Source of the DNA: a virus
Taxonomy: Duplodnaviria; Heunggongvirae; Uroviricota; Caudoviricetes
IMG/VR virus record: IMGVR_UViG_2571042636_000008
Coordinates: 1 to 43,701 of that record
Reading direction: 5' to 3' (one strand)
Length of the DNA: 43,701 bases
Shown here: positions 1 to 43,701 of the stretch, piece by piece
How the letters are laid out: every line of letters starts with the position of its first letter
Numbering within the stretch: the stretch's first letter is position 1
Notes under the pieces: model-generated
What the model saw: only the letters and a program-made list of their open reading frames with translations
The model's database searches: none
Told to the model about the DNA's origin: nothing
Translations under genes and position numbers: made by a program

Positions 1-1260
1 TCATATTCCTATCGCCATGCCATGGGGCATGGATGGGGCAAAGTCCGATAATTTCTGGTTCAACATAGCAATCTGATCGCTGCTGCTGTCGGCCATCCAG
101 GCGCCGTAAACATTGAAAACCATCTGGGCGCTGGAGTGTCCCATCTGGCTGGCAATGAAACTCGGATTGGCCCCGGCAGACAGCGACCAGCAGGCGTAAG
201 TGTGTCTCGACTGATACGCCTTGCGGTGCCTTAAACCTGACCGTTTAAGCGCCGCATCCCATGAGTCACCAACTGAATCGGCTTTGTACAGGTAACCTAC
301 GCTGCCACTTTTTTTAACCAACTGAGGATTGAACACAAATGTACAGTCGTGAATGACCGTTCGGCCATACTCCCGCAGTTGTACCTCAACCTGATACTGC
401 CTGCCTAACCTGGTCATTTCCGCCTGGTTCCTCAAAGCGTCAATGGCTGGCTTGATCAGGTGAACGACCCTGTCGGTACCGGCTTCGGTTTTTGGTAGAG
501 TGAAATCACCGAGTTTCGTATAATTCCGGCGTATGGTCATCGTTCCAGTTTTCAGATCTATGTCTTCCCATGCGAGGGATACCAGCTCACCGTGACGTAA
601 TCCTGTGTATACCGCAATTGACCACAGGTTTTTCGTTTGCTGATGCTTGCAGGCATCAATGAAGCGAACGAATTCATCACGTGTGAGCGGATCTGGTTCT
701 ATCCTGGCCCTCTTTAGCGGCTTGATGCCGTTAAACGGGTTTTCACTCACATAGCCATTATCAACAGCGAACTGAAACATACCCGCGATCGTGGTCATGT
801 AGTAGTTTACCGTCACCACACTCAACCCTTTATCCCCCGCCAGCATATCCTTCCTGATATAGAGAAGCTCTTCTCTTGTCACAGACGAAACCAGCTTATT
901 CGCGCCAACCCTCGGCAGCATGCTTCTCACCACCGATTCATACCTGTTTATGGCATTAGCGCAGATCTCCATCCGTTTAAGCTCAAGCCATTTTTCAGAC
1001 AGATCTTTTACGGTGATATCTTTCTTCCCGATGCCGAAAGTTTTCAGATTTGGCGAGTTGGGGAATTGGGCCGCATAGTCAAAGGTCCCCATGCGGATAG
1101 CGAAACAAACTGACGTTCTCAGCTCCCCGGCCACCTTCCTGTTTTTAGCGGTGTCAGGGACACCGAGGTTTTCCCTGACACGCTTACCTTTAAAAATGAA
1201 CCATATGCGGAGTGACTTTCCGTGGTTCTCAACGCCCGTTGGGTATGATTCTTTACTCAT
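1..1260 (-). CDS. int: Tyrosine-type site-specific integrase
   Basis: 419-aa ORF; C-terminal catalytic region with R...HxxR...Y pattern (LRHRKAYQSRHTYA...VYG) typical of lambda-family integrases; stop codon at window positions 1-3. Confidence 0.9.
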   Translation of the reverse strand: MSKESYPTGVENHGKSLRIWFIFKGKRVRENLGVPDTAKNRKVAGELRTSVCFAIRMGTFDYAAQFPNSPNLKTFGIGKKDITVKDLSEKWLELKRMEICANAINRYESVVRSMLPRVGANKLVSSVTREELLYIRKDMLAGDKGLSVVTVNYYMTTIAGMFQFAVDNGYVSENPFNGIKPLKRARIEPDPLTRDEFVRFIDACKHQQTKNLWSIAVYTGLRHGELVSLAWEDIDLKTGTMTIRRNYTKLGDFTLPKTEAGTDRVVHLIKPAIDALRNQAEMTRLGRQYQVEVQLREYGRTVIHDCTFVFNPQLVKKSGSVGYLYKADSVGDSWDAALKRSGLRHRKAYQSRHTYACWSLSAGANPSFIASQMGHSSAQMVFNVYGAWMADSSSDQIAMLNQKLSDFAPSMPHGMAIGI

Positions 1261-1302
1261 TTATCCCTCCCGACGTCCAGGAGCGTTGCAAGTTTACCTG
1301 TT

Positions 1303-1548
1303 TCATACCGCCCGATCACCCAATGGTTGCTTTTGCGCCTGAATCCATGCGTCTACCGCTTTGCGGTTGTACATGCATTCGCTGGTTGGCTTTGGGTCAC
1401 CTTCAGGGGAAACGTGCTTATACTCACGCCCAAGCAGCCAGGATGATTTGCGGGCCCGTGTAATGGTTCCACGTTTCATCCCTGTGACTGCCATCAGCAA
1501 GTCCTCTGAAACCCATTCGTTTGGCTCGATCTGGATTATTGTCTGCAT
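1303..1548 (-). CDS. Excisionase-like small DNA-binding protein
   Basis: 81-aa basic ORF immediately upstream of int on same strand, classic xis position; sequence family not verified. Confidence 0.55.
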   Translation of the reverse strand: MQTIIQIEPNEWVSEDLLMAVTGMKRGTITRARKSSWLLGREYKHVSPEGDPKPTSECMYNRKAVDAWIQAQKQPLGDRAV

Positions 1549-1707
1549 GCATCACCTCTGCCGCACTCTTTAACTGATATAGAATTCCCAGCTACTGGCG
1601 ACGGAATTCATAACCTTAATCGCCATTTCAGCCGTTTCCCTGCTGTCGTAACACTGGAAATACATCTCCTGCCCAGTACGTTTAAGCTTCATCATTACCC
1701 ACATACA

Positions 1708-1926
1708 TCACCTCAGGTGCTTACCACGTTCTTCAAACTCTTCTTGGCAATCAGCGCAGCGCTGACAACCCGCCACCAGTTCCCGGCGCCGCTCGGGTAT
1801 CTCTTCCCCGCAGTCGCGGCAGTGAGTAGCCGAAACCGCCGCATGATTGATGCGCATGTTCTGGATGGTCATTTCCAGCCGGCGCTCTGCCAGCTCGTTG
1901 GCCTGATCGATGATTTCTGCGCTCAT
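1708..1926 (-). CDS. TraR/DksA-family C4 zinc-finger protein
   Basis: 72 aa with CxxC-(17)-CxxC (CRDCGEEIPERRRELVAGCQRCADC) as in phage TraR-like proteins. Confidence 0.7.
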   Translation of the reverse strand: MSAEIIDQANELAERRLEMTIQNMRINHAAVSATHCRDCGEEIPERRRELVAGCQRCADCQEEFEERGKHLR

Positions 1927-2597
1927 GCTGCACCGCCTTCAACGCGCTTAAACGAAATGACCCAAACCCAGGGATTAGCTTTCCAGCTTTCGTCGCCGTA
2001 GATAGATGACCACAACTCAGCAAAGTTGTCGTATGGCGTCATAACCTCGCCGCCGCTATCCGGGTCAGAGTATGTTGGCCGCCACCCAGTAAGCTCCATG
2101 CCTTCAGCTTGAGCATCTTCTTGGCTAATAGCGTTCAGCCGCTCAACGCGCACATCAGTGATTTCCAGCAGAATGCGGCTGGCCCAGCGCGGCATGTGGA
2201 TTGATGGTCGCCAGCAGCAATGCAGTTCATCATCTGCATCGTAAAACTCTGGCGCTGGCACTCCATCAGCCTTGTAAACGCAGAATTCGGGCTTCTCAAA
2301 CGGAGTGGGGTCTTTGCAATAGCTATCCATTAGGTCGTAGTCGAACAGTGGACCCTGAAACGTCTCGCGTACCCAGATACGGTCGCCTGGTTGTCCGTAA
2401 TGGCAAAAATGAGCAGTGGTGCTGCCATGCTTGTGTCTCAGAGATGATTTCCAGCCAATTGCTTCTGGGTTAGGAAAAATGCAACGCTCGATATCGTCTG
2501 CTGGTTGTGGTGCCATAATCCGCCTGGTCTGTGTCTTCCGACCGTCGAGAATGGCCCGCACCATCTCCCCGTTAAAAATCATTCCGCGTTCTTTCAT
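1923..2597 (-). CDS. Hypothetical phage protein, possible ASCH/PUA-like N-terminus
   Basis: 224-aa ORF, 4-nt overlap with neighbours; N-terminal MVRAILDGRKTQTRR resembles the GxKxxExR motif of ASCH domains (weak, from memory). Confidence 0.55.
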   Translation of the reverse strand: MKERGMIFNGEMVRAILDGRKTQTRRIMAPQPADDIERCIFPNPEAIGWKSSLRHKHGSTTAHFCHYGQPGDRIWVRETFQGPLFDYDLMDSYCKDPTPFEKPEFCVYKADGVPAPEFYDADDELHCCWRPSIHMPRWASRILLEITDVRVERLNAISQEDAQAEGMELTGWRPTYSDPDSGGEVMTPYDNFAELWSSIYGDESWKANPWVWVISFKRVEGGAA

Positions 2598-2815
2598 GAT
2601 TCCACTCCATAGCGGCCGCTAAGCCGCCCAATAACACTGACAAATTTCACCAGACTGACACCCATCGGCTTTACCTTCTCGTAGTGCTTGCGAAGGATGG
2701 GGGGGCATACAGCGTTCCACTTCGGTTTAGGCTTTACGTTCATCGCTTTGGTTATCTCTTCTGCGCAGCGACGAGCCTGGGCGCGGAGAGCGTTTTCTTT
2801 TTCTTCTGGCGTCAT
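2594..2815 (-). CDS. Hypothetical small protein
   Basis: 73-aa ORF translationally coupled (4-nt overlaps) on both sides. Confidence 0.45.
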   Translation of the reverse strand: MTPEEKENALRAQARRCAEEITKAMNVKPKPKWNAVCPPILRKHYEKVKPMGVSLVKFVSVIGRLSGRYGVES

Positions 2816-3339
2816 GCAGCCTCCAGATTCCCGATCCGCTTTAACTCAGCCAGCGATACAGTCGTGATGATGTGTCGCGGGGTGATGTACGGACGCCAGA
2901 TAAACAGAAGCGAGCCTTTGGGGTTGCTCCGGCGCTTTCCTGTAACGGATGCCGGAACAAACTGAACACGGCCGCCGGTTATGAGTCTGAGTTCATCAGC
3001 TGATTGCATGGCTGAAATAAACCAGCCGGTAGAAATGTCAGCCGGTAACAACATCACTACGGCCTGAGACTGCGCCCGGGATTGCTCGGCTGCCTTTTCC
3101 ACCCACGGCCCAATATCGGAATAGGGCGGGTTACACCATATTGCCCCGTATGACGTCCATTCACTGTTCAGCGAGTCATCCAGCTCAGTGAGGTAGTGAG
3201 CGCATAGCGCATTACTCTCAGAGGCTGCAGCATCCAGCCAGAAGCCAAACTCGCGGTCGAGCGCATTGAAAATTTCAATCGGTGTTTGCCAGTAGTCACG
3301 TTCATTTTTTGGAGTTTTCGACCCGCCGAAATCAGTCAT
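2812..3339 (-). CDS. Phage DNA N6-adenine methyltransferase (Dam-like)
   Basis: DYWQTP...CNPPYS (NPPY catalytic motif); start moved to internal ATG at 3339 preceded by AGAGGTG RBS; the track ORF extends to 3378. Confidence 0.8.
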   Translation of the reverse strand: MTDFGGSKTPKNERDYWQTPIEIFNALDREFGFWLDAAASESNALCAHYLTELDDSLNSEWTSYGAIWCNPPYSDIGPWVEKAAEQSRAQSQAVVMLLPADISTGWFISAMQSADELRLITGGRVQFVPASVTGKRRSNPKGSLLFIWRPYITPRHIITTVSLAELKRIGNLEAA

Positions 3340-3367
3340 TGCGCACCTCTTTTCGTGTCTGCCTTTC

Positions 3368-3991
3368 TCATGCGGCATGGTCGTGGTTTTTTATGCTGGA
3401 AATTTCTTTCTCCAGCTCTTCCAGGAACTTTTTCACTTCGGACTCAATCTCATTTGCCAGTGCTTCGTCGAAGTGAATGCGCTTTTTGAAATAGGCGAGG
3501 TCTGGTGGTAGACGATCGTCGAAACTAACGAAATCACACCATTTACGCCCTGTGCACATCATCTGAGCGTGCATCTGCAGCAGGTACTGGCGTTTTGGCT
3601 CGCCAGTTTTTAAGGTCTCAAGATGAGTCCAGGTGTTGGGGCACTTAATTTCGATAAGCCCATCACCATTAACAAGCCCATCAGGGCTTGCTGCAAATCC
3701 TGGTATAGATGGGTGATCGATAAGCCCCACTTCAGTGATTTCGGCATCGAACTCATTCAGCGCATACATTTCGCGCGCTACCGGCTCGAGTTCTGTTCCG
3801 CGCATCATTGCGGCGTTGGAGAAACCTTCTTCAAGCTTCCCGGTGAGGCGCTGGCAAATCAGCTCGGCCATGTAGTTCTGTCGGCTTGCGGCATAGCCAG
3901 ACTTGGTTCTGGCCATGACGTCAGCAAGGCGGCTGGCTGTGACTTTTCCGCAGCGAGCGGCAAACCATTCTGGGGTGCGTTGTTCCATCAT
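3368..3991 (-). CDS. YqaJ-like viral recombination exonuclease
   Basis: RTPEWF...GKVTASR...EIKCP motifs typical of the YqaJ/lambda-Exo-like family; adjacent to RecT. Confidence 0.8.
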   Translation of the reverse strand: MMEQRTPEWFAARCGKVTASRLADVMARTKSGYAASRQNYMAELICQRLTGKLEEGFSNAAMMRGTELEPVAREMYALNEFDAEITEVGLIDHPSIPGFAASPDGLVNGDGLIEIKCPNTWTHLETLKTGEPKRQYLLQMHAQMMCTGRKWCDFVSFDDRLPPDLAYFKKRIHFDEALANEIESEVKKFLEELEKEISSIKNHDHAA

Positions 3992-4734
3992 TTATCCTCC
4001 GGCGCTGCGGCATCGACAGGTTCTGCGTTGTCGACTGCAAGGCTCATGTCATACATGCGACGCTTCTCAACCGCGCCGATAACCTGTTTCTCTTCTGCGC
4101 TTAACGCCACCCAGAATTCCTGATACTTAACAGTTCCAAGGCGTGCGGCAGACTCGCCTTTTGCGATCAGTTCCGGGCGGCGATCATCCGATTCATGCCC
4201 TACATGAACCTCTGTCGCACTCCCTTCAATGACACGTTCGGCTTCGTCCTGATCGAAGATGCCAGCAAACCCAAATGCGAGACGCGCACACTGGATCAGC
4301 GTCTTGTGACGAAGCATACGGGTAGGGTGGGACTGCCATGGCTGAGTGTTGCGTTTGCACTCTCCCATGTACTCAGTAACGATGGTCGGGTGTGTGCGGT
4401 CTTTCCGGTATATCTTGCAGGTACACGCGCCTTCTTCCTTGTCGTAGGCAAACTCCATTCCATCAAACTGAGGATGTTCGTTGATGATTCGAGCCCAGCC
4501 GTCAACGCCGACCACTGGAACAATTCCGCCTTTATCCGGGAATGCATAAATCTCCTTCGTCCACGGATTTAGTCCGTACTGGTTGGCGACGATCAGCAGT
4601 GCCGTGAACTGCTCATCAGTGACATTCCCACCCTTAAATGCTGTATTTTTCAGAGTGTTCATCAGGTCAGTTCCGGCATCCATGCCGAGGCGGGAGGCAA
4701 GCTTCCCGGCCATTGTAGAAAGTGCTGTGCTCAT
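3988..4734 (-). CDS. recT: RecT-family single-strand annealing recombinase
   Basis: RecT-like sequence; start chosen at internal ATG (4734) with GAGGGG RBS; the track ORF extends to 4785. Confidence 0.85.
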   Translation of the reverse strand: MSTALSTMAGKLASRLGMDAGTDLMNTLKNTAFKGGNVTDEQFTALLIVANQYGLNPWTKEIYAFPDKGGIVPVVGVDGWARIINEHPQFDGMEFAYDKEEGACTCKIYRKDRTHPTIVTEYMGECKRNTQPWQSHPTRMLRHKTLIQCARLAFGFAGIFDQDEAERVIEGSATEVHVGHESDDRRPELIAKGESAARLGTVKYQEFWVALSAEEKQVIGAVEKRRMYDMSLAVDNAEPVDAAAPEDK

Positions 4735-4750
4735 AGAATTCCCCTCAAAG

Positions 4751-5041
4751 TTAAAACGGGCAGCCGGTGCGGTGGTCCCAGTCATATTCCGCCTGGGCGT
4801 AAGCTACTGCCGAGATGAGATCGTTATATGCCTCGCCAGCTGCATCGCTGCGGAGGCCTTCGTATGGGCTTTTGTCCATCGGCACAGAGAAGCGGAACAG
4901 GCCTGACGGCTCTTTCGGCAGGGCGTCGATAATTTCCTGCGCCCGATCGTCAATCCACTTTTGCTTCTCTTCGGTTAGCGACTGTTCAGCCCATTTCCTT
5001 TCTTCGATAGCGTCGTATGCGCGGTATGCGTTCATAAGCAC
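4751..5041 (-). CDS. Hypothetical protein
   Basis: 96-aa ORF in the early-left operon between the coiled-coil gene and recT. Confidence 0.5.
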   Translation of the reverse strand: MLMNAYRAYDAIEERKWAEQSLTEEKQKWIDDRAQEIIDALPKEPSGLFRFSVPMDKSPYEGLRSDAAGEAYNDLISAVAYAQAEYDWDHRTGCPF

Positions 5042-5042
5042 C

Positions 5043-6014
5043 TCAGTAACTGATACCGGTATGGGGAATGCAGCCGTCTTTAACCGCTGTAAGCACCTCG
5101 ATAGCCTGATCCCGAGTAAGGCTGGTATTGGCCAGAAGAGCTTTGACGATTTCAGTGCCTACAGCCTTGCGGTGCTTAACGTCGGCTTCGCGGCGAGCCT
5201 GCTCATCGGCTTTACGTTTCTCCTCAGCCAGGCGGGCCTGTTCGCGTTGCTCTGCCTCGCGGCGGATGCGATCGGCTTCTTCCTGAGCTTTGCGGCGCTC
5301 CGCTTCGATAGCGGCCTGCTTGTCAGCCTCAGCTTTCTTCTCGGCTGCAATGCGATCTCGCTCTGCCTGCTCAGCTTGTGCTTTCAACACAGCTTCGCGA
5401 TGCGCCGCTTCTTCACGTTCACGCTGTGCGCGCTGCTCAACTTCTCGGGCTGCTGCGGCGGCTGCCATTCGCTTAATTTCTTCTTCATGGGCAATGCGCT
5501 GGCGCTCAGCCTCAGCTGCTTTATCTGCCTGCTCTCGGTCGAAAGCGTCATTCATCAGCAGGGCCATTTCGTGGTCAGACTCAATCCGAGCTGCCAGCTG
5601 CCGATCGAACTCTTCATTCATGGCCAGTGCTTCGACGTGAAGGGCGTTCATGGCTTCTTCGGCCTTAATGCGTTCCTGCTCCGCCTCCCATTCGGTCAAC
5701 GGGCGACGCACTTCATCTTTCAGTGCATCGAGACGCTCACGGACAACGCGGCGGCTTTCATCAATCTGCTTTGGCAGCGCCTTCAGCTCAGCGACCAGGG
5801 CTTTACCTGCGTTGTCGATGTAGGTTTTAGAGCGCGCGACCTTGTGAGCCATGGATGCGATAGCATCGCGGCCTTTTTTGGTGGTCACGTCCGGCACCAG
5901 ACTGCGAGCCTCTTTTTCGATCGCTTCGATAAGCGGATCGAGTTGGTCGTTATTGGTGAAAACCGCCATCGCGTTCTTTTTCTCGATGACGACTAAATCC
6001 ATTATTTCGCTCAT
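5043..6014 (-). CDS. Coiled-coil protein, Ala/Glu/Arg-rich, unknown function
   Basis: 323 aa; long low-complexity charged helical region (AEAERQRIAHEEEIKRMAAAAAAREVEQRAQREREEAAHREA...); antisense ORFs in this region are GC-skew artefacts. Confidence 0.6.
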   Translation of the reverse strand: MSEIMDLVVIEKKNAMAVFTNNDQLDPLIEAIEKEARSLVPDVTTKKGRDAIASMAHKVARSKTYIDNAGKALVAELKALPKQIDESRRVVRERLDALKDEVRRPLTEWEAEQERIKAEEAMNALHVEALAMNEEFDRQLAARIESDHEMALLMNDAFDREQADKAAEAERQRIAHEEEIKRMAAAAAAREVEQRAQREREEAAHREAVLKAQAEQAERDRIAAEKKAEADKQAAIEAERRKAQEEADRIRREAEQREQARLAEEKRKADEQARREADVKHRKAVGTEIVKALLANTSLTRDQAIEVLTAVKDGCIPHTGISY

Positions 6015-6101
6015 GGTTTCCCCTGAAATTTGGTTGTAAGAATCCCGGCACCGTATTGGCTGCCTGATAGCTCAGTTAAATTCGTGCGCTGATATGCGCG
6101 G

Positions 6102-6296
6102 TTAATGCGTCCCGGCTGGAACCAGATTCGGCAGCAGGTCGCGTGCCTCAAATGCTTTGCGAATGTGGCGCAGGTTGCCCTGTGGCTCGAACCAGAAGGT
6201 TTCTTTCAGGTAGTCACGTGAAACCTTCCAGGCGGCGCCAGTTTTAGCGTTGCGCATCATCACGGCGCGTCCGTTGTTAGGAATTGAGTTAGCCAT
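6102..6296 (-). CDS. Hypothetical small protein
   Basis: 64-aa ORF in early-left operon. Confidence 0.4.
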   Translation of the reverse strand: MANSIPNNGRAVMMRNAKTGAAWKVSRDYLKETFWFEPQGNLRHIRKAFEARDLLPNLVPAGTH

Positions 6297-6395
6297 TGAA
6301 CACCCCCGTAGCGTGCAGAATTTTGATAATCACCGCTGTCCAGATAACGCCGCAGATCAGCAGGCAGTAAATCAGTGAACGAATGCCTTGTTTGC

Positions 6396-6626
6396 TCATA
6401 CTTTCTCCCGCGCTTTCAACATTGCATCAGCCATCAGGTAAGAAAGCTCAGCAATAATGAAATCATCTTCACTTCTCGCAGGGTGCTCAATGCCCGCTGG
6501 ATAACCTGCCAGCCAGCCCTGCATCGCTTTTGCTGCAAAGTAATCACGAACAGTCAAACCTTCGTACCCTTGCGTTGGATATGCAGGGCCGCCATTGTTT
6601 TCTTTGCTCATTTTCCACCCCAGCAC
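6396..6626 (-). CDS. Hypothetical small protein (first gene of the leftward early operon)
   Basis: 76-aa ORF immediately downstream (leftward) of the AT-rich OL region; not Arg-rich so not an obvious N-type antiterminator. Confidence 0.45.
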   Translation of the reverse strand: MLGWKMSKENNGGPAYPTQGYEGLTVRDYFAAKAMQGWLAGYPAGIEHPARSEDDFIIAELSYLMADAMLKAREKV

Positions 6627-6779
6627 GGATAGCTAACTGCGATAACAGCAACCAAAAACGGAACGACCTTTAACCAAAAATTACGCCATGCAGGCTTGTC
6701 TTCTTCGCGGATCATCTCTTAACCTTTGCCTTATCGCGGCTAACGGGACGTTTTGACTTCACCCCGGCGTTGCCGGTGT

Positions 6780-6900
6780 TGTTTGGATAAATTGAATATA
6801 CAAAATACAATCAATCTTGTAAACACATAAAATTGTATTTTGTTGTATTTAACAACCAAGTGGTTGTTTTTGTTGTTTTTATATTTGTTATTTGGCGTAT
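6780..6900. promoter_or_regulatory. Putative OL/PL operator-promoter region
   Basis: AT-rich; contains TACAATCAATCTTGTA (TACAA-N6-TTGTA) and further TACAA/TTGTA half-sites matching the motif in the cI-cro intergenic region. Confidence 0.5.
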
Positions 6901-6931
6901 TTCAGGAGGGGATGTTGTGTTACAGGCGAAA

Positions 6932-6958
6932 AAAAAGCCCGTCACCGGGCTTTGCAGT
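6932..6958 (-). terminator. Rho-independent terminator downstream of the cI-linked membrane-protein gene
   Basis: Minus strand reads GCCCGGTGACGGGC followed by an 8-T run. Confidence 0.55.
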
Positions 6959-6969
6959 AGTGATAGTGG

Positions 6970-7404
6970 TTATTTTTGCAGGGATTTTATTGCGGAAGGG
7001 GTAAGCATAGAAGGGGGAAGGCTGCGAAGGTTATAAATGTAAGTCATATAGCACCCGCAATCTCTTGGGAGCGGTATGTCATTAAGGAATCCATCAACCC
7101 CGGGCTTTATCAATTTTTTCTTTATCGCCCATGATCCCTTAATTGTATAGATCCTCCCCTCTCGTTCTGCATGCTCTTTGCAGCCCCTTGATTTCCATAC
7201 AGCCGCAAGGGCATTGTTATCAACTGCATAACTGTGATCAGCCGCATTAAGTAGCGTTTTCGCATTTTTAACCGAAGAGTCTATGCTTACTGGTTGATAC
7301 TGTTTTAACTTCTTTTTTGTGGACTGTTTTGTATGCCAAATAAAAACGAACAGGCAACACGTAACTGCTAAGAACGCCCCAAGCAAAAAAGAGAAAAAAC
7401 TCAT
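6970..7404 (-). CDS. Membrane-anchored protein in the immunity region (rexB/sieB position); candidate superinfection exclusion or abortive infection factor
   Basis: 144 aa; N-terminal hydrophobic helix FFSFLLGAFLAVTCCLFVFIW; 20 bp downstream of cI on the same strand, followed by a terminator; more AT-rich than flanks. Confidence 0.6.
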   Translation of the reverse strand: MSFFSFLLGAFLAVTCCLFVFIWHTKQSTKKKLKQYQPVSIDSSVKNAKTLLNAADHSYAVDNNALAAVWKSRGCKEHAEREGRIYTIKGSWAIKKKLIKPGVDGFLNDIPLPRDCGCYMTYIYNLRSLPPSMLTPSAIKSLQK

Positions 7405-7423
7405 GATTACAATCCCTTAATGG

Positions 7424-8119
7424 TTAAAGTAAAACTGAATACCAGAAAACCCTTCCTATGATTTCAACATCTTGCTCCATTGCCTCTTCGTCCTCTCGGT
7501 TGAAGCTGCGTATCACAAGAATTCCACCTGGCTTACGGTATAACTGCTTTATCCGCTTTAGCTTTTCATCTCCGGCACCTGGTTGCGCGATAGCATATAG
7601 TTTTCCATCAATGATCCGTTTGTTATTGGTGTCTACTGCAACCGTTGTTCCATCTGGAATAACAGGCTCCATACTGTCTCCAGTGGCTGGGAAGCAGATA
7701 ACTCCAGAACCATCGCTGTTAGCGCCAACTCTTCGTAAAGTTGCTTTGGAGAACCTCAACTTAAAGCCATTGTGATCATCGCTTTGAATGCGACCATCCC
7801 CGCAGGCAAATTCGATATCTTTCAAAAAAGGCACTTCTACTTCGCCCTCACTTAGTGGGGTATTTTTGTCCCATGAATCGACTTGGGACCATTCTTTTTC
7901 GGGAGGAATTTCACTGGTCATTTCATGCTCCCCAGTTAAGAGCCAGCTAACTGAGCACTTTAAAGCTGCTGCCAACTCCGGCAAGTATCTTGGGCGCTTA
8001 GTCCTTCCGTCTTCGAGTTGCTGTATGGCCTGCTGAGAGGTTTTAGCTAGTGAAGCCAGCTCCGCTTGCGTCAATGATAGCTCCGCACGCCTAAGTTTTA
8101 CTCTGTCCGCAATATTCAT
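7424..8119 (-). CDS. cI: cI-type repressor (N-terminal HTH + C-terminal S24 LexA-like autopeptidase domain)
   Basis: HTH region [33 protein letters not shown]; S24 motifs GDSM and KLKRIK; start at ATG 8119 with GAGGTGGA RBS; the track's longer N-terminal extension rejected. Confidence 0.9.
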
Positions 8120-8159
8120 ATCCACCTCATAAACCGATCCCTCATGCTTACAAGAAATA

Positions 8160-8217
8160 AGGTATTTGACAAACAAGTTTGTTTGACAATAAAATACAAA
8201 TAACCTTGTAAAGGAGG
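8160..8217. promoter_or_regulatory. OR/PR region: operators and rightward promoter for cro
   Basis: Direct TTTGACAA repeats; -35 TTGACA (8166-8171) with 18-bp spacer to TAAAAT (8190-8195); operator-like TACAAATAACCTTGTA; AAGGAGG RBS before cro. Confidence 0.6.
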
Positions 8218-8221
8218 CATC

Positions 8222-8443
8222 ATGGAAACTCTTTCTGACCGCGTTAAAAAACGCCGCAATGAACTTAATTTGACCCAAGCCGGTCTTGCTGAGCTTTCTG
8301 GAACCAAACAACAGACTATTCAGCAAGTTGAATCCGGATTAACAAAACGCCCACGCAAGCTCATTGAGCTGGCGACTGCCCTTCAGTGCGAGCCACGCTG
8401 GCTTCTTTTTGGAGAGCAAGGGAATAAAACCAATGCCGCCTAA
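8222..8443 (+). CDS. cro: Cro-like HTH (XRE-family) regulator
   Basis: 73 aa; [26 protein letters not shown]; divergent from cI across the operator region. Confidence 0.8.
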
Positions 8444-8482
8444 CCGGCGGCCTTTCAAACAACACCAGAGGAAGTATCACAA

Positions 8483-8704
8483 ATGGAGAGTTCAACGACA
8501 CGCAACAAAGTGGAGGCTCGCAGGATAGAAAGCTGGTTACACAGCCAGATAGCTGAACTGGGAACCACGAATATCGCCAAAGTGGCCGGAGTGAATAAGT
8601 CGACGGTGAGTCGCTGGCGGGAAAGTCTGCTGCCGAACATGTCGCTGCTGCTGGCCATCCTGATTTCTAACAGGCCGGGAGAGAAAGGTGATTTTGAAGC
8701 ATGA
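8483..8704 (+). CDS. cII: CII-like transcriptional activator
   Basis: 73 aa; matches lambda CII core from memory (RIESWL...AELGTTNIAKVAGVNKSTVSRWR...LLLAIL); cII position after cro. Confidence 0.75.
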   Translation: MESSTTRNKVEARRIESWLHSQIAELGTTNIAKVAGVNKSTVSRWRESLLPNMSLLLAILISNRPGEKGDFEA

Positions 8705-8789
8705 GTGGGAACAGAAAGGCGAAAGCCGCAGTGCAGCAACACTAACGGCTTTCTACGCGAATTAACTGGATCAATTCACAGGAGTAATT

Positions 8790-9644
8790 ATGGCAAATAC
8801 TGCCGAAGTAATCAATTTCCCTGTGCCTGTCGTGGCACTACAGGAGCTGCGCGTGGCAGATCTCGACGATGGGTTTACGCGCATCGCCAATGAGCTCCTT
8901 GAAGCTGTCATGCGTGCGGGTCTGTCGCAGCATCAGCTTTTGGTGTTCATGGCTGTCATGCGCAAAACATACGGCTTCAACAAGAAATCTGACTGGGTCA
9001 GTAACGAGCAGCTCTCGGAGCTGACCGGCATTCTCCCGCATAAGTGCTCAGCTGCAAAAAGCGTCCTGGTTAAGCGGGGGATATTAACTCAAACCGGTCG
9101 TGTTATCGGGATTAATAAAACGGTCAGCGAATGGTCATCTTTACCCGTAAAAGGTAAAGAAAAAAAACCTTACCTGAAAAAGGTAACATTACCCGAATCA
9201 GGTAAGAAAAGTTTACCCGAATCAGGTAACGCCTATTACCCGAATCAGGTAAACACAAAAGACAAACATACAAAAGACAATAAAGACAATATTAATAACC
9301 CCCCTAAATCCCCCCGGGCGGTTTCGTTCGATGCGTTAGCTGTTCAGTTGCCTGACTGGCTTTCTGCAGAAATCTGGTCGTCATGGGTGGCATATCGTCG
9401 CGACCTGAAAAAGCCGATCAAGTCTCAGCAGACGGTCACCCAGGCTATCAACCTGCTGGACCGCTGCAGACTGAACGGTTACGCGCCCGAAGAAATTATC
9501 AACCGCAGCATCGCCAATGGCTGGCAAGGCCTGTTTGAGCCAAATGGTGCCAAGCCTCAACCAAGTCAACAGGTGCGAGTTGCCGAAAATTTCGCAGGGA
9601 AGGATTACGGGCAGACTGAAATCCCATCATGGGCGAGGGACTGA
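8790..9644 (+). CDS. Replication initiator, lambda O-like
   Basis: 284 aa in O position; in-gene iteron array followed by an A-rich stretch as in lambda ori. Confidence 0.75.
   Translation: MANTAEVINFPVPVVALQELRVADLDDGFTRIANELLEAVMRAGLSQHQLLVFMAVMRKTYGFNKKSDWVSNEQLSELTGILPHKCSAAKSVLVKRGILTQTGRVIGINKTVSEWSSLPVKGKEKKPYLKKVTLPESGKKSLPESGNAYYPNQVNTKDKHTKDNKDNINNPPKSPRAVSFDALAVQLPDWLSAEIWSSWVAYRRDLKKPIKSQQTVTQAINLLDRCRLNGYAPEEIINRSIANGWQGLFEPNGAKPQPSQQVRVAENFAGKDYGQTEIPSWARD
9141..9252. repeat. Replication-origin iterons (five ~17-bp TTACCCGAATCAGGTAA-type repeats) inside the O gene
   Basis: Copies at 9141-9157, 9170-9186, 9189-9205, 9213-9229, 9236-9252, followed by an A-rich tract 9253-9300. 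Confidence 0.75.
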
Positions 9645-9646
9645 TC

Positions 9647-10498
9647 ATGGAACTGGAAGAAAAAATCACTGCCATTGAGCGGATGCTTGATCAGCTGAGT
9701 AAGCCACCGGAAGACATCCCGAATTGCGAAGTGGTTATCGAGCGCGTCTGTTGCGAAAAGCATGGCGAATATGAGCAGCGCAAGCGGATCCTGACCAGCA
9801 GCATCATCAATCTGCCATCACCGCCGACACGCTGCCCGGGCTGCCTGGAAGACGAACTGAATTTTCTGAGGGATGAAAAGGTTCGCTGGGATAAGCGAGT
9901 ACGCCAGCAAACTGCAGAAAGGCTGCTTCGACAGCTGGACATACCAGAGCGCTTCTCCACGTGCACACTGGACAGCTACAAGCCTGTTGGGAAGGATTCT
10001 GAGCGAGCATTACGGGTCTGCCAGGCCTACGCATCGAAATGGACTGATCGCCTCCAGCAGGGCGGTGGGTTGGTTATGTGTGGCAAGCCTGGTACCGGTA
10101 AAAACCACCTTGCGCTGGCCATTGCCCGTCATGTGATTGAGCACCACCAAAGCTCAGTCATTTTCACGACGGCGCTGAAGATTGCCCGGGAGTTTAAATC
10201 GACCTGGTCAAAAACAGCCACGCGCACTGAGGATGAGGTGATCCGCTACTTCACGAAGCCAGACCTTCTGATTGTCGATGAGGTTGGTGTGCAGTTTGGC
10301 AGCGAAGCCGAGAAGATGATCATGTTTGAAATCATCAACACCCGCTACGAGCGCCTGAAGCCGACGATCCTGATCAGCAACCTGCCGAAGGATGAGCTGA
10401 CGCAGTTTATCGGCGAGCGCGTCATCGACCGCATGAACGACGGCGGCGGCTGCACGATTTCGTTTACCTGGGACAGCTATCGGGAGAACCGGTCATGA
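9647..10498 (+). CDS. DnaC/IstB-like AAA+ helicase loader
   Basis: Walker A GKPGTGKNHLA, Walker B LLIVDEVG; start at ATG 9647 (GAGGGA RBS) just after O stop. Confidence 0.85.
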   Translation: MELEEKITAIERMLDQLSKPPEDIPNCEVVIERVCCEKHGEYEQRKRILTSSIINLPSPPTRCPGCLEDELNFLRDEKVRWDKRVRQQTAERLLRQLDIPERFSTCTLDSYKPVGKDSERALRVCQAYASKWTDRLQQGGGLVMCGKPGTGKNHLALAIARHVIEHHQSSVIFTTALKIAREFKSTWSKTATRTEDEVIRYFTKPDLLIVDEVGVQFGSEAEKMIMFEIINTRYERLKPTILISNLPKDELTQFIGERVIDRMNDGGGCTISFTWDSYRENRS

Positions 10499-10788
10499 CA
10501 GGAAAAGACGCAATTCTGAACTACCTGAAAACGAATAAAACCTGCAGCTCTCCAGATGTCGCCGCGGCTTCCGGGATGACGCATACCTGCATCAACCAGG
10601 CTGCCAATATCCTGGCAAAGCAGGGGGTACTGGTAGCGGAAGCTCGGGTGTGGCGGACGGTTTACTACCGGCTGGCCACTGAAGAAGAAATTTCAGGCAG
10701 GAAGAGCACCAATCAGATTTTCAATGAGTGTCGGCAAAGCCCGGCGATGAAACGGGTACTGGCTGTTTACGGGAGAACATCAGCATGA
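10495..10788 (+). CDS. Hypothetical protein (nin-like region)
   Basis: 97-aa ORF, ATGA overlap with upstream gene. Confidence 0.5.
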   Translation: MTGKDAILNYLKTNKTCSSPDVAAASGMTHTCINQAANILAKQGVLVAEARVWRTVYYRLATEEEISGRKSTNQIFNECRQSPAMKRVLAVYGRTSA

Positions 10789-11231
10789 CTATCACATTAC
10801 AGGCAGTAAACGAGCTCATCGCCTCCCTTGAGAGCGCAGGCGAGCCGTCGATCAGAGAACAGAAGTTCCTGAAGCTGGCGAAAGAGTTCCGCATTTGCAG
10901 CGCTTCACTGGATGCCGCCATAAAAACCGGGAATATGCTGGCAGACCAAAATGCTCAGCTGGCTGCGGAGAATGTGGCGCTGAAGAATTTCTGCAAAAAC
11001 GCTGCATTTGATGCCGACTATGAAGCCGAACTTGGCATGGAAAGGGGCGGGTTTACTGACGCTCTCAACAATATCGAAACCCCCGCCACCGATCGCATCA
11101 TGGCCGAAGCCGAGGCGCGCGGAGTTGAGAAGGCCATCGCTCACCTGGATAAAAAGTTCAGCAATATCGGCGTGCAGATCATGAATTTGCAGTGGCTGGC
11201 AGACTCGCTGCGCGAGGGGGCCGGGAAATGA
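10785..11231 (+). CDS. Hypothetical protein
   Basis: Start set at ATG 10785 (MTITLQAV...), 4-nt overlap with previous stop. Confidence 0.5.
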   Translation: MTITLQAVNELIASLESAGEPSIREQKFLKLAKEFRICSASLDAAIKTGNMLADQNAQLAAENVALKNFCKNAAFDADYEAELGMERGGFTDALNNIETPATDRIMAEAEARGVEKAIAHLDKKFSNIGVQIMNLQWLADSLREGAGK

Positions 11232-11491
11232 GCATCGCTACTTATCTCAATACCGGTTTAGCCATTCTTGGATGGGCATACATCATGGTTAAAACAGGCC
11301 AGTGGATTACCAAAAATGCTCTGAGGCAGTGGGACAAGCGTCGTAAGGAATCTCGCCGCCAGAAAGCTGTGAATGAGTTTTATGACGCCTTTGAGCTTAA
11401 CAGCCTGGAACCTGGCTCTACCGTTCGCCTGGCCACTAAAGGCGACCTGACAATCATGATGTTCCGCAGCGAGGGAAAGGCCAATGACTGA
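11228..11491 (+). CDS. Hypothetical small membrane protein
   Basis: Start at ATG 11228 (MSIATYLNTGLAILGWAYIMV...), one hydrophobic helix; ATGA overlap. Confidence 0.45.
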   Translation: MSIATYLNTGLAILGWAYIMVKTGQWITKNALRQWDKRRKESRRQKAVNEFYDAFELNSLEPGSTVRLATKGDLTIMMFRSEGKAND

Positions 11492-11990
11492 TATCACCGA
11501 ACTGGCGCAGCGTATGAAGACTGCTGCTGAGAAACTTGACGCAGACCAATGGCAGACACGCAAGGGTTTTAGCGGTATTGAGGTAATCGTCAAAGGTAGC
11601 CTTGAAAAGGGACATGGCTGTGTGTCTTTCCAGCCTGTTGCTGCCGACATGGCTGACACAAAAACAGCAAGAGCGATTGCGTTGTTTAGTCCTGCCAACG
11701 TCCTCGCGCTGGTAGAGGCGCTGGAGAAGGCGCAGAAGCAAACGACTGAAAGCGAAAACCGCGTTCGCAAGCAGAATCGCCACATCTGTGAGCTGTTCGA
11801 CGATAACACAGCACTGCGCCAGCGCATCGCCGAGCTGGAGTCCCGCACCGTGAAGCTGCCAAAGCTCAAAATGCTCGAAGACTATCTCGCCGAGGTAGCC
11901 ATTGAAGAGAGAAAACAGATTTTGGTCGGCGTGAAACTGGAGTTTCATCGTGCGCTGGCCGCCGCTGGCATCAAGGTGGAGGCTGAGTAG
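11484..11990 (+). CDS. Ead/Ea22-like protein
   Basis: 168 aa, GAGGGAAAGG RBS; resembles Ead/Ea22-like family from memory. Confidence 0.55.
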   Translation: MTDITELAQRMKTAAEKLDADQWQTRKGFSGIEVIVKGSLEKGHGCVSFQPVAADMADTKTARAIALFSPANVLALVEALEKAQKQTTESENRVRKQNRHICELFDDNTALRQRIAELESRTVKLPKLKMLEDYLAEVAIEERKQILVGVKLEFHRALAAAGIKVEAE

Positions 11991-12338
11991 ATGAAACCTG
12001 CAAAATTTACACCCATAGTCGTCGCGCCAGTAACTTTTGAAACAGTACGTGAGCGACTTTCGTACCTGGAAGGCTTGAATGCCAAAGGTGCTGGCACCGC
12101 AGTAAAGTCGCAGCAATTTGAAATAGCGTGTCTGCGTGAATTGCTGGTACGCCTGGAGTCCCGCGCCGTCACCGTGAAGCTGCCAGACATCATGCCACCA
12201 GAAGCGGCACCGGCTCATTACTGGGGCTCCGGTGAGTCAATGGCTTATGCGGATGGATACAACAAATCGGCTGCGGATTTAAAGACCTCTTTTGCTCAGG
12301 CCTGCTCTTCTGCTGGCGTTAACGTGGAGTTTGAATAA
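11991..12338 (+). CDS. Hypothetical protein sharing a short module with the preceding Ead/Ea22-like gene
   Basis: AAGGTGGAGG RBS; shares LESR(A)VTVKLP segment and about 27 bp of near-identical DNA with 11484..11990. Confidence 0.5.
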   Translation: MKPAKFTPIVVAPVTFETVRERLSYLEGLNAKGAGTAVKSQQFEIACLRELLVRLESRAVTVKLPDIMPPEAAPAHYWGSGESMAYADGYNKSAADLKTSFAQACSSAGVNVEFE

Positions 12339-12802
12339 TGGTCATCTCACCAATAACGCTGAAAGCGGCGCAGGAATTTATCGCCCAGCATCACCGGCAT
12401 AACAAACCGCCGCGCGGCCACAAATTCAGTATCGGGCTGAAAAACGCCGCGGGCGAACTAATCGGCGTTGCGACGGCCGGTCGCCCGGTAGCTCGTCACT
12501 TTGACGACGGCCTAACTCTGGAGGTAAATCGCACCTGCACCACTGGCGAGCGTAACGCTAACAGCGCTCTGTACGGAGCAATCTGGCGCGCTGCCCGCGC
12601 AATGGGCTATCTCCGCTGCATTACATACACCCAGGCTGATGAGTCCGGCGCGTCACTGCGTGCTGCTGGTTTCGTGCGCGTCAAAGAGTTACCGGCTCGC
12701 CCTGGCTGGGCTGCGTCAAGCCTGGCATTGAAAGATAAGCGTGACCCTGTTGGTAATGGCGGTGTGCCTCGTGTTTTGTGGGAAATCAGGAGAATGAAAT
12801 GA
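12338..12802 (+). CDS. Hypothetical protein, possibly GNAT-fold acetyltransferase-like
   Basis: 154 aa; strand/helix pattern with WRAARAMGY reminiscent of GNAT motif A (weak, unverified). Confidence 0.5.
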   Translation: MVISPITLKAAQEFIAQHHRHNKPPRGHKFSIGLKNAAGELIGVATAGRPVARHFDDGLTLEVNRTCTTGERNANSALYGAIWRAARAMGYLRCITYTQADESGASLRAAGFVRVKELPARPGWAASSLALKDKRDPVGNGGVPRVLWEIRRMK

Positions 12803-13578
12803 ATCACACACTGAGCGATTCACAGTTGGAAGAAATGATTAAATCGGCTGTTAATTCATTCGGCCCGCTACCGCCTGACGAAAAATTCTCACTACTTATT
12901 TCTGCGCTGCGTGAGCTACAGGAACGCCGCAAGGCCGCAATGGAGAGCAAGCCGGTGATACTTTACCGACAGGTAAATCCGGTGAACGGAATGAAGACGT
13001 ATTGGGCTGAGTTAGACCCTGAAGAATTTAGACATTTAAAAAAATACGCTGATGAAAATGCTGAATTCATGACGCTCTATCGCCACTCGCAGCCAGCGCC
13101 GGAATATCCGGAAACACTGCCATGCCCCGTATTGCTGGAGCCAGGGTTGCGCTTTGGTAAAGGCATTAAAACCAGCACCATGCTTGCCGCACTGTCGCGC
13201 AGGGCCGTATACGAATCAGACTTGGCGGCACTATCACCGGAAGAGAGGGTGGAGTTTCAGGCGGGAATTGAGGACGTAAAAGCGCTGATTGCGCAGCCAG
13301 TGCCGGTAGCTCCTGTTTGCACCTGCCCCAGCGGCGATGGTTCGCTGCGCTGGCCTTGTCCGGTACATCCTGGCAGATCTCCGGAAAATCCGGGTTGTTG
13401 GTGCCTCACATGCCGTCCTGTGGCCATTAACGATATGCGCTTTGTGGTGTGCCCTGATTGCGGGAATAAGAGATGCCCACGGGCAAATGACCATAGAAAC
13501 GCCTGCACGGGAAGTAATGAGACCGGCCAGGAAGGAAGCGCATATCCGGCCGCACCGCAGGAGGTGAAGGGTGAGTGA
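12799..13578 (+). CDS. Hypothetical protein with C-terminal Cys-rich (putative zinc-binding) domain
   Basis: Start ATG 12799 with AGGAG RBS; C-terminus CTCPSGDGSLRWPCPVHP...CWCLTCRP...CPDCGNKRCP. Confidence 0.55.
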   Translation: MNHTLSDSQLEEMIKSAVNSFGPLPPDEKFSLLISALRELQERRKAAMESKPVILYRQVNPVNGMKTYWAELDPEEFRHLKKYADENAEFMTLYRHSQPAPEYPETLPCPVLLEPGLRFGKGIKTSTMLAALSRRAVYESDLAALSPEERVEFQAGIEDVKALIAQPVPVAPVCTCPSGDGSLRWPCPVHPGRSPENPGCWCLTCRPVAINDMRFVVCPDCGNKRCPRANDHRNACTGSNETGQEGSAYPAAPQEVKGE

Positions 13579-13831
13579 CGTCAAAAGCAAAATCATGCAG
13601 GTAATGACAGAGGGTGCGGACCAGCAGAGACAATGGGCTCAGGGTGAATATCCCTTTCGCATGGCTACCTGGAATATCCGCTGCGCGATGGAGCGCAAAT
13701 TCCCCGGGATAGAGTGGAAGAGCGCAGACCTGCGCAAAGAACTGATCGAACTGGCGAAAGAGGGGCTGGTATCCAAATGCCCCCACGAGAGCCGCATTGG
13801 TCAAGCCGTCTGGCGTCTGGAGATGAAGTGA
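13571..13831 (+). CDS. Hypothetical protein
   Basis: 86-aa ORF with GTG start preceded by GGAGGTGAAGG. Confidence 0.45.
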   Translation: MSDVKSKIMQVMTEGADQQRQWAQGEYPFRMATWNIRCAMERKFPGIEWKSADLRKELIELAKEGLVSKCPHESRIGQAVWRLEMK

Positions 13832-14061
13832 TGAATTCACGCCAACGATACCGAATGAAATACCCTGGTTGGTTTGTAGAGGCTGTAAAGGATTTGCTGA
13901 GCCGGAGAATGCTGGAAGATATTGCATATGGCGTGGTTTGCTTACTGTTCCTCATCACGTTACCAGTGTCGCTGCCGATTATCACGGCAATCAGGATGTT
14001 GGTCACCAAGCGCAAACTGCGTAAAGAGTACGGACACGATGAGTTGATGAGGGACGACTGA
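13831..14061 (+). CDS. Hypothetical small membrane protein
   Basis: ATG 13831 overlapping previous stop; hydrophobic segment VVCLLFLITLPVSLPIITAI. Confidence 0.45.
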   Translation: MNSRQRYRMKYPGWFVEAVKDLLSRRMLEDIAYGVVCLLFLITLPVSLPIITAIRMLVTKRKLRKEYGHDELMRDD

Positions 14062-14117
14062 TGCCTAAATCCCCCGCAGAACGCAAAGCTGCGCACCCAT
14101 CCAGTTGATGATATATA

Positions 14118-14144
14118 ATCCCCTCCACAGCAGAGGGGATTTTT
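14118..14144 (+). terminator. Hairpin + T-tract, candidate internal terminator in the nin-like region
   Basis: ATCCCCTC-cacagca-GAGGGGAT followed by TTTTAT, ending at the next start codon. Confidence 0.45.
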
Positions 14145-14402
14145 ATGTCACAGTGGAACATCGCAGCCAAATCGAAAGGCGAGCAGGACAAGGTCAATGT
14201 TGACCTCGCAGCCTCCGGCGTCGCGTACAAAGAGCGGCTTAACCAACCAGTGATAGCGGAGCAGGTGGCCAGAGAGCAGCCTGAGCATCTGCGCGAGTAT
14301 TTCATGGAGCGCGTCCGCTACTACCGCGAGCAGAGCATCCAGCTACCCCGCGCATCCGATCCGCGCTATCTGGAAATGGCTGAGCAGAACGCCAAGAAAT
14401 AG
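14145..14402 (+). CDS. Hypothetical protein
   Basis: 85-aa ORF. Confidence 0.45.
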
Positions 14403-14508
14403 CGATTTTCTCGTATATGCTCATTTTGCTTTTATCCCCGCGACGGGCGATAATTACTTAGTCAGTCTGGACAACTGACAACTTTACCCCGGCGCCAAGT
14501 GGGGACAC

Positions 14509-15105
14509 ATGGCGCAAACACTGCAATTTGAGAAGAGTTATCAAAACGTACTGATTCCCGCAGAGCCGGGAACCAGCGAATACCTGCAACTTATCCCCGT
14601 AGGGCAGCTGCTTTGCGGTGAGTTCCGCAAGCCCCGGAATTACGCATTCCACAAAAAGTTCTTCAAGCTTCTGACTCTCGGGTATCACTACTGGACGCCT
14701 TCCGGTGGTCTCATTGAGCCCGCGGAGCGTACCCTCATATCCGGTTTTATCGACTTTCTCTCATCCGACCTCGATCAGCGCGCTGCACTCCAGAACGCCG
14801 CGGAGATGTATCTCTCCTCGGTCGGTATATCCCGTTCCCGCGATATGGCGCTGCTGAAACACTTCGAATCCTTCCGCGAGTGGGCAACCATTCAGGCTGG
14901 CTTTTATGACGAATACCAGATGCCTGACGGCAGCCGTCGTCGTGTCGCAAAGTCGATCTCCTTCGCCAGCATGGACGACAGCCAGTTTAACGGCGTCTAC
15001 AAATCAGTGCTGAATGTGCTTTGGAACTACATTCTGCGTCGCAAGTTCCACTCGCCGGCTGAGGCTGAAAACGCCGCCAGTCAGCTGCTGAGCTTTGCGG
15101 GGTGA
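14509..15105 (+). CDS. nin-region protein (possibly DUF1367-like)
   Basis: 198-aa ORF; family assignment from memory only. Confidence 0.5.
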   Translation: MAQTLQFEKSYQNVLIPAEPGTSEYLQLIPVGQLLCGEFRKPRNYAFHKKFFKLLTLGYHYWTPSGGLIEPAERTLISGFIDFLSSDLDQRAALQNAAEMYLSSVGISRSRDMALLKHFESFREWATIQAGFYDEYQMPDGSRRRVAKSISFASMDDSQFNGVYKSVLNVLWNYILRRKFHSPAEAENAASQLLSFAG

Positions 15106-15311
15106 TGGCGATGAAATACTCATGGTTCCAGCATCCCGACTGCACAACCGAGCAGGCCGAACAGTTAGTGTCCAGATATCAGGCGCGAGGCATTGTCACA
15201 GAGAAAAGCCTTAACGCGGATTATCTGAGTTGGACGGTCAGCGCCCGGCTGCCGGTTTGTGTTCGCCCGGAGCATACTCCGCGATCACTTCGTCAACGTA
15301 TATGGGGGTGA
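15105..15311 (+). CDS. Hypothetical small protein
   Basis: ORF coupled to upstream stop (TGATG). Confidence 0.4.
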   Translation: MAMKYSWFQHPDCTTEQAEQLVSRYQARGIVTEKSLNADYLSWTVSARLPVCVRPEHTPRSLRQRIWG

Positions 15312-15313
15312 GC

Positions 15314-15604
15314 ATGGCCAATCTTCGTAAAGCAGCTCGCGGTCGTGAATGCCAGGTTCGCATCCCGGGCGTCTGCAACGGCAACCCTGAAACCACGGTA
15401 TTGGCCCATATCCGCATTGCTGGATTGTGCGGGACGGGGATTAAGCCGCCTGATCTGCTCGCCGCTATCGCCTGTTCATCCTGTCACGATGAAATAGACC
15501 GCCGCACGCGCCTGGTAGATGCGGAGTATGCGAAGGAGTGCGCGCTGGAGGGAATGGCCAGAACGCAGGTTATCTGGATGAAAGAGGGGTTGATAAAAGC
15601 ATGA
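15314..15604 (+). CDS. YbcO-like (DUF1364) putative nuclease
   Basis: [32 protein letters not shown]...[11 protein letters not shown] closely matches remembered DLP12 YbcO. Confidence 0.7.
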
Positions 15605-15963
15605 ACCAATATCGCATTTCATTACCCTGGCCGCCAAGCAACAACCGCTACTACCGGCACAACCGGGGACGCACACACATCAGCGCGGAAGGGCAGGCAT
15701 ACCGCGACAGCGTCGCCAGAATCATCAAAGACTCGATGCTTGATATCGGCCTGGCCACGCCATTGAAAATCCGTATTGAGTGTCACATGCCGGATCGCCG
15801 GCGCCGTGACCTGGACAATCTGCAAAAGGCAGCATTCGACGCCCTGACGAAATCGGGTTTCTGGCTCGATGACCAGCAGGTTGACTACTACAGCGTGAAG
15901 AGAATGCCTGTCGTCAAAGGTGGGCGGCTTGAGCTAACCATTACCGAAATGGAGTCCGCATGA
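15601..15963 (+). CDS. rusA: Holliday junction resolvase RusA
   Basis: [29 protein letters not shown]...[18 protein letters not shown]...[11 protein letters not shown] matches RusA closely; ATGA overlap with upstream gene. Confidence 0.9.
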
Positions 15964-16100
15964 GCCGTGACGTTATCGAACGCATCCGCGACCGCTGGCA
16001 AAAGCTTCGCCTCCTGCGTAGCCGCGGCACCGTGCTGGTCGACTACAAAATATTACGCAATTTCGTCCGTATCTATAAGCGCCTGGGAGAAGCAGCATGA
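15960..16100 (+). CDS. Small basic ORF (46 aa) translationally coupled between rusA and Q
   Basis: ATG 15960 overlaps rusA stop (ATGA); its stop overlaps the Q start (ATGA); [46 protein letters not shown]; below the track's size cut-off. Confidence 0.35.
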
Positions 16101-16786
16101 CAGCTCAATACTTGGAATTTGTTCGCCAGCAGCTGATAGTGGCCACCGCCGATCTGAGTGGTGCGACGAAAGGGCAACTGGTAGCTTTTGCAGAGAACGC
16201 GCAATTTACCGCTACGGCGCGCAGCCGTGGCCGGAAGAAGGTGTATAGCGAGGTGAAGCAAAAAATGGTTAACCCGGATGGACCGCCGATGAGCGGCAGC
16301 CAGTCCCGCGCTAAGGGTTCCTCAATCGCTCTCGTTCTGCCCGTTGAATACTCGACAGCCAGCTGGCGCCGCGCCCTCCTGTCGCTGGAAGACCACCAGA
16401 AATCCTGGTTGCTGTGGAACTACAGCGACAATATCCGCTTTGAGTATCAGGTAGCGATAACACAGTGGGCATGGGAAGAATTCCGTGATCAACTCGGCGC
16501 TAAGAAAGTGGCCGGCAAGACGATGGAGCGGCTGAAGAAACTGATATGGCTGGCGGCACAGGACGTGAAAGCAGAGCTGGCGGGTAAGTATGTATATCAG
16601 CACCAGGACCTTGCAGCCCTGTGTGGCGTTAAGCCTGATAACTGGTGCCATAACTACGCTGATTACTGGCGGGCTATGTGCGCCATTTTTAAGCGGCTTG
16701 ATAGCGACTCTCTTCTCTGTGCTGTGAGAACACGATCACAACAAAAAGCGACTTTTTCGCAGCAGGGTCTTGCAAAAGTCAATTAA
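16097..16786 (+). CDS. Late-gene antiterminator Q-like protein
   Basis: 229-aa ORF in Q position, followed by promoter/terminator-rich gap, tRNAs and lysis genes; family from memory. Confidence 0.7.
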   Translation: MTAQYLEFVRQQLIVATADLSGATKGQLVAFAENAQFTATARSRGRKKVYSEVKQKMVNPDGPPMSGSQSRAKGSSIALVLPVEYSTASWRRALLSLEDHQKSWLLWNYSDNIRFEYQVAITQWAWEEFRDQLGAKKVAGKTMERLKKLIWLAAQDVKAELAGKYVYQHQDLAALCGVKPDNWCHNYADYWRAMCAIFKRLDSDSLLCAVRTRSQQKATFSQQGLAKVN

Positions 16787-16874
16787 ATACGTCATATTTG
16801 AGTCTACTTTGATATGCTGCCTTAACTTTAAGTGGCGGCATGAAGATGATAGTCATATACCAGTTTGTAAAATT

Positions 16875-16902
16875 AGCCTCGGCAATCCGCCGGGGCTTTT
16901 TT
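16875..16902 (+). terminator. Rho-independent terminator (candidate tR' for the short PR' transcript)
   Basis: AGCCTCGGC-aatcc-GCCGGGGCT followed by TTTTTT. Confidence 0.55.
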
Positions 16903-17347
16903 ATGCCTGCGATCCGGTCAGGGCTCTTGGGTAGAGACGTGCTGCACGACACGTCAAAGCCCTTCCGCGCAGAGCCCTGAACCAGATTGAAGTTACTCAG
17001 CAATAAGAAAACTGCATGTCATCATTTGCTTATATCTTATTGACCAGAAAATTAACATGTTGTTAATCTATTCGTGTGGTGAATCCCCCTATGCGGAGGG
17101 GCGACCAGTCACTTACAGTGATCTGTAAATGCAGCGCGGGCCATGTCGACTGGGACATGCTCACCGGGAGGCACCCGGCACCATAATGCAATGCTACATA
17201 AGCTATTTGATAGTGGGGTTGCCGTTTCGGCTTCTCCAGCTATGTTTAAAAGGTAGTAACGGAAAACGAGCGCTCTCCTGGTAAATCGGAAGCTCGGACT
17301 ATTAGGTGCGCCTCGAACCGTTGAAGAATCAGTATTTCCTACCTTCT

Positions 17348-17374
17348 GCCCGCCCCTCTGAGCGGGCTTTTTTT
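17348..17374 (+). terminator. Rho-independent terminator
   Basis: GCCCGC-ccctctga-GCGGGC followed by TTTTTTT. Confidence 0.55.
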
Positions 17375-17407
17375 CGCCTAATTCAGGCAAAACCATAAAG
17401 CATTAAG

Positions 17408-17432
17408 GGCTGCGCTATTTCGCGGCCTTTTT
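17408..17432 (+). terminator. Rho-independent terminator immediately upstream of tRNA-Asn
   Basis: GGCTGCG-ctattt-CGCGGCC followed by TTTTT. Confidence 0.45.
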
Positions 17433-17439
17433 CATTTCA

Positions 17440-17514
17440 GGGTCAGAAGCACAGCGGTTGTGCGTTCGGCTGTTAACCGAATGGTCGAAGGTTCGAATCC
17501 TTCCTGTCCCGCCA
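17440..17514 (+). tRNA. tRNA-Asn (anticodon GTT), phage-encoded
   Basis: Hand-folded cloverleaf: D stem GCAC/GTGC, anticodon stem TTCGG/CCGAA with loop CTGTTAA, T arm GAAGG-TTCGAAT-CCTTC, 3' CCA; one T:T mismatch in acceptor stem and A at position 8. Confidence 0.6.
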
Positions 17515-17519
17515 AATTA

Positions 17520-17596
17520 GCGCCATTAGCTCAACCGGAGAGAGCAATAGCCTTCTAAGCTATCGGTTTCAGGTTCGAGTCCTGAATGGTGCACCA
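17520..17596 (+). tRNA. tRNA-Arg (anticodon TCT)
   Basis: Hand-folded cloverleaf: acceptor GCGCCAT/ATGGTGC, D stem GCTC/GAGC, anticodon loop CTTCTAA, T arm TCAGG-TTCGAGT-CCTGA, CCA; resembles E. coli argU from memory. Confidence 0.8.
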
Positions 17597-17730
17597 GATA
17601 ATGGCCTGACCTGATAACGGGTTCATACCCCAACTTATCAGGGGCGTTGCTGCAACAGCGTCACAGGCCGCCAGACCCAGCTAGGGTATTTTCGGTCATC
17701 ACCGACATTGCTATTACCCTCATGCTTATT

Positions 17731-17759
17731 GCCTGCCTAACCGCAGGCTTTTTTATTTT
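17731..17759 (+). terminator. Rho-independent terminator downstream of the tRNAs
   Basis: GCCTGC-ctaacc-GCAGGC followed by TTTTTTATTTT. Confidence 0.55.
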
Positions 17760-17865
17760 CAGGGTCGCGGGAATCACCCTCGACGCTTTGTTGGTAAATC
17801 AGCCCGACGGCCCTGAACCTTTTACTGACTACAGATAGCACCCCGAACATTATCGGAGGTGAGAG

Positions 17866-18180
17866 ATGCAACGTATGAACCCAACCGATGGTCACAATCT
17901 GCCTTACTGGTGGTCAGCCTTGCTTGGTATCTTTTCCGTCCTGAGTCTGCAGGATTATGTCTTCATCATTGGCGCCCTGATCTCTGCCTTCTTCACAATC
18001 AAGACGTATTACGCAAAGCGCAAGGAAGAGCGAGAGCGACTGGATGAAGAGAAAAAACGCACGCAGCTGTTGGCCAGTTATCTGGCTGATGTCTCCGCAA
18101 AGCCTGGAAGTGACCGCCCGGCTTCAGCCGAAGTGGTAACCGAGGCCTTGAAGCGGATCGCAAGTGATACACAGGGGTGA
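17866..18180 (+). CDS. Holin (pinholin-like, two TM helices)
   Basis: GGAGGTGAGAG RBS; hydrophobic segments [14 protein letters not shown] and [15 protein letters not shown] then charged C-terminus; first gene of lysis cassette, overlaps endolysin start. Confidence 0.65.
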
Positions 18181-18686
18181 GCATGACGCCATCAATGAGG
18201 AATAAACTGATTGGCGTGATCGCCGGCGGCGGTGGCGCCATAGCCATTGCCTCTGCGCTCATCACTGGCCCAACCGGTAACGATGGTCTTGAAGGTGTGC
18301 GATATGTTCCTTATCAGGATGTGGTAGGCGTCTGGACTGTCTGCTATGGCCATACTGGCAAAGACATCATGCTCGGCAAGAAGTACACCGAGGCTGAATG
18401 CCGTGCGCTGCTCAGCAAAGACCTGAACACCGTTGCTCGCCAGATTAATCCTTACATCCAGAAGCCGATCCCCGAGACAATGCGCGGGGCTCTGTACTCG
18501 TTCGCGTATAACGTTGGCGCTGGCAACTTCCAGACCTCCACGCTGCTGCGAAAAATCAACCAGGGCGACCAGAAAGGCGCATGTGACCAGTTGCGCCGCT
18601 GGACCTACGCCAAGGGCAAACAGTGGAAAGGACTGGTAACTCGCCGCGAGATTGAGCGCGAAGTTTGTCTCTGGAGTCAAAAATGA
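18177..18686 (+). CDS. SAR endolysin (T4-type lysozyme fold, GH24-like)
   Basis: Gly/Ala-rich N-terminal signal-anchor-release segment [19 protein letters not shown]; lysozyme-like body from memory of P21 R21. Confidence 0.85.
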
Positions 18687-19072
18687 GCCGGTTAACCGCC
18701 ATTATCAGCGCCATTGCGATCTGCCTGGTTGTTTGCCTTGGTTGGCTGGCAATGCATTACCGCAACGCTGCTGCTGAGCAGAAAACCAGAGCCGATAGCG
18801 CTGAGCAGCAGGTAAACGCAGCACAGGCGATCACCTCCAACGTTCTGACCACCATGACCATCTTCAACACCATCGCCGAGGCCAATCAGCATGCAAAAGA
18901 GCAGATCGCACTGGACGCATCGGGAGCCTCGGCTGATATCCGGGTTGCTGTTGCGAATGATGATTGCACTAATCGCACTGTGCCTGCTGGCGCAGTTAAG
19001 CGGCTGCAGCAATACGCGAACGGTCTACGTCAAAGTGCCGGTGGTCCCGTTACCAGCCAGCCTGACGGCTGA
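18683..19072 (+). CDS. Rz-like inner-membrane spanin (i-spanin)
   Basis: N-terminal TM helix [20 protein letters not shown], coiled-coil periplasmic domain; ATGA overlap with endolysin stop. Confidence 0.7.
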
Positions 19073-19208
19073 CACCCCGCAACCGGAAATCCCCGACAAC
19101 CTGACGTGGGGCCAGAGCCTGGATTTAAACGTCAGTCTGCTATCAGCGCTTGGCCAGTGCAACAGGGATAAGGCCGATATCAGGCAAGCAGAATCAAAAC
19201 GTCAGTAG
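18957..19208 (+). CDS. Rz1-like outer-membrane lipoprotein spanin (o-spanin), +1 frame overlapping the Rz 3' end
   Basis: Lipobox LAQLSGC, Pro-rich mature region [19 protein letters not shown]; starts inside Rz and extends past its stop. Confidence 0.6.
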   Translation: MMIALIALCLLAQLSGCSNTRTVYVKVPVVPLPASLTADTPQPEIPDNLTWGQSLDLNVSLLSALGQCNRDKADIRQAESKRQ

Positions 19209-19265
19209 GGCATTACAGAGCCACTTCCAGAGGTGGCTCGATAATGTCAAGGCGAGGACAAAATT

Positions 19266-20042
19266 ATGGCAAAACCGGACTGGGAGGCCATCGAATCGGC
19301 ATACCTGGCCGGAGTCCTTAGTCTCCGTGATATAGGCGATAAATACGGTGTTACTGAAGGGGCTATCAGGAAGAGGGCTAAAAAGTTTGACTGGGTACGC
19401 AATAGCGGTACGCAGGTACGCAAAAATGGTACGCAAAGTGGTACGCAAAAGAGTAAGGCGCGTACCAGCGAAAAGCCTGCCAGCGCTGGCCGCACGCAAA
19501 AAAGTACGCAACCAAAAGCCGAGTCTCCACCAGATACGAAACCGATACGCGGGGTGCGTACCGATCCGCCGACCAACCCATTCCAACCCGGCAACCAGCA
19601 GGCGTTAAAGCATGGTGGTTACGCCCGGCGCCTTCTGCTCAAAGATGAGGTCATTGAAGACGCGAAAGCGTTGACACTCGAAGACGAATTATTTCGCCTT
19701 CGGGCTAACAACCTCGTCGCGGCAGAGAATATTGGCCGGTGGCTGACCAAGCTGGAAGATGCTGAAGGGGACCAGGAAAGAGAGGTGCTGATGGAAAATA
19801 TCAGCGCCGCCGAGAAGGCGATGATGCGCAATACCGTTCGTATTGAGTCCATCGTTGGGACGCTTGCGACGGTAGGCAAAATATTTGCTGATACAGACTA
19901 TCGCAAGGCTGCTACTGATAAGGTGTCGCTGGAGGCCGATCGTCTTCGCCGTGATGCAGGTATTGATGATGGCAACGGAGAGCGTGACCTCAATGACTTC
20001 TACTCTGACATCCAAACCGACGCTGAATCCGGTCCTGCGTAG
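19266..20042 (+). CDS. Terminase small subunit
   Basis: N-terminal HTH-like region LSLRDIGDKYGVTEGAIRKRAKKFDW; immediately upstream of TerL; contains tandem GGTACGCAA repeats. Confidence 0.6.
   Translation: MAKPDWEAIESAYLAGVLSLRDIGDKYGVTEGAIRKRAKKFDWVRNSGTQVRKNGTQSGTQKSKARTSEKPASAGRTQKSTQPKAESPPDTKPIRGVRTDPPTNPFQPGNQQALKHGGYARRLLLKDEVIEDAKALTLEDELFRLRANNLVAAENIGRWLTKLEDAEGDQEREVLMENISAAEKAMMRNTVRIESIVGTLATVGKIFADTDYRKAATDKVSLEADRLRRDAGIDDGNGERDLNDFYSDIQTDAESGPA
19394..19511. repeat. Seven tandem copies of (G)GTACGCA(A) inside terS, candidate pac/terminase recognition site
   Basis: Copies at 19394, 19407, 19415, 19428, 19440, 19492, 19503; encode GTQ tripeptide repeats. Confidence 0.6.
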
Positions 20043-21393
20043 CTTCTGGACGACGCAGGCGCGTAACAAAGTGCTTTATGGTGGCCGGTCATCGTCAAAA
20101 TCATGGGATGCCGCTGGCATCGCCATATTTCTGTCGAATAAATACAGCCTGCGCTTTTGCTGTGCACGTCAGATCCAGAACAAAATTGAAGAGTCGGTGT
20201 ATACCCTGCTCAAAATTCAGATTGACCGCTTTGGCCTGCGGCATCGTTTCCGCATTCTGAACAACAAAATCATTAACCGGGTGACCGGGTCTGAATTCGT
20301 GTTTTATGGGCTCTGGCGTAACATTGAAGAGATTAAGTCTCTGGAAGGTATCGACGTTCTGTGGCTTGAAGAGGCCCACGCGCTGACGGAATACCAGTGG
20401 AAGATACTGGAGCCTACCATCCGTAAAGAGGGCTCAGAGTGCTGGTTTATCTTTAACCCTGGACTGGTGACTGATTTCGTGTGGCGTAACTTTGTGGTCG
20501 ATCCGCCAGAAGATACGCTGATACGCAAAATCAACTACGATGAAAACCCATTTTTGTCCGACACCATGCTGAAGGTTATCGAGGCCGCTAAGCGTCGGGA
20601 TCCGGATGGGTTTAAGCATGTCTACGAAGGCGTGCCAGAGTCGGATGATGATGCGGCCATTATCAAGCTGTCATGGATTGAGGCGGCCGTTGATGCCCAT
20701 AAAGTCCTTAATTTCGAGCCGAGCGGGCGCAAGCGTATTGGCTTCGACGTTGCTGATAGCGGCGCCGATAAGTGCGCTAACGTCTATCGTCACGGCTCCG
20801 TCGTGTACTGGGCGGATGAGTGGAAGGCGAAAGAAGACGAATTGCTGAAGAGCTGCCAGCGTACGTATCAGGCAGCACTGGAGCGCGATGCTGATATCGT
20901 CTACGACTCAATCGGCGTTGGGGCATCTGCTGGCGCGAAATTCTCAGAAATTAATGAGGATCGTAAGCGCGAAAACATGAACGCATCCCGCATCAACTAT
21001 CAGCGTTTCAACGCTGGCGCTGGTGTGAATGAGCCGGACTACGAATACATTGGCATCCCGAACAAAGATTTTTTCGCCAACCTCAAAGCGCAAGCCTGGT
21101 GGTTGGTAGCGGATCGCTTCCGTAACACCTTCAACGCGGTAAAGAACGGCGAGCAGTACCCGGTAGATGAGTTGATTAGTATTGACTCATCCTGTCCGCT
21201 GCTGGAAAAGCTCAAGCTGGAACTTACCACGCCGCACCGTGATTTTGACAAAAACGGGCGCGTGATGGTGGAAAGCAAGAAAGACCTCGCCAAGCGTGAC
21301 GTACCATCGCCGAACGTGGCCGACGCGTTCATCATGGCGTTTGCTCCAACCGATACGGCAATGGATATCTGGGAAGCGCTGGGAAACAGCTAA
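19993..21393 (+). CDS. Terminase large subunit
   Basis: Walker A-like GGRSSSKS, nuclease-domain acidic motifs; start ATG 19993 chosen (alternatives 19885/19963), overlapping terS. Confidence 0.85.
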   Translation: MTSTLTSKPTLNPVLRSFWTTQARNKVLYGGRSSSKSWDAAGIAIFLSNKYSLRFCCARQIQNKIEESVYTLLKIQIDRFGLRHRFRILNNKIINRVTGSEFVFYGLWRNIEEIKSLEGIDVLWLEEAHALTEYQWKILEPTIRKEGSECWFIFNPGLVTDFVWRNFVVDPPEDTLIRKINYDENPFLSDTMLKVIEAAKRRDPDGFKHVYEGVPESDDDAAIIKLSWIEAAVDAHKVLNFEPSGRKRIGFDVADSGADKCANVYRHGSVVYWADEWKAKEDELLKSCQRTYQAALERDADIVYDSIGVGASAGAKFSEINEDRKRENMNASRINYQRFNAGAGVNEPDYEYIGIPNKDFFANLKAQAWWLVADRFRNTFNAVKNGEQYPVDELISIDSSCPLLEKLKLELTTPHRDFDKNGRVMVESKKDLAKRDVPSPNVADAFIMAFAPTDTAMDIWEALGNS

Positions 21394-21630
21394 ATACCTG
21401 GAAATAACCGTTTCACGCAAAATTCACGCTATTCATTTTTCGACCCTGTTTATGCATGTTTTATTCACGCGCTTTTAGCCACTTAACCCCGATAAATAAG
21501 CCTTTGGCGGACATTTCATCATGGGAGGGATCCGGCTGGTGCGGGTAACAGTCATTATGTTAAGTCGGGTCGTTTTTTAACAAATTATCCTATCCGCCAC
21601 GAGTACCGAAAAAGCCGGAGAATAGTCACC

Positions 21631-23082
21631 ATGGCGAAGAAAACAGGACGAGTCGCCACGGCGGATTCGTACGATAACTTTGTTGCCCGTGTCGGAATGC
21701 AGCAGCCTAACCAGCATGCCGCATCAACCTACAGGGCGAACTATACCAGCCGCAACCGCCTGCTCATCGAGTGGGCTTATCGTTCCTCCTGGATTATTGG
21801 TGCCGCAGTCGATTCGAAAGCGGACGATATGACCAAAAAGGGCGTGCGGATCACCAGTGAGATTGACCCGAAACGTCGTGGCATTCTGGAATCACGGTTC
21901 GATGAGCTTCAGCTTTGGGATTGCATCAACGAGACGCTGAAATGGTCCCGGCTGTATGGCGGGGCGGTGGCGCTGATTCTGATTGAAGGTCAGGCACCGC
22001 TGACGCCGCTGGTGCTGGATAAGGTTGGCAAGGGCAGCTTTAAAGGTCTGGCTGTACTTGACCGCTGGATGATTAACCCACAGCTCACCAGGCGAATTAA
22101 GGCGCTTGGCCCCAATCTCGGCAAGCCAGAATTCTATGACATCGTGACGACGGCGCAGGGGCTTCCTGCGTGGACCGTTCACCACAGCCGACTGATTCGC
22201 ATGGATGGTGTGAAACTGCCCTACCAGCAGAAAATCACCGAAAACGAGTGGGGCATGTCCATTGTCGAGCGCATCTTCGATCGCCTGACTTCCTACGATA
22301 GCACCAGCGTTGGCGCCGCCCAGCTTGCCTACAAGGCACATCTGCGAACGGCAAAGATTAAAAAGCTGCGTGAAATTATCGCCATGGGCGGTAAACCATT
22401 CGAAGCGCTGGTTAAACAAATGGAGTTAGTTCGCCAGTACCAGACGAACGAGGGTATGTCCCTGTTTGATTCGGAGGACGAATTTGAAACACATTCCTAT
22501 TCTTTCGCGGGCCTGTCTGACCTGCTTAGCGAGTTTAAAGAGGATATCGCGGGTGCTGTTGGCATTCCTCTTGTCCGTCTGTTCCGCCAGTCACCGAAGG
22601 GTTTTTCAACCGGTGACGCTGACCTCGCGAACTACTACGACGACGTTGGAACGCTTCAGGAGCGAGATTTACGGCCTCACATCCGCCTGTTATTCGATGT
22701 ACTGCATCGCTCAGAGTTTGGCGAGCCGTTGCCGCAAGATTTCACCTTTGAGTTTAACCCCCTGTGGCAGATGAGCGACACCGATCGCTCCACGGTGGCA
22801 ACCAACACAACTACCGCTCTTGCAACCGCGGTGCGTGATTTGGGCATGTCGCCGGCTGCTGCTCTGACTGATTTGCGCGAGCTGTCTGACGTTACCGGCA
22901 TCGGTGCTTCAATTAGCGATGAGGATATCCAGAATGCGGCGAAACAGTGGCAGGAGACTGAATCTGAAACCAGCCCTCCGCCGCCGATCGGAGGTCCAGT
23001 ATCAGAAAAGCCTACTGGCGATAGTCGACCAGATAAATCAAATCGTCACGGGTTCCTACGATGGTTCACAGGCAAGCGCTGA
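21631..23082 (+). CDS. Portal protein
   Basis: 483-aa ORF after TerL with CCGGAG RBS; portal position and size; family (DUF1073-like) from memory. Confidence 0.75.
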   Translation: MAKKTGRVATADSYDNFVARVGMQQPNQHAASTYRANYTSRNRLLIEWAYRSSWIIGAAVDSKADDMTKKGVRITSEIDPKRRGILESRFDELQLWDCINETLKWSRLYGGAVALILIEGQAPLTPLVLDKVGKGSFKGLAVLDRWMINPQLTRRIKALGPNLGKPEFYDIVTTAQGLPAWTVHHSRLIRMDGVKLPYQQKITENEWGMSIVERIFDRLTSYDSTSVGAAQLAYKAHLRTAKIKKLREIIAMGGKPFEALVKQMELVRQYQTNEGMSLFDSEDEFETHSYSFAGLSDLLSEFKEDIAGAVGIPLVRLFRQSPKGFSTGDADLANYYDDVGTLQERDLRPHIRLLFDVLHRSEFGEPLPQDFTFEFNPLWQMSDTDRSTVATNTTTALATAVRDLGMSPAAALTDLRELSDVTGIGASISDEDIQNAAKQWQETESETSPPPPIGGPVSEKPTGDSRPDKSNRHGFLRWFTGKR

Positions 23083-23686
23083 GAGCATTGCTAAATCGCT
23101 TGTTGACTACTCCGGGGTGATCGACGACTGGGCCGAAATGGTCGGTCGAAAGATGTTTGCCCAGGTGGAGCGTGAAGAGTGGAATCAGTGGCGCTCTGTT
23201 TCGGAAGAAATATCCGCTGGTCTGCGTGACGTGATTAGTAACACTCCTGTCGGCATGGTGGCACAAGACACCGTTTACCGGCAGATTCGCTATATGAAAT
23301 CTCTGCCATTAGAGGCGGCCGGACGTGTCAGGGAGATTCAGGAGCGTGCGATAAAGGCTGTCATCCATGGTGAGCGTCCAGATCAGCTTTACGAGATGAT
23401 CATGCAATCCGGTGACGTGGCGGCCAGCAGGGCGCGGATGATAGCCCGCACTGAGATAGGCCGCGCCACTACCGCATTAACTCAGGCTCGGGCACTGTCA
23501 GTTGGTTCTGAGGGGTACTGGTGGCGCATCAAGGGGGCTGGTACCAGGCCATCGCACCGAGGAATGAAAGATAAATTTGTGCGCTGGGATAACCCGCCAA
23601 CGCTTGACGGCATGACCGGACACGCCGGATGCCTGCCGAACTGCGATTGCTGGCCAGAAGTGCAGATCCCTGAGTTTAGAAAATAA
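22904..23686 (+). CDS. MuF-like head morphogenesis (minor head) protein; start uncertain
   Basis: Phage_Mu_F-like C-terminus ...YWWRIKGAGTRPSHRGMKDKFVRWDNPPTLDGMTGHAGCLPNCDCWPEVQIP; the track ORF starts at GTG 22904, overlapping the portal by 179 nt; true start could be 22919/22934 or later. Confidence 0.65.
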   Translation: MLQLAMRISRMRRNSGRRLNLKPALRRRSEVQYQKSLLAIVDQINQIVTGSYDGSQASAESIAKSLVDYSGVIDDWAEMVGRKMFAQVEREEWNQWRSVSEEISAGLRDVISNTPVGMVAQDTVYRQIRYMKSLPLEAAGRVREIQERAIKAVIHGERPDQLYEMIMQSGDVAASRARMIARTEIGRATTALTQARALSVGSEGYWWRIKGAGTRPSHRGMKDKFVRWDNPPTLDGMTGHAGCLPNCDCWPEVQIPEFRK

Positions 23687-23724
23687 TGCATAATGCATTA
23701 GTAACAACTCGATAGGGATAGCAA

Positions 23725-24147
23725 ATGAAGCAAAACATACATAAGCTTAACGGGTTAGAATTCACCCATGAACGCGATTTTATCAACGGGCAATGGGTAT
23801 ATTCTTGGTATTTTAGACCCCTAGAGCAATCTGAATGGTGCCCATTCTCGCTGCCAACGGGGAAAACAAGAAAATCTGATATTGAGAATTTCTTAAAAAA
23901 TTGTGAAGAAGCTACCAAGTTCTATTTAGAGTGGTTAAGAAATGCCTCTGATGTGGAAGGTGCTGAACGCTATTTATTATCCGCAAAACAAGCTTGGGAA
24001 AGGATATCTAGCCCGGACTGGGGAGGGCGTGGAAGTAATCCAAACAAGGATGCCAGGAGGGTGCAACAAGCAAGAGAAACTCTCGAATCGGCAAAAGTAA
24101 AGCTTGAGAAAGCCAAGATATTACGAGAAAGATTAAATAGTAACTAA
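23725..24147 (+). CDS. Moron-encoded hypothetical protein (AT-rich insert between head genes)
   Basis: 140 aa; AGGGATAGCA RBS; visibly lower GC than flanks; own terminator downstream; Trp-rich N-terminus, basic helical C-terminus. Confidence 0.55.
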   Translation: MKQNIHKLNGLEFTHERDFINGQWVYSWYFRPLEQSEWCPFSLPTGKTRKSDIENFLKNCEEATKFYLEWLRNASDVEGAERYLLSAKQAWERISSPDWGGRGSNPNKDARRVQQARETLESAKVKLEKAKILRERLNSN

Positions 24148-24153
24148 CAACGA

Positions 24154-24179
24154 GGCCGCTATTCAGCGGCCTTTTCTTT
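24154..24179 (+). terminator. Rho-independent terminator after the moron gene
   Basis: GGCCGCT-attc-AGCGGCC followed by TTTTCTTT. Confidence 0.55.
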
Positions 24180-24202
24180 GCCCGCAATTCAGCAGGTAAT
24201 CC

Positions 24203-25405
24203 ATGAAATATTTCTTTAAAACCCGCCTGGGTAATACCCGCTTTCAACTTGCTGATGGGTCAGTCCTGTTTAAGGACGTCCCGATCGCAAGGACTGGTGA
24301 GCAGGAGTACGACGCCACAGAGCGGCCTGAGCTTGTCCCAAACGACAGAGGGAAAGTCATCGTACGCCGGATGCCAGAAGAGGTGTTCAGCGAGCGAGCC
24401 ATGGCGTCATTCGAAGGCATGGCAGTTACTATCGGCCATCCGCGAGATTTTGACGGGCAGATCATCTTTGTTACCCCTGACAACTGGCGCCAGCTGGCTC
24501 ACGGGCACATCCAGAACGTACGACGTGGCACGGACGATAAAACCGATCTGCTGATGGCTGATGTCATCGTTAAAACCCCGGAAGCCCTGCAGGCCATTGA
24601 TGATGGTGATGATGAGGTCAGCTGCGGGTACGACGCCGATTACGAACAAATTTCACCTGGTCTCGCAAAGCAATCTGCGATTACCGCTAACCATCTGGCC
24701 CTTGTCCCTAACGGGCGGGCCGGTTTCCGTTGTGCAATAGGGGATTCTATGCCAAGCACTACTAAAAACTGGTTTACCCGGCTCCTGAAGGCCCGTAAAA
24801 CCGGGGACGCTGCCGAAATGGCAAGTCTCATTGATAACCCGCCTGATGATGTCACGGGCGATAACGACGTATCGACCTCTATGACACCTGGCGGAGTGGT
24901 CATCAACCTTGCGCCGCAAAATCCGCTTCCCGGCCCGGCATTGCCTGGTACCGGCGATGCCGAGGAAGAAATTCCTGCATGGGGTAAGGCGCTGATTGAG
25001 GCGGTGGCCAAACTCACGCCTGCGGCAACTGCTCCTGGAACCGGCGATGCCGAGGACGAAGAGGAGAAAAAGGAAGAAGAGGGTAAGGTTACCGGCGACG
25101 CCGCTTACCGTGCCGATCTGATTCAGCCAGGCATCCAGTTGCCAGAGAAGGCGAAGCCGACAGCATTCAAGCGTCAGGTGCTCGCCTCTGCCGATCAATC
25201 TCTGGTGCGCTCTATTGTCGGTGATGCCGATATCAGCAAGCTGAAAAAAGCCACGGTAGATATGGCTTTCACGGCTGTTTCTGAGCTGGCGAAAAACCGC
25301 AATACCAAAACCGTCGACAGCCTGCAAACGCAGACTGCCACCACTGTTAAAACCATTGCCGGTATGAATCAGGCCGCGCAGGAATTCTGGTCTAAACGAG
25401 GCTAA
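24203..25405 (+). CDS. Head scaffolding/prohead-maturation protein (DUF2213-like N-terminus, acidic repeat C-terminus)
   Basis: 400 aa; acidic repeats PGTGDAEEE.../[17 protein letters not shown] typical of scaffolds; sits between MuF and capsid genes. Confidence 0.55.
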
Positions 25406-25408
25406 CCA

Positions 25409-25903
25409 ATGGGTAATACATTTCTTTACCGGATGCCAGCGGGCATCGCCGGGGCAATTTCTCGTCCGCAGGATCTGACGGTTGAACCTCAACTGCTGGA
25501 CTCCTCCAACCTTTTCCCCGCTTACGGCCTTGGCGGCAAGATTTCCTCCGGGAAATTTGTGCCAATCGCTGCGAGCGATACAGCGTCGGAGCTGGTGGGC
25601 ATTTATGTTCGTCCGTATCCGACCGCCAGCCAGCCGGATAAAGTCCAGCAGGTAGGCAGCGGTAAAAACTTCACCGGCGATTGCCTGGTACGTGGTTACG
25701 TCACGGTAAACATCGGCGCGGATGCATCAAGCGTTGCTCTGCATGGCCCGGTCTACATGCGAGTGGCCACACCATCCGCCTCAAGCCCTCTCGGCGCGTT
25801 CCTTGCCGCCGCTGATGGCTCGAATACCGTCCAGATCACTAACGCTTACTTCAATGGCCCTGGCGACACCAGCGGCAACATTGAGCTGGCCTTCAATATT
25901 TAA
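25409..25903 (+). CDS. Head structural protein (decoration or auxiliary capsid protein)
   Basis: 164-aa ORF directly upstream of major capsid gene, AACGAGG RBS. Confidence 0.5.
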   Translation: MGNTFLYRMPAGIAGAISRPQDLTVEPQLLDSSNLFPAYGLGGKISSGKFVPIAASDTASELVGIYVRPYPTASQPDKVQQVGSGKNFTGDCLVRGYVTVNIGADASSVALHGPVYMRVATPSASSPLGAFLAAADGSNTVQITNAYFNGPGDTSGNIELAFNI

Positions 25904-25914
25904 GGAAATCGCAA

Positions 25915-26856
25915 ATGCCAATGACATTTGACCAGGCGACAGTCGACGGCACTGGTGCCTTTCTTGTCCATGAGCTGGAGCGTCTCGATCAGACACTGAA
26001 TCTGCCGCTGGTGAATTTCACCTGGTCGCGCGATATCCAGTTGCGTGAAGACGTGTCTATTGCTGATGAGATCAGCTCGTTCACTAACACCACTTTTGCT
26101 GCTGCCGGTACGCCGAATGCTAACGGTAAAAACTGGCTTAGCAAAGCCGCGACCGCGATGGCTGGCCTTAACGTCGACATCGCAAAAACTGGCTTCCCGC
26201 TCACACTGTGGGGTATGGAGCTTGGCTGGACCGTTCCTGAATTGCAGGCAGCTGCGCAGGTTGGTCGCCCGATCGACACGCAGAAGTACGACGGCATGCA
26301 GCTGAAGTGGAACATGGACACGGACGAGCAGGTTTATATCGGCGATTCCGGTCTGAACGTTAAAGGCCTGCTGAACCTGACGCAGGTAACGCCGACCAAC
26401 GCCGCGAAGACCTGGGCGACCTCCACCGCTGACGAAATCCGGGCGAGCATTAATGCCGGGTTGAGTGCTGCGTGGGCCAACTCAGCTTACTCCATGGTAC
26501 CGACGGACCTGTTGATCCCGCCGGAGCAGTTCTCTCTGCTGGCAAGCACCATCGTATCCAGCGCTGGTAACCAGTCCCTGCTGACCTATCTGGAAACCAA
26601 CACCATCGCATACCACCAGAACGGGCGTCCTCTGAACATCCGTCCGGTGAAATGGGCGAAAGGTCGTGGCGTGTCGAACTCTGATCGCATGATGTTCTAC
26701 ACCAACGACAAGAAATACGTTCGCTTCCCGATGGTTCCGCTGATGAGCGTGCCGATCCAGTATCGCGGCCTGTATCAGCTCGTAACCTATTACGGCAAGC
26801 TGGGTGCAGTAGAGCCGGTTTATCCGGAAACTCTGGCCTACGTCGACGGCATCTAA
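25915..26856 (+). CDS. Major capsid protein
   Basis: 313 aa, AAGGAAA RBS, followed by strong hairpin; position and size; family (DUF2184-like) from memory. Confidence 0.7.
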   Translation: MPMTFDQATVDGTGAFLVHELERLDQTLNLPLVNFTWSRDIQLREDVSIADEISSFTNTTFAAAGTPNANGKNWLSKAATAMAGLNVDIAKTGFPLTLWGMELGWTVPELQAAAQVGRPIDTQKYDGMQLKWNMDTDEQVYIGDSGLNVKGLLNLTQVTPTNAAKTWATSTADEIRASINAGLSAAWANSAYSMVPTDLLIPPEQFSLLASTIVSSAGNQSLLTYLETNTIAYHQNGRPLNIRPVKWAKGRGVSNSDRMMFYTNDKKYVRFPMVPLMSVPIQYRGLYQLVTYYGKLGAVEPVYPETLAYVDGI

Positions 26857-26862
26857 CCTGCG

Positions 26863-26880
26863 GCGGCCCGAAAGGGCCGC
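26863..26880 (+). other. GC-rich hairpin with GAAA tetraloop after the capsid gene (RNA stability element or partial terminator)
   Basis: GCGGCCC-GAAA-GGGCCGC, no T-tract. Confidence 0.4.
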
Positions 26881-26886
26881 TCATGA

Positions 26887-28067
<1,181 letters not shown>

Positions 28068-28068
<1 letters not shown>

Positions 28069-28454
28069 TGCCGTTTCTCGATGTGACGGATGTTCTGCTT
28101 GATCCGGACTTTGTCGACCTGTCTCTGGTGTGTTATCGACAGGTGCAGACAGTGGACGAAGATAATTTTCCAACCAATACCGTGCAGGCTATTCCGTTCT
28201 CTGGTGTCGTAACCGTCGACCGTTCACTGGAAGCGAAGCGTATGGCCGCCGGACAGAACATCAACGGGGCCATTCTCATCGTGACGCAGTTCAGGCTGAC
28301 TCAGGGGCAACCCGGATTAGATGCCGATATCGTAACCTACCGCGGGCGAGATTATCGTGTGACGTTTGTCGACCCGTATACGGCGTACGGTGCCGGGTTC
28401 GTTCAGGCGCATTGCGAGCTTCTGGAATTCGACGGGGGAACGCCAATTGAGTAA
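28068..28454 (+). CDS. Head-tail joining/head closure-like protein
   Basis: 128-aa ORF, TAATG overlap. Confidence 0.5.
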
Positions 28455-28989
28455 CGACAGCACAACGGCGGGATATCTGACCCCCGTCGGTGATTCACCG
28501 CCCTACGATGAGGATCTGGAACGGCTAATCAGCCGCTGGATACGGGGTGTGACAGGGCTGGCTGCCACGCTGGTTTACCCACGCTGGACTGACCAGCAAA
28601 AGCAGATACCCAAAAACGGCACCACCTGGTGCGCGTTCGGTATCACCGGCATTCAGGAGGACTTCAACCCGGCGTACGTGCAGGGCGAAGAGAACACCGA
28701 ACAGTGGTCGCATGAGACCGTGAGCCTGATCTTGTGCTTCTATGGCCCGCAGGGGCTGGCAATGGCCACGCGCTTTCGTGACGGTCTGCTGGTCTCGCAG
28801 AACAATGACGAGCTCAACCGCTCAGGCCTGACATTTCTGCAGCATGGGCGGATCCTCAATCTGCCCGAACTCATCAATAACCAGTGGGTGCGCCGGTACG
28901 ATATCAGCGTTGACCTGCGCCGCAAAATCATCCGCCAGTACGGCATTCAATCGCTGGTCGACGCGCCAGTGCAATTTTTTGGAGATTAA
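28447..28989 (+). CDS. Tail completion/neck-like protein; non-ATG start
   Basis: No in-frame ATG near 5' end; TTG 28447 preceded by GGGGGAA chosen; the track ORF starts at TTG 28366. Confidence 0.45.
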   Translation: MSNDSTTAGYLTPVGDSPPYDEDLERLISRWIRGVTGLAATLVYPRWTDQQKQIPKNGTTWCAFGITGIQEDFNPAYVQGEENTEQWSHETVSLILCFYGPQGLAMATRFRDGLLVSQNNDELNRSGLTFLQHGRILNLPELINNQWVRRYDISVDLRRKIIRQYGIQSLVDAPVQFFGD

Positions 28990-28992
28990 AAC

Positions 28993-30138
28993 ATGGCACA
29001 GGGCTTACCTGTTTCCAATGTCGTTAACGTTGACGTCATCATGTCACCGGTAGCGGCAACGGGGCGAAACTTCGGTGCGCTCCTCATTTTGGGAACCTCT
29101 ACCGTTATTCCGGTTACCGAGCGCATTCGCCAGTATTCGGCCATTGAAGATATCGGCGATGATTTTGGCGTTGACTCCCCGGAATACGAAGCAGCGACCA
29201 TCTTCTTTTCACAATCACCAAAACCCACGCTGGTCTATATCGGCCGTTGGGCGAAGACGCTGGCGGAAGAAGAGGCCGGGACGGTGGAAACCTTGCTACA
29301 GGCCGTTAATGCCTGCCTTCAGTATACCAACTGGTACGGGCTGGCAATTGCCGACAGCGCCGATCTGGTTGAGGCTGACGTGATTTCCGTTGCTGCTGCT
29401 ATTGAGGCATCCAGCTTAAGCCGCATTCTGGCCGTTACCACTGCTGATGTGAATGTGCTGGTGGCCGGAAATACCGACAATATCGGCTACAAACTGAAAG
29501 CCGCTGGCTATGCCCGCACATTCTGGCAGTACAGTTCCAGCAGCAAATACGCCGCTATCTCGGCCTTTGGCCGCGCATTCACGGTGAATTTCACCGGCAG
29601 CAATACCACGATCACACTGAAGTTTAAAACCGAGCCTGGTATTACCTACGAGACGCTGACAACCGCACAGGCCGCAGCCATTGATGCCATTAACGGTAAC
29701 GTCTACGTCTACTACGCCAACGATACGGCAATTATCCAGCAGGGTGTGATGGCGAACGGTGATTTCTTTGATGAGCGGCATGGCCTGGACTGGCTGCAGA
29801 ACTACGTTCAGACCAATCTCTATAACCTGCTTTACACCTCGGCCACCAAAATCCCGCAGACCGACGCAGGCGTAACCCGGTTAATGACCAACGTCGAAGC
29901 CTCACTGGATCAGGCGGTAAATAACGGCCTCATTGCTCCGGGTGTCTGGAACGGTGGCCCGATTGGCCAGATTGAATCCGGGGATACCCTGACCAAGGGT
30001 TACTACGTCTACGCCGACGCGGTAGCTAACCAGGCTCAATCCGACAGGGAAGCGCGTAAGTCGCCGGTAATTCAGGCGGCGATCAAGCTGGCTGGCGCTA
30101 TTCATTATGGCGACGTGCAGATCAATGTGGTGCGATAA
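28993..30138 (+). CDS. Tail sheath protein (DUF3383-like)
   Basis: 381 aa; followed by tube, chaperone and tape measure; family from memory. Confidence 0.6.
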
Positions 30139-30147
30139 GGAGCGACC

Positions 30148-30591
30148 ATGAGCGGAACCTATAGTTTTATTGACGTCTCGGCATCCCTGACGGGCCCAAC
30201 CGGCAGTATCGATCTGGGCTGCGGCTCGGCGAACTCCGAAGAAGGTATTACGGTTGCGATGACCGAGGCAAAAAACACCATGACCGTCGGCGCCGATGGT
30301 GAGGTGATGCACAGCCTGCACGCCGGTAAGAGCGGCACTATCACGGTAACTTTGCTGAAAACCTCCCCGGTAAACAAAAAGCTCTCGCTGATGTACAACG
30401 CACAGAGCCTGTCCTCGGCGACGTGGGGCAATAACGTCATCGTCATTCGCAACAAAGTATCAGGTGATACCACTACAGCGCGTTCTTGTGCTTTCCAGAA
30501 GCAACCCGATCACGCTAACGCCAAAGTCGGCAATACGGTTTCCTGGGTCTTTGACTGCGGCAAGATTGATCAGCTGCTTGGGGAGTTTTAA
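30148..30591 (+). CDS. Tail tube protein (DUF3277-like)
   Basis: 147 aa with AAGGAG RBS, between sheath and chaperone. Confidence 0.6.
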   Translation: MSGTYSFIDVSASLTGPTGSIDLGCGSANSEEGITVAMTEAKNTMTVGADGEVMHSLHAGKSGTITVTLLKTSPVNKKLSLMYNAQSLSSATWGNNVIVIRNKVSGDTTTARSCAFQKQPDHANAKVGNTVSWVFDCGKIDQLLGEF

Positions 30592-30594
30592 CGG

Positions 30595-31014
30595 ATGGAA
30601 TTTGAAATCAAAGGGGTTAATTACCGAACCGCCAAACTTGACGTATTCCAGCAACTGAAGGTCAGCCGTAAGCTGCTGCCGGTGCTGGCCGGGCTCGTTA
30701 GTGAATTTTCCACGCTGAAAGCGCAGGCCGCTGCGGGTAACTCTGGTGCAGTGCTGGAAAGCGTACTGCCGAAAATTGCCGATACGCTGGCCGCGCTGCC
30801 GGATGAGGACGTTAACGCGGTGATTCATCCGTGCCTGGGCGTTGTTATGCGCCAGCATGAAAAAGGGTGGGTGAAAATTTTCGATCAGGGCGCGCTGATG
30901 TTCGACGATATCGACCTGTTCACGATGCTGCAGTTGGTGGCGCGGGTGGTCGCCGACAGCCTGGGAAATTTTTTGAAAGAACTCCCCGGCAGCGGGACGC
31001 CTACCCAGCCATAG
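30595..31014 (+). CDS. Tail assembly chaperone (short, zero-frame product)
   Basis: 139-aa ORF immediately upstream of tape measure gene. Confidence 0.6.
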   Translation: MEFEIKGVNYRTAKLDVFQQLKVSRKLLPVLAGLVSEFSTLKAQAAAGNSGAVLESVLPKIADTLAALPDEDVNAVIHPCLGVVMRQHEKGWVKIFDQGALMFDDIDLFTMLQLVARVVADSLGNFLKELPGSGTPTQP

Positions 31015-31208
31015 GTCCTGTCCTGGAATCCATGCAAGAAGGTGAGGATTTCCTGATGCGTCCGGTGGATGCCGGGCTTATCCCTTACACCGCCCTGAAA
31101 GATGGATCAGTAGACCTGGCTGATATTGCCCGTATGAATGACTGGCTGGACCTGAAAGCCGATAACGAAAACCGTATAGCGAAATGGAGAGAGGCTAATG
31201 AACGCTGA
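30595..31208 (+). CDS. Tail assembly chaperone, frameshift-extended product (gpGT-like)
   Basis: Joining the zero frame to the -1 frame at 30969-30975 gives about 204 aa; conserved chaperone-frameshift-tape measure synteny. Confidence 0.5.
30969..30975 (+). other. Putative -1 programmed ribosomal frameshift slippery heptamer T TTT TTG
   Basis: XXXYYYZ heptamer in zero frame near chaperone 3' end; the -1 frame stays open to 31208, ending at the tape-measure start. Confidence 0.55.
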
Positions 31209-33114
31209 AACGCTCAAGGACTTTCTGATCTCGCTTGGGTTCAAAGTTGATGAGGCTGGCGCCAGAAAATTCGATGCCGTCGTTGCCGGGACAACGCTTA
31301 AAGCGATTGAACTGGGCGTCAAAGTTGAGGCGGCGGCACTTTCCGTCGTTGCATTCACCGCGAAAATTGCCAGCGGTCTCGACGACCTGTACTGGGCCTC
31401 TCAGCGCACAGGCGCGACGGTGGAGGGCATTAAGCAGATTGGGTATGCGGTTAGTCAGGTTGGCGGCAGTGTCGACGGGGCCCGCGGCTCTCTCGAAAAT
31501 CTTGCCAGGTTCATGCGTAACAATCCCGGCGCTGAGGGTTTTCTGAACCGGCTGGGGGTTCAAACGCGTGATGCCAGCGGTAACATGCGGGATATGGCGA
31601 CGATCTTTACCGGCGTCGGCCAGCGTCTTAGCAGCATGCCGTATTACCGCGCGAACCAGTACGCTCAGATGCTGGGTCTGGATGAAAACACCCTGATGGC
31701 AATGCGTCGCGGTATCGGCCAGTTTAGTGGCGAATACACCGCGATGGCGAAGGCGATCGGCTATAACGCTGATGTGGCCGCCGTCAGCTCCAATAAATTC
31801 ATGACCTCGCTGCGCTTCTTTGGGCTGATGGCAGGCATGGCGCGGGATAAAATCGGCTCCAGTCTCGCTGATGGACTTGCTGGCTCTCTGGACAGGCTGC
31901 GTCGCCAGATCCTGGAAAACTTCCCGAAAATTGAAGGCGCTATAACCGGTACCGTGAAAGGCATTCTCTGGGCTGGCGAGATGGTAGGCAGGGTAATTTA
32001 CCGCCTTATTCAGCTGGGTCAGAGTATCAGCGACTGGTGGGACTCTCTTGATAAGCAGTCGCAGCAGCTGATCGAACTAATTGGAGCGCTAACCGCAGCG
32101 TGGTGGATGCTCAACCGCGCTATGCTCGCATCGCCGATTACGTGGGTTCTCGGTCTTGCCGCTGCCATAGCTTTGCTATGGGAGGATTACCAGACCTGGA
32201 AGGAGGGCGGTAAGAGCCTCATTGACTGGGGTAAATGGAAGCCTGAAGTAGACGCAGCACTGAAGATGGTCGGTGACCTGAAACAGACTGTCCTCGATCT
32301 AGGAAAAGCGCTGGCAAAGCTGCTCAATATCGACCCTAAATCCTGGTCTTTGAAATGGGATTTCAGCAACTTCATTACCCAGATGGGTGAGTTTAGCAAG
32401 ATGCTGAGTATGATCGGCGACCTGCTTAACGCTATCAAGGACGGTCGCTGGTCGGATGCTGCAAGCATTGGCAGGGCTCTTCTCAAACAAGGCAGTAACC
32501 AGCCTGATGCGCTGCCCGGCGTTTCTGACAGTGCCAATAGCGCAGCTGACTGGATAAAGGATAAGACAGGATTTGACCCGCGCAGCATAGGCCGTTTCTT
32601 CCGTGGCGAGGGGAATACGCTTGCAGATCGCAACAATAACCCCGGTAATATTCGGCCCGTAGGCGGTGGTGGCTTTCGTGCGTTTGGTTCTGCGCTGGAA
32701 GGCTGGGAGGCCATGAAAAACCAGCTCATGCGGTACTTTACTGGTAAAACGACCGGGCGCCGCCTGCAGACTATCATGGATATCGTCAGCACCTGGGCAC
32801 CTGCGGCCGATAACAACGATCCTGCCAAATATGCCCGTGATGTTGCTGGCTGGATGGGGGTATCGCCGACGGCAGCATTAAACCTGTCCGACCCCAATAC
32901 GATGGCTATGCTCATGCAGTCTATGGCCCGCAAAGAGGGGTATTCGAACTGGAATAGCCCGCTTGCCCATCAGGCTGCTGGAGCGCAGGTGAATCAGCAA
33001 AACACCTACAACATCTATGGCGGTAATGCTCAGGAAATTGGGCAGGAAGTCAGTCGCCGCCAGCTTGATGCTAATGCCAGGGTGCTGAGAAATAACCAAA
33101 CTGGAGCAGGATGA
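31198..33114 (+). CDS. Tail tape measure protein
   Basis: 638 aa, largest tail gene after the chaperone; helical N-terminal part with hydrophobic segment. Confidence 0.8.
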   Translation: MNAETLKDFLISLGFKVDEAGARKFDAVVAGTTLKAIELGVKVEAAALSVVAFTAKIASGLDDLYWASQRTGATVEGIKQIGYAVSQVGGSVDGARGSLENLARFMRNNPGAEGFLNRLGVQTRDASGNMRDMATIFTGVGQRLSSMPYYRANQYAQMLGLDENTLMAMRRGIGQFSGEYTAMAKAIGYNADVAAVSSNKFMTSLRFFGLMAGMARDKIGSSLADGLAGSLDRLRRQILENFPKIEGAITGTVKGILWAGEMVGRVIYRLIQLGQSISDWWDSLDKQSQQLIELIGALTAAWWMLNRAMLASPITWVLGLAAAIALLWEDYQTWKEGGKSLIDWGKWKPEVDAALKMVGDLKQTVLDLGKALAKLLNIDPKSWSLKWDFSNFITQMGEFSKMLSMIGDLLNAIKDGRWSDAASIGRALLKQGSNQPDALPGVSDSANSAADWIKDKTGFDPRSIGRFFRGEGNTLADRNNNPGNIRPVGGGGFRAFGSALEGWEAMKNQLMRYFTGKTTGRRLQTIMDIVSTWAPAADNNDPAKYARDVAGWMGVSPTAALNLSDPNTMAMLMQSMARKEGYSNWNSPLAHQAAGAQVNQQNTYNIYGGNAQEIGQEVSRRQLDANARVLRNNQTGAG

Positions 33115-33689
33115 TGGATATTCTTTCTACTCTCTTTCAGCAGCAGAGCAGGCGGATCGGGCTGATAGTCCCCAGTGTTGTTATTTCGGAAAAGCACGAT
33201 GACTCGCTTGAAATAACCGAGCATCCCGTAGAGGTCGGCGCAGCAATTTCCGACCATGCATTTCGACGTCCTTCGGAAGTGGTAATGCAGGTCGGTTTCG
33301 CTGGTGGCGGTTCCTTGCTTGACTTTGTAGATACGTCTTCTCTTGGGCTGAGCGTAGGTATTGGCCCGAAGGAGACGTATCAGGAACTGTTAAATCTGCA
33401 GAGCAGCAGGGTGCCTTTAGATGTGGTGACCGGTAAGCGGATTTACACCAATATGCTGATCCGTGCGCTTGAGGTCACTACCGACAGGACGTCGGAAAAT
33501 ATTCTCTCTGCCGTGCTGACGCTCCGGGAAGTGATTATCACAAGCACAACCACCACGCAGGTGGCTCCAAAGTCCAATATGAAGTTAGGGGCGAACACCT
33601 CAGCCGTGCAAAACTCCGGGGTGAAAACGCCAGTGCAAAAAAATGAATCAATATTGAGCCGGTTAAGTGGCTTTGTAGCGGGAGGGTAA
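33111..33689 (+). CDS. Tail/baseplate-associated protein
   Basis: 192-aa ORF, ATGA overlap with tape measure. Confidence 0.5.
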   Translation: MMDILSTLFQQQSRRIGLIVPSVVISEKHDDSLEITEHPVEVGAAISDHAFRRPSEVVMQVGFAGGGSLLDFVDTSSLGLSVGIGPKETYQELLNLQSSRVPLDVVTGKRIYTNMLIRALEVTTDRTSENILSAVLTLREVIITSTTTTQVAPKSNMKLGANTSAVQNSGVKTPVQKNESILSRLSGFVAGG

Positions 33690-33992
33690 ATGACGATCAG
33701 CGAAATCCCTCTTTCCCCGGAAAACCAGCGATTCTCCATATCTGTGGCAGGTCAAAGTCTGCAAATGGCTGTGACCTGGCGTGCTGCTTTCTGGTGTCTG
33801 GATATTATGGATAGCAGCGGTGCGGACCTGATAAAGGGGATCCCGCTTATCACCGGCGCCGACCTGCTGGCGCAGTATCGCTATCTCGGGCTTGGCTTTT
33901 CGCTTTATGTTGGCTGTGACAACCAGTCCAGCGAAAATCCCACTGAGGCCGATCTGGGGATTTACAGCCATCTTTATGCGGTAACGGAGTAA
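33690..33992 (+). CDS. Tail/baseplate-associated small protein
   Basis: 100-aa ORF with GGGAGGG RBS. Confidence 0.5.
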   Translation: MTISEIPLSPENQRFSISVAGQSLQMAVTWRAAFWCLDIMDSSGADLIKGIPLITGADLLAQYRYLGLGFSLYVGCDNQSSENPTEADLGIYSHLYAVTE

Positions 33993-33994
33993 AA

Positions 33995-35056
33995 ATGTCT
34001 CAGAACTGGATGCGGCACTTCGAATTGCAGTTAGTCGATTCGAAGGGGAACGCTACTGATTTTGGTAGCTTCAAGGTCACTTTTACTATCGACTGGTTTA
34101 ACCTCAGCAGCGAAACGCGAGTAGGTACTTTCAAAATCTATAACCTTTCAGCTGATACCGTAAACCGGATCGTCGGTGAGGAATTCTCCCGGATTAGGGT
34201 TATCGCTGGATACGATGGCATTGCAGCTGACGTTCCCGCCAGTCAGGTAGGCGTCGCCAGGACAGTAAACCCCGATGAAGTCGGGCAGATGGACAGTCGA
34301 AATTATGGGCTGATTTTCGACGGGGAAATCCGGTACACCATCACAGGGAAAGATAACCCCGTTGATAGCTTTGTCCTCATTCAGGCGGCTGATTCTGACC
34401 GGGCATTCGCTACCTCGATCACTGCGCAGACGCTGGCGGCTGGCTATACGGTCTCTGACGTCAATGCAGTGCTAATGAAGGACTTCAACGCTAACGGGGC
34501 CACGGAAGGGAATACCCCTACCATGCCTGCAACGGTGTTTCCTCGCGGCAGGGTGCTTTTTGGTATGACCCGGCATCTGATGGATAACGTCGCCGAGCAA
34601 TGCAAGGCTGACTGGATGTTTGTCGACGGCAAGCGGGAAATGGTGGCGAAAAATGAGTTTGTTCACGAAGCCATTAAACTGAACAGCGCCACCGGCCTTG
34701 TAGGTATGCCTCAGCAGACCATTGGTAGTGGCGTTAACGTCCGCTGCCTGATTAACCCTAACATCCGCGTTAATGGCCTGATCGAGCTGAATCAGGCTTC
34801 TGTATTCCGTACCGTGCTGGGAAATAACGATATCGCCATGACGCAAGGGCGTATCACTGACCAGAACAACAACGGAAACATCACCATTGAAGGCACGACT
34901 GCGCAGCCTGCCAGTATTGCGACTGACGGCGTTTATATTGTCCGTGGCATTATGTACACTGGCGACACAAGGGGCCAGGCGTGGTACATGGATATGATGT
35001 GTGAAGCGCGTGGGTCCACGGATCTTTACTCCCAAGGCGCACTTAATCGGGGATAA
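33995..35056 (+). CDS. Baseplate hub/tail protein
   Basis: 353-aa ORF in baseplate block. Confidence 0.55.
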   Translation: MSQNWMRHFELQLVDSKGNATDFGSFKVTFTIDWFNLSSETRVGTFKIYNLSADTVNRIVGEEFSRIRVIAGYDGIAADVPASQVGVARTVNPDEVGQMDSRNYGLIFDGEIRYTITGKDNPVDSFVLIQAADSDRAFATSITAQTLAAGYTVSDVNAVLMKDFNANGATEGNTPTMPATVFPRGRVLFGMTRHLMDNVAEQCKADWMFVDGKREMVAKNEFVHEAIKLNSATGLVGMPQQTIGSGVNVRCLINPNIRVNGLIELNQASVFRTVLGNNDIAMTQGRITDQNNNGNITIEGTTAQPASIATDGVYIVRGIMYTGDTRGQAWYMDMMCEARGSTDLYSQGALNRG

Positions 35057-35059
35057 AAA

Positions 35060-35398
35060 GTGAAAATCTTCACCATCGTTTTTATCGCATTCGCATCCTT
35101 TGGGGCTACCGCCGGTGGCTTCACATCATATTGTGGACCTTACACTTTAGTAGCAAGGGAAGGTGATGTAAGCATTATCAATGGAGAGCGAGTCACCTCT
35201 CAGAAAATAAAATTATTGGGGGAGGACGGCATCAAGATAAACATGGGGATGATGCCTGCCAAAGACGGCAACAACTACGGCTTTCAGTACATCCACCGTC
35301 CTGGTAGTGAATCTCGCTTTCTGAACGTCCAGCTTCTGCAAAACAGCATGGATGCGCCGAAGATTATCGGATCCTTCCCCTGCGTCAAGGTGAAGTGA
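35060..35398 (+). CDS. Moron: small secreted (periplasmic) protein
   Basis: GTG start with GGGGA RBS; signal-peptide-like N-terminus MKIFTIVFIAFASFGATAGG; two Cys; AT-rich relative to flanking baseplate genes. Confidence 0.55.
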   Translation: MKIFTIVFIAFASFGATAGGFTSYCGPYTLVAREGDVSIINGERVTSQKIKLLGEDGIKINMGMMPAKDGNNYGFQYIHRPGSESRFLNVQLLQNSMDAPKIIGSFPCVKVK

Positions 35399-35400
35399 TT

Positions 35401-35847
35401 ATGGAATTTTTCGCAATTATCCTCTTCTTTTTGGCAATAGCCATTGTTACTAGATGGAATAACCATAAGAAAGCTAAAAAGCGGAAAGAAGAAGATAACT
35501 TTATCCATAGTATTGATTATTCTTATCGTCGTCCTGAGGTTAAATCTAAGCCTAAAAATGGTCGTAGAAGAAGCAAGGAGGAAATGCTTGCTGATGGAAT
35601 CGCATATCAAAAATTGATGGGTGATGATTTTAGAAAGTCAGCAAAAGCTACGCAAATCCAGGCGGAAAGAGTCGGATCTAAGAAATATATTTGGCGTGGT
35701 TCTGATTGCTGCCCAAATTGCGATAAGCAGAATGGGAAAACATTCTCTTGGGCAAGACCTCCAAAAACAGGTCACCCAGGAGAAGGAAAATTATGTCCTA
35801 ACGGTTACTGTCGCTGTTGGGCTGAGGTGATAATTCCGAAACCGTAA
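35401..35847 (+). CDS. Moron: membrane-anchored protein with MuF-C-terminal-like Cys/His motif
   Basis: N-terminal TM helix EFFAIILFFLAIAIV; basic linker; C-terminus YIWRGSDCCPNCD...KTFSWARPPKTGHPGEGKLCPNGYCRCWAEVIIP parallels the MuF C-terminus at 22904..23686; strongly AT-rich; terminator follows. Confidence 0.55.
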   Translation: MEFFAIILFFLAIAIVTRWNNHKKAKKRKEEDNFIHSIDYSYRRPEVKSKPKNGRRRSKEEMLADGIAYQKLMGDDFRKSAKATQIQAERVGSKKYIWRGSDCCPNCDKQNGKTFSWARPPKTGHPGEGKLCPNGYCRCWAEVIIPKP

Positions 35848-35868
35848 GGCATTACAAAATTCTATAAA

Positions 35869-35891
35869 AAGCCCACCCATGTGGGTTTTTT
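35869..35891 (+). terminator. Rho-independent terminator after the moron cassette
   Basis: CCCAC-ccat-GTGGG followed by TTTTTT. Confidence 0.55.
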
Positions 35892-35909
35892 ATTGCCTGG
35901 AGTAAGGTA

Positions 35910-36563
35910 ATGGCAATATCCGATAAAACCCGCAGTGGGGCGCTTGCTGAGGTTCTGGCGTCAGAGAGAAGGACGCTCAACGAACAACTTCGCGTTGCAA
36001 TGCCCGGCATCATCCAGTCTTTTGATCCTGACGCAGTGACCGCCGTGGTGCAGCCGGCGATCCGCTACATCGAGCGCGATAACGACGGCAACAAATTAAC
36101 GAATGATTATCCACTGCTGGTAGATGTTCCTGTCGTTTTCCCTCGCGGCGGAGGCTGCACACTGACTTTTCCTGTTAAGGCTGGTGATGAATGCCTTGTT
36201 ATCTTTGCGGACCGCTGTATTGATTTCTGGTGGCAGAGTGGGGGTATTCAGGAGCCGGTAGACGAGCGCATGCATGATTTATCCGATGCCTTCTGCATTG
36301 TCGGCCCGCAGTCGCAGGCGAAGAAAATCGGCGGTATCAGCACCAGTGCGGTAGAGCTGCGCAGTGATGACGGGGAAACAAAGTTGAGCCTTAATCCTGC
36401 CAGTGGAGCTATCAACGGCACGGCGCCGGGAGGTTTTAACCTGAACGGGCTTAAAATTCTCTCGGACGGCCGCCTGCAACTGGTGGATGGCTCAATCGTT
36501 GATAAGCATACGCATGGTGGCGTTGAGCCTGGTGGCAGCAGTACAGCACCACTCGGAGGATGA
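35910..36563 (+). CDS. Baseplate central spike protein (gpV/Gp138-like)
   Basis: 217 aa, Gly-rich C-terminus with HTHGG; GGAGTAAGG RBS. Confidence 0.6.
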   Translation: MAISDKTRSGALAEVLASERRTLNEQLRVAMPGIIQSFDPDAVTAVVQPAIRYIERDNDGNKLTNDYPLLVDVPVVFPRGGGCTLTFPVKAGDECLVIFADRCIDFWWQSGGIQEPVDERMHDLSDAFCIVGPQSQAKKIGGISTSAVELRSDDGETKLSLNPASGAINGTAPGGFNLNGLKILSDGRLQLVDGSIVDKHTHGGVEPGGSSTAPLGG

Positions 36564-36564
36564 T

Positions 36565-36918
36565 ATGCGATACCGTCGAGAAGATGACGATGGGGATTAC
36601 ACCTTCGGTCAGGGCGATGATACCTGGCTGGTTAACTCACCCGAGGCTGTAGCGCAGGCCATTAAAACGCGCTTCCTGCTCTGGTACGGTCAGTGGTTTC
36701 TGGACACCACAGAAGGTACGCCATGGATTCAGTCCGTTCTGGGTAAGCAAAAACCGGATACCTACAACCTCGCTATCCGTAAGCGGATCCTCGAAACGCA
36801 GGGGGTTAGCTCAATCACTGCATTTAACACCACCGTTGACGGTACCACGCGCCGTGTAACGTTCACAGCAACGGTGGAAACCATCTACGGGACAACCACA
36901 GTAACTTCGGAGGCGTAA
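36565..36918 (+). CDS. Baseplate protein (gpW/gp25-like)
   Basis: Start ATG 36565 (MRYRREDDDGDYTFGQG...), about 117 aa, between spike and J-like genes. Confidence 0.5.
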   Translation: MRYRREDDDGDYTFGQGDDTWLVNSPEAVAQAIKTRFLLWYGQWFLDTTEGTPWIQSVLGKQKPDTYNLAIRKRILETQGVSSITAFNTTVDGTTRRVTFTATVETIYGTTTVTSEA

Positions 36919-38114
36919 TGGCTCTGGACCTCGACACACTCGGCTTATCGGCAACGGTAACCGCTGAGGGGATAAGTGCGCCTGATTATCAGACGATACT
37001 CAGCACCCTGATTAGCTATTTTCAGCAGATTTATGGCAGTGATGCCTATCTCGACCCGGACAGCAAAGACGGCCAGATGGTCGCTCTGGTGGCTCTGGCC
37101 ATTCATGATGCCAACAACACGGCTATTTCTGTTTACCGGTCATTTTCTCCGTCGACGGCGCTGGACGATGCATTAACCAGTAACGTCAAAATTAACGGCA
37201 TCGCTCGCCGGGCTGCGACAAATTCTACGGTCGATGAGCTGATCGAAGGTGAGGCCGGAACGTTAATCACAAACGGCTCTGTGAAAGATGCCAACGGCAT
37301 CATCTGGAATCTTCCTGCTCAGGTGACAATTGGTATTGATGGGACGGTTATTGCTACAGCGACGTGTTCTGTTGCTGGCGCTGTGGCGGCCCCTGCCGGG
37401 TCAGTCAATAAGATAAACACCCCGACACGTGGCTGGGTATCAGTAACTAACCCTCAAGCGGCTACCGTTGGCGTTGCTGCCGAAACAAATGCTGAATTGC
37501 GTGTCCGGCAATCACAGAGCGTTGCTTTACCATCTCTGACGCCGTTTGAGGCGGTAGATGGTGCGATAGCAAATATCAGCGGCGTAACCCGTCACAAGCT
37601 GTATGAGAACGATACAGATACCACTGATGCAAATGGCCTGCCGCCGCACTCAATCGCCGCCATTGTAGAAGGTGGTGATGCGACGGTCATTGCAAACAGC
37701 ATTCGTGGTGTGAAAGGGCAGGGCGTAACACCCTACGGTAGTACGGTGATTGTTGTGCCTGATAAGTACGGAAACCCTCACCCGGTAGGTTTTTCAAGGC
37801 CGGTCGATGTACCCATTTACGTCAAAATCACTATCGAACCCCTTACGGGCTACACATCCCAGGTCGGCGAAGAGATAAAGGCGGCTGTATCTGCCTACAT
37901 TAACTCACTGGCAATCGGCGCCAGCGTTCTTCTCAGTCGCGTTTACTCACCGGCTAACCTTGGTGTTGTCAGTGGTGGTAATGCCAGGTATTACGACATT
38001 ACCGAGTTGCTGATCGGGACGTCCGCCGGTGGCGTAGCCGCGGCAAACGTGGATATTGCCTTTGACCAGTCAGCATCCTGCGCCGTCAGCAATATTAATC
38101 TGGTGGTCTCATGA
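36918..38114 (+). CDS. Baseplate J-like protein
   Basis: 398-aa ORF, size and position typical of gpJ/gp6-like wedge proteins. Confidence 0.65.
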   Translation: MALDLDTLGLSATVTAEGISAPDYQTILSTLISYFQQIYGSDAYLDPDSKDGQMVALVALAIHDANNTAISVYRSFSPSTALDDALTSNVKINGIARRAATNSTVDELIEGEAGTLITNGSVKDANGIIWNLPAQVTIGIDGTVIATATCSVAGAVAAPAGSVNKINTPTRGWVSVTNPQAATVGVAAETNAELRVRQSQSVALPSLTPFEAVDGAIANISGVTRHKLYENDTDTTDANGLPPHSIAAIVEGGDATVIANSIRGVKGQGVTPYGSTVIVVPDKYGNPHPVGFSRPVDVPIYVKITIEPLTGYTSQVGEEIKAAVSAYINSLAIGASVLLSRVYSPANLGVVSGGNARYYDITELLIGTSAGGVAAANVDIAFDQSASCAVSNINLVVS

Positions 38115-38884
38115 GCAGATACACTGACCGCATAACAAACTACCACGCCGGTAAACCAAAGTTCTTTGCCCACGTCGACCTGTCCACCAGGCCACTGAGT
38201 GATGTTTCCGATGCCATGTCACGGCTAATACCCGATTTTGATATTGATACCGCCATTGGCGTGCAGCTTGACGTTGTGGGCGAATGGGTTGGTCGTTCCC
38301 GTCGCGTGGCTACACCGGTAACCGGGATTTATTTTTCGTGGGACACCGAGCGGGTTGGCTGGGACCAGGGGATTTGGCAGGGCCCATATGACCCAAACGA
38401 TGGGTTTATCGATCTCAGTGATGAAATATATCGGCTAATGCTGAAGGTGAAAGTGGCGATAAACAACTGGGATGGTCAGAACGATTCGCTTCCTTCAATT
38501 CTTGATGCCGCCCTTGCCGGGTCCGGGATCCGCATGACTATTGTCGACAATCAGGATATGTCGATTTCCATCTGGATACTCGGTGACCCATCGGTATCCC
38601 TAAGTGAAATAGACCGGTTAATTCTGGATAGCGCCGTCAATAAAGGCCCCTTTATCGCATTACCGGCAGGTTACGTACCATCGCGCTATGACATTAACCC
38701 GATTGACCAGGTTAACAGCGAGCTATGGTGGGCGATTCAAAACGGTTATATGACGGTTAAGGCCGCCGGAGTTCGTGTCCGTGAAATAGAGACCGTCAGT
38801 AATGGTTATCAGTTTTTTGGCTTCGATATCGAAAATGACTATATCGCTGGTTTCGACCGCGGGTCATGGGGAGAGAGATTTTAA
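38111..38884 (+). CDS. Baseplate/tail-fibre-associated protein (DUF2612-like)
   Basis: 257-aa ORF, ATGA overlap, precedes fibre gene. Confidence 0.5.
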   Translation: MSRYTDRITNYHAGKPKFFAHVDLSTRPLSDVSDAMSRLIPDFDIDTAIGVQLDVVGEWVGRSRRVATPVTGIYFSWDTERVGWDQGIWQGPYDPNDGFIDLSDEIYRLMLKVKVAINNWDGQNDSLPSILDAALAGSGIRMTIVDNQDMSISIWILGDPSVSLSEIDRLILDSAVNKGPFIALPAGYVPSRYDINPIDQVNSELWWAIQNGYMTVKAAGVRVREIETVSNGYQFFGFDIENDYIAGFDRGSWGERF

Positions 38885-39765
38885 TGGCGACTAACGATTT
38901 TAAGCCCTTCGCTACAGGTAGCGGGGCAAACGTATTATCACAAGCTGATTATGATGCACTGTCGGCCAGAACAACTGGCTTTTTAAGTGGCAAAGCCTCT
39001 TCGGCACAGGTCAACAAAGCTTTAAGGCAGGCATCAACTATTGCGGCGGTTGTGGCGCAGTTTATTTCTGATAACAGCGGCGATGACACCCTTGATAATG
39101 GTAATTTGCCTACCTTGCTGGCCAGTCTCGAAAGCGCCCTTCTCAAGTCCTCCCCTGGGCGGTTACAGAATATCGTTAGCTTTACCGCAAATGGGACCTA
39201 CACCCCATCTCCAGGAACCAAACATGTAAAAGTTATTGTTACTGGCGGTGGTGGTGGCGGGGGTGGTTGTCAGGGAACTTCCGGAGCTGAATCAATTTCA
39301 GGTGGTGGTGGCGGTGCTGGCGGTACGGCCATTGGTTATTTTGCCGTTACTGAATCCAGCTACGCAGTCACTGTAGGTGCTGGTGGTTCTGCTGGCGTTG
39401 GTGCTGTGCAGGGTGGAACAGGCGGAACCTCAATCATTAACGGCATTAGCGGATTGGGCGGAGATGGTGGTCAGAAATCAGGGATCACTACGCTGGCTGG
39501 TGGGAAAGGCGGTGTTTCTATTGGTGGCTCGGTTAACCTTCCCGGAGGTTACGGTACTGATGGGCAAAATGGCTCTCTGATTATCCCCGGCAATGGCGGA
39601 TCATCATATTGGGGCGGCGGTGGTCGTGGGGGCGCACGCGGGGGCGTGGCAGGGGATTGTTATGGTGCCGGTGGTGGTGGTGCATATGATGCTGCCATGT
39701 CTGGTAACTCCTACAATGGCGGACAGGGGAAAGCAGGGATTGTATATATTGAGGAATATTCTTAA
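38884..39765 (+). CDS. Glycine-rich tail fibre protein
   Basis: Conserved fibre-like N-terminus MATNDFKPFATGSGANVLSQADYDAL...; C-terminal Gly-rich repeats (GGGGGGG, GGxGG). Confidence 0.65.
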   Translation: MATNDFKPFATGSGANVLSQADYDALSARTTGFLSGKASSAQVNKALRQASTIAAVVAQFISDNSGDDTLDNGNLPTLLASLESALLKSSPGRLQNIVSFTANGTYTPSPGTKHVKVIVTGGGGGGGGCQGTSGAESISGGGGGAGGTAIGYFAVTESSYAVTVGAGGSAGVGAVQGGTGGTSIINGISGLGGDGGQKSGITTLAGGKGGVSIGGSVNLPGGYGTDGQNGSLIIPGNGGSSYWGGGGRGGARGGVAGDCYGAGGGGAYDAAMSGNSYNGGQGKAGIVYIEEYS

Positions 39766-39934
39766 TGGTAAGCAAATATGCAGTCCTGAAAGATGGCGTG
39801 GTAGAAAACATTATTGTTGCTGATGATAATTACTCTCCTGATGATTTCGAAGTCGTAAAATATAGTGACGAAACATTTTGCCAGCCAGGCATGTTGTACA
39901 ATAAAGAGGATGGTTTATTTTATGATGATAAATA
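39764..39934 (+). CDS. Small acidic ORF (56 aa) coupled to the fibre gene, possible fibre assembly factor
   Basis: ATG overlaps previous stop (TAATG); MVSKYAVLKDGVVENIIVADDNYSPDDFEVVKYSDETFCQPGMLYNKEDGLFYDDK; AT-rich; terminator follows. Confidence 0.35.
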
Positions 39935-39983
39935 ATCATCAAGAATAAATAACATTATCTACATATCTATACATTACCAATCA

Positions 39984-40006
39984 ACCGGCTTATGCCGGTT
40001 TTTTAT
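39984..40006 (+). terminator. Rho-independent terminator
   Basis: ACCGGC-ttat-GCCGGT followed by TTTTTTAT. Confidence 0.6.
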
Positions 40007-40016
40007 TGGGGCGACC

Positions 40017-43000
40017 ATGAGTGAATACGATACCGGCAATCCTGTGCCGTCTGCATCAATGCCTGATGCATGGGATAATATGCAGTCTATTGACAAGTTC
40101 GTTAATAGCAGCGATGAAACCATTACCACACGCACGGGCGAACAGTTAGATACTTTGCATGGCGTTAATGTTAAGGCGGACAACCAGCTAACGCAGCAGC
40201 AAGCAGACTTTGAAACCTCGCAAGAAGAAAGGGATGCTGTAGTTGAGGAAACCAGGCAGAACCTGATCCCTCTCAGCCGGCAGTATATGACACTGGCCGC
40301 GGCACAGGCAGATATTGCTAATATCCCCGAGGGGAGCACTACGTATTACCGAAGCCCTGACGATAGCGCTCTTGCGATAGAGGCAATCAACAACGCCGGT
40401 ACGCTGACCGCAACCGGGAGAAAAATGCCAGCGTACTCTTCTTTGCGCAGAGGCAACATTTTATTCGACGCATTTAATGAATATTCCTCAAGCCTTTTAA
40501 CATTCGCTAACTGGGATTGGTATAAAGGCGCTACGCCAACATTTTCTACTACTGATGTTAATTTGCCGCTTCCAACACCTGTTATTCAAGCTTCTGGTGT
40601 AACATCGTTTGATAAATATTACGATGTGTCAAAATTACAGGTAAAACCAGGAGACACTTTAGCTTTCTCTGTTTTGGTATGGTTCGAGAACGCTGGAGGC
40701 AAGTTACAGATTTATTGGCTTGATTCAGCAGGAGTAACCATCACTACAGGGGAGGCCTCTCCACTGGTTGCTGGTATATCCTCTCCGGTTGTGGTCATTG
40801 CTGTGCCATCTGGCGCATCATCCATACGAATTCGGGTGCAAAACACTGTGTCAGGGGCGTTCAAAATCGGTGTCTATGCCGCAGCTATTGGTGATGTTAC
40901 TCCTGAATTCACAAGGTCTTTCCCTTCAAAAGCGTACCAGGAGGCATTGGGTACCCCTGATAACCTCGTGTACGACCCTTTTGGCGAGATGCTTTCCGTT
41001 CGTCCTAAGCAAGGACTTCCTGCAGGCGTGGTTGACGCCATGAGTTACGCAGGAACATTGATTCAGAACAGCGCAAATTCACCATGGGGTAAGACCGGGA
41101 TCCAAAACACGTCAGGAGTTGGTGCTGATCGTATTATTTCTCTCAGTTCGATGGGGGTTAAGCCGGGAGACACAATCACTGTCCGTCTGGCTGCATGGTT
41201 CGCGTCAACGGGTGGCACGTTTCAGGTTTTCTGTCGTAATGCATCCGGAGTACTTTCTTCGGCAACTATTGCCGCATCAGCATCCGGCTTTAATGATGGA
41301 AGTACCACGCTGACAATACCAGCATCAACGACATACCTTACGCTTCGCGCATCAGGGGCTATGGTCAAGGAGCTGGTTGCCATAGGTGTAGCTTTCGGAC
41401 GATCTCGCCCTGAGTTTATTTACGGTAGCCTTCCAGCAGAGTATTCAGGATACCAGCGCCAGCAGATTAACCTGTGGCCTGATCCCTGGTATCGCCGCTA
41501 CGAGTGCGGGGAAACGTGTATTGATGGTTGGGGTCCTGCTCAAGTAGCAGGGGTTTCACTACCAGCATATGTTGCGGATTATTCTGGCAGCCCGTTTCTT
41601 AGGAAAAAATCTCTGATTATCCCAGTAGGTGGTGGTCAGACGGATATTAACATTTCAGCAAAGCGGCTTGGACTGCGTGCTGGAGATTCGCTGACAGTAG
41701 CGCTGGGTGTGGTATCGTCTCAGGCAATCAACGTGGCAGCATATTTCCGGACGGCTAGCGGGACTGTTATTAGTGACAGTTCGTCTCAGTTGTTCCAGTT
41801 CCCAACCCAGCAATATCAGACTCTGGTTCGCACAATAGCTATCACCCAGACTATTGTTGATACGGCTGGATATCTGCAAATCCGCCTTATGAATGGGCAG
41901 ACTGTTGGCGCTGCAGGTGTTTATGTTGTTGCCAGGGGGCTCTTTGTTGGGAATGGCTCTCCTGTACTGAGTGATGATACGTACCGACAGGATGTCGATT
42001 ACACAACTTCCAGAGCATTCACGTTAAATCAGGATTCACTCAGAGAGACACATAAGCGCCTGATGAACAGGCGGCTTTCTCAGTCAGCAACACTGGTAAC
42101 AGCGCACATTGGCGATAGCTGGACTCACCTGTGGAACCGATGGAGCGGAATTTTTGCCGGAAAAATGCAGGCTGACTATGGCAGTGCAGGTATCGGCTAT
42201 ATCGGATTTGGCTATCCGTCTGAGGCGGGTTTCGGGCAGTATAACGGCAATATACTTGGTCAGATAACTTTGACCAAAACAGGAACATGGACTCCGACAT
42301 ATGCGGCAGCACAGAGCGCAGATATTTGTAGCGTCTCGTCTTCTGATACCACCGCTACTTTCAGGGCGAACGGTATACCGGCAAATGCATCGTCAGTCCG
42401 CCTTTTTGCTAAACCTCAGGGGAGTGTTAAATACAGCACAGATGGTGGAGTTAACTGGACAACTATCGACCTGAGCACGTTCACTGACCTTGCGGTTGTC
42501 AGCCTCACGGTACCGGCAACAGCTTTCAATATCTGGTTCAGTCCGGTATCAGGAACCGTTGAACTGTACGGTCTGGATGTGCAGACCGCGACAGATGGTG
42601 TCCGGTCTCACAAGCTGGGTGCGACGGGGAGTTCTGCTCAACAATGGGCGGCGCAGGTTACCAGCGCAACATGGAAAGCAGCATTCACCGCGCTGGCCCC
42701 CAATCTGGTGACAATTCTGCATGGGACCAATGACCAGACATCATCCCGTGATCCATCCGCGTTTGCTGCCGATATTCAGACGATAATCACAGCAGTTCGC
42801 ACTGCATGCCCGTTGGCTGATGTTCTGGTGATCATGCCATGTGAAAACCAGAGGAATAACAATGTGGCAATGGCGGCGTATGCGTCTGTTGTACGGGATG
42901 TTTGTGCGCTAAACAGGGTGGCTTATCACAATCTCCAGATTGACTACGGAGACAAGCCATCTGATTACGCATCGACATCTCCACGCAACTGGTTCAATGC

Positions 43001-43073
43001 TGATGGAATCCATCCTGACCCTGCAACTGGAGGTGGGCTGCCGATCGTTTCTGCTGTTTTGAAGTTAATGTAA
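40017..43073 (+). CDS. Tail fibre/tailspike with three internal repeat modules and C-terminal SGNH/GDSL-type hydrolase (esterase) domain
   Basis: 1018 aa; three divergent ~115-aa repeats each containing (V/L)KPGD(T/S)...WF...; SGNH block I HIGDSWTH and block V DGIHPD near C-terminus. Confidence 0.75.
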   Translation: MSEYDTGNPVPSASMPDAWDNMQSIDKFVNSSDETITTRTGEQLDTLHGVNVKADNQLTQQQADFETSQEERDAVVEETRQNLIPLSRQYMTLAAAQADIANIPEGSTTYYRSPDDSALAIEAINNAGTLTATGRKMPAYSSLRRGNILFDAFNEYSSSLLTFANWDWYKGATPTFSTTDVNLPLPTPVIQASGVTSFDKYYDVSKLQVKPGDTLAFSVLVWFENAGGKLQIYWLDSAGVTITTGEASPLVAGISSPVVVIAVPSGASSIRIRVQNTVSGAFKIGVYAAAIGDVTPEFTRSFPSKAYQEALGTPDNLVYDPFGEMLSVRPKQGLPAGVVDAMSYAGTLIQNSANSPWGKTGIQNTSGVGADRIISLSSMGVKPGDTITVRLAAWFASTGGTFQVFCRNASGVLSSATIAASASGFNDGSTTLTIPASTTYLTLRASGAMVKELVAIGVAFGRSRPEFIYGSLPAEYSGYQRQQINLWPDPWYRRYECGETCIDGWGPAQVAGVSLPAYVADYSGSPFLRKKSLIIPVGGGQTDINISAKRLGLRAGDSLTVALGVVSSQAINVAAYFRTASGTVISDSSSQLFQFPTQQYQTLVRTIAITQTIVDTAGYLQIRLMNGQTVGAAGVYVVARGLFVGNGSPVLSDDTYRQDVDYTTSRAFTLNQDSLRETHKRLMNRRLSQSATLVTAHIGDSWTHLWNRWSGIFAGKMQADYGSAGIGYIGFGYPSEAGFGQYNGNILGQITLTKTGTWTPTYAAAQSADICSVSSSDTTATFRANGIPANASSVRLFAKPQGSVKYSTDGGVNWTTIDLSTFTDLAVVSLTVPATAFNIWFSPVSGTVELYGLDVQTATDGVRSHKLGATGSSAQQWAAQVTSATWKAAFTALAPNLVTILHGTNDQTSSRDPSAFAADIQTIITAVRTACPLADVLVIMPCENQRNNNVAMAAYASVVRDVCALNRVAYHNLQIDYGDKPSDYASTSPRNWFNADGIHPDPATGGGLPIVSAVLKLM

Positions 43074-43105
43074 AACTCCTACATTGATCTTCCCTCACAA
43101 CAATA

Positions 43106-43125
43106 ATACTGTATGTTTGTACAGT
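43106..43125. promoter_or_regulatory. LexA (SOS) box
   Basis: TACTGTATGTTTGTACAGTA matches CTGT-N8-ACAG consensus in 17 of 20 positions and lies within a 12-bp perfect inverted repeat, 20 bp upstream of the next ATG. Confidence 0.75.
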
Positions 43126-43144
43126 ATTATTGGGAGGGCAGATC

Positions 43145-43384
43145 ATGCTTCGACAGTCAGACATCGCAGCGGCGTTCCGCGAGTCGGTATTGCGCAGTTC
43201 CAAGGGGTTCCAGTACCTTCACACCCGCGACTTCGTTACCGCGCTGCGCCGGCGCGGCATCCATTTTTCCGAGGTGGAGGCGAACTCCTGGATCGCACGC
43301 GAGCAAACGTATTTCGTCGACAAAACGGCAGAGCATAGTGAAAACTGCCTGTGGATGATGGCCAACATGGGGAGGATTCTGTAA
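43145..43384 (+). CDS. Small SOS-regulated protein of unknown function
   Basis: 79 aa; GGGAGGG RBS; directly downstream of the LexA box; coupled (TAATG) to the UmuD'-like gene. Confidence 0.55.
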   Translation: MLRQSDIAAAFRESVLRSSKGFQYLHTRDFVTALRRRGIHFSEVEANSWIAREQTYFVDKTAEHSENCLWMMANMGRIL

Positions 43385-43701
43385 TGGGCTTTCCATCACC
43401 GGCGACGGACTACACGGAACAGCGATTAACGGTTAACTCGATCTGCAGTGTTGGGCCAAATACGCGCCTCTTCGAGCGTTCAGGCGGTTACGTTGTGCTG
43501 GATATCTCCCTGAAGCCATCACAAGGTAGTCAGGTTCTGATCCAGCACGGCGGCGGGACGGAGCTTGCCACGCTGAGAGGAAAGTCGCTGATTACCGAAG
43601 ATGGCGAAGCGATCGAGGGCGAGGCCTTGGACGATGTTAATGTCATCGGCGTCGTGACGTTTACTATCTGCGATGTGCGCCAGGACAATGCGGTTGTTTA
43701 G
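43384..43701 (+). CDS. UmuD'-like (S24-fold) protein lacking N-terminal arm and canonical catalytic Ser
   Basis: Begins MGFPSPATDYTEQRLTVN, matching the UmuD' N-terminus created by UmuD self-cleavage; C-terminal VIGVV like UmuD FGVV; SGDSM position reads SGGYV; stop codon is the last 3 nt of the window. Confidence 0.6.
   Translation: MGFPSPATDYTEQRLTVNSICSVGPNTRLFERSGGYVVLDISLKPSQGSQVLIQHGGGTELATLRGKSLITEDGEAIEGEALDDVNVIGVVTFTICDVRQDNAVV

Follow-up and report, generated by a model that had tools for sequence, protein, structure and literature searches.

A gene at 17440-17514 of the window most probably encodes a functional elongator tRNA-Asn(GUU) and, to judge from its sequence and its setting, is the first of two tRNA genes in a cassette in the late-operon leader of a lambdoid prophage. 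By the window is meant the whole stretch of DNA that was analysed (43,701 nucleotides), which is a complete lambdoid prophage with the integrase at its left end and the virion genes to the right on the + strand. The conservation of the gene and the covariation of its stems are the reasons for regarding the product as a working tRNA. The preliminary description of this site left the choice between a diverged phage tRNA and a pseudo-tRNA. The former reading is the one that stands, whereas the covariance score, the conservation and the covariation all speak against the latter. The features that seemed to mark the gene as damaged, an A at position 8 and a mismatch in the acceptor stem, recur in a widespread lineage of phage tRNA-Asn genes.

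Sequence and fold of the tRNA-Asn gene

ARAGORN calls a tRNA-Asn here with the anticodon GTT. The Rfam tRNA covariance model (RF00005) matches positions 17440-17511 with 63.9 bits (E = 1e-11) and runs end to end over model positions 1-71, with one non-standard pair that lies in the acceptor stem. A low covariance score had been named in the preliminary description as the outcome that would count against a tRNA; the observed score lies far above the gathering score of 29. It is the top Rfam score in the tRNA-Asn lineage described below and falls in the middle of the range for the phage tRNAs that were scored (38.7-77.5 bits).

All four stems of the cloverleaf are present (7-bp acceptor, 4-bp D, 5-bp anticodon and 5-bp T) and 20 of the 21 pairs are standard. 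The acceptor stem consists of G1-C72, G2-C71, G3-C70, the mismatch U4·U69, C5-G68, A6-U67 and G7-C66, and is followed by A8 and A9. The D stem GCAC/GUGC carries the D loop AGCGGUU, position 26 is a G, and the anticodon stem UUCGG/CCGAA closes the loop CUGUUAA. After the variable region UGGUC come the T stem GAAGG/CCUUC with the T loop UUCGAAU, and the 3′ end consists of the discriminator G73 and an encoded CCA. A8, the T:T mismatch in the acceptor stem (U4·U69) and the canonical Asn anticodon loop, which had been noted earlier, are all confirmed by the sequence and by the Rfam model. Two features had been overlooked, namely U21 and a second tRNA gene, tRNA-Arg(UCU), which begins after a spacer of 5 nt.

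The conserved tertiary core of tRNAs comprises U8, A14, G18 G19, A21, U33, U54 U55 C56 and A58, and U8 is nearly universal. Here A14, G18G19, U33, the T loop UUCGAAU and a G15:C48 pair are present, and the departures from the consensus are A in place of U8 and U in place of A21. Since position 21 is a U where the usual base is A, an A14-U21 pair can lengthen the D stem to 5 bp, and the minimum-free-energy fold does so. That fold is the cloverleaf despite U4·U69; with U69G or U69A it is computed to be about 3.4-4 kcal/mol more stable. Fold energy by itself says little (z-score -1.7), and the case for a tRNA is carried mainly by the covariance model and by the comparison with related genes.

A decaying pseudo-tRNA would be a once functional gene that gained A8 and the U·U mismatch and fell out of translation. 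What speaks for such a history is that A8 and U21 both depart from the tRNA consensus and that U4·U69 breaks a stem pair. Against it stand the intact Asn identity elements and CCA, the presence of no more than one mismatch, the highest score in the lineage and the absence of a pseudogene flag in the NCBI PGAP annotation. The conservation and the covariation set out below weigh further against decay, and this reading is considered very unlikely.

Position between the late terminators and the lysis genes

The features around the gene are collected in Table 1. On the same strand they follow the order Q, STnc100, terminators, tRNAs, holin-like ORF and lysozyme, with spanins after the lysozyme. The lysis cassette begins about 350 nt downstream of the tRNA-Asn gene, and a near-identical E. 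coli prophage is annotated alike in RefSeq. The interval between Q with its terminators and the lysis genes is the classic site of tRNA genes in lambdoid phages, and a matching order of Q, terminator, tRNA and lysis genes is found in HK639, in Klebsiella phages and in E. coli prophages. Klebsiella prophage tRNAs between the antiterminator and the lysis genes have also been reported in the literature (PMC7371120).

Table 1. Features of the late-operon leader and adjoining genes (positions in the window)
Feature	Position	Strand	Evidence
Antiterminator Q gene, 229 aa	16097-16786	+	PF06323 Phage_antiter_Q, 267.7 bits; position as annotated Q in related phages
STnc100 prophage sRNA family match, full-length	17047-17241	+	Rfam RF02076, 79.7 bits against gathering score 47
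First terminator-like hairpin and T-run, downstream of STnc100	17348-17375	+	Terminator scan, RNA fold
Second terminator-like hairpin and T-run (CUUUUUCAUUUCA), ending right at the 5′ end of tRNA-Asn	17405-17439	+	Terminator scan, RNA fold
tRNA-Asn(GUU), 75 nt, with A8, U4·U69, U21, G73 and encoded CCA	17440-17514	+	ARAGORN, Rfam, minimum-free-energy cloverleaf, identical phage copies, covariation
tRNA-Arg(UCU), next in the mini-array; decoder of the rare AGA codon	17520-17596	+	ARAGORN; Rfam, 67.5 bits
Third terminator-like hairpin and T-run, between tRNAs and lysis genes	17731-17755	+	Terminator scan
Holin-like ORF, start of the lysis cassette	17866-18180	+	PF16080, weak match, 24.9 bits, below cut-off
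Lysozyme	18195-18686	+	PF00959, 157.5 bits

The STnc100 match probably represents the short leader transcript that is made from the late promoter and then terminated. A match to the same family also lies upstream of the tRNA-Asn in Klebsiella phage 2b LV-2017, and STnc100 has been linked to the PasD sRNAs of pathogenic E. coli prophages (2026 preprint). A minus-strand ORF of 95 aa (17109-17396), whose counterpart appears as 'hypothetical protein' in Klebsiella phage records, overlaps the match and is probably spurious.

A consensus scan found no sigma-70-like promoter between the terminators and the tRNA-Asn. A separate promoter for the tRNAs was rejected: the sole promoter-like site in 16000-18300 lies at 16846-16873, and such sites are no more numerous than in shuffled sequence. 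Downstream of the two tRNAs a spacer of about 135 nt (17597-17730, + strand) is predicted to form a stable multi-hairpin fold (-47 kcal/mol, z = -2.8). ARAGORN and a permissive Rfam scan gave nothing credible as a third tRNA or known RNA in this spacer, the extra Rfam matches having E values of at least 0.1 and scores far below the gathering scores. The element TTTCAGGGTC recurs after the third terminator, at 17757, and was considered as an insertion scar; because the repeat is found in only 4 of 97 related loci it is taken to be due to chance.

The junction of terminator and tRNA is a constant feature of the related loci. In 112 of 112 such loci among the IMG/VR matches listed, a GC-rich hairpin with a T-run (CUUUUUCRUUUCA) ends at most about 10 nt before G1. 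The stems of the hairpins differ between these 112 listed loci (L008-L126) yet the changes are compensated. In the matches listed, tRNA-Asn always leads a mini-array of variable make-up: Arg-UCU follows it in 34 loci and Thr-UGU in 28, in another 28 it stands alone, and the remainder have combinations with Gly, Phe, Met or Ser. The strict order of terminator and then tRNA-Asn can serve to mark where the late operon begins in lambdoid prophages of Klebsiella, Enterobacter and E. coli.

This arrangement also suggests a role in cis, in which the gene would act mainly as an RNA or DNA element and not as a decoder. In one version RNase P, by cutting immediately behind the terminator, would part the leader from the late mRNA; in another the gene would be a conserved patch of homology at which lambdoid modules recombine. 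Both draw on the place of the tRNA-Asn as first gene next to the terminator hairpin in every one of the listed loci, on its location at the junction of unrelated upstream and downstream sequence, and on the interchangeable partner tRNAs. A cis element, however, would need neither an invariant GUU, G73, an encoded CCA and an intact T loop nor a covarying 15:48 pair, and relatives of the gene reside inside the large tRNA arrays of virulent phages, where there is no such junction. A mainly cis-acting element is thus judged very unlikely. Cis-acting roles could be secondary to decoding.

Distribution and conservation of the 75-nt sequence

By BLAST, 14 phage records, with E. coli, Klebsiella or Enterobacter as host, contain the 75 nt without a single difference. 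In complete E. coli genomes the sequence is found in 79 of 5,426, as an identical copy in nine, with one change in 66 and in a more divergent form in four. NCBI PGAP annotates it as tRNA-Asn and not as a pseudogene in the E. coli genomes among the matches listed, and it is annotated as tRNA-Asn in several GenBank phage records as well. It is unannotated in HK639, in Klebsiella phages 2 and 2b LV-2017 and in some other records; the records that omit it, these three among them, should gain the annotation.

A scan of IMG/VR with the 39-nt core from the anticodon to the T arm, a pattern that sets 39 of the 75 positions, found at least 119 loci. Among the matches listed, 108 of the 122 complete copies are identical over the 36 positions that are free of the pattern, and A8 and U4 are present in all 122. 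Flanks of sufficient length are available for 91 of the listed copies; the tRNA is about 99.9% identical among them, whereas the 100 nt on each side, when globally aligned, are only about 54-60% identical to the window, that is, unrelated. These 91 copies comprise 70 upstream and 64 downstream contexts and only eight tRNA sequences. A gene that stays constant while its surroundings are replaced is not a neutral relic, and this is one of the chief arguments against a pseudo-tRNA. Recent horizontal spread could be partly responsible for the strong identity among the enterobacterial copies.

The uncommon variants of the 75-mer mostly harm the 3′ strand of the acceptor stem or the terminus (C5·U68, G1·A72, G73U, CCA to CAA). 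Since such changes harm rather than compensate, some individual copies are probably degenerating. The main tRNA-Asn of Klebsiella phage 2b LV-2017, which has U4·C69 and a C56A change in the T loop, has a damaged look; the copy in Klebsiella sp. R390 has a mismatched pair in the T stem, and that in Pantoea communis is truncated. Damaged relatives of this kind lend the pseudo-tRNA reading some support. Klebsiella phage 2b LV-2017 has in addition a second tRNA-Asn(GUU) about 0.9 kb upstream of the main one (L006, 606-677; 50.2 bits), with the canonical U8, acceptor ends GGGUC...GUCCC, U4·U69 and a 3′ ACA in place of CCA.

A separate variant changes C70 to U, which gives G3·U70 beside U4·U69 and lowers the predicted pairing probability of the acceptor stem. 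It occurs in E. coli NZ_CP083701 (L001, 6401-6475) and in two further loci (L109 and L027), and about 26 further genomes match the E. coli one at 99.9% across 761 nt. G3·U70 is found together with U4-A69 in the Rouxiella plasmid pSP2, in Pantoea deserta and in a second copy in Aeromonas phage AhSzq-1. The G3:U70 pair is the textbook identity element for alanine. By analogy, a tRNA with C70U and the GUU anticodon might be mischarged with Ala, and if this is true such variants could cause programmed miscoding of Asn to Ala.

An A8 lineage with an unusual core and a soft acceptor pair

BLAST and pattern scans extended the lineage to distant members in T5-like Aeromonas and Vibrio phages, Aeromonas phage APT65 and Salmonella phage pSal-SNUABM-01, in FelixO1-like Erwinia and Salmonella phages, and in prophages of Pantoea, Erwinia, Serratia, Cedecea and others. 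A strict degenerate pattern gave two matches only; the looser pattern that found relatives has A8 fixed by design, and the independent evidence for A8 is therefore the 122 listed IMG/VR copies and the relatives found by BLAST. In 19 distinct sequences G1-G3, U4, A8, A9, G10, C11, A12, A14, U21, GUU, G73 and CCA are invariant.

Within the lineage A8 travels with A14/U21 and with an A12-U23 pair in the D stem. Phage tRNA-Asn genes outside it have the canonical U8, U12-A23 and A21. In a background of 192 other distinct tRNAs called by ARAGORN in the loci examined, with Asn and His excluded, about 92% have U8, which makes A8 unusual in general and the rule in this tRNA-Asn lineage. The pattern suggests an alternative tertiary core, in which A8 would dock on A14-U21 in place of the U8·A14·A21 triple.

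The cloverleaf alignment of the 19 members argues that the fold is under selection for pairing: 94% of the cells are paired, both sides have changed in 12 of the 22 stem pairs, and the observed covariation score was reached in none of 500 shuffles, while slid controls were about 40-46% paired. The 15:48 tertiary pair covaries as well, being G:C in the temperate enterobacterial branch and U:A in most other members. The pseudo-tRNA reading is at odds with this pattern, in which neither A8 nor U21 varies across a deep lineage whose stems have many compensatory changes.

The acceptor mismatch fits into the same comparison. U4 is invariant, and position 69 is G in nine sequences, A in three and U or C in seven. 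On this alignment 4:69 is the one habitually weak acceptor pair, U·G in most relatives and U·U in the subgroup to which the gene of the window belongs. Read across the aligned sequences, A8, A14-U21 and the weak 4:69 pair have been inherited within the lineage, are compatible with function and are not lesions.

The tRNA-Asn of Erwinia phage phiEa21-4 (L133, 301-376; 43.3 bits), of the same lineage, even has three consecutive U·U in the acceptor stem, at 4:69, 5:68 and 6:67. This type is conserved in about 30 related Ounavirinae records and is unannotated in the original phiEa21-4 record. The array of Aeromonas phage AhSzq-1 also contains a tRNA with the anticodon CUA (L127, 2554-2628), which ARAGORN labels tRNA-Pyl and Rfam scores at 69.5 bits. 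CUA is an anticodon of the amber-suppressor type.

Proposed function

As a functional tRNA-Asn in the late leader, the gene would be expressed as follows. Transcription would begin at the late promoter, which lies downstream of Q, and RNA polymerase would normally halt at the terminators between 17348 and 17439. Q made after induction would allow readthrough, and the tRNAs would be transcribed together with the lysis and virion genes. This dependence on Q is suggested by the gene order, with the tRNAs lying behind the terminators. RNase P would then cut at G1, directly after the U-tract of the terminator, and the encoded CCA would be exposed at the 3′ end.

Charging would fall to the asparaginyl-tRNA synthetase of the host. 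The identity elements of E. coli tRNA-Asn are G34, U35, U36 and the discriminator G73; all four are there in the sequence and are invariant across the lineage, which is the reason for expecting that the host enzyme accepts the phage tRNA.

The charged tRNA would add decoding capacity for AAC and AAU during synthesis of the late proteins, which are richer in Asn. Asn codons make up 4.86% of the codons of late genes versus 3.85% of those of early genes, an enrichment too modest for a strong codon-supply rationale, which was set aside. Because the host already has four identical tRNA-Asn genes and Asn is not encoded by rare codons, the benefit in codon supply would be modest. AGA and AGG together account for 1.1-1.4% of the phage codons, a share several-fold above the E. 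coli level, and the rare-codon argument fits tRNA-Arg(UCU) better than tRNA-Asn.

A different benefit would arise if the tRNA-Asn served in counter-defence. Its odd core (A8, hence no s4U8 site, and a 5-bp D stem) and its soft acceptor stem would resist a tRNA-cleaving toxin of the host or of a competitor and so keep translation going in late infection. The lineage differs from host tRNA-Asn at about 29 of 78 aligned positions, and its odd traits are conserved and not random. Rescue of phages by their own tRNAs from defences that target tRNA is also documented, as with a tRNA-Tyr against retron-Eco7 (PMC11555353). However, the anticodon loop CUGUUAA is the same as that of the host, so there is no sign of the anticodon-loop changes for escape that have been described for other phage tRNAs, and escape from host nucleases by way of this loop was rejected. 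In the single published experiment that came to light, the tRNA-Asn of phage SP15 gave no rescue from PrrC170, and the analysis implicated no defence nuclease specific for tRNA-Asn. The probability of a counter-defence tRNA is rated as very small.

A broader proposal is that the A8/A14-U21 core and the weak 4:69 (and 5:68) pairs are a selected adaptation, for toxin evasion or for altered identity, the G3·U70 variant of one E. coli clone being a form of the latter. Sequence comparison indicates that such a selected architecture may have been kept over divergence down to about 76% identity; the proposal as a whole is nevertheless unlikely. If it were true, the phage tRNA-Asn might be distinguishable from that of the host, for example by being immune to a toxin or defence nuclease that targets Asn-tRNA, and the odd core could free it from s4U8-dependent control. 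A functional elongator tRNA-Asn is the reading preferred here, with A8 and the soft pair as tolerated heritage of its lineage.

Comparison with known systems

The gene is already known and annotated in public records, and it would work like other lambdoid tRNA cassettes. What is added here is minor and descriptive, namely the A8/U21 signature of the whole lineage and its soft 4:69 pair; the current understanding of phage tRNAs is unchanged by it. A literature search gave nothing specific on A8/U8-A14 in phage tRNAs or on this tRNA-Asn in lambdoid phages. What the comparison does teach is that A8 together with a U·U acceptor mismatch is no evidence of a pseudogene in this widespread phage tRNA-Asn lineage, which thereby offers a natural example of a tRNA presumably working without U8.

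The tRNA-Asn of the host (E. coli asnT/U/V/W, four copies) has the same GUU anticodon, CUGUUAA loop, G73 and CCA and is identical to that of the phage at 49 of 78 aligned positions. It differs in having U8, A21 and a fully paired acceptor stem, UCCUCUG/CAGAGGA.

The tRNA-Asn genes of virulent phages with tRNA arrays belong to the lineage described above. Those of AhSzq-1 and Vibrio phage X1 (Demerecviridae), APT65, pSal-SNUABM-01 and phiEa21-4 (Ounavirinae) are 76-87% identical to the tRNA-Asn described here and share G1G2G3U4, A8A9, the D stem GCAC/GUGC, A14, U21, G73 and the encoded CCA. In contrast to it they mostly have U4·G69 and not U·U, U15:A48 and not G15:C48, and a D loop of 8-10 nt. 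They lie in arrays of 6-15 or more tRNAs of lytic phages and not behind a Q terminator.

The same 75 nt, 100% identical, are found in HK639, in the Klebsiella phages ST11-VIM1phi8.1, vB_Kpn_Chronis and GZ7, in Enterobacter phages and in E. coli prophages. In all of these the gene occupies the same site, between Q with its terminator and the holin and lysozyme genes. The phages that share it differ in their flanking modules and in the partner tRNAs, which are Arg here and Thr, Gly, Ser or none elsewhere.

The arrangement as such recalls the Stx phage 933W, whose ileZ-argN-argO tRNA cassette downstream of Q/PR′/tR′ is said to have been described by Plunkett et al. in 1999. Both have a small array in the late leader after Q and a terminator, a tRNA for the rare codons AGA/AGG and presumed Q-dependent expression. 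The likeness is one of arrangement: in contrast to 933W, Asn comes first here, there is no Ile tRNA and no toxin genes follow.

Follow-up and report, generated by a model that had tools for sequence, protein, structure and literature searches.

The small-terminase gene (terS) of this phage carries an array of short DNA words, GGTACGCAA and its variants, which probably act in cis as sites for the N-terminal helix-turn-helix (HTH) of the gene's own product, TerS, i.e. as the recognition part of the packaging (pac) site. That the array is kept as DNA and not as protein, and is tied to one type of HTH, makes a TerS recognition site its most likely role, as judged from comparisons of sequences. Hereafter, the window denotes the whole stretch of DNA that was analysed (43,701 nt).

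In a profile search, the terS product matches the curated terminase small subunit family PHROG_370 over its full length; no Pfam family scores above threshold, and weak HTH matches are all that this search returns. The gene lies immediately upstream of terL (Terminase_3) and overlaps it, and a Phage_portal_3 gene follows at 21631-23082. The array is thereby placed at the beginning of the late structural operon. The start codon of terL is uncertain: the frame is open from 19885, and relatives are annotated at the equivalents of 19954 or 19993. The window TerL shares 35.7% identity with that of the Sf6-like phage Sf101 over 97% of its length and 34% with that of APSE-2; Sf6-type terminases, to which it is related, we take to be headful packagers. 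A 100% identical terS is present in Wanchaivirus PDP110P2 and in a prophage of E. coli SCU-308. Among 5,426 complete E. coli genomes, 205 have prophages that match the terS family, as do many Klebsiella phages. The records of related phages start at the terS ATG, at the terL start, or 29-450 nt upstream; these positions resemble annotation conventions and were not adopted as physical ends.

Table 1. Positions of terS, terL and the elements of the repeat array in the window.
Feature	Position	Strand	Details
terS, small terminase subunit	19266-20042	+	258 aa; PHROG_370 'terminase small subunit', E = 2e-99, full length
Codons 1-45, proposed N-terminal three-helix HTH, class A	19266-19400	+	proposed recognition helix EGAIRKRAKK
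Codons 47-102, predicted disordered linker carrying most of the array	19404-19571	+	AlphaFold2 pLDDT <50, zero secondary structure
Left cluster, five direct copies of GGTACGCA(A) at 19394, 19407, 19415, 19428 and 19440	19394-19448	+	spacing 13, 8, 13 and 12 nt
Exact copies of GGTACGCAA	19394-19402, 19415-19423, 19428-19436, 19440-19448	+	
One-mismatch copy GGTACGCAG	19407-19415	+	
Inverted copy GCGCGTACC	19458-19466	-	with the 19440 copy, 7 bp inverted repeat GGTACGC-N13-GCGTACC
Right pair (direct), CGCACGCAA at 19491, AGTACGCAA at 19503	19491-19511	+	12 nt apart
Two-mismatch copy CGCACGCAA	19491-19499	+	
One-mismatch copy AGTACGCAA	19503-19511	+	
Distal part, CCAGATACGAAACCGATACGCGG with two GATACG half-copies, then terminal inverted copy	19528-19562		
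Degenerate direct copy GATACGAAA	19533-19541		
Terminal inverted copy GTGCGTACC	19554-19562		
terL, large terminase, Terminase_3 / PBSX family	20011-21393	+	Pfam Terminase_3, E = 5e-40

Inside terS, GGTACGCAA is found ten times at two or fewer mismatches, eight times in direct and twice in inverted orientation (Table 1). The earlier note had described seven tandem repeats at 19394-19511. Seven plus-strand copies are indeed present there; they are not arranged head to tail, their spacings ranging from 8 to 51 nt. The copies added here are the two inverted ones and the degenerate direct one, the last inverted copy lying outside the range first given. Seven of the eight direct copies form a left cluster of five and a right pair, with one inverted copy behind the left cluster and another at the distal end. 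From start to start, the array copies are 13, 8, 13, 12, 51, 12 and 30 nt apart, and Tandem Repeats Finder reports short periods only (8, 12 and 21). One GATACG half-copy of CCAGATACGAAACCGATACGCGG was scored (19533-19541), and the other was read by eye. Several parts of this layout recur elsewhere. The 8+13 nt spacing core of the left cluster is found in Aeromonas phage pAEv1818 and in Serratia arrays that have no reading frame. An inverted copy directly behind the direct cluster is kept in pAEv1818, in the Serratia arrays, and in all 70 sequences of the terS family designated family 2 below (CGC-GTA, codons 77-78). The distal part is retained in the Serratia copies too, and the right pair varies among relatives from one to three copies.

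All seven exact GTACGCA/TGCGTAC words of the window sit within 167 nt (19395-19561), inside terS; by a rough estimate, the chance of such clustering is about 2e-14. The array is the largest 7-mer cluster of the whole window (7 copies in 170 nt), and in 200 block shuffles of the window the maximum cluster reached 3-5 copies as against the 7 observed. The repeats described in the earlier note are real and their clustering is far beyond chance; the array is a site unique within the window.

The comparison of coding sequences shows that selection acts on the DNA word, through reading frames, strands and synonymous drift. The word turns up in two reading frames and in either orientation. Those of the left cluster switch between frames (VRN, GTQ, VRK, GTQ, GTQ), V-R-N and V-R-K belonging to the second frame; RTQ and STQ are further direct readings, and the inverted copies encode A-R-T and V-R-T. 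The GTQ tripeptide repeats proposed previously therefore describe three copies and leave out all the others. A protein tandem repeat (GTQ)n would keep to one frame and one peptide unit, and the array keeps to neither. Codon usage was counted in 67 unique genes of family 1 and 70 unique genes of family 2, the latter down to 69% nucleotide identity. In the family-1 linker, T-Q is written ACG-CA(A/G) in 261 of 278 cases, while only 24% of Thr codons elsewhere in the same genes are ACG. V-R is written GTACGC (122) or GTGCGT (61), and GTA makes up 16% of Val codons elsewhere. In family 2, all eight motif codons (GTA-CGC three times, CGC-GTA once) are invariant in the 70 sequences, compared with 3 of 73 comparison columns, i.e. 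non-motif codons of at least fourfold degeneracy with a conserved amino acid (Fisher p = 5e-9).

One could suppose that a low-complexity linker (GTQ/KSTQ) arose by replication slippage and that the DNA repetition is passive and has no role in cis. The array does encode a predicted disordered linker rich in K, Q, T and S; close relatives differ by whole units, with an extra KSTQ in L032 and a version 24 nt shorter in a group at 93% identity; and Tandem Repeats Finder picks up periodicities of 8, 12 and 21 nt. Yet slippage would hardly place one word in two frames and in inverted orientation so that five different peptides result, nor freeze the synonymous positions within the word while neighbouring codons drift. 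In family 2, the peptide that contains the word (LVRKQEVRKTVR...ERVL) is not repetitive and the positions of the word do not vary; the array also persists where there is no reading frame. We consider this origin extremely improbable. The linker seems to tolerate almost any protein sequence, and the peptide (GTQ, VRK etc.) would therefore merely follow from the DNA word. The earlier note had held that repeats proving variable and dispensable would speak against a packaging role; their number does vary among relatives, from four to nine, and no family-1 gene has fewer than four copies.

Across the superfamily, the word varies together with the HTH, and the comparisons indicate that it tracks the TerS HTH and not the TerS body. 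A class A HTH (EGAIRK[RKQ]AK) is accompanied by GTACGCA arrays on three unrelated bodies, PHROG_370, PHROG_1206 and Pfam Terminase_2. Words were counted as mean copies within nt 91-390 of terS: GTACGCA reaches 5.26 copies with class A (n=133), and on PHROG_370-type bodies TGCGAAT reaches 4.40 with the AKRYIK class (n=67), TGCGCAA 4.33 with the ARRYIK class (n=6), and GATCAT 4.07 with the ARTRIK class of Stx phages (n=15). Cross-occurrence of words between classes is near 0, the mean GATCAT count in class A arrays being 0.12, for example. The linker peptide is wholly different according to class (GTQVRK, ANSQKK, IDHEIDH).

The HTH-word co-variation could partly reflect co-inheritance of adjacent sequence. 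Carried further, this thought makes the array a historical accident: a stretch prone to duplication or recombination, inherited along with the neighbouring HTH DNA and without present function. Some co-occurrence follows from linkage alone, given a distance of 10-60 codons at most between HTH and array, and Pantoea PdC23 possesses a similar HTH (GVTEGAIRKQAK) with an HNH endonuclease nearby and no array. Against such an accident, the DNA homology between families 1 and 2 ends at nt 116, ahead of the arrays, leaving only the N-terminal HTH in common; nevertheless both families keep the word despite different copy numbers, spacings and frames. Nucleotides 1-116 of terS, within the HTH part, are the one stretch that matches the SEN34/HK639-type terS genes at DNA level. 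Furthermore, the word is fully invariant in 70 sequences that differ by up to 31%, and at least four HTH classes have a word of their own. An inherited relic without function is thus very unlikely.

In two Serratia species (islands of Serratia sp. Ag1 and H1w), an array of about 170 bp lies in non-coding DNA from which the terS reading frame is absent. Its homology to terS extends solely from the first GGTACGCA to the last TGCGTACC and stops just past this terminal word. The arrays belong to integrated elements of about 15-17 kb, whose products include an integrase, a primase and a small number of tail or baseplate proteins; in the roughly 14 kb read of each element, genes for terminase, portal and capsid were not found. 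A genome-wide scan for GTACGCAGGTACGCAA over 596 Gb, for which about 280 chance matches are expected, returned mostly chance matches in unrelated phyla. Two matches, in an actinobacterium and a myxobacterium, were set aside as simple (GTACGCAG)n microsatellites. Plasmid matches, solely Klebsiella records of 37-42 kb, have the array within an annotated ORF; they were taken to be phage genomes in circular form and not pac mimics.

The Serratia arrays bear on two further explanations. The words might be binding sites with no part in packaging, used by another protein (a late-gene regulator or a host factor) or by TerS in regulating the expression of terS and terL. Operator-like sites typically show such a close grouping of short conserved words that includes an inverted pair, and the array lies at the head of the late operon. 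The Serratia elements, however, keep the array although the sequence read contains no terS or terL that it could regulate. Word and TerS HTH class also vary together in phages with differing neighbour genes (upstream of terS lie spanin genes, bor, rha, an HNH gene or the genome end), and if the regulator came from another locus, each exchange of the 45-codon HTH would have had to include it. We regard a role of this kind, apart from packaging, as unlikely. According to the second explanation, copies pair in the terS mRNA, e.g. as GGUACGC-N13-GCGUACC, and control translation, stability or the terS:terL ratio. The inverted repeat at 19440-19466 is a perfect one of 7 bp, and its position is conserved in pAEv1818, family 2 and the Serratia arrays. 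Most copies are nonetheless direct and have no partner, and both arms are invariant, so that no compensatory change supports pairing; moreover, an RNA element explains neither the link to HTH class nor the retention of the array in non-coding island DNA. We rate its probability as very low.

The predicted layout of TerS (three N-terminal helices, then a disordered linker encoded by the array region, then a long helical hairpin) fits the reading of the array as binding sites for TerS. The AlphaFold2 model, for which the alignment was shallow (31 sequences, 91-100% identical), has low overall confidence (pLDDT 57.5) but serves for the N-terminal helices and the disordered linker; it places helices at residues 6-15, 20-27 and 31-40 (pLDDT 76-84) and a long helical hairpin at residues 119-202. 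Sub-threshold Pfam matches to Sigma70_r4, HTH_AsnC-type and HTH_28 cover residues 12-42. The N-terminal HTH is accordingly proposed from a model of medium confidence together with Pfam matches below threshold. A listing of homologous proteins gave near-identical ones only and so brought no further diversity. A Foldseek search of the PDB with the model gave no matches at E <= 0.001, only generic helical bundles and no TerS structure, and a PDB search by sequence gave nothing relevant.

The proposed site resembles P1 pac and SPP1 pacL/pacR. In phage P1, four and three copies of the pac repeat flank the cleavage region within about 160 bp, and cleavage depends on Dam methylation. The P1 pac site has seven hexamer repeats (PMC11260489). 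As in P1, where the gene is pacA, the site proposed here lies in cis inside the small-terminase gene and consists of several copies of a short word; the window array has 5 + 2 direct copies plus inverted copies in about 170 bp. Unlike the P1 hexamer TGATCA/G, which contains GATC, GGTACGCAA is without GATC, the Dam site. Nearer to P1 in sequence are the Stx-phage relatives of the window TerS, in which this position is occupied by GATCAT repeats, four or five in number. In phage lambda, several binding elements for gpNu1 (a TerS with a winged HTH), the cosB sites R1-R3, adjoin the terminase cleavage site. The R sites are 16 bp long, lie mostly upstream of Nu1, need bending by IHF and serve cos (sticky-end) packaging. 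The window sites, by comparison, measure 8-9 bp and lie inside the coding region, and the TerL is related to the Sf6 type.

In SPP1, three sets of direct repeats span the start of the TerS gene (PMC4737164). The window array is similar to this SPP1/SF6 organization (pacL, pacC, pacR; box a, b, c) in that sets of direct repeats overlap the 5' part of the gene, and the SPP1/SF6 TerS displays an N-terminal HTH on an oligomer (PMC4737164), as is proposed here for the window TerS. The isolated DNA-binding domain of SF6/SPP1 TerS binds pac weakly and does not favour the boxes, whose conservation from one phage to the other is poor (PMC4737164). Hence, the presence of repeats in a pac region is not in itself proof of specific recognition. 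Unlike the SF6/SPP1 boxes, the window word shows no variation even between distant relatives and goes with the HTH class, which argues for the array as a candidate for base-specific recognition. The TerS of P22 belongs to a different fold family. P22, a headful packager, has its pac inside the TerS gene (PMC9611059). This pac (22 bp, gene 3) resembles the window array as a recognition site within the TerS gene, and in both phages gene and target are consequently inherited as a unit; unlike the array, it consists of one asymmetric stretch of 22 bp, and the part of the protein encoded there is structured.

With respect to the literature, our search found no paper linking GGTACGCA with a terminase and, for this phage and its relatives, no virion-end mapping, PhageTerm result or coverage peak. 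Nothing on packaging was found in the Wanchaivirus papers or the Mulock genome note, and the SEN34 paper states that its own packaging sequences were not identified (PMC5261728). The prophage Gally of E. coli LF82, for which a coverage peak is mapped inside terS, was rejected as evidence: its TerS of 140 aa has neither the class A HTH nor the array.

The earlier note had suggested that the repeats double as the pac or terminase recognition site. Several independent comparative results support a recognition element; that packaging starts and DNA is cut at this place is a further inference. Under this model, TerS oligomers would present several HTH domains, which would engage the five close direct copies of GGTACGCA(A), the next inverted copy and the copies farther along. 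Over about 170 bp (approximately 19394-19562), protein and DNA would thus form a complex that would mark phage concatemers and recruit TerL (Terminase_3), with the first cut made nearby; headful packaging would then run toward terL and portal, i.e. in the direction of the direct copies.

More tentatively, at a little below an even chance, we hypothesize a portable packaging specificity cassette in an enterobacterial TerS superfamily. It would consist of an HTH of about 45 residues and its own array of 7-8 bp sites in the codons of the disordered linker, and it would move between unrelated bodies, each HTH subtype reading its own word. The superfamily may include Wanchaivirus-like prophages of Klebsiella and E. 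coli, SEN34/HK639-like phages and Shiga-toxin phages. Satellite-like islands would have captured the bare array to hijack the terminases of helper phages. In having the array without terS, the Serratia elements resemble satellites that mimic packaging signals (PLE/ICP1, SaPI, P4 cos). Unlike PLE, SaPI and P4, these elements, known from about 14 kb of sequence each, encode a few tail or baseplate proteins. The PLE satellite carries a short copy of the ICP1 pac, which it needs for its own transduction (bioRxiv 10.1101/2024.04.22.590561).

How pac-type TerS proteins select viral DNA is still described as unclear, and weak or non-specific binding is reported for the TerS of P22, Sf6, SF6 and SPP1 in a 2022 review of TerS (PMC9611059) and in the SF6 study (PMC4737164). 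The array constitutes a tractable case: a short invariant word in 4-9 copies, natural variants of HTH and word, and a linker open to synonymous recoding. Shiga-toxin phages have a relative whose word is different. Knowledge of the pac signal would help to predict in which direction and how far lateral and generalised transduction extends in clinical Enterobacteriaceae, to design packageable cargo for phage-based delivery, and to recognise satellites that copy the signal. Should the cassette hypothesis hold, TerS recognition in this pac-type system would be clearly base-specific, and pac sites as well as packaging compatibility would be predictable from sequence.

A word search that allows up to two mismatches places ten copies of GGTACGCAA inside terS (see table). 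The earlier note had counted seven tandem copies in 19394-19511 that encode GTQ tripeptides. The count of seven is right, and the repetition is real, but the copies are interspersed rather than head-to-tail, with spacings of 13, 8, 13, 12, 51 and 12 nt. The GTQ reading applies to three copies only; two of the remainder lie in another frame and read as V-R-N and V-R-K, while the inverted copies read as A-R-T and V-R-T. All seven exact occurrences of the 7-mer core GTACGCA or its reverse complement TGCGTAC in the 43.7 kb window fall within 19395-19561, a clustering with a roughly estimated chance probability of 2e-14. This is the window's strongest 7-mer cluster, with 7 copies per 170 nt versus 3-5 in 200 block shuffles, and it occupies nt 129-297 of terS, almost exactly the codons of the predicted disordered linker. 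The second-strongest short-repeat cluster lies at 9141-9291 (TTACCCG, TCAGGTA and CAGGTAA, at most 4 copies per 170 nt); here Tandem Repeats Finder assigns 2.8 copies of a 23 nt period to 9188-9252, AAAGACA repeats come next at 9251-9291, and these may be iterons or operators.

Features of terS and its product in the window
Feature	Position	Strand	Basis or remark
terS	19266-20042	+	258 codons; PHROG_370 'terminase small subunit', full length, E = 2e-99
GGTACGCAA, exact copies	19394, 19415, 19428, 19440	+	word search
GGTACGCAA, one mismatch	19407, 19503	+	word search
GGTACGCAA, two mismatches	19491, 19533	+	word search
GGTACGCAA, inverted copies	19458-19466, 19554-19562	-	word search
TerS, N-terminal helices (predicted)	residues 6-15, 20-27, 31-40		AlphaFold2, pLDDT 76-84
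TerS, unstructured linker (predicted)	residues 47-102		AlphaFold2, pLDDT ~30
TerS, long helical hairpin (predicted)	residues 119-202		AlphaFold2

Wanchaivirus PDP110P2 (Hendrixvirinae) and a prophage in E. coli SCU-308 share this terS at 100% identity, and several Klebsiella phages carry copies 93-99% identical to it. The gene overlaps a Terminase_3 large-terminase gene (terL), which is followed by the portal gene. The terL frame is open from 19885, so that the overlap with the 3' end of terS could reach 158 nt (19885-20042); annotated starts in relatives correspond to 19954 (GZ7) or 19993 (ST16-OXA48phi5.2), and our analysis used the ATG at 20011, one of several candidate starts. TerL is ~35% identical to the Sf6-type proteins of Sf101 and APSE-2, which we take to be headful packagers. 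The AlphaFold2 model of TerS, built on a shallow alignment, has a mean pLDDT of 57.5, and no solved structure matched significantly by fold or by sequence; the putative N-terminal helix-turn-helix (HTH) is assigned from this model together with Pfam matches below threshold.

Two gene families bear on whether the DNA or the peptide is conserved. Family 1, which shares the TerS body of the window, was sampled as 67 unique genes drawn from IMG/VR and a phage database; one of them, from an Aeromonas phage, has 66% nucleotide identity. Each gene has 4-9 exact copies at nt 130-300, and the ~4.3 kb of flank per locus has 0-3. In the comparison among relatives that the earlier note had proposed, repeat number does vary, but none of these family-1 genes falls below 4 copies. 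In the family-1 linkers, T-Q is written ACG-CA(A/G) in 261 of 278 cases, with ACG making up 24% of Thr codons elsewhere in the same genes; V-R is GTACGC (122) or GTGCGT (61), with GTA accounting for 16% of Val codons elsewhere. Family 2 (SEN34, HK639, GF-2, Edno5, KO-TP1 and IMG/VR relatives; 70 unique sequences, down to 69% identity) has only the N-terminal 45 residues in common with the window, blastn homology being confined to nt 1-116, and the rest of the protein belongs to a different PHROG. Its words (GTACGC at nt 175, 190 and 202, GCGTAC at nt 230) lie within LVRKQEVRKTVR...ERVL. All 8 motif codons are invariant across the 70 sequences, versus 3 of 73 other codons that are at least 4-fold degenerate with a conserved amino acid (Fisher p = 5e-9). 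As an internal control, a fifth V-R downstream (codons 90-91) drifts among GTA, GTT, GTC and GTG. Judging from these gene comparisons, the target of selection is the DNA word, not the peptide.

Two terS genes have broken reading frames with the GTACGCA words still in the expected places: one from IMG/VR (IMGVR_UViG_2875262337_000001) has a 1 nt frameshift after the fifth copy, and one from a Symbiopectobacterium MAG has several stops. Both could be assembly errors or pseudogenes.

The word goes together with the class of HTH. The HTH of the window (class A, codons 1-45; proposed recognition-helix region EGAIRK[RKQ]AK) is combined with TerS bodies of three unrelated kinds, each time with a GTACGCA array: the PHROG_370 type of the window, the PHROG_1206 type of SEN34/HK639, and a Pfam Terminase_2 type (E = 3e-25) in Serratia montpellierensis. 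The last (NZ_VOSN01000022.1; 3831-4841 of comparison locus L408) is a 336 aa TerS with a class A-like HTH, GISEAAIRKRAKK, before a complete Terminase_2 domain, and its array has four direct and one inverted GTACGCA. In another locus, L245, Terminase_2 is fused to a class B HTH and a TGCGAAT array. These fusions suggest that HTH and array travel together as one module.

Conversely, terS of Klebsiella phage RothC (PP934563.1, 455-1195) has the same TerS body as phage Chronis with a different N-terminal domain (GLNYSSAKRYIK); it lacks GTACGCA, and its linker DNA (gene nt 144-190) has TGCGAAT, often as TGCGAATTCGCA. In most of 71 unique relatives of this HTH, TGCGAAT is repeated more often than any other 7-mer (4-8 copies, or 2-3 in a subgroup richer in TGCGAAA); a 347 aa Terminase_2 type is among the TerS bodies of these relatives. 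ARRYIK variants (e.g. L236, L297) carry TGCGCAA/TGCGCAG. The TerS body of Shiga-toxin (Stx) phages of the VT2-Sakai/933W type is 38% identical to that of the window, and its HTH contains NTARTRIK. Their terS genes (VT2-Sakai, AP000422.1 30131-30937, and L257-L296) have 4 or 5 units of 12 bp, (A)TCGATCATGAA, with GATCAT, encoding IDHEIDHKTDHEIDH. The units come straight after the HTH, where class A genes have their GTACGCA array, and two TGCGCAA copies come after them; in VT2-Sakai the units occupy gene nt 137-190. A defining feature of P1 pac is GATC/Dam. The array of the window lacks this feature, whereas the Stx units contain GATC like the P1 pac hexamers.

Within nt 91-390, genes with the class A HTH (n=133) average 5.26 copies of GTACGCA, those with AKRYIK (n=67) 4.40 of TGCGAAT, those with ARRYIK (n=6) 4.33 of TGCGCAA and those with ARTRIK (n=15) 4.07 of GATCAT; counts of the words of the other classes are near zero. 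The sole exception found is Pantoea phage PdC23 (NC_071008.1, terS 44017-44715), whose HTH resembles class A (GVTEGAIRKQAK) and whose gene has no GTACGCA in nt 91-390 and no obvious array; two genes upstream of it is a gene for an HNH endonuclease, and the exception possibly reflects a different packaging mode. The linker peptide is entirely different between HTH classes, which fits a peptide that is a by-product of the DNA sites.

When one genome per species was scanned with the 16-mer GTACGCAGGTACGCAA, most matches were due to chance, but class A terS genes also came up, 11 in all, in Raoultella, Enterobacter, Edwardsiella, Rahnella, Serratia, Rosenbergiella and others. Furthermore, Serratia sp. 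Ag1 (L376 7300-7560, L436) and sp. H1w (L396/L437) possess a GTACGCA array without a terS reading frame: the frames are broken, and neither an HTH upstream nor a C-terminal TerS body is encoded. The homology of these arrays to terS begins at the first GGTACGCA and stops shortly after the last TGCGTACC (19394 to ~19566 in the window), with unrelated flanks bearing iteron-like TGAACC and GTTTCCAC repeats; the columns without variation among the four sequences aligned are mostly motif positions. By this alignment, the arrays delimit a module of ~170 bp. The host elements are integrated, ~15-17 kb long (IMG/VR contigs of 17,290 and 15,144 nt), and encode a repressor, a Toprim-DUF927 primase, a few tail/baseplate-like proteins, Rha-like and Bro-N proteins and a tyrosine integrase; the ~14 kb read contains no gene for a terminase, portal or capsid. 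We infer that they are candidate satellites, or defective elements, keeping a packaging-signal mimic, reminiscent of PLE pac mimicry (bioRxiv 10.1101/2024.04.22.590561). Under both readings, these elements show that the array is maintained as DNA.

In architecture, P1 pac comes closest: pacA contains its seven hexamer repeats (PMC11260489). The direct repeats of SPP1/SF6 pac overlap the TerS gene as in the window, and there the isolated HTH has no preference for them (PMC4737164); P22 pac, in contrast to an array, consists of one 22 bp site within gene 3, and DNA recognition by TerS was still called unclear in a 2022 review (PMC9611059). Our literature search found neither the word nor pac sites of the window's phage group described. 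In the mechanism that we propose, the words would be binding sites for the TerS HTH, and oligomeric TerS would engage several copies, spaced by about one helical turn, plus the inverted ones. This complex would mark the concatemer and recruit TerL, with the first cut nearby and headful packaging heading towards terL and the portal gene.

The suggestion of the earlier note that the repeats form a putative terminase recognition (pac) site is thus well supported by the comparative evidence. The array would represent a type already known from other phages, a repeat-built recognition site inside terS; what the present case adds is a clean co-variation of HTH class and word, arrays without a reading frame, and an experimentally tractable system.

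Follow-up and report, generated by a model that had tools for sequence, protein, structure and literature searches.

The 43,701-bp window, spanning positions 1..43,701 of the IMG/VR record IMGVR_UViG_2571042636_000008 (Caudoviricetes), very probably represents a complete temperate phage genome of the SEN34/Mulock type, known from Escherichia and Klebsiella, which runs from int to cargo genes and carries an exchangeable virion cassette. As a temperate phage infecting gut bacteria (E. coli/Klebsiella), it is unremarkable. Its combination of lambda-style control with a contractile tail is real and results from module swapping, but is not new, having been published since at least 2017; the pairing belongs to an old, well-populated lineage and is not peculiar to this sequence. 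Exchange involved the entire 24-kb virion cassette, head and tail genes alike from terS to the tailspike, and not the tail alone; the joint between the lambdoid and myovirus parts lies at approximately 19.2 kb rather than at position 28993.

Exchange of the virion cassette

The initial annotation attributed the mosaic genome to modular exchange, and pairwise comparisons demonstrate this directly, while leaving direction and timing out of reach: relatives share one half of the window at 95–99.8% and none of the other. Positions 19204–43155 form a single 23,952-bp alignment, with 99.84% identity, to a prophage of E. coli SCU-308 (NZ_CP053281, 1.50–1.54 Mb), whereas the early half has 2% similarity. 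This prophage shares the 140-aa insert in the head region as well as the AT-rich island and SGNH tailspike, but its early half is unrelated and encodes a DnaB-like helicase, another Q, tRNA-Asn/Thr and a holin of the lambda family; IntS adjoins a tRNA-Arg gene and yfdC, TorI lies at the opposite end, and the SOS cassette is absent past its first 11 nt. Conversely, the Klebsiella phage RothC matches the immunity region at 97.4% and the lysis region at 95.8% (ranges 95–97%), but its similarity falls to approximately 1% across the virion block and to nil within the tail region. PDP110P2, an unannotated assembly that could in principle be chimeric, combines the virion module at 98% with an HK106-like early half at 96%.

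The limits of the high-scoring segment pairs in the nucleotide comparisons resolve the joints to about 3 nt. At the left joint (19201..19204), similarity to RothC and GZ7 on the early side stops at 19201, and that to SCU-308 on the virion side begins at 19204, the Rz1 stop codon. At the right joint (43155..43156), identity to SCU-308 stops 11 nt inside the first gene of the SOS cassette. The exchanged block and its joints, like the gene identities, gene order and frameshift site given below, are established directly.

The best whole-genome similarity to any phage record is at most 58%. The Klebsiella phage Mulock (MN098327) aligns with the tail module over 27760–39072 with 87.4% nucleotide identity (about 87–89%) and with the head genes at 95–97%; its gene order is identical, the hub–spike island and the frameshifted chaperone included. 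Its similarity to the window (identity × coverage) is 31% when early regions are compared and 54% for the genome as a whole, and it differs in its immunity region, a lambda-P-type replication annotation, four tRNAs, the fibre tip and tailspike, and the absence of the 23725–24147 insert. Mulock was published, with electron micrographs, as a temperate myophage whose genes for integration and recombination, for lysogeny control and for replication and lysis are in synteny with lambda (Min et al. 2019, PMC6856289). The Salmonella phage SEN34 (genus Brunovirus) joins a lambda-like early region (CII, O, P, NinB, NinG, Q and holin) to the same ordered virion module; its whole-genome nucleotide similarity to the window is just 21%, it differs in integrase and immunity region as well as in island genes and fibres, and it carries an O-acetyltransferase moron. 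The original description calls it 'lambda-like but Myoviridae' and shows a long contractile tail in electron micrographs (Mikalova et al. 2017, PMC5261728). The SfV/SfI-type Shigella lambdoid myophages were published earlier, and have contractile tails verified by electron microscopy, left-half/right-half mosaicism, lambdoid organisation and tRNAs just downstream of Q (PMC3636060). The nucleotide matches of the tail module did not include SfV or SfI. The SfV/SfI tails are Mu-like and are not known to belong to the DUF3383 class.

It is possible, albeit the less probable reading, that this is an old, vertically inherited lineage uniting lambdoid genes and a contractile tail, in which no lambda-type siphovirus tail was recently replaced and shuffling took place within one established group. 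The same overall architecture, with identical pairing and gene order, recurs in Mulock and GZ7 from Klebsiella, in the Salmonella phage SEN34 (sheath 65% identical in amino acids) and in E. coli KFu024, which are independent isolates and prophages, and RothC and ST15-VIM1phi2.1, which share the early region and have unalignable virion genes, nevertheless carry diverged sheath, hub and J-type modules rather than siphovirus tails. Such descent is compatible with the recent block exchange seen with SCU-308 (99.84% versus 2%), but does not replace it. Moreover, the early half of PDP110P2 resembles HK106, HK022 and Sf6, phages with non-contractile or short tails. Early-region segments of the window are also shared at ~91% with ST11-VIM1phi8.2, a podovirus by transmission electron microscopy (Bleriot et al., PMC7371120). 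The incongruence between early region and virion module suggested by these similarity contrasts would count against vertical descent as the sole explanation.

Lambdoid early region

The lambda-like regulatory and lysis genes named in the initial annotation are confirmed in content and order by Pfam and PHROG matches, and occupy positions 1–19208, outside the 28993–39765 interval to which it had assigned the mosaicism. They comprise int/xis, exo-bet-gam, divergent cI and cro, cII, O, ren, nin genes, Q and the holin–endolysin–Rz/Rz1 genes.

The tyrosine integrase gene (1..1260, minus strand; Pfam Arm-DNA-bind_2 5.5e-24 and Phage_integrase 2.6e-17) has its stop codon at the first base of the window and shares 97.7% nucleotide identity with the integrase genes of Mulock and RothC. 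Also on the minus strand are an excisionase (1303..1548; phrog_539, 6.9e-37) and Red-type recombination genes (3368..5041), with PHROG matches to exonuclease (exo, 3368–3991; 7.4e-48), Bet (bet, 3988–4785; 9.5e-95) and Gam (gam, 4751–5041; 7.2e-44).

The CI-type repressor (7424..8119, minus strand) comprises a helix–turn–helix domain (Pfam HTH_3 8.6e-8) and an S24 self-cleaving peptidase (Pfam Peptidase_S24 2e-14). Its start is likely to be the methionine at residue 70 of a longer ORF, and its length equals that of the RothC 'repressor protein CI'. The divergent Cro-like helix–turn–helix repressor (8222..8443, plus strand; Pfam HTH_3 7.8e-13), annotated as cro in relatives, is separated from cI by 102 bp. 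It is followed on the plus strand by the CII activator (8483..8704; Pfam Phage_CII 9.5e-13) and the replication genes (8790..10498), which encode a lambda O-type initiator (8790–9644; Pfam Phage_rep_O 4.2e-36) and a DnaC/IstB-type helicase loader (9629–10498; Pfam IstB_IS21 3.8e-19), DnaC-like and in the place of lambda P. The nin-region genes (14509..15963, plus strand) include NinB (14509–15105; phrog_319, 7.1e-63) and a RusA-type resolvase (15538–15963; phrog_34, 5e-56). The late-gene antiterminator Q lies at 16097..16786 on the plus strand (Pfam Phage_antiter_Q 1.1e-79; phrog_304 1.9e-97). Searches of Pfam, PHROG and other families recognised no N-type antiterminator homologue in the window, and a 144-aa ORF adjoining cI had no matches in family searches.

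Lysis, head and neck genes

The holin gene (17866), the tailspike gene (43073) and all those between them lie on the plus strand with short or overlapping junctions. The lysis cassette (17866..19208; Pfam and PHROG) encodes a holin (17866–18180; Pfam holin HP1 family 2e-5, below the Pfam cutoff), a GH24 endolysin (18177–18686; Pfam Phage_lysozyme 2.8e-46), annotated as a SAR endolysin in relatives, Rz (18665–19072; PHROG 3.1e-41) and Rz1 (18891–19208; PHROG 7.5e-29), which overlaps Rz but is not nested within it. The Mulock lysis proteins are of classes other than those of lambda (PMC6856289).

The head and neck block (19266..28989) was assigned using PHROG, Pfam and the PGAP and Mulock annotations of collinear relatives. 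It begins with terS (19266–20042; PHROG 2.1e-99), terL (19993–21393), the portal (21631–23082) and a MuF-like protein (23138–23686). A DUF2213 protein (24203–25405), the major capsid protein (25915–26856; Pfam Major_capside 2.7e-82) and a DUF4054 protein (27146–27565; Pfam 9.9e-23) follow, with neck (27562–28068) and adaptor (28068–28454) proteins and a neck/tail terminator (28447–28989; Pfam Phage_tail_terminator_9 1.9e-37).

It is very improbable that the tail genes are a tailocin, the remnant of a second adjacent element or an assembly artefact. A 39-mer across the junction has no match in any GTDB representative genome, but the head, neck and tail genes form an intact, contiguous run on a single strand that starts immediately behind the lysis cassette, and five complete E. 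coli genomes carry the lysis–terS junction at 98–98.7%, with one more carrying it at 91.9%. Furthermore, Mulock and GZ7 entered the databases as phages isolated from wastewater and hospital sewage, and Mulock was propagated by soft-agar overlay (PMC6856289).

Contractile tail module

The interval 28993–39765 extends exactly from the start of the tail-sheath gene to the stop of the tail-fibre gene and holds the complete gene set of a simple contractile tail. The sheath and tube genes are followed by those for a frameshifted chaperone and the tape measure, and then by a baseplate set made up of tube initiator, plug, hub, spike, sheath initiator and two wedge proteins. Domain searches of the sheath and tube candidates and their neighbours support, far above chance, every tail class that the initial annotation had named (sheath, tube, baseplate J, baseplate W and spike).

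The sheath (28993–30138) is of the DUF3383 class (Pfam 2.7e-102; PHROG 'tail sheath' 3.5e-128), matches the XM1 gp6 sheath (4e-38) and, over its full length, the Pam3 sheath (1.4e-22) in the PDB, and shares 65% amino acid identity with the annotated SEN34 tail sheath. The tube (30148–30591; Pfam KPP10_Orf10 1.4e-62) matches tube structures of Pam3 (4e-6) and others (3e-6 to 4e-6). The tail assembly chaperone (30595–31014; Pfam Phage_TAC_15 5.3e-35) contains a slippery run, A_AAT_TTT_TTG, at 30966–30975, with an open −1 frame extending to 31208; the Mulock chaperone is annotated as a joined frameshift product. The tape measure protein (31198–33114; phrog_2276 5.4e-244) has a lytic-transglycosylase-like C-terminal segment, with endolysin/transglycosylase PHROGs on residues 468–603, and relatives annotate this gene as a lytic transglycosylase.

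The baseplate genes comprise a Dit-like tube initiator (33111–33689; Pfam Dit_like 5.5e-33, Pam3 gp17 1.2e-15), a plug (33690–33992; Pfam Pam3_gp18 1.4e-22), a hub (33995–35056; phrog_196 2.5e-81, Pam3 gp19 2.6e-8, phi92 gp137) and a membrane-puncturing central spike of the gp138/gpV class (35910–36563), with a gp138-type N domain (Pfam PF18352 5.8e-45), an apex motif and matches to E217 gp43, phi92 gp138 and Pam3 gp20. The 'W' protein is a gp25/gpW-class sheath initiator (36565–36918; Pam3 gp21 1.4e-12, XM1 gp15 4.3e-9, phrog_120), which also matches other PDB chains labelled 'sheath initiator'. A J/gp6-class wedge (36918–38114; Pfam Baseplate_J 1.4e-13, XM1 gp16, Pam3 gp22) and a second wedge (38111–38884; Pfam DUF2612 5.8e-46, XM1 gp17 3e-4) precede a tail fibre with a glycine-rich domain (38866–39765; Pfam Gly_rich_2 4.6e-9, tail-fibre PHROGs), within which the similarity to Mulock stops at 39072. 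A 1018-aa tailspike or side fibre (40017–43073; Pfam Lipase_GDSL_2 5.2e-14, phrog_38670 E = 0), with an SGNH/GDSL esterase as its C-terminal domain, is still within the exchanged block.

From sheath and tube through tube initiator, plug, hub and spike to sheath initiator and wedge, each component has a counterpart among the minimal myophage tails of Pam3 (7yfz/8hdr), XM1 (7kh1) and E217 (8eon), which, like the phi92 proteins matched by hub and spike, were solved by cryo-EM; the gene order is that of Pam3 gp17–gp22. These matches, to phages of cyanobacteria, Vibrio and Pseudomonas with unrelated hosts and lifestyles, are distant (E-values of 1e-38 to 1e-6). Unlike those tails, the fibre and tailspike set differs and two additional genes lie between hub and spike in an AT-rich island (35060..35847, plus strand; GC content 0.385–0.417, compared with about 0.52 in the flanks). 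One of them encodes a 112-aa protein that carries a signal peptide; the product of the other, 150 aa long, has an N-terminal transmembrane helix and a Cys-rich domain resembling the MuF C terminus. The island genes had no hits above the Pfam cutoff or in NCBIfam and PADLOC searches, and the island is missing or swapped in PDP110P2, GZ7, KFu024 and SEN34; its genes are probably morons and not core tail parts.

The tail is predicted to be of the myovirus type proposed in the initial annotation, a reading supported by these homologies and by the myophage morphology of near relatives in electron micrographs (PMC6856289, PMC7371120, PMC5261728), including the contractile tail of the induced prophage ST405-OXA48phi1.2 (PMC7371120). 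That the DUF3383 protein is no sheath and the tail non-contractile is scarcely credible: the Pfam name remains 'unknown function' and the Mulock authors left the gene hypothetical, but the protein matches sheaths of the solved Pam3 and XM1 tails, its gene stands alongside one for a sheath initiator, a component confined to contractile systems, and three relatives (Mulock, ST405-OXA48phi1.2 and SEN34) have contractile tails by electron microscopy.

Late operon and classification

Between Q and the holin, tRNA-Asn(GTT) and tRNA-Arg(TCT) (17440..17596, plus strand; ARAGORN) are flanked on either side by terminator-like hairpins, with sites at 16875, 17348, 17405 and 17731. Seven such hairpins occur in 16700–19400 (2.9 ± 1.9 in shuffled sequences), four of them between Q and the holin. 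The sole sigma-70-like match after Q (16846–16873) adjoins a hairpin, unlike the simple pR'/tR' layout, and the late promoter was therefore not located.

In the favoured reading of an exchangeable cassette, the lambdoid early region (cI/cro switch, cII, O and DnaC-like loader, nin and Q) would decide between lysogeny and lytic growth. Q-modified RNA polymerase would most likely transcribe one long rightward late operon, passing the terminator-like hairpins, the two tRNAs, the lysis cassette, the head genes and the Pam3/XM1-like 'simple' contractile tail; a single Q-dependent late transcript, tail contraction in this phage and inducibility are predictions. Read-through from the Q-dependent promoter would be the sole regulatory interface, so that the 24-kb cassette from terS to the tailspike would act as a plug-in unit. 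Recombination has exchanged it between unrelated lambdoid backbones, and both joints fall exactly at gene boundaries, with the stop codon of Rz1 to the left and the beginning of the SOS-regulated cargo cassette to the right.

Among phage records, the closest relative in the virion half is PDP110P2, which has the same sheath-encoding module. It is filed under Wanchaivirus, a genus of lambdoid phages whose tails are non-contractile, because its other half is HK106-like. The relevance to classification claimed in the initial annotation is thus borne out: a myovirus-type virion module is filed in a non-contractile lambdoid genus.

Contractile tail module

The interval 28993–39765, in which the initial annotation had read sheath-, tube-, baseplate J-, W- and spike-like genes joined to lambdoid control circuitry, spans precisely the region from the start of the sheath gene to the stop codon of a tail fibre gene (Pfam and PHROG matches). 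Domain searches with the sheath and tube candidates, together with comparisons to myophages whose tail structures were solved by cryo-EM (Pam3, XM1, E217 and phi92; PDB chains), upheld these assignments. The sheath protein (28993–30138, 381 residues) matches Pfam DUF3383 (E-value of 2.7e-102) and phrog_205, 'tail sheath' (3.5e-128), as well as XM1 gp6 (4.1e-38) and the Pam3 sheath (1.4e-22 over residues 5–376, essentially end to end). The tube gene starts 10 nt past the sheath stop codon, and its product matches Pfam KPP10_Orf10 (1.4e-62) and the Pam3 tube (4.3e-6).

The remaining parts comprise a tail assembly chaperone (Pfam TAC, 5.3e-35), a tape measure protein with a transglycosylase-like segment (phrog_2276, 5.4e-244), a tube initiator (matching Pam3 gp17), a plug (Pam3 gp18 family), a hub (matching Pam3 gp19 and phi92 gp137), a central spike of the gp138/gpV class with an apex motif (matching gp138, E217 gp43 and Pam3 gp20), a sheath initiator of the gp25/W class (matching Pam3 gp21, XM1 gp15 and other sheath initiator chains), a wedge protein of the J/gp6 class (Baseplate_J and wedge chains) and a second wedge protein (DUF2612; XM1 gp17), followed by the fibre. 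Their order is that of Pam3 gp17–gp22. The chaperone gene carries the slippery run A_AAT_TTT_TTG at 30966–30975, approximately 40 nt ahead of its stop codon, and its −1 frame is open until 31208, overlapping the start of the tape measure gene. These features predict a chaperone pair produced by programmed frameshifting, and the annotation of phage Mulock joins the same two frames. The neck/tail terminator protein had no sequence match among the solved structures. The module thus contains a sheath with an adjoining tube, a sheath initiator and wedge, a hub and spike, and a tape measure with a chaperone pair; independent libraries concur on each part at E-values too low for chance, and all five assignments (sheath, tube, J, W and spike) are confirmed.

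Lambdoid early half and genome layout

The window has the layout of a complete temperate phage. Its left edge is the stop codon of a minus-strand tyrosine integrase gene, and its right edge is the stop codon of a HumD/UmuD'-like gene. Profile matches identify the leftward genes as xis, a Dam-like methylase gene, exo-bet-gam and a cI repressor gene, and the rightward early genes as those for a Cro-like HTH protein, cII, a lambda O-type initiator, a DnaC/IstB-type loader, ren, ninB, rusA and Q. Two tRNA genes follow Q, and then a holin gene, a GH24 endolysin gene and overlapping Rz/Rz1 genes. The late genes, all on the plus strand and with short or overlapping junctions, comprise terS, terL and the genes for the portal, a MuF-like protein, a DUF2213 protein, the major capsid protein, neck proteins, the tail module, the tailspike and two cargo proteins.

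The lambda gene order (int–xis–recombination–immunity–replication–nin–Q–lysis–virion genes) is present, and it is collinear with the synteny to lambda stated for Mulock (PMC6856289). The immunity switch is divergent, with an S24 peptidase plus HTH repressor, an HTH Cro-like protein and a 102-bp cI/cro spacer, and is accompanied by cII (Phage_CII); a predicted Q antiterminator lies directly upstream of the late operon (Phage_antiter_Q, 1.1e-79). The O–P pair is incomplete: O was matched at 4.2e-36, and the gene downstream of it encodes an IstB/DnaC-type ATPase, not P. Replacement of P by other loaders is common among lambdoid phages. No open reading frame (ORF) to the left of cI matches an N-type antiterminator family, the holin weakly resembles the HP1 family, and Rz1 overlaps Rz rather than being nested inside it. 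The description of the control and lysis genes as lambda-like holds for their organization, with qualifications for the DnaC-like loader, the holin and the arrangement of Rz1, and with no N homologue recognized.

ORFs at 5043–6014 (−), 11484–11990 and 12778–13578 have no informative Pfam, NCBIfam or PADLOC match. An ORF at 6970–7404 (−), located like lambda rex and separated by 20 nt from the upstream, same-strand cI gene, encodes a 144-residue protein with an N-terminal hydrophobic helix; it is kept in phages RothC and GZ7, has no Pfam, PHROG, NCBIfam or PADLOC match, and might act in exclusion or lysogenic conversion when expressed from the prophage. The Dam-like N6-adenine methyltransferase gene (2812–3378, −) and a gene for a Mom-like DNA modification protein (12338–12802, +; phrog_1384, 1.2e-39) are possible anti-restriction cargo.

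Exchange of the virion cassette

Comparison of the window with its relatives by local BLAST separates two halves. A chromosomal prophage of Escherichia coli SCU-308 (NZ_CP053281; hereafter SCU-308) aligns with the virion cassette (19204–43155, terS to tailspike) in a single 23,952-bp alignment at 99.84% identity, but has 2% similarity to the early half (1–19203), where it instead carries a DnaB-like helicase, another Q, tRNA-Asn and tRNA-Thr, a lambda-family holin and IntS adjoining a tRNA-Arg gene. Klebsiella phage RothC shows the reverse: it shares int–xis (97.7%), the immunity region at 6605–8753 (97.4%) and the lysis genes at 17752–19201 (95.8%), but its similarity drops to approximately 1% in the virion block and to nil in the tail region. 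RothC was considered as a possible non-contractile counterpart, but PHROGs reveal a sheath, hub and J-type module of its own, too diverged to align. In PDP110P2 (OZ035745.1), the virion module is approximately 98% identical to that of the window, and the other half is 96% identical to Escherichia coli phage HK106, with matches to HK022, Sf6 and others.

The left joint falls on the Rz1 stop codon (TAG in the window and TAA in SCU-308): early-side similarity stops at 19201 and virion-side similarity begins at 19204. The right joint, at 43155, lies 11 nt into a 79-residue gene downstream of a near-consensus LexA box. Together with the SCU-308, RothC and PDP110P2 comparisons, the joints show that the moving unit is larger than the tail, comprising the entire head-plus-tail cassette and the receptor-binding proteins. 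The modular exchange proposed in the initial annotation is thereby borne out; the coordinates given there coincide exactly with the tail module, but the boundary between lambdoid and myovirus genes is at approximately 19.2 kb and not at 28993.

Among 5,426 complete E. coli genomes, five carry the lysis–terS junction at 98–98.7% identity and one more has it at 91.9%; the exact 39-nt sequence across the left joint had no match when 185,579 representative genomes were searched. For the early region, the best matches fall partly among E. coli chromosomes (coverage of 57% at 97%) and partly among Klebsiella phages (47% at 94%). Between the Rz1 stop codon and terS, just inside the left end of the exchanged block, lies a perfect hairpin with a 7-bp stem and no T-run (19219–19240, GAGCCAC-TTCCAGAG-GTGGCTC), which is kept in SCU-308 and GZ7 and could be a packaging or regulatory signal. 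A sister prophage in E. coli KFu024 (NZ_CP091659, 4.012–4.056 Mb; 65% whole-window similarity; hereafter KFu024) sits between a DUF72 (yecE-like) gene and yecD, with its integrase gene overlapping the end of the DUF72 gene, which suggests a likely attachment site for integrases of this type.

Accessory genes

The most unusual features of the window are side issues to the mosaicism: an island, a 140-residue orphan, an SOS-box cassette and an esterase tailspike. None of them matched a known defence family; for the SOS cassette, the frame queried at its first gene was 43113–43358 rather than 43145–43384. The hub–spike island, an AT-rich two-gene insert (35060–35847; GC content of 0.39–0.42, compared with approximately 0.52), interrupts the baseplate genes. 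Its first ORF (35060–35398, 112 residues) encodes a signal peptide and overlaps the second (35395–35847, 150 residues), whose product has an N-terminal transmembrane helix and a Cys-rich C terminus similar to the last part of MuF minor head proteins. Neither had a Pfam match above the cut-off or any NCBIfam or PADLOC match. Mulock and SCU-308 carry the island; GZ7, KFu024 and SEN34 have other genes in its place, and it is not aligned in PDP110P2. Mulock is the sole phage record in which the 150-residue protein is present at full length. A promoter and terminator scan of the island gave nothing above shuffled sequences and no plus-strand sites, leaving the classic promoter–gene–terminator signature of a moron unsupported. 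In an unlikely reading, the island is no passive moron but supplies a new envelope-acting function, such as superinfection exclusion or an aid to ejection, from a hot-spot slot of the tail module that relatives occupy with other genes. As a separate part of that reading, the 24-kb cassette, 99.84% identical in two unrelated backbones, would record a very recent transfer of a whole virion module between lambdoid lineages with different integration sites.

The orphan ORF (23725–24147, within an insert at 23687–24152) separates the gene for the MuF-like protein from that for the DUF2213 head protein. SCU-308 and KFu024 carry it under an identical protein accession, whereas Mulock, GZ7 and PDP110P2 lack it, and it had no Pfam, PHROG, NCBIfam or PADLOC match.

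The tailspike or side fibre (40017–43073, 1018 residues) carries an SGNH/GDSL esterase domain at its C terminus, suggesting that it deacetylates a polysaccharide receptor on the cell surface. The match to PDP110P2 ends at 40430, past the N-terminal anchor, and Mulock and GZ7 have different distal fibres. The LexA box (TACTGTATGTTTGTACAGTA, 43107–43126) lies within a longer palindrome and precedes two genes, encoding 79 residues (43145–43384) and a HumD/UmuD'-like protein of 105 residues (43384–43701; NCBIfam HumD, 1e-10, below the cut-off). The region 43102–43701 is apparently an SOS-controlled cargo cassette at the prophage end. RothC and others share it; in SCU-308, nothing is retained beyond the box and the initial 11 nt of the 79-residue gene.

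Relatives with electron microscopy

Twenty phage records match the tail region, 12 of them from Klebsiella. Electron microscopy of particles, the check by which the initial annotation could have been refuted, has in effect been passed by three relatives, in which contractile tails were observed; for the window phage itself, such a tail is predicted from its genes. Mulock, 87.4% identical over the tail module (window 27760–39072), is a myophage by negative-stain electron microscopy; it was described in 2019 as temperate and partly syntenic with lambda in integration, recombination, lysogeny control, replication and lysis, with its lysis proteins assigned to non-lambda classes (PMC6856289). ST405-OXA48phi1.2, which aligns with 69% of the late region (91.8% identity), is an induced prophage of Myoviridae morphology in a TEM image, and tRNAs between the antiterminator and holin were noted in such prophages (PMC7371120). 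Salmonella phage SEN34 (genus Brunovirus), with the same gene order and a sheath 65% identical in protein sequence, was reported in 2017 as lambda-like genetically and Myoviridae morphologically (PMC5261728). Lambdoid myophages with an explicit half-and-half mosaic structure go back further still, to SfV and SfI (PMC3636060). The pairing of lambdoid control with a contractile tail, confirmed here as an observation and supported in its interpretation, was thus already known and is common in enterobacterial prophages.

There is no evidence of a recent replacement of a siphovirus tail in the window phage. Both RothC and ST15-VIM1phi2.1 share its early region and keep diverged virion modules of the same sheath class, so that lambdoid control paired with this kind of tail marks a long-established lineage with many members, among which cassettes are shuffled. 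Early-region segments, however, are also shared with ST11-VIM1phi8.2, a TEM-verified podovirus prophage (PMC7371120), and, by way of PDP110P2, with HK106-like backbones. Under the classical definition of a lambdoid phage, the ability to form viable recombinants with lambda, the recombinants that occur in nature with HK106-like and other lambdoid backbones would be indirect support.

Proposed late expression and assembly

The region 16700–19400 contains seven terminator-like hairpins, compared with 2.9 ± 1.9 in shuffled sequences. Four lie in the 1.1-kb spacer between Q and holin (16786–17866), with tRNA-Asn and tRNA-Arg(TCT). The spacer also holds a 95-residue minus-strand ORF (17109–17396), and the tRNA set in this slot is different in each relative (Asn/Phe/Thr/Arg in Mulock, Ile/Arg in RothC, Asn/Thr in SCU-308 and Gly in KFu024). 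No late promoter was located; the one sigma-70-like match after Q abuts a hairpin, could not be reconciled with a pR'/tR' layout and may be spurious.

From the observed parts, their order and the exchange joints, together with what is known of lambdoid phages and contractile tails, late development may be pictured as follows. After the cI/cro decision, Q would carry RNA polymerase past the hairpins between Q and holin, and transcription would proceed along the entire single-strand late operon. The baseplate would build around the hub–spike complex with the wedge proteins; the tube would polymerize on its own initiator, following the tape measure and aided by both chaperone forms; and the sheath would polymerize from its initiator, with the terminator capping the tail. 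Because the late operon would not depend on a dedicated regulator, whatever virion cassette followed the lysis genes would be expressed, which would make the cassette interchangeable.

Classification

Whole-genome similarity to the window, a one-directional estimate calculated as identity multiplied by coverage, is 58% for GZ7, 54% for Mulock, 47% for PDP110P2, 21% for SEN34 and 21% for RothC. The maximum against any deposited phage (58%) is below the 70% whole-genome nucleotide similarity that the ICTV guideline sets for a genus. PDP110P2 is filed under Wanchaivirus (Hendrixvirinae), a genus of HK97-like lambdoid phages, despite a sheath, tube and baseplate module approximately 98% identical to that of the window; the label evidently follows its HK106-like half. 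Either the early genes alone determined this placement, or the assembly, which is unannotated, is a chimera. The remark in the initial annotation that the mosaicism matters for classification is, given this conflict between genus label and sheath-encoding module, correct if unsurprising.

Annotation and taxonomy tools keyed to early genes can place a sheath-encoding phage in a non-contractile lambda-like genus, as with 'Wanchaivirus PDP110P2', and those keyed to virion genes will split phages that share an immunity system. The significance is mainly one of bookkeeping, and no new biological question is opened. As an example of whole-cassette exchange the window is unusually clean, since its joints lie at gene boundaries and are resolved to approximately 3 nt, and it is therefore a useful teaching or benchmark case for mosaicism.

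Follow-up and report, generated by a model that had tools for sequence, protein, structure and literature searches.

Comparative evidence for a -1 frameshift that would join DUF6889 to the tail assembly chaperone of a contractile-tailed phage

We analysed a 43,701-nucleotide stretch of tailed phage DNA (IMG/VR record IMGVR_UViG_2571042636_000008), referred to here at its full length as the window. Our analysis leads us to propose that a minority of ribosomes slip by -1 on the sequence A AAU UUU UUG in the tail assembly chaperone gene, so that the gene would give the 139-aa chaperone and, less often, a 204-aa fusion that includes DUF6889. We give this reading a probability of about 0.85. An earlier note, made from the DNA letters alone, had marked the site as a candidate programmed frameshift. 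Its coordinates and its observation of two frames are confirmed, and the interpretation as a gpG/gpGT-type frameshift is supported by comparison with relatives. This comparison demonstrates a two-frame architecture, slip codons that are frozen at their synonymous positions and a coding constraint in the -1 frame that begins at the slip site.

The site lies within a contractile-tail module on the plus strand, which also contains Dit-like, Pam3_gp18-like and E217_gp41-like baseplate genes; all features described below are on the same strand. The tail sheath gene (28993-30138; Pfam DUF3383; PHROG 205 'tail sheath', E=3.5e-128) is followed by the tail tube gene (30148-30591, 147 aa; Pfam PF11681 KPP10_Orf10, E=1.4e-62, for which the name Phage_Tube_PhiTE is a variant), found directly 5' of the chaperone gene (30595-31014). 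The zero-frame product of the chaperone gene is 139 aa long, ends at the TAG at 31012-31014 and matches PHROG 1688 'tail assembly chaperone' (E=2.1e-55) as well as Phage_TAC_15 (E=5.3e-35), the sole family returned by the Pfam scan. The tape measure gene (31198-33114, 638 aa; PHROG 2276 'tail length tape measure protein', E=5.4e-244) completes the order, so that the chaperone and its -1 ORF are flanked by the tube gene on one side and the tape-measure gene on the other.

The -1 frame is open from 30861 to the TGA at 31206-31208. The earlier note had this frame open up to the tape-measure start with the same stop, which our coordinates bear out: from the ATG at 31198 onward, the frame shares 11 nt (ATGAACGCTGA) with the tape-measure gene. 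An overlap of ATGAACGCTGA or ATGGCTGA is kept in most of 19 diverse phages. Counted from the slip site, the -1 extension has 77 codons followed by TGA (30975-31208) and forms the C-terminal part of the predicted fusion, whose computed length of 127 + 77 = 204 aa agrees with the roughly 204 aa given previously. The extension carries a DUF6889 domain (31083-31199; Pfam PF21829, E=2.7e-20; extension residues 37-75 of 77) and is also matched by PHROG 4364, a family of unknown function (E=1.9e-27). The 204-aa fusion had no match among PDB chains. With this gene order, a -1 ORF that overlaps the chaperone and a slippery run in the right phase (described below), the gpG/gpGT arrangement is reproduced as had been claimed and, as far as sequence can test them, all the defining features of the G/GT class are present.

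The slippery run G GGA AAT TTT TTG (30963-30975) consists of three overlapping in-phase heptamers. T TTT TTG (30969-30975) is in the X XXY YYZ phase, falling on the codons AAT (30967-30969), TTT (30970-30972) and TTG (30973-30975), and thus does lie in the zero frame of the chaperone as the earlier note stated. Its place as the third of three overlapping heptamers had been overlooked. The heptamer had also been placed 40 nt before the chaperone stop; it is indeed near the stop, but 36 nt separate the two and the previous figure is therefore only approximate. The count of TTTTTTG in the window is unremarkable (12 copies against 8.85 expected), and we rejected the heptamer as a statistical anomaly.

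We then asked how often such a site arises by chance, using the 74 in-phase heptamers located in any ORF of 100 aa or more on either strand of the window. For eight of the 74, the -1 extension covers 50 codons or more and continues beyond the zero-frame stop, and three of these eight are the heptamers of 30963-30975. By their coordinates, the remaining five belong to ORFs that overlap with longer ones in a different frame or on the other strand. It is the context of the site, not the heptamer alone, that is beyond chance.

Among relatives, 'Wanchaivirus PDP110P2', whose record is without annotation, is 99.8% identical over the region; Klebsiella temperate myophages including Mulock are 86-93% identical, and the region occurs in 56 of the 5,426 complete E. 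coli genomes in the collection searched. A tblastn search with the 204-aa fusion against 50,697 phage records matched 40 records, all 40 as two pieces. These two-piece matches range from Klebsiella and Escherichia phages to those of Bordetella, Burkholderia, Ralstonia, Acinetobacter, Edwardsiella and Providencia, the distant ones at 32-40% identity.

To follow the two frames across the family, we combined the 19 diverse phages with 80 loci from IMG/VR and a further 80 taken from different species of bacteria. Related loci were sought with a narrow alignment and also with single distant queries. All 19 diverse phages encode DUF6889 in frame -1 with respect to the chaperone, and the chaperone is followed by DUF6889 in the -1 relation in 179/181 loci, from Enterobacterales to Burkholderia and Acinetobacter. 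A single frame is open from the slip site to the stop in 155 of 158 unique sequences. The three exceptions are an in-frame fusion with a seventh T (L004), the disrupted locus L133 and the disrupted Arsenophonus locus L180. Conservation of the -1 ORF in relatives had been named in the earlier note as the point on which the prediction could fall, and with these counts the prediction stands. Within the 155 sequences, L049 ends at a contig edge and L177 has a deletion inside the domain.

Constraint on the -1 frame starts at the slip site. The -1 peptides align near-gaplessly from this point across about nine genera and all clades, with a pattern of xR(T/A)(P/A)..., then SLPxGEDxLxRPV, then the DUF6889 core, and the extension is 75-79 codons long in 149 of the 155 sequences. 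Where the two frames overlap, position 2 of the -1 frame is Arg in 152/155 sequences versus a zero-frame Glu in 95/155; in these alignments, conservation is higher in the -1 frame than in the C-terminal tail of the chaperone itself. Codon-position entropies are 0.79/0.62/1.53 for the stretch from the chaperone stop to the start ATG assigned by PGAP and 0.72/0.58/1.32 in the DUF6889 domain, an equal degree of periodicity. Judged from the alignment, coding periodicity in the -1 frame thus begins at the slip site, upstream of the PGAP ATG. In a search of 1.84 billion representative proteins, most chaperone homologues among the matches listed align only up to query residue 127-133, which corresponds to the slip site.

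A few matches join both Pfam domains in a single ORF. In the distant relative P0258/L085, one in-frame ORF encodes the chaperone and DUF6889 across a homologous junction without a homopolymer (CTG CAC GGC TAC TTC TCG TAC ACA CCG). This natural case argues that the fusion is the functional unit, and it is the only clean one among the single-ORF matches. P0002/L004 differs from its relatives solely by the seventh T, which could be a mutation or a homopolymer error, and was rejected as fusion evidence. We also rejected P0001, P0038, P0133 and P0143, which look like error-laden or frameshifted contigs; P0206, which begins with an unrelated N-terminal part and seems to be a chimeric contig; and P0153 (2,495 aa with 14 matching stretches), a tandem-repeat assembly artefact, as a chaperone.

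The slip codons themselves were compared among the 155 unique relatives. The codon of Phe126 is TTT in 154/154 sequences, whereas two control Phe columns are TTC 104/TTT 42 and TTC 103/TTT 48, about 70% TTC. Asn125 is encoded by AAT in 143/143 sequences. Leu127 is encoded by TTG in 136 sequences and TTA in one, against mostly CTG at other Leu columns, and Gly124 is GGA in 141/152, GGA being the rarest Gly codon at other conserved Gly columns. In this alignment the slip codons are frozen at synonymous sites while the control Phe, Leu and Gly columns vary freely.

T TTT TTN is found in every sequence of the window's clade and of two other T-run clades, and it is retained where the Asn codon is replaced, with GGT, GAT or AGT preceding TTT TTG/T. 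This invariance despite a changed preceding codon supports the site chosen in the earlier note. A AAT TTT, one codon upstream, is also under synonymous constraint and is common to distant clades, and only A AAT TTT or G GGA AAT would require the frozen GGA codon. The homologous sites read A AAT TTT ATT in the Acinetobacter clade and mostly C CCT TTT ATT in the Burkholderia clade; shared with these two is the site one codon upstream, where the conserved Phe126 codon occupies the A site. Most sequences of the distant clades carry a canonical heptamer, X XXT TTT, T TTT TTY or G GGA AAT, at the homologous codons, and several keep only the tetramer T TTT. Across these alignments, A AAT TTT TTG (30966-30975) is the best description of the constrained element. 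Because this element is an overlapping run, the slip codon is not pinned to one heptamer.

Previous work with E. coli reporters has ranked these motifs. H_HHU_UUY motifs are among the most efficient, and UUG in the A site is poor (PMC4066793). The values without a stimulator, with those of IS911 and with the pseudoknot of IS3 are, respectively, 0.118, 0.247 and 0.765% for UUUUUUG, 0.070, 0.355 and 11.4% for AAAUUUU and 0.07, 0.11 and 1.05% for GGGAAAU (PMC4066793 Table S3, Sharma 2014). We counted the weakness of each heptamer alone in these reporters against our main explanation.

Upstream of the run, an internal Shine-Dalgarno (SD)-like sequence, GGGTGGTC (30944-30951), is a candidate stimulator of the frameshift. 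Its duplex with the 3' end of the 16S rRNA has an energy of -12.7 kcal/mol in the window. Averaged over 143 clade members, no other anti-SD site from -320 to +240 is as strong (mean -10.96 kcal/mol); it reaches -8 kcal/mol or better in 90% of sequences and beats the ribosome-binding site of the tape-measure gene. The codon of R117 is CGG in 114/139 sequences versus 10 or fewer of about 150 at three further Arg columns, and that of V118 is GTG in 140/153; by this codon comparison, GGGTGGTC is held by an unusual synonymous choice. The spacers from GGGTGGTC to the three heptamers are 11, 14 and 17 nt, and the range quoted for stimulation of -1 frameshifting by an SD sequence is 9-14 nt (PMC5009743). 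The 14 nt to A AAT TTT are within this range; the 17 nt to T TTT TTG are outside it, which we noted against a stimulator role. SD-like motifs at similar distances are found in Burkholderia-like and Bordetella-like clades. The conserved GGGUGGUC may be a candidate for a dnaX-like, rRNA-pairing stimulator that replaces a downstream hairpin.

The earlier note had suggested a search for a downstream stimulatory structure, and none was found in the window or its clade. The folds of four segments of 45-101 nt (one spans the heptamer, the other three begin just past it) are no better than those of shuffled sequences (z between -0.04 and -0.77), and RNAalifold on 106-133 clade sequences returned no consensus pairs and an energy of 0.00. 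We accordingly rejected such a structure for the window. That the weak heptamers would go without a downstream structure to boost them was also counted against the main explanation.

Conversely, other members of the family have a hairpin. Sites with T6 or T7 (n=132 unique downstream segments) have a mean z of +0.25 with 1% below -2, versus a mean z of -2.43 with 70% below -2 for T4 sites (n=27); the difference (Mann-Whitney p=2e-15) is uncorrected for phylogeny and involves only a handful of clades. The T4 hairpin is formed by GGGCUGCU...AGCAGCCC, with one compensatory variant, GGACUG...CAGUCC. One tentative reading, for which we would offer rather less than even odds, is that the signal was rebuilt several times in the family, the window's site being a tandem-heptamer, SD-stimulated, structure-free form. 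The T6/T7 lineages, without downstream RNA structure, would then rely on overlapping heptamers, and the T4 lineages (C CCT TTT or A AAT TTT) would use a stable hairpin about 6 nt downstream. The window's clade would have its rRNA-pairing element 14 nt 5' of X XXT TTT, with weaker candidate counterparts at similar distances in some other clades. If this were true, the family would form a natural series of slippery-sequence strength against stimulators, holding a fixed G:GT ratio.

Alternatively, RNA polymerase could slip on the T6 run and add one U in a fraction of transcripts, from which the fusion (...GNFF-ERTP) would be translated conventionally. Such slippage would be in line with a clade that always keeps at least six T and has no downstream RNA structure, and the genomic seven-T variant L004 encodes exactly such an in-frame fusion. 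However, bacterial transcriptional slippage has been described on runs of nine A or T (PMC5009743), compared with which six is short, and the homologous sites in Burkholderia and Acinetobacter have only T4 together with a stable downstream hairpin, the signature of ribosomal frameshifting. An upstream element complementary to the anti-SD also fits a ribosomal mechanism, and PMC3091744, in its summary of P2, presents the site with this heptamer as a case of translational frameshifting. We consider polymerase slippage improbable and favor a ribosomal -1 shift.

DUF6889 could also be a separate gene, initiated at the ATG at 31056-31058 behind the SD-like AGGTGAGGA (31040-31048) and producing a free 50-aa protein without any recoding. 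This is the RefSeq/PGAP start of a 50-aa 'DUF6889 family protein', called as WP_016244729.1 at exactly this position in E. coli SCU-308, and a similar small ORF is annotated in several phage records. The SD-like sequence is 7 nt upstream of the ATG with an anti-SD duplex of about -9.8 kcal/mol, and the Pfam DUF6889 and PHROG 4364 profiles are about the size of the short ORF. Nevertheless, the ATG is present in only 89 of the 155 unique relatives and missing in 66; in 47, neither ATG nor GTG nor TTG occurs from the slip site to the RPV motif, and a start with any SD-like motif is found in only 61. The conserved SLPxGEDxL lies upstream of the ATG, and the bases of AGGTGAGGA are the codons of its G-E-D motif. 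Coding periodicity and length conservation start at the slip site, about 27 codons upstream, not at the ATG, and a separate gene leaves the frozen synonymous slip codons 80 nt upstream unexplained. We therefore rejected a stand-alone gene with a conserved start and regard a separate small gene as improbable: independent initiation fails as a general mechanism. Since a well-spaced SD-like sequence and ATG (31040-31058) are present in the window, some independent initiation is possible there and may give a minor extra product.

The last alternative, in which the -1 ORF is open by chance or is a remnant in decay and the 139-aa chaperone is the sole product, would sit well with a heptamer that is not over-represented in the window, but it is the least credible of all and a non-functional ORF is excluded by conservation in the aligned relatives: the extension matches Pfam DUF6889 (E=2.7e-20), its open frame, length and protein sequence persist down to about 30% chaperone identity, and stops or frame breaks in the linker or domain are seen in only three loci, one of them in the Arsenophonus assembly.

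The -1 frameshift that we favor has close parallels. G-T-type frameshifting is widely conserved in long-tailed phages (PMC5009743). In lambda gpG/gpGT (Levin et al., 1993; Xu, Hendrix and Duda, 2004, both as cited in PMC5009743), as in the window, the chaperone gene is directly 5' of the tape-measure gene with a heptamer near its 3' end, and a -1 ORF without its own start ends at the tape-measure gene, giving two products with a common N-terminus, which in the window are predicted. Lambda has a siphovirus tail, whereas the tail of the window is contractile, with sheath and tube; the protein families also differ (Phage_TAC_15 and DUF6889 in the window), and the lambda slip sequence is G GGA AAG compared with the U-rich A AAU UUU UUG of the window.

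The closest mechanistic precedent is E/E+E' of P2, an E. coli myovirus in which the shift occurs at TTTTTTG without a downstream hairpin (PMC3091744, in its summary of Christie et al., 2002). The heptamer is identical to that of the window, and the P2 chaperone gene is likewise found between the tube and tape-measure genes. The likeness rests on the site and gene position, the Pfam match of the window's chaperone being Phage_TAC_15. The P2 extension is about 51 aa versus 77 aa in the window, and its chaperone is 91 aa versus 139 aa. Unlike that of P2, the window's heptamer is set inside two further overlapping heptamers and behind a conserved SD-like element. E. coli dnaX resembles the window in having an internal SD-like sequence upstream of the slip site, which in the window is 14 nt from A AAT TTT. 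However, the hairpin downstream of the dnaX site is strong and the A AAA AAG motif there is highly efficient, while the window has no hairpin, a weaker motif and an SD-like element whose role is putative.

Two GenBank records already contain a 'tape measure chaperone frameshift product' of the same families at the same gene position. The first is from Klebsiella phage Mulock (MN098327, QFG06717.1), with 88% DNA identity across the region and an identical GGGAAATTTTTTG. The second is from Burkholderia phage Magia (NC_070954, YP_010668111.1), which uses C CCT TTT and a downstream hairpin compared with the T6 run of the window. Both entries are annotation-level predictions. The Mulock genome paper does not mention the frameshift, and our literature search for DUF6889 returned no paper that mentions it.

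In the proposed mechanism, ribosomes would slip back one nucleotide on 30966-30975 and then read the -1 frame to the UGA at 31206-31208. Both products would share the N-terminal 126-127 residues, the 139-aa chaperone being abundant and the 204-aa fusion rarer. Slippage on T TTT TTG would produce ...GNFL-ERTP with a predicted tryptic junction peptide VVADSLGNFLER, and slippage on A AAT TTT would produce ...GNFF-ERTP with a predicted junction peptide VVADSLGNFFER. The latter peptide would also be expected from a slip on G GGA AAT or from a transcriptional +U, and the zero-frame peptide would be VVADSLGNFLK. We infer that the shift is ribosomal, and likewise its efficiency and the heptamer used. 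By analogy with lambda gpG/gpGT and P2 E/E+E', the shared chaperone part would coat the tape-measure protein, and the -1 domain would recruit the tube protein, which would polymerise to the measured length. As suggested by the same analogy, neither the chaperone nor the fusion would end up in the virion.

By the comparative evidence, DUF6889 is not a free 50-aa protein but the C-terminal domain that frameshifting adds to the tail assembly chaperone. This would correct the annotation in RefSeq/PGAP, Pfam (DUF6889) and PHROGs (4364, 'unknown function'), all of which treat the -1 region as stand-alone, for a widespread group of temperate myoviruses of Enterobacterales, Burkholderia, Acinetobacter and others. 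The G/GT strategy is textbook knowledge, so the mechanistic novelty is small, and the frameshift product is already in GenBank for Mulock and Magia. The family also offers a clean natural comparison between U-run sites without structure and U4 sites with hairpins.

Among the related loci compared with the window, the length of the T run in the slip site went together with the presence of a downstream hairpin. Slip sites with four T (C CCT TTT ATT or A AAT TTT ATT) are found in the Burkholderia- and Acinetobacter-type relatives (L086, L088, L090, L097, L099-L101 and L182-L246) and are followed, about 6 nt downstream, by a conserved hairpin, GGGCUGCU...AGCAGCCC, for which there is one compensatory variant, GGACUG...CAGUCC. 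No such downstream hairpin was found in relatives with six or seven T. At several of the Burkholderia-type sites the P-site half of the heptamer is degenerate (G TCT TTT, A CCT TTT), so that the tetramer T TTT alone remains.

In three relatives, from an Arsenophonus MAG (L180), Izhakiella (L177) and Enterobacter sp. R1 (L133), the -1 ORF is broken: it meets a stop, has lost part of its sequence to a deletion or changes frame internally. These breaks would be consistent with the decay of putative prophages.

In two other loci the chaperone and DUF6889 are encoded in one frame. A Logan contig from ERR10900000 carries Phage_TAC_15 and DUF6889 as a natural fusion in a single ORF (L085:1038-1664; protein P0258) whose junction is without a slippery run. 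The gene directly following this fusion is Dit-like, with no tape-measure gene between them, an arrangement that could point to a tail-like particle lacking a tape measure, to an element that has been rearranged or to an error of assembly. The second locus, from Logan SRR23924998 and related to E. coli phage vB_EcoM-683R1, has seven T instead of six at the slip site (L004:2470-2490; protein P0002), and the seventh T joins chaperone and DUF6889 into one 213-aa ORF. This is either a real +1T mutant, predicted to make the fusion only, or a homopolymer sequencing error.

RefSeq/PGAP annotates a separate 50-aa "DUF6889 family protein" (window 31056-31208, corresponding to NZ_CP053281.1 1530229-1530381). 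In length, the models Pfam PF21829 (40 positions) and PHROG 4364 (54 positions) roughly match this short ORF; the conserved stretch reaches 27 codons upstream of it.

Of the whole region, the strongest site complementary to the anti-Shine-Dalgarno sequence is GGGTGGTC (30944-30951), which lies within the chaperone gene and is kept by the unusual synonymous codons CGG GTG. In the alignment, the chaperone gene of Klebsiella phage Mulock contains a perfect Chi sequence, GCTGGTGG (L001, about 2270-2280), and the homologous position in the window (about 30927-30934) reads GTTGGTGG.

Residues ~468-603 of the tape-measure protein (31198-33114) match PHROGs annotated as endolysin and as "tail injection transglycosylase", and the whole gene is labelled as an SLT-domain protein in several relatives. 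Further downstream, two small ORFs flanked by baseplate genes occupy a low-GC island (35060-35847; 0.39-0.42 versus ~0.52 in the surroundings) that looks like a moron-type insertion. The first ORF (112 aa) is hydrophobic at its N-terminus and matches nothing in Pfam, and the second (150 aa) has a Cys-rich C-terminus and a weak, sub-threshold match to Phage_Mu_F.

The phages HK106 and mEp234 are lambdoid siphoviruses. The phage record nearest to the window, OZ035745.1, carries the label Wanchaivirus, which according to the NCBI taxonomy is a genus of Hendrixvirinae, with HK106 and mEp234. Despite this neighbour, the window encodes contractile tail genes, including a sheath. The label probably stems from a lambda-like early region in a mosaic genome, as has also been remarked for phage Mulock in the paper describing it.

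Follow-up and report, generated by a model that had tools for sequence, protein, structure and literature searches.

The exclusion proteins Llp of phage T5, Cor of phi80/N15 and Sp of T4 are periplasmic or outer-membrane proteins encoded beside the tail genes that they neutralise. In phage HK97, according to the account of Cumby et al. 2012 given in PMC3594210, gene 15 is a moron of the tail operon whose inner-membrane product stops genome entry in a tail-dependent manner, the exclusion depending on the tail region of the incoming phage. Morons in the sense of Juhala and Hendrix, as given in PMC3594210, are characterised by extra DNA, a different GC content, a promoter and a terminator of their own, and expression from the repressed prophage. 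Such genes are classic in tail operons, HK97 gene 15 and lambda lom being examples (PMC3594210), so the statement in the original prediction for the locus described here, that structural modules normally lack them, was too strong. Canonical MuF genes follow the portal gene, and 85-87% of them are found near the portal or terminase (PMC5576092, PMC5512222).

The window analysed here is the whole stretch of 43,701 nt from an E. coli prophage, in which two ORFs on the same strand sit between the baseplate hub and spike genes, at the coordinates that had been predicted. The features relevant to our analysis are:

21631-23082: portal gene (PF06381), directly before the resident MuF gene
23138..23686, + strand: the prophage's own short MuF head-morphogenesis gene (PF04233 at 2.2e-12)
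33995..35056, + strand: baseplate hub gene, E217 gp41-like (PF22759, phrog_196)
35060..35398, + strand: ORF1, 112-aa protein, predicted to be exported (phrog_3443, function unknown)
35401..35847, + strand: ORF2, 148-aa "mini-MuF" (partial PF04233; phrog_324)
35864..35893, + strand: intrinsic terminator hairpin AAAAAGCCCAC-CCAT-GTGGGTTTTTT, which closes the cargo slot
35910..36563, + strand: membrane-puncturing spike gene (PF18352, the spike N-domain, at 5.8e-45, and the Apex motif)

The phage is lambdoid, and its late operon is antiterminated by Q. The start of ORF2 was set at the ATG at 35401, following RefSeq, although the GTG at 35395 is also open. ORF1 and ORF2 are translationally coupled: ORF2 begins 2 nt after the ORF1 stop and has its ribosome-binding site inside the last ORF1 codons. 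An Rfam scan of positions 33000-37500 returned only sub-threshold chance matches. Our analysis revealed that ORF1 and ORF2 are real genes, yet they do not make up one AT-rich two-gene cassette as had been proposed. Only ORF2 (GC 0.396, GC3 0.322, compared to GC3 0.56-0.60 in the flanks) and the spacer are AT-rich, whereas the codon composition of ORF1 is native, its GC3 of 0.575 lying within the range of 27 other late genes (0.51-0.72).

The N-terminus of ORF1 consists of MK, 14 hydrophobic residues and A-T-A|GG, which by rule corresponds to a Sec-type signal peptide with predicted cleavage after A-T-A, at about residue 18, and a mature part of ~90 aa. This cleavage site, like the topology of ORF2 discussed below, was predicted from hydropathy together with the -3/-1 and positive-inside rules, no dedicated predictor being involved. 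All 30 aligned homologues start with a hydrophobic segment and have A/S-x-A/S ahead of the mature part, in agreement with the small signal-peptide protein of the original prediction, and an L-x-x-C lipobox is present in none of the 30. The same alignment reveals two invariant Cys residues (Cys25 and Cys108), and the AF2 model is all-beta (7 strands, pLDDT 79.6). Judging from these sequence features and the model, ORF1 is probably a disulfide-bonded, Sec-exported small beta protein. No similarity to a named family could be detected for it. Foldseek searches of the PDB and BFVD with the ORF1 model returned only weak likeness to small beta-barrel or lipoprotein-like structures (best E = 6e-3, TM 0.54), which we did not use, and a sequence search of the PDB with the ORF1 and ORF2 family profiles yielded nothing at E <= 1.

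The ORF1 family is widespread in Enterobacterales (with clustering at 90% identity, 358 clusters in one search and 255 in another) and evolves under purifying selection (dN/dS 0.13). Among 5,426 complete E. coli genomes it is present in 279, the hub-spike backbone being present in 312. Phages Mulock, SEN34, YP3 and vB_EcoM-683R1 have ORF1 directly behind the hub gene, the same order is found in 41 genomes ranging from Photorhabdus to Pantoea, and the distance between the two genes is 0-30 nt in most of ~55 loci. The occurrence of the hub-ORF1 order in nearly all relatives contradicts the view of ORF1 as an insertion; the gene is a constant part of the hub-spike module in SEN34/Mulock-type lambdoid myophages of Enterobacterales.

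ORF1 is also the most variable segment of this module, with at least five allele classes. Between prophages that are otherwise 94-100% identical, the region 35000-35350 is only 40-76% identical, while ORF2, the terminator and the spike gene remain ~100% identical in the same comparison. The last ~14-18 codons of the hub gene (from about 35000) swap as a cassette with ORF1, and the type of the hub C-terminal tail matches the ORF1 allele class, a co-variation that could be plain physical linkage. One Serratia prophage (L047) carries seven tandem ORF1 paralogues.

The region between ORF1 and the spike gene, which forms the right border and is kept in all loci compared, is a true slot for accessory genes within a late operon of lambdoid type that is antiterminated by Q. 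Gap lengths vary between 1 nt and 4.1 kb, and 35 unrelated protein clusters are represented in the gaps, i.e. a fixed position between core genes is occupied by many unrelated arrangements, as in a hotspot. In the 48 cargo-bearing loci the gap measures 0.07-4.1 kb and has a GC content of 0.36-0.48, compared to 0.44-0.58 in the flanks. According to Pfam, the cargo comprises Phd/Doc, YafO, HigBA-like proteins, Mrr_cat with a transmembrane segment, and T5orf172/MUG113; in relatives it also includes various proteins that are membrane-bound or secreted. When ORF1, ORF2 and four other cargo proteins were scanned against PADLOC and NCBIfam models, nothing informative emerged: PADLOC matched none of the six, and NCBIfam gave no hit for ORF1 or ORF2. 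The hairpin with its T-run at 35864-35893 (-19.9 kcal/mol, z = -2.8) ends 16 nt before the ribosome-binding site of the spike gene. The predicted terminator thus exists, but it is general to the slot rather than the pair's own: a terminator is found just before the spike gene in 45 of the 48 cargo-bearing loci, irrespective of the cargo. Five loci carry ORF1 without any cargo behind it, and these have no spacer at all. Because the phage is lambdoid and has the Q antiterminator, the slot terminators are relevant solely to Q-independent transcription. A sigma-70 consensus scan of the + strand, of a kind that may miss weak or non-canonical promoters, found no site with >=9/12 matches in 33000-37000 or in 19900-39800; a weak 8/12 sigma-70-like site lies at 34932. 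Production of ORF1 and ORF2 may be confined to the late stage of lytic growth. With respect to the features of morons listed above, ORF1 is neither extra DNA nor deviant in GC, and ORF2 is both. The description as a moron therefore applies in part to ORF2, which is extra compared to relatives, deviates in composition and is followed by a terminator, but for which no promoter was found (+ strand, 9/12).

ORF2 is a rare, horizontally acquired cargo, present in 3 of the 5,426 complete E. coli genomes. ST361/AZ147-type prophages, SEN34, YP3 and 683R1 lack it at this place and carry other genes there instead. The protein comprises an N-terminal transmembrane helix (residues 3-19), a basic linker, the conserved KPKNGRRRSKEE motif, a long helix and a C-terminal MuF core (W..G..C..C..NGK.F.W..PP.TGHPGEG..C.NG.CRC); the pLDDT of its AF2 model is 87. 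A single segment is strongly hydrophobic (residues 3-17, Kyte-Doolittle 3.05), and there are 31 K+R in 148 aa, as expected from the proposed single-pass membrane protein with a basic linker; the product is predicted to be an N-out/C-in single-pass inner-membrane protein with a cytoplasmic folded domain. The idea of an envelope-targeted pair is thereby retained insofar as both products are predicted to be envelope-bound, but the folded domain of ORF2 would face the cytoplasm. Likewise, the C-terminus described as "Cys4-like" is indeed Cys/His-rich, but it appears to be a MuF/SPP1 gp7 core rather than an anonymous zinc finger.

The match of ORF2 to PF04233 (E = 1.2e-3, 20 bits) is below the cutoff of 29.6, as is that to TIGR01641 (16.5 bits, cutoff 39.65); phrog_324 is matched at 2e-9, and the ORF2 relatives P0025, P0024 and P0021 pass the PF04233 cutoff with 45.3, 38.1 and 31.9 bits, respectively. 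ORF2 covers positions 51-109 of 112 of the PF04233 profile and does not possess a complete MuF domain; the N-terminal half of the resident MuF protein has no counterpart in it. From these profile comparisons we assign ORF2 to the MuF/SPP1 gp7 superfamily as a partial domain (the C-terminal half). A Foldseek search of the PDB with the ORF2 model found nothing below E = 3. ORF2 and the resident MuF protein share 37% identity over 73 aa, and ORF2 has a CxxC pair that is missing from the resident copy. By sequence, the domain of ORF2 originated in the paralogous family represented by the resident MuF; the resident copy is not its recent source, and we dropped the idea of a recent duplication on account of this identity and the different Cys pattern. 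We also rejected ORF2 as a holin, since the match to PF09682 (E = 0.1) spans only the transmembrane helix and the lysis cassette is located elsewhere. The distance between ORF2 and the portal gene is 12 kb, and the place beside the portal is taken by the canonical MuF gene.

A search for the wider family of ORF2 identified 247 representative clusters, >100 of which have 110-200 aa. An N-terminal transmembrane helix is present in 28 of 128 small mini-MuF proteins, and many others begin with an amphipathic MxWLxRLF segment. Several representatives are on contigs too short to reveal their neighbourhood. Wherever long flanks are available, in ~10 contexts that mostly share a common descent, the mini-MuF gene is found in an E217/Pam3-type tail-tip module; four junctions are used, and both strand orientations occur. 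The arrangements, with X denoting the mini-MuF gene, are:

hub-ORF1-X-spike
Dit-195aa-X-plug (L011)
plug-X-hub, X on the opposite strand (L075)
tape measure-X-hub, X on the opposite strand (L076)

In a locus search with a narrower mini-MuF alignment, 58 of the 64 genes retrieved were canonical MuF genes. One distant mini-MuF gene adjoins an argS-like gene, outside any visible phage. The 223-aa and 90-aa ORFs of L076 were considered as partners of the mini-MuF and dropped, as they look like spurious high-GC ORFs, and a promoter scan of L075 gave nothing informative.

On balance we lean, with a little more than even confidence, towards the reading that ORF1 is fixed, that ORF2 is acquired cargo of the terminator-ended slot behind it, and that both serve phage-phage competition and are not parts of the virion. 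Superinfection exclusion by envelope-bound products is a reasonable hypothesis and our preferred guess at the function. ORF2, anchored in the inner membrane on its cytoplasmic side, would mimic the MuF protein travelling with the incoming DNA and would thereby jam or mis-dock the tail-tip/tape-measure channel when a phage of the same tail type superinfects. That ORF2 is such a membrane-tethered MuF mimic, blocking the incoming tail channel in functional analogy to HK97 gp15, is the likeliest mechanism we see for it, but still a tentative and rather doubtful proposal; for ORF1 the likeliest mechanism, possible though short of probable, is that of a periplasmic protein binding a part of the incoming tail tip that differs between alleles. 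More speculatively still, mini-MuFs could constitute an undescribed class of exclusion proteins, derived from the head protein that leaves the capsid with the DNA, brought to the cytoplasmic side of the inner membrane by a helix of transmembrane or amphipathic type, and blocking genome delivery by contractile tails of the E217/Pam3 type, with ORF1 as a periplasmic, polymorphic specificity factor matched to the hub tail and the junction as a self/non-self locus.

Alternatively, ORF1 and ORF2 could serve the phage's own lytic cycle, with late-only expression and no role in the lysogen, for instance by protecting infected cells or progeny against futile adsorption or ejection, or in tail-tip maturation, genome delivery or lysis timing. 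The tight packing and coupling in a Q-dependent late operon with no promoter of its own detected, and the retention of ORF1 in the virulent-behaving isolate Mulock and all relatives, would fit such a role. Nevertheless, we regard it as unlikely, as ORF2 is sporadic and compositionally foreign, some mini-MuFs lie on the strand opposite to the late operon, and the terminator appears only where cargo is present and would be pointless for antiterminated late transcription. Moreover, exported disulfide-type proteins would be unable to enter virions assembled in the cytoplasm, and the tandem amplification and allele swapping of ORF1 resemble the behaviour of conflict genes, not of assembly factors.

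Since MuF is a known head component associated with the portal (PMC5576092, PMC5512222), ORF2 could just as naturally be directed at the head. A membrane-tethered MuF mimic could bind the portal, either of competitors or as a sensor, so that portals would be sequestered at the membrane, or transmembrane helices clustered on the portal 12-mer would cause depolarisation; the outcome would be interference with assembly or abortive infection, in the spirit of Tab/Tai. MuF is the sole recognisable domain of ORF2 and its best-studied member binds the portal (PMC5576092), the slot also holds toxin-antitoxin and nuclease cargo, and there are known examples of prophage proteins that prevent the assembly of virions (PMC10884400, PMC11364771). 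On the other hand, the mini-MuF gene is never found beside portal or terminase genes and recurs in tail-tip modules, ORF2 keeps only the C-terminal half of MuF, and, being encoded in the late operon, it would also meet the portal of its own prophage. As an account of ORF2, interference with head assembly seems to us quite unlikely.

That a single two-gene moron was imported, with periplasmic ORF1 and membrane-bound ORF2 as partners in an envelope-spanning exclusion system, appears improbable. It is true that the two genes are adjacent, on the same strand, coupled and followed by a single terminator, that ORF2 starts 2-3 nt after ORF1 in 12/12 enterobacterial ORF2 loci, and that an ORF1 ending in FPCVKVK tends to be common to the ORF2-bearing loci. 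However, the GC3 of ORF1 is native, hundreds of relatives possess ORF1 without ORF2, the five loci mentioned above have ORF1 and no cargo at all, and mini-MuFs occur without an ORF1 homologue in L011, L075 and L076. Furthermore, ORF2 is 98-100% identical in prophages whose ORF1 alleles are only 57-62% identical; since the same ORF2 pairs with divergent ORF1 alleles, the two genes reassort independently and do not behave as the predicted unit. Finally, the possibility that ORF2 is a functionless, decaying fragment of a duplicated head-morphogenesis gene, suggested by its partial PF04233 match below the curated cutoff, is effectively refuted by strong purifying selection (dN/dS 0.04-0.06 at dS 0.6-1.7), by an architecture kept across members 36-93% identical with 25 invariant positions, by the >100 clusters of similar small proteins and by the low identity to, and the CxxC pair missing from, the resident MuF.

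If the preferred reading of a fixed ORF1 and acquired cargo is true, the hub-spike junction is a compact and easily recognised cargo slot of a common group of Enterobacterales prophages, the hub-spike backbone being found in about 5% of complete E. coli genomes as well as in many Klebsiella and Salmonella, and new toxin-antitoxin and anti-phage genes could be looked for there, following the example of the P2/P4 hotspots. ORF1 would represent a widespread uncharacterised exported family, whose allele exchange and amplification would point to a specificity determinant in phage-phage competition. The domain of a MuF head protein would have found a second use in a small accessory protein that is tethered to the membrane and tied to the tail tip, and this would bear on the role of MuF during genome ejection. 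Such prophage genes could also explain gaps in host range encountered in phage therapy with Klebsiella and E. coli phages of this tail type.

Among the described systems, HK97 gene 15, as far as it is presented in PMC3594210, resembles ORF2 in anatomy only: both are small genes inside a lambdoid tail operon, near tail-tip/tape-measure genes, with deviant composition, a terminator and a small single-pass inner-membrane product (predicted as such for ORF2). According to the same source, gp15 is YebO-like and has its own promoter and proven prophage expression, whereas ORF2 would carry a MuF-derived cytoplasmic domain of ~100 aa, so that no sequence relationship is expected, and the consensus scan found no promoter for it. 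Over its C-terminal 70-95 residues, ORF2 can be aligned to the conserved MuF core, including W..D..C..C...G..F.W..PP...H....C.C. Canonical MuF proteins are soluble head components, usually >180 aa, with a full domain (PMC5576092, PMC5512222); ORF2 differs from them in its predicted membrane anchor, its basic RRRS/T-EE motif, its tail-tip location and the lack of the N-terminal half domain, and the phage that encodes it already has a canonical MuF of its own. The slot is similar to the P2/P4 hotspots (PMC9122126) in being a fixed site between core genes with diverse, AT-rich, unrelated cargo that includes toxin-antitoxin and nuclease genes, but it is located inside the baseplate operon and not beside cos, and its cargo is small (0.4-4 kb). 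Tab of Pseudomonas phage JBD26 is likewise a small accessory gene in a late structural operon, which targets virion proteins of a competitor, and ORF1/ORF2 can be likened to the Tab/anti-Tab system in its late-operon-coupled partner gene, which overlaps the preceding structural gene (PMC10884400). Tab shows no homology to ORF1 or ORF2, however, and lies between terminase genes, on the opposite strand and with its own promoter, acting in the cytoplasm to block tail assembly (PMC10884400). As regards Llp, Cor and Sp, ORF1 has no lipobox and hence is no lipoprotein, unlike Llp or Cor; as in these exclusion proteins, its product is small, predicted to be exported and encoded adjacent to the tail tip, and it varies with the neighbouring segment of a tail protein.

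The prophage in the window is a lambdoid element of E. coli that shares 100% identity with strain SCU-308 (NZ_CP053281), with cI/cro/cII, nin genes, the Q antiterminator, lambda-type lysis genes and an IntS integrase adjoining tRNA-Arg. RefSeq annotates its DnaB-like replicative helicase (about 11340-13733) as three pseudogene pieces, so the prophage may be incapable of autonomous replication, and places tRNA-Asn and tRNA-Thr (17563-17718) between the Q antiterminator gene, which they follow directly, and the lysis cassette. The virion module is of the contractile-tailed type found in SEN34 (Brunovirus) and Klebsiella phage Mulock. Between its hub and spike genes the window indeed carries the two predicted open reading frames, followed by the predicted terminator:

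31198-33114: tape measure, followed by genes for a Dit-like protein and a Pam3-gp18-like plug
33995-35056: E217-gp41-like baseplate hub
35060-35398, + strand: ORF1, 112 aa, starting 3 nt past the hub stop codon
35401-35847, + strand: ORF2, 148 aa, ATG 2 nt past the ORF1 stop codon, ribosome-binding site inside the last codons of ORF1
35864-35893: hairpin and T-run
35910-36563: membrane-puncturing spike, followed by genes for the sheath initiator and baseplate J

The original prediction of an AT-rich two-gene moron fails gene by gene: the GC3 of ORF1 (0.575) is mid-range among the other late genes (0.51-0.72), and that of ORF2 (0.322) is the lowest of 29 late-operon genes. Judging from dN/dS against relatives (ORF2 0.04-0.06, ORF1 0.13, hub 0.12), both are real genes. 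The observation is confirmed in part and its interpretation survives in part, with ORF2 as a single moron and ORF1 as a core, variable gene. The same operon holds a second AT-rich extra gene (23725-24147, 140 aa, GC 0.409, GC3 0.383) between the portal-adjacent MuF gene and the DUF2213 head gene, missing there in Mulock; the strongest + strand terminator of the operon lies behind it (24152-24173), and a Pfam search with its product returned no family above threshold.

ORF1 belongs to phrog_3443 (function unknown), and its hundreds of homologue clusters, named "putative secreted protein" by a few sources, are confined to Enterobacterales. A homologue lies directly 3' of the hub gene in phages Mulock, SEN34, YP3 and vB_EcoM-683R1, in other E. 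coli prophages and in 41 genomes of Photorhabdus, Serratia, Yersinia, Pantoea and others; five loci show tight hub-ORF1-spike packing with an ORF1-spike gap of 1-3 nt. It is missing from three loci of more distant E217-type phages (L011, L075 and L076), which suggests that the gene was acquired long ago and became fixed in the enterobacterial lineage. In each of the 30 aligned members a basic N-terminus, a hydrophobic segment and a small-x-small site are present and a lipobox is absent, and the alignment retains Cys25, Cys108 and the blocks MGLMP..DGNNYGF and LNVQLLQ..MDAP.IIGSFPC. The AF2 model is a seven-stranded beta protein (pLDDT 79.6), for which Foldseek found no significant match in PDB or BFVD. 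Since ORF1 is predicted to be an exported, disulfide-type protein and virions are built in the cytoplasm, its homologues are unlikely to be structural virion parts. Phages of this tail type may often have a non-structural gene between hub and spike: the virion structure of Pseudomonas phage E217 assigns gp41 to the hub and gp43 to the tail tip, and the intervening gp42 is unmentioned among the 19 built proteins (PMC10329688).

In three viral contigs that match both flanks at 94-100%, the segment 35000-35350, which comprises the last ~18 hub codons and ORF1 to about residue 97, is only 40-76% identical, and ORF2, the terminator and the spike gene are about 100% identical. Across about 55 loci we distinguish at least five ORF1 allele classes, each accompanied by a distinct type of hub C-terminal tail (last ~14 residues), the rest of the hubs being 55-97% identical; this pairing may reflect functional coupling or mere linkage across <60 nt. 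A Serratia aquatilis prophage (L047, NZ_CP173186, 4458-9346) carries seven tandem ORF1 paralogues between hub and spike, of two sequence subtypes and with one truncated, in an array broken by an IS256-like transposase. Cassette exchange and tandem amplification are typical of specificity or immunity genes and not of assembly factors.

The spike gene begins between 1 nt and 4.1 kb after ORF1. The interval is invariably richer in AT than its flanks and, across 48 loci, contains 35 protein clusters that are unrelated to one another. Pfam identifies among them Phd/Doc, a YafO toxin pair, a HigBA-like pair, a membrane-anchored Mrr-type nuclease, a T5orf172/MUG113 protein, a secreted OB-fold protein and DUF4236, alongside an IS and numerous orphan proteins that are membrane-bound or secreted; PADLOC returned no match for six cargo proteins. 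ORF2 is one rare cargo type, present in 3 of 5,426 complete E. coli genomes (ORF1 in 279, the hub-spike backbone in 312) and, outside E. coli, in Mulock and a few Klebsiella and Enterobacter prophages. An intrinsic terminator, often of the same sequence behind unlike cargo, lies within the last 80 nt ahead of the spike gene in 45/48 cargo-bearing loci, and the five loci without cargo have no spacer whatever. The lambdoid late operon is transcribed by Q-modified, terminator-resistant polymerase, so retention of a terminator only where there is cargo is an argument for transcription of the cargo by ordinary polymerase as well, outside late growth.

ORF2 opens with a transmembrane helix at its extreme N-terminus; next come a segment rich in lysine and arginine, the motif KPKNGRRRSKEE, a long helix and a Cys/His-rich end (W..G..C..C..NGK.F.W..PP.TGHPGEG..C.NG.CRC). 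This architecture is kept in 18 relatives at identities as low as 36%, with C104, C107, H125, C132, C137 and C139 invariant; the AF2 model (pLDDT 87) has helices at residues 2-37 and 59-91 and small strands. Since the membrane helix has only two residues ahead of it and a dense cluster of positive charges behind it, the positive-inside rule predicts that most of the protein is cytoplasmic, which would suit its zinc-type Cys cluster. Sequence comparison indicates homology between its C-terminal part and the MuF/SPP1 gp7 head-morphogenesis domain, of which only the second half is retained: ORF2 matches PF04233 with E = 1.2e-3 (under the Pfam cutoff, which three divergent family members pass) and phrog_324 with 2e-9, and its tblastn matches are head-morphogenesis genes of about 40 phages. 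The resident canonical short MuF after the portal gene is 37% identical to ORF2 over 73 residues, lacks the CxxC pair and is the same in phages with and without ORF2, which is thus neither its recent duplicate nor its replacement.

A full scan of 1.8 billion representative proteins yielded 247 clusters at E <= 1e-3 (57 at E <= 1e-10). Over 100 of these comprise small proteins ("mini-MuFs", 110-200 aa) matching ORF2 from the basic motif to the end, in which P(R/K)(R/K)RGRT.EE recurs; 28 of 128 small ones have an N-terminal transmembrane helix, and many others an amphipathic MxWLxRLF-like start. At loci with enough flanking DNA the gene (X below; L numbers denote related loci) always falls within an E217/Pam3-type baseplate module, in its tail-tip portion, at varied junctions:

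hub-ORF1-X-spike: window type, L009, L062, L065, L077, L155
ORF1 3' end-X-spike: L008 (contig begins inside ORF1, hub out of view)
Dit-195aa-X-plug: L011
plug-X-hub, X on the opposite strand: L075
tape measure-X-hub, X on the opposite strand: L076

These contexts are mostly related by descent, only three being clearly independent; X is AT-richer than its flanks in high-GC hosts too. On two 2-kb metagenome contigs (L072, L073) a distant mini-MuF whose N-terminus is amphipathic has as its neighbour an argS-like gene (arginyl-tRNA-synthetase-type DALR domain), apparently outside any phage tail module.

We infer that ORF1 and ORF2 both act in phage-phage competition at the envelope. On the reading we prefer, with low confidence, ORF1 would be a periplasmic factor recognising an allele-specific part of the incoming tail tip. 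An exported inhibitor such as ORF1 might find periplasmic targets in the cell-wall-directed C-terminal parts of the tape measure, which differ between loci (SLT in L155, 1683-3731; Phage_lysozyme2 in L076, 7311-9482; in the window an NNNPGNIRP-containing region without assignment). MuF proteins presumably exit the capsid together with the DNA. The MuF ancestry, the membrane tether and the recurrent link to tail-tip genes all fit a role of ORF2 in excluding incoming phage at the inner membrane, the reading we prefer, though with low confidence. The main rival is that ORF2 binds the portal and hampers head assembly, by analogy with assembly blockers of the Tab or Tai type (PMC10884400, PMC11364771). 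The role of either gene may also be purely in the lytic cycle, because a scan around ORF1/ORF2 (+ strand sigma-70 consensus, >=9/12) detected no promoter; the terminator argument points to transcription outside late growth.

For exclusion by ORF2 the model is HK97 gp15: this tail-operon moron encodes an inner-membrane protein that prevents genome entry, with an effect that depends on the tail (PMC3594210). Published surveys find 85-87% of muf genes adjoining portal or terminase genes and mention no membrane-anchored or tail-module forms (PMC5576092, PMC5512222). Tail-operon morons and prophage cargo hotspots are already known kinds; new are the hotspot between hub/ORF1 and spike itself, the polymorphic ORF1 family of predicted exported proteins, and a predicted membrane-targeted half-MuF family tied to tail-tip modules.

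Follow-up and report, generated by a model that had tools for sequence, protein, structure and literature searches.

The window analysed here, a 43,701-nucleotide stretch of virus DNA (IMG/VR record IMGVR_UViG_2571042636_000008, positions 1 to 43,701), carries in its tail module a small gene whose product, here called mini-MuF, combines a predicted N-terminal transmembrane (TM) helix with a C-terminal region of about 95 aa that, judged by profile and pairwise comparison, is a true homologue of the core of MuF head proteins. The gene is an optional, moron-type accessory cargo of a Mulock-type temperate myophage integrated in E. coli, as observed from its distribution among related elements, and profile searches place its product in a large and widespread family of stand-alone MuF-core proteins of 80-200 aa.

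Gene, cargo slot and distribution

The mini-MuF CDS (Table 1) is annotated as a hypothetical protein in RefSeq/GenBank and in Klebsiella phage Mulock, which is ~88% identical to the window around the mini-MuF region. A GTG at 35395 offers an alternative start, which would give a product of 150 aa. The PGAP label for the identical protein is 'structural protein' in NZ_CM160040.1 (E. coli) and 'hypothetical protein' elsewhere, a difference of name and not of evidence. A 78%-identical orthologue (P0007) carries an Enterococcus faecalis label in NCBI, probably because the contig is mis-assigned or a contaminant.

Besides an integrase gene, the window contains a lysis cassette, in which two overlapping Rz-like ORFs are read as i- and o-spanin, a terminase, and a tail module. 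Following the portal gene directly is the gene of a full-length MuF head protein, the resident MuF; this protein lies outside the mini-MuF element and served as its comparison partner. The longest ORF of the resident muf gene shares 179 nt (22904..23082) with the end of the portal ORF, and its true start is therefore probably further downstream. Between this gene and the protease/scaffold gene lies a 140-aa ORF (23725..24147) with no PHROG match, which may be a further small accessory gene of the head module.

The mini-MuF gene sits 12 kb from the portal gene, inside the tail module, between the genes of the baseplate hub and of the membrane-puncturing spike. The intervening gene, sec112, ends 2 nt ahead of the mini-MuF ATG, and hub, sec112 and mini-MuF are packed head-to-tail within the late tail operon; a consensus scan of the plus strand from 34800 to 36100 found no sigma-70-like promoter.

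Table 1. Features of the window and of related loci. Locations given after an L number refer to that locus.
Feature	Location	Strand	Remarks
Mini-MuF CDS	35401..35847	+	148 aa, ATG 35401 to stop 35847 (ORF list)
Predicted N-terminal transmembrane helix	35407..35454	+	Residues 3-18, FFAIILFFLAIAIVTR; read from sequence
Basic juxtamembrane stretch	35452..35496	+	RWNNHKKAKKRKEED; read from sequence
MuF core domain	35563..35844	+	Residues 55-148: long helix, then small sheet with Cys/His cluster
Putative Zn-binding cluster	35707..35817	+	C103/C104-x2-C107...H125...C132...C137-x-C139, with PPKTGHPGEG motif
Terminator-like hairpin	35865..35893	.	CCCAC-CCAT-GTGGG, A-run before, T-run after; RNAfold -15.2 kcal/mol
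Integrase	1..1260		Within the prophage window
Lysis cassette	17866..19208		Holin, endolysin, two overlapping Rz-like spanin ORFs
Portal gene	21631..23082		phrog_146
Resident full-length MuF head protein	22904..23686	+	PF04233 E=2.2e-12; phrog_324 E=8e-76
Baseplate hub gene (left slot border)	33995..35056	+	phrog_196 E=2.5e-81; E217_GP41 in relatives
sec112, 112-aa signal-peptide protein	35060..35398	+	ORF; phrog_3443 (function-unknown PHROG)
Membrane-puncturing spike (right slot border)	35910..36563	+	RefSeq annotation; PF18352 in relatives
Alternative cargo in relative	L007 3054-3293		
Alternative cargo in relative	L008 2023-2340	-	
Alternative cargo in relative	L009 3023-3340	-	
Alternative cargo in relative	L005 8495-9153		HigB/HI1420-antitoxin-like pair
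Core-plus-extension protein	L015 7923-8675		
Core-plus-extension protein	L016 561-1220		
Core-plus-extension protein	L017 7660-8376		
Core-plus-extension protein	L019 7785-8837		
Core-plus-extension protein	L036 4397-4762		
Satellite-like element	L038 2385-10161		Integrase, small ORFs, Zn_Ribbon_Prim/Toprim/DUF927 primase
Satellite-like element	L042 4506-14075		Integrase, AlpA, AAA_25 protein

The order hub-sec112-mini-MuF-spike was kept in all 14 of the 14 enterobacterial-type loci recovered, and the divergence of mini-MuF in distant loci (42-57% identity) is similar to that of hub and spike. The gene sec112 follows the hub gene in every related locus, whether mini-MuF is present or absent (30-83% identity), and is the conserved first gene of the slot. 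Its product may be an exclusion factor or a periplasmic protein associated with the tail. An obligate two-gene unit with mini-MuF was rejected, since sec112 occurs without it in many relatives. Other cargo occupies the same hub-to-spike slot in relatives, namely a DUF4282 gene, a reverse-strand DUF4236 gene or, additionally, a HigBA-like pair. A 332-aa protein recovered in the HMM search (P0048) carries DUF4236, a hydrophobic segment and the mini-MuF core fused in one chain, and so links two of the alternative slot cargos.

Carriers of mini-MuF are few. It was found in 3 of 5426 complete E. coli genomes (plus one partial occurrence), of which 296 hold the adjacent hub sequence; Mulock alone carries it among 42 phage records with the hub, and is also the sole carrier among 50,697 phage records. 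The GC content falls to 0.38-0.42 over positions 35300-35900, against 0.50-0.56 in the flanks, a dip that stems in part from the Lys/Asn-rich composition of the protein. Presence and absence among syntenic relatives, together with this dip, bear out the view of the initial annotation that the gene is moron-type cargo.

A terminator-like hairpin starts 18 nt past the mini-MuF stop and ends just ahead of the spike ribosome-binding site; the scan assigned it to the minus strand. At the equivalent position, L002, L003, L005, L007 and L021-L032 have a hairpin and T-run as well, with varying stems (CCCAC/GTGGG, CCCGC/GCGGG, CCAGC/GCTGG), and L008 and L009 have the hairpin without the T-run. The same position with different stems argues for a real terminator closing the slot, and its occurrence in L007, which does not carry mini-MuF, as well as in carriers, indicates that it belongs to the slot and not to the mini-MuF gene. 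With a terminator sitting midway in a tail operon, late transcription would have to proceed by read-through or antitermination.

Homology to the MuF core and domain anatomy

The resemblance between the C-termini of mini-MuF and of the resident MuF, to which the initial annotation had drawn attention, is real and scores far above shuffled controls. BLASTP aligned the two proteins with 37% identity over 73 aa (E=1e-9), and their Smith-Waterman score of 99 compares with 29.3 ± 4.6 for composition-preserving shuffles of the mini-MuF protein (z=15; 0/2000 shuffles reached 99). When the Cys/His-rich C-termini were aligned alone, z was 14 and the observed score was reached by none of 5000 shuffles. 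A profile built from 89 short relatives was compared by hhalign with a profile of full-length MuFs, which gave a probability of 99.7% and E=2e-25 over 92 columns and paired residues 55-148 of mini-MuF with residues 155-258 of MuF, the preceding helix included. The homologous stretch is therefore about 95 aa, helix plus Cys/His region, and not the ~55 aa that had been proposed.

Family profiles point the same way. The PHROG family phrog_324 ('head morphogenesis') matches mini-MuF at E=2e-9, and PF04233 is the sole Pfam domain family to match it (E=1.2e-3, profile positions 51-109). The score of 20 bits lies under the gathering score of 29.6. TIGR01641, the only match in NCBIfam, is likewise sub-threshold (16.6 vs 39.65). 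The region is short and rich in Cys and His, as a chance match of a generic zinc ribbon would be; however, the shuffle z-scores of 14-15, the hhalign alignment extending into the preceding helix, and the fact that PF04233 alone was matched, by 77 of the 89 short relatives, with no zinc-ribbon family among their Pfam matches, refute that explanation and leave it virtually no chance. The motif is MuF-specific.

Shared by mini-MuF and head MuFs are the helix and the motifs G-x-x-Y-x-W, C/R-x-x-C/H, G-K-x-F-x-W, PP-x-x-GH-x-G and C-x-C. The CxxC pair of mini-MuF (C104, C107) corresponds to R-P-S-H in the resident MuF, and several other full-length MuFs also have R-x-S-H at this position. The description of the module as a copy of the end of the resident MuF did not survive, given the 37% identity, the differing Cys pattern and nearest relatives that are other short proteins; a recent duplication of the resident muf gene was rejected on the same identity and Cys pattern. 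Residues 1-54 of mini-MuF show no similarity to MuF N-termini, and the N-terminal ~150 aa of full-length MuFs (~250-330 aa) are missing.

The gene covers the C-terminal third of a MuF only and scores under the Pfam gathering threshold, as might be expected of a decaying, functionless fragment of a duplicated muf gene. Against this, dN/dS measured against Mulock and a second orthologue was 0.04-0.06 in the N-terminal part and in the core alike, and the ORF is intact across orthologues of 42% to 100% identity. Moreover, the protein is only 37% identical to the resident MuF, its Cys pattern is more canonical, and clustering at 50% identity leaves more than 100 clusters in the short family. Selection and conservation together refute a decaying fragment, which we regard as very improbable; a dN/dS of about 0.05 indicates a working protein and not a gene fragment.

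In an alignment of 18 orthologues (42-100% identity; residue numbers there are shifted by +2), C104, C107, H125, C132, C137 and C139 and the PPKTGHPGEG motif are invariant. Among the 89 distant relatives C137 is invariant, and C104 and C139 are kept in at least 90%. From this cluster we infer zinc binding. The protein terminates 9 residues past the CxC motif. AlphaFold models (pLDDT 89 for the whole protein, 83 for the domain alone) show a long N-terminal helix, which spans residues 2-39 in the AF2 model, a coil, a second long helix and a small sheet bearing the Cys/His residues. A Foldseek search of viral models (BFVD) matched head-morphogenesis, MuF and minor-capsid proteins. A PDB sequence search gave no relative of mini-MuF or of the resident MuF, and a PDB structure comparison gave no structural relative of mini-MuF.

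The joining of a MuF module to a membrane anchor, also noted initially, is upheld by a predicted TM helix at residues 3-18, a hydrophobic run with Met-Glu before it and RWNNHKKAKKRK after it. The basic stretch after the helix places, by the positive-inside rule, the C-terminal domain in the cytoplasm, and mini-MuF is predicted to be an N-out/C-in signal anchor with a cytoplasmic Cys-rich domain. A holin, antiholin or spanin was rejected, because the phage has a complete lysis cassette at 17866..19208 and the topology predicted from the charge distribution is opposite to that of an i-spanin; the only holin match in Pfam was noise (E-value 0.1) on the TM helix.

A family of short MuF-core proteins and its neighbourhoods

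Run exhaustively as an HMM against 1.84 billion representative proteins, the orthologue profile returned 2239 hits at E<=1e-3, 146 of them at E<=1e-10. Among the best 149 hits, 137 are at most 200 aa long (median 142), with matches that begin near profile position 45 and reach the end of the profile; full-length MuFs (270-330 aa) first appear near E=1e-11, and the nearest relatives of mini-MuF are other short proteins. The architecture had been called unusual, which is true of cultured phages, where Mulock is the one carrier in 50,697 records, but not of genomes and metagenomes, where the short family is large. The literature search found no description of short or membrane-anchored MuF-core proteins, and the family is apparently undescribed so far.

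An N-terminal TM segment was predicted in 22 of 124 short representatives, and in 21 of these 22 the 15 residues after the segment are more positive than the residues before it. Relatives of the non-TM class often begin with amphipathic peptides of the MGWLSKLF or MSWFDRLKGK type, and the hydrophobic moment of their N-termini exceeds that of their linkers (Wilcoxon p=6e-5). Taking TM helices and amphipathic N-termini together, membrane association looks like a family trait, one that looks clear-cut in the TM class only.

A contig search with the 18-member profile recovered 8 genome loci, several of them of other architectures. Some proteins encoded in MAGs, alphaproteobacterial ones among them, begin with a short R-x-S-H-type MuF core and continue into an unannotated C-terminal extension, which may be toxin-like cargo. 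These proteins total 220-350 aa (the one in L036 only 121 aa) and are without the usual MuF N-terminal region.

The neighbourhoods of distant members were sampled qualitatively, at about a dozen loci, and none of the members examined comes directly after a portal gene. One member (L004) lies inside another baseplate module of the E217/Pam3 type, and one is found in a phage accessory region, adjoining HicAB, a PIN protein and a resolvase. Further members adjoin RelE and a resolvase, are close to an Abi_2 gene and a relaxase, stand between a resolvase and an Imm_superinfect gene while adjoining a hub gene, or stand between Holliday-type endonucleases and HEPN_AbiU2 next to an SMC-like ATPase. 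In a Gallionella prophage the gene shares its strand with a CI-type repressor that lies two genes upstream. Another member adjoins AbiEi/AbiEii and transposases in an integrase-bounded island, and yet another an IS91-type transposase. Two TM-type mini-MuF genes belong to small satellite-like elements (L038 and L042), not to complete phages. The family's neighbourhoods are compartments in which mobile elements keep exclusion, defence and addiction genes, not head modules.

Proposed function and comparison with known systems

These neighbourhoods make a role in conflict plausible. Drawing on genomic context, we hypothesize, tentatively and at less than even confidence, that mini-MuF is a membrane-tethered MuF mimic for superinfection exclusion or interference in phage-versus-phage conflict. 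It would be a single-pass inner-membrane protein whose zinc-stabilised MuF core faces the cytoplasm; there the tethered core would bind what MuF normally binds, whether the leading end of DNA coming in or a competitor's portal. Entry or assembly would then be blocked, and superinfecting phages would be excluded or crippled.

Packed in the late tail operon, with no promoter found, mini-MuF may not be produced before late lytic growth, a timing less favourable to defence, and the conserved position in the enterobacterial lineage, with a divergence that tracks hub and spike, is equally predicted by a virion-linked role. The main rival is a late-expressed helper of the phage's own cycle, in which the MuF core would serve as a capsid- or portal-targeting handle. 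It could act as another small protein, bound to the portal or ejected as a pilot, with a hydrophobic helix that enters the membrane of the following host, or it could anchor the assembly of portal or procapsid at the membrane of the cell that makes the phage. For it speak the place inside the late operon without a detected promoter of its own, with a start 2 nt from the sec112 stop, the gene order kept in 14/14 enterobacterial-type loci with neighbour-like divergence, the baseplate-module location of the distant member L004, and the general view of MuF as a capsid-targeting domain (PMC11699363, PMC6316719); the 'structural protein' name that PGAP gives in one assembly also fits, as a name and not as evidence. 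However, mini-MuF is missing from about 98% of the phages and prophages that share the tail module, which shows it to be dispensable, and many relatives are far from virion genes, in transposon, Abi and toxin-antitoxin islands or satellite-like elements. In addition, a signal-anchor protein would enter the membrane of the producer and not be packaged, and the N-terminal ~150 aa of full-length MuFs are absent. On balance we consider the late helper rather unlikely.

We also weighed re-use of the Zn-binding core for a job unrelated to the MuF partners, for example anti-defence, regulation of a host membrane process, or nucleic-acid binding that benefits the mobile element. The function of the conserved MuF domain itself is stated to be unknown (PMC5576092), the family is carried by very different elements (prophages, satellites and transposon-rich islands), and no structural relative in the PDB constrains the function, all of which would fit. 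Yet mini-MuF retains all the core motifs of head MuFs, which speaks for continued use of the ancestral interaction surface or fold, and no enzyme-like similarity was found; we judge this re-use unlikely.

Whichever function applies, a ~95-aa MuF core can stand alone, under strong selection though detached from the head module, and has been joined repeatedly to a membrane anchor as cargo of prophages, satellites and defence-type islands. Mini-MuF offers a minimal construct for finding the partner of the MuF core and is a concrete candidate for a new kind of exclusion or defence gene built from a virion protein. Taken further, the short membrane-associated MuF-core proteins might form a new and widespread single-gene family for anti-phage defence or superinfection exclusion, with a domesticated head domain acting as a decoy that captures the portal or incoming DNA end of competitors; this extension is possible but doubtful. 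If true, the decoy would have been domesticated by prophages, satellites and other mobile elements, and the family would give a first handle on what the MuF core binds. If mini-MuF proves to be part of the virion instead, the phage would have a second MuF-type ejection protein, one active on membranes, and this too would be new.

MuF proteins occur in about a third of tailed phages and are among the commonest phage head proteins, almost always encoded by a single muf gene (614 genes in 611 genomes; PMC5576092), which normally comes straight after that of the portal (Jamet 2017). In SPP1, gp7 is a strong portal binder of which a few copies go into the procapsid; it is dispensable, and only about 25% of virions without it are infectious (PMC6316719). 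The gp44 of 80alpha, also of the MuF family, is described as a pilot or ejection protein with affinity for blunt DNA ends (PMC12323379). With these proteins (PF04233, TIGR01641) mini-MuF shares the homologous C-terminal ~95-aa core and a matching predicted fold. It differs in having a predicted TM helix and basic linker instead of the N-terminal ~150 aa, in its location in the tail module and not after the portal gene, where the resident MuF does lie, and in being optional in its lineage, as a second MuF-type gene beside a complete one. Three usual features of the MuF family, namely a score above the Pfam threshold, the post-portal position and the full-length architecture, are therefore lacking in mini-MuF.

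The MuF polymorphic toxins (Jamet et al. 2017; Apk2, Bxa) resemble mini-MuF in that MuF is fused to another module, and the MuF domain is viewed as a capsid-targeting handle for their C-terminal toxins (PMC5576092, PMC11699363). The likeness that we draw is that of temperate phages re-using the MuF domain for conflict. The toxins, however, consist of a full MuF extended at its C-terminus by a toxin and are encoded in the head module with an immunity gene downstream, whereas the module added in mini-MuF is an N-terminal membrane anchor. Pfam detected no toxin family in mini-MuF, and no immunity-like ORF comes after it, where the hairpin and then the spike gene follow. A MuF toxin was rejected, as there is no C-terminal extension past the core.

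Small inner-membrane superinfection-exclusion proteins encoded by morons include HK97 gp15, whose gene lies in the tail gene region, T4 Imm (PF14373) and P22 SieA. None of them is known to contain a domain derived from a virion protein. Pfam found no superinfection-exclusion family in mini-MuF, and PADLOC found no family at E<=1. The likeness of mini-MuF to these proteins is one of size, location and context only, and not of sequence. Mini-MuF, too, is a small predicted membrane protein borne as optional cargo among the tail genes of a temperate phage, and one of its relatives adjoins an Imm_superinfect gene.
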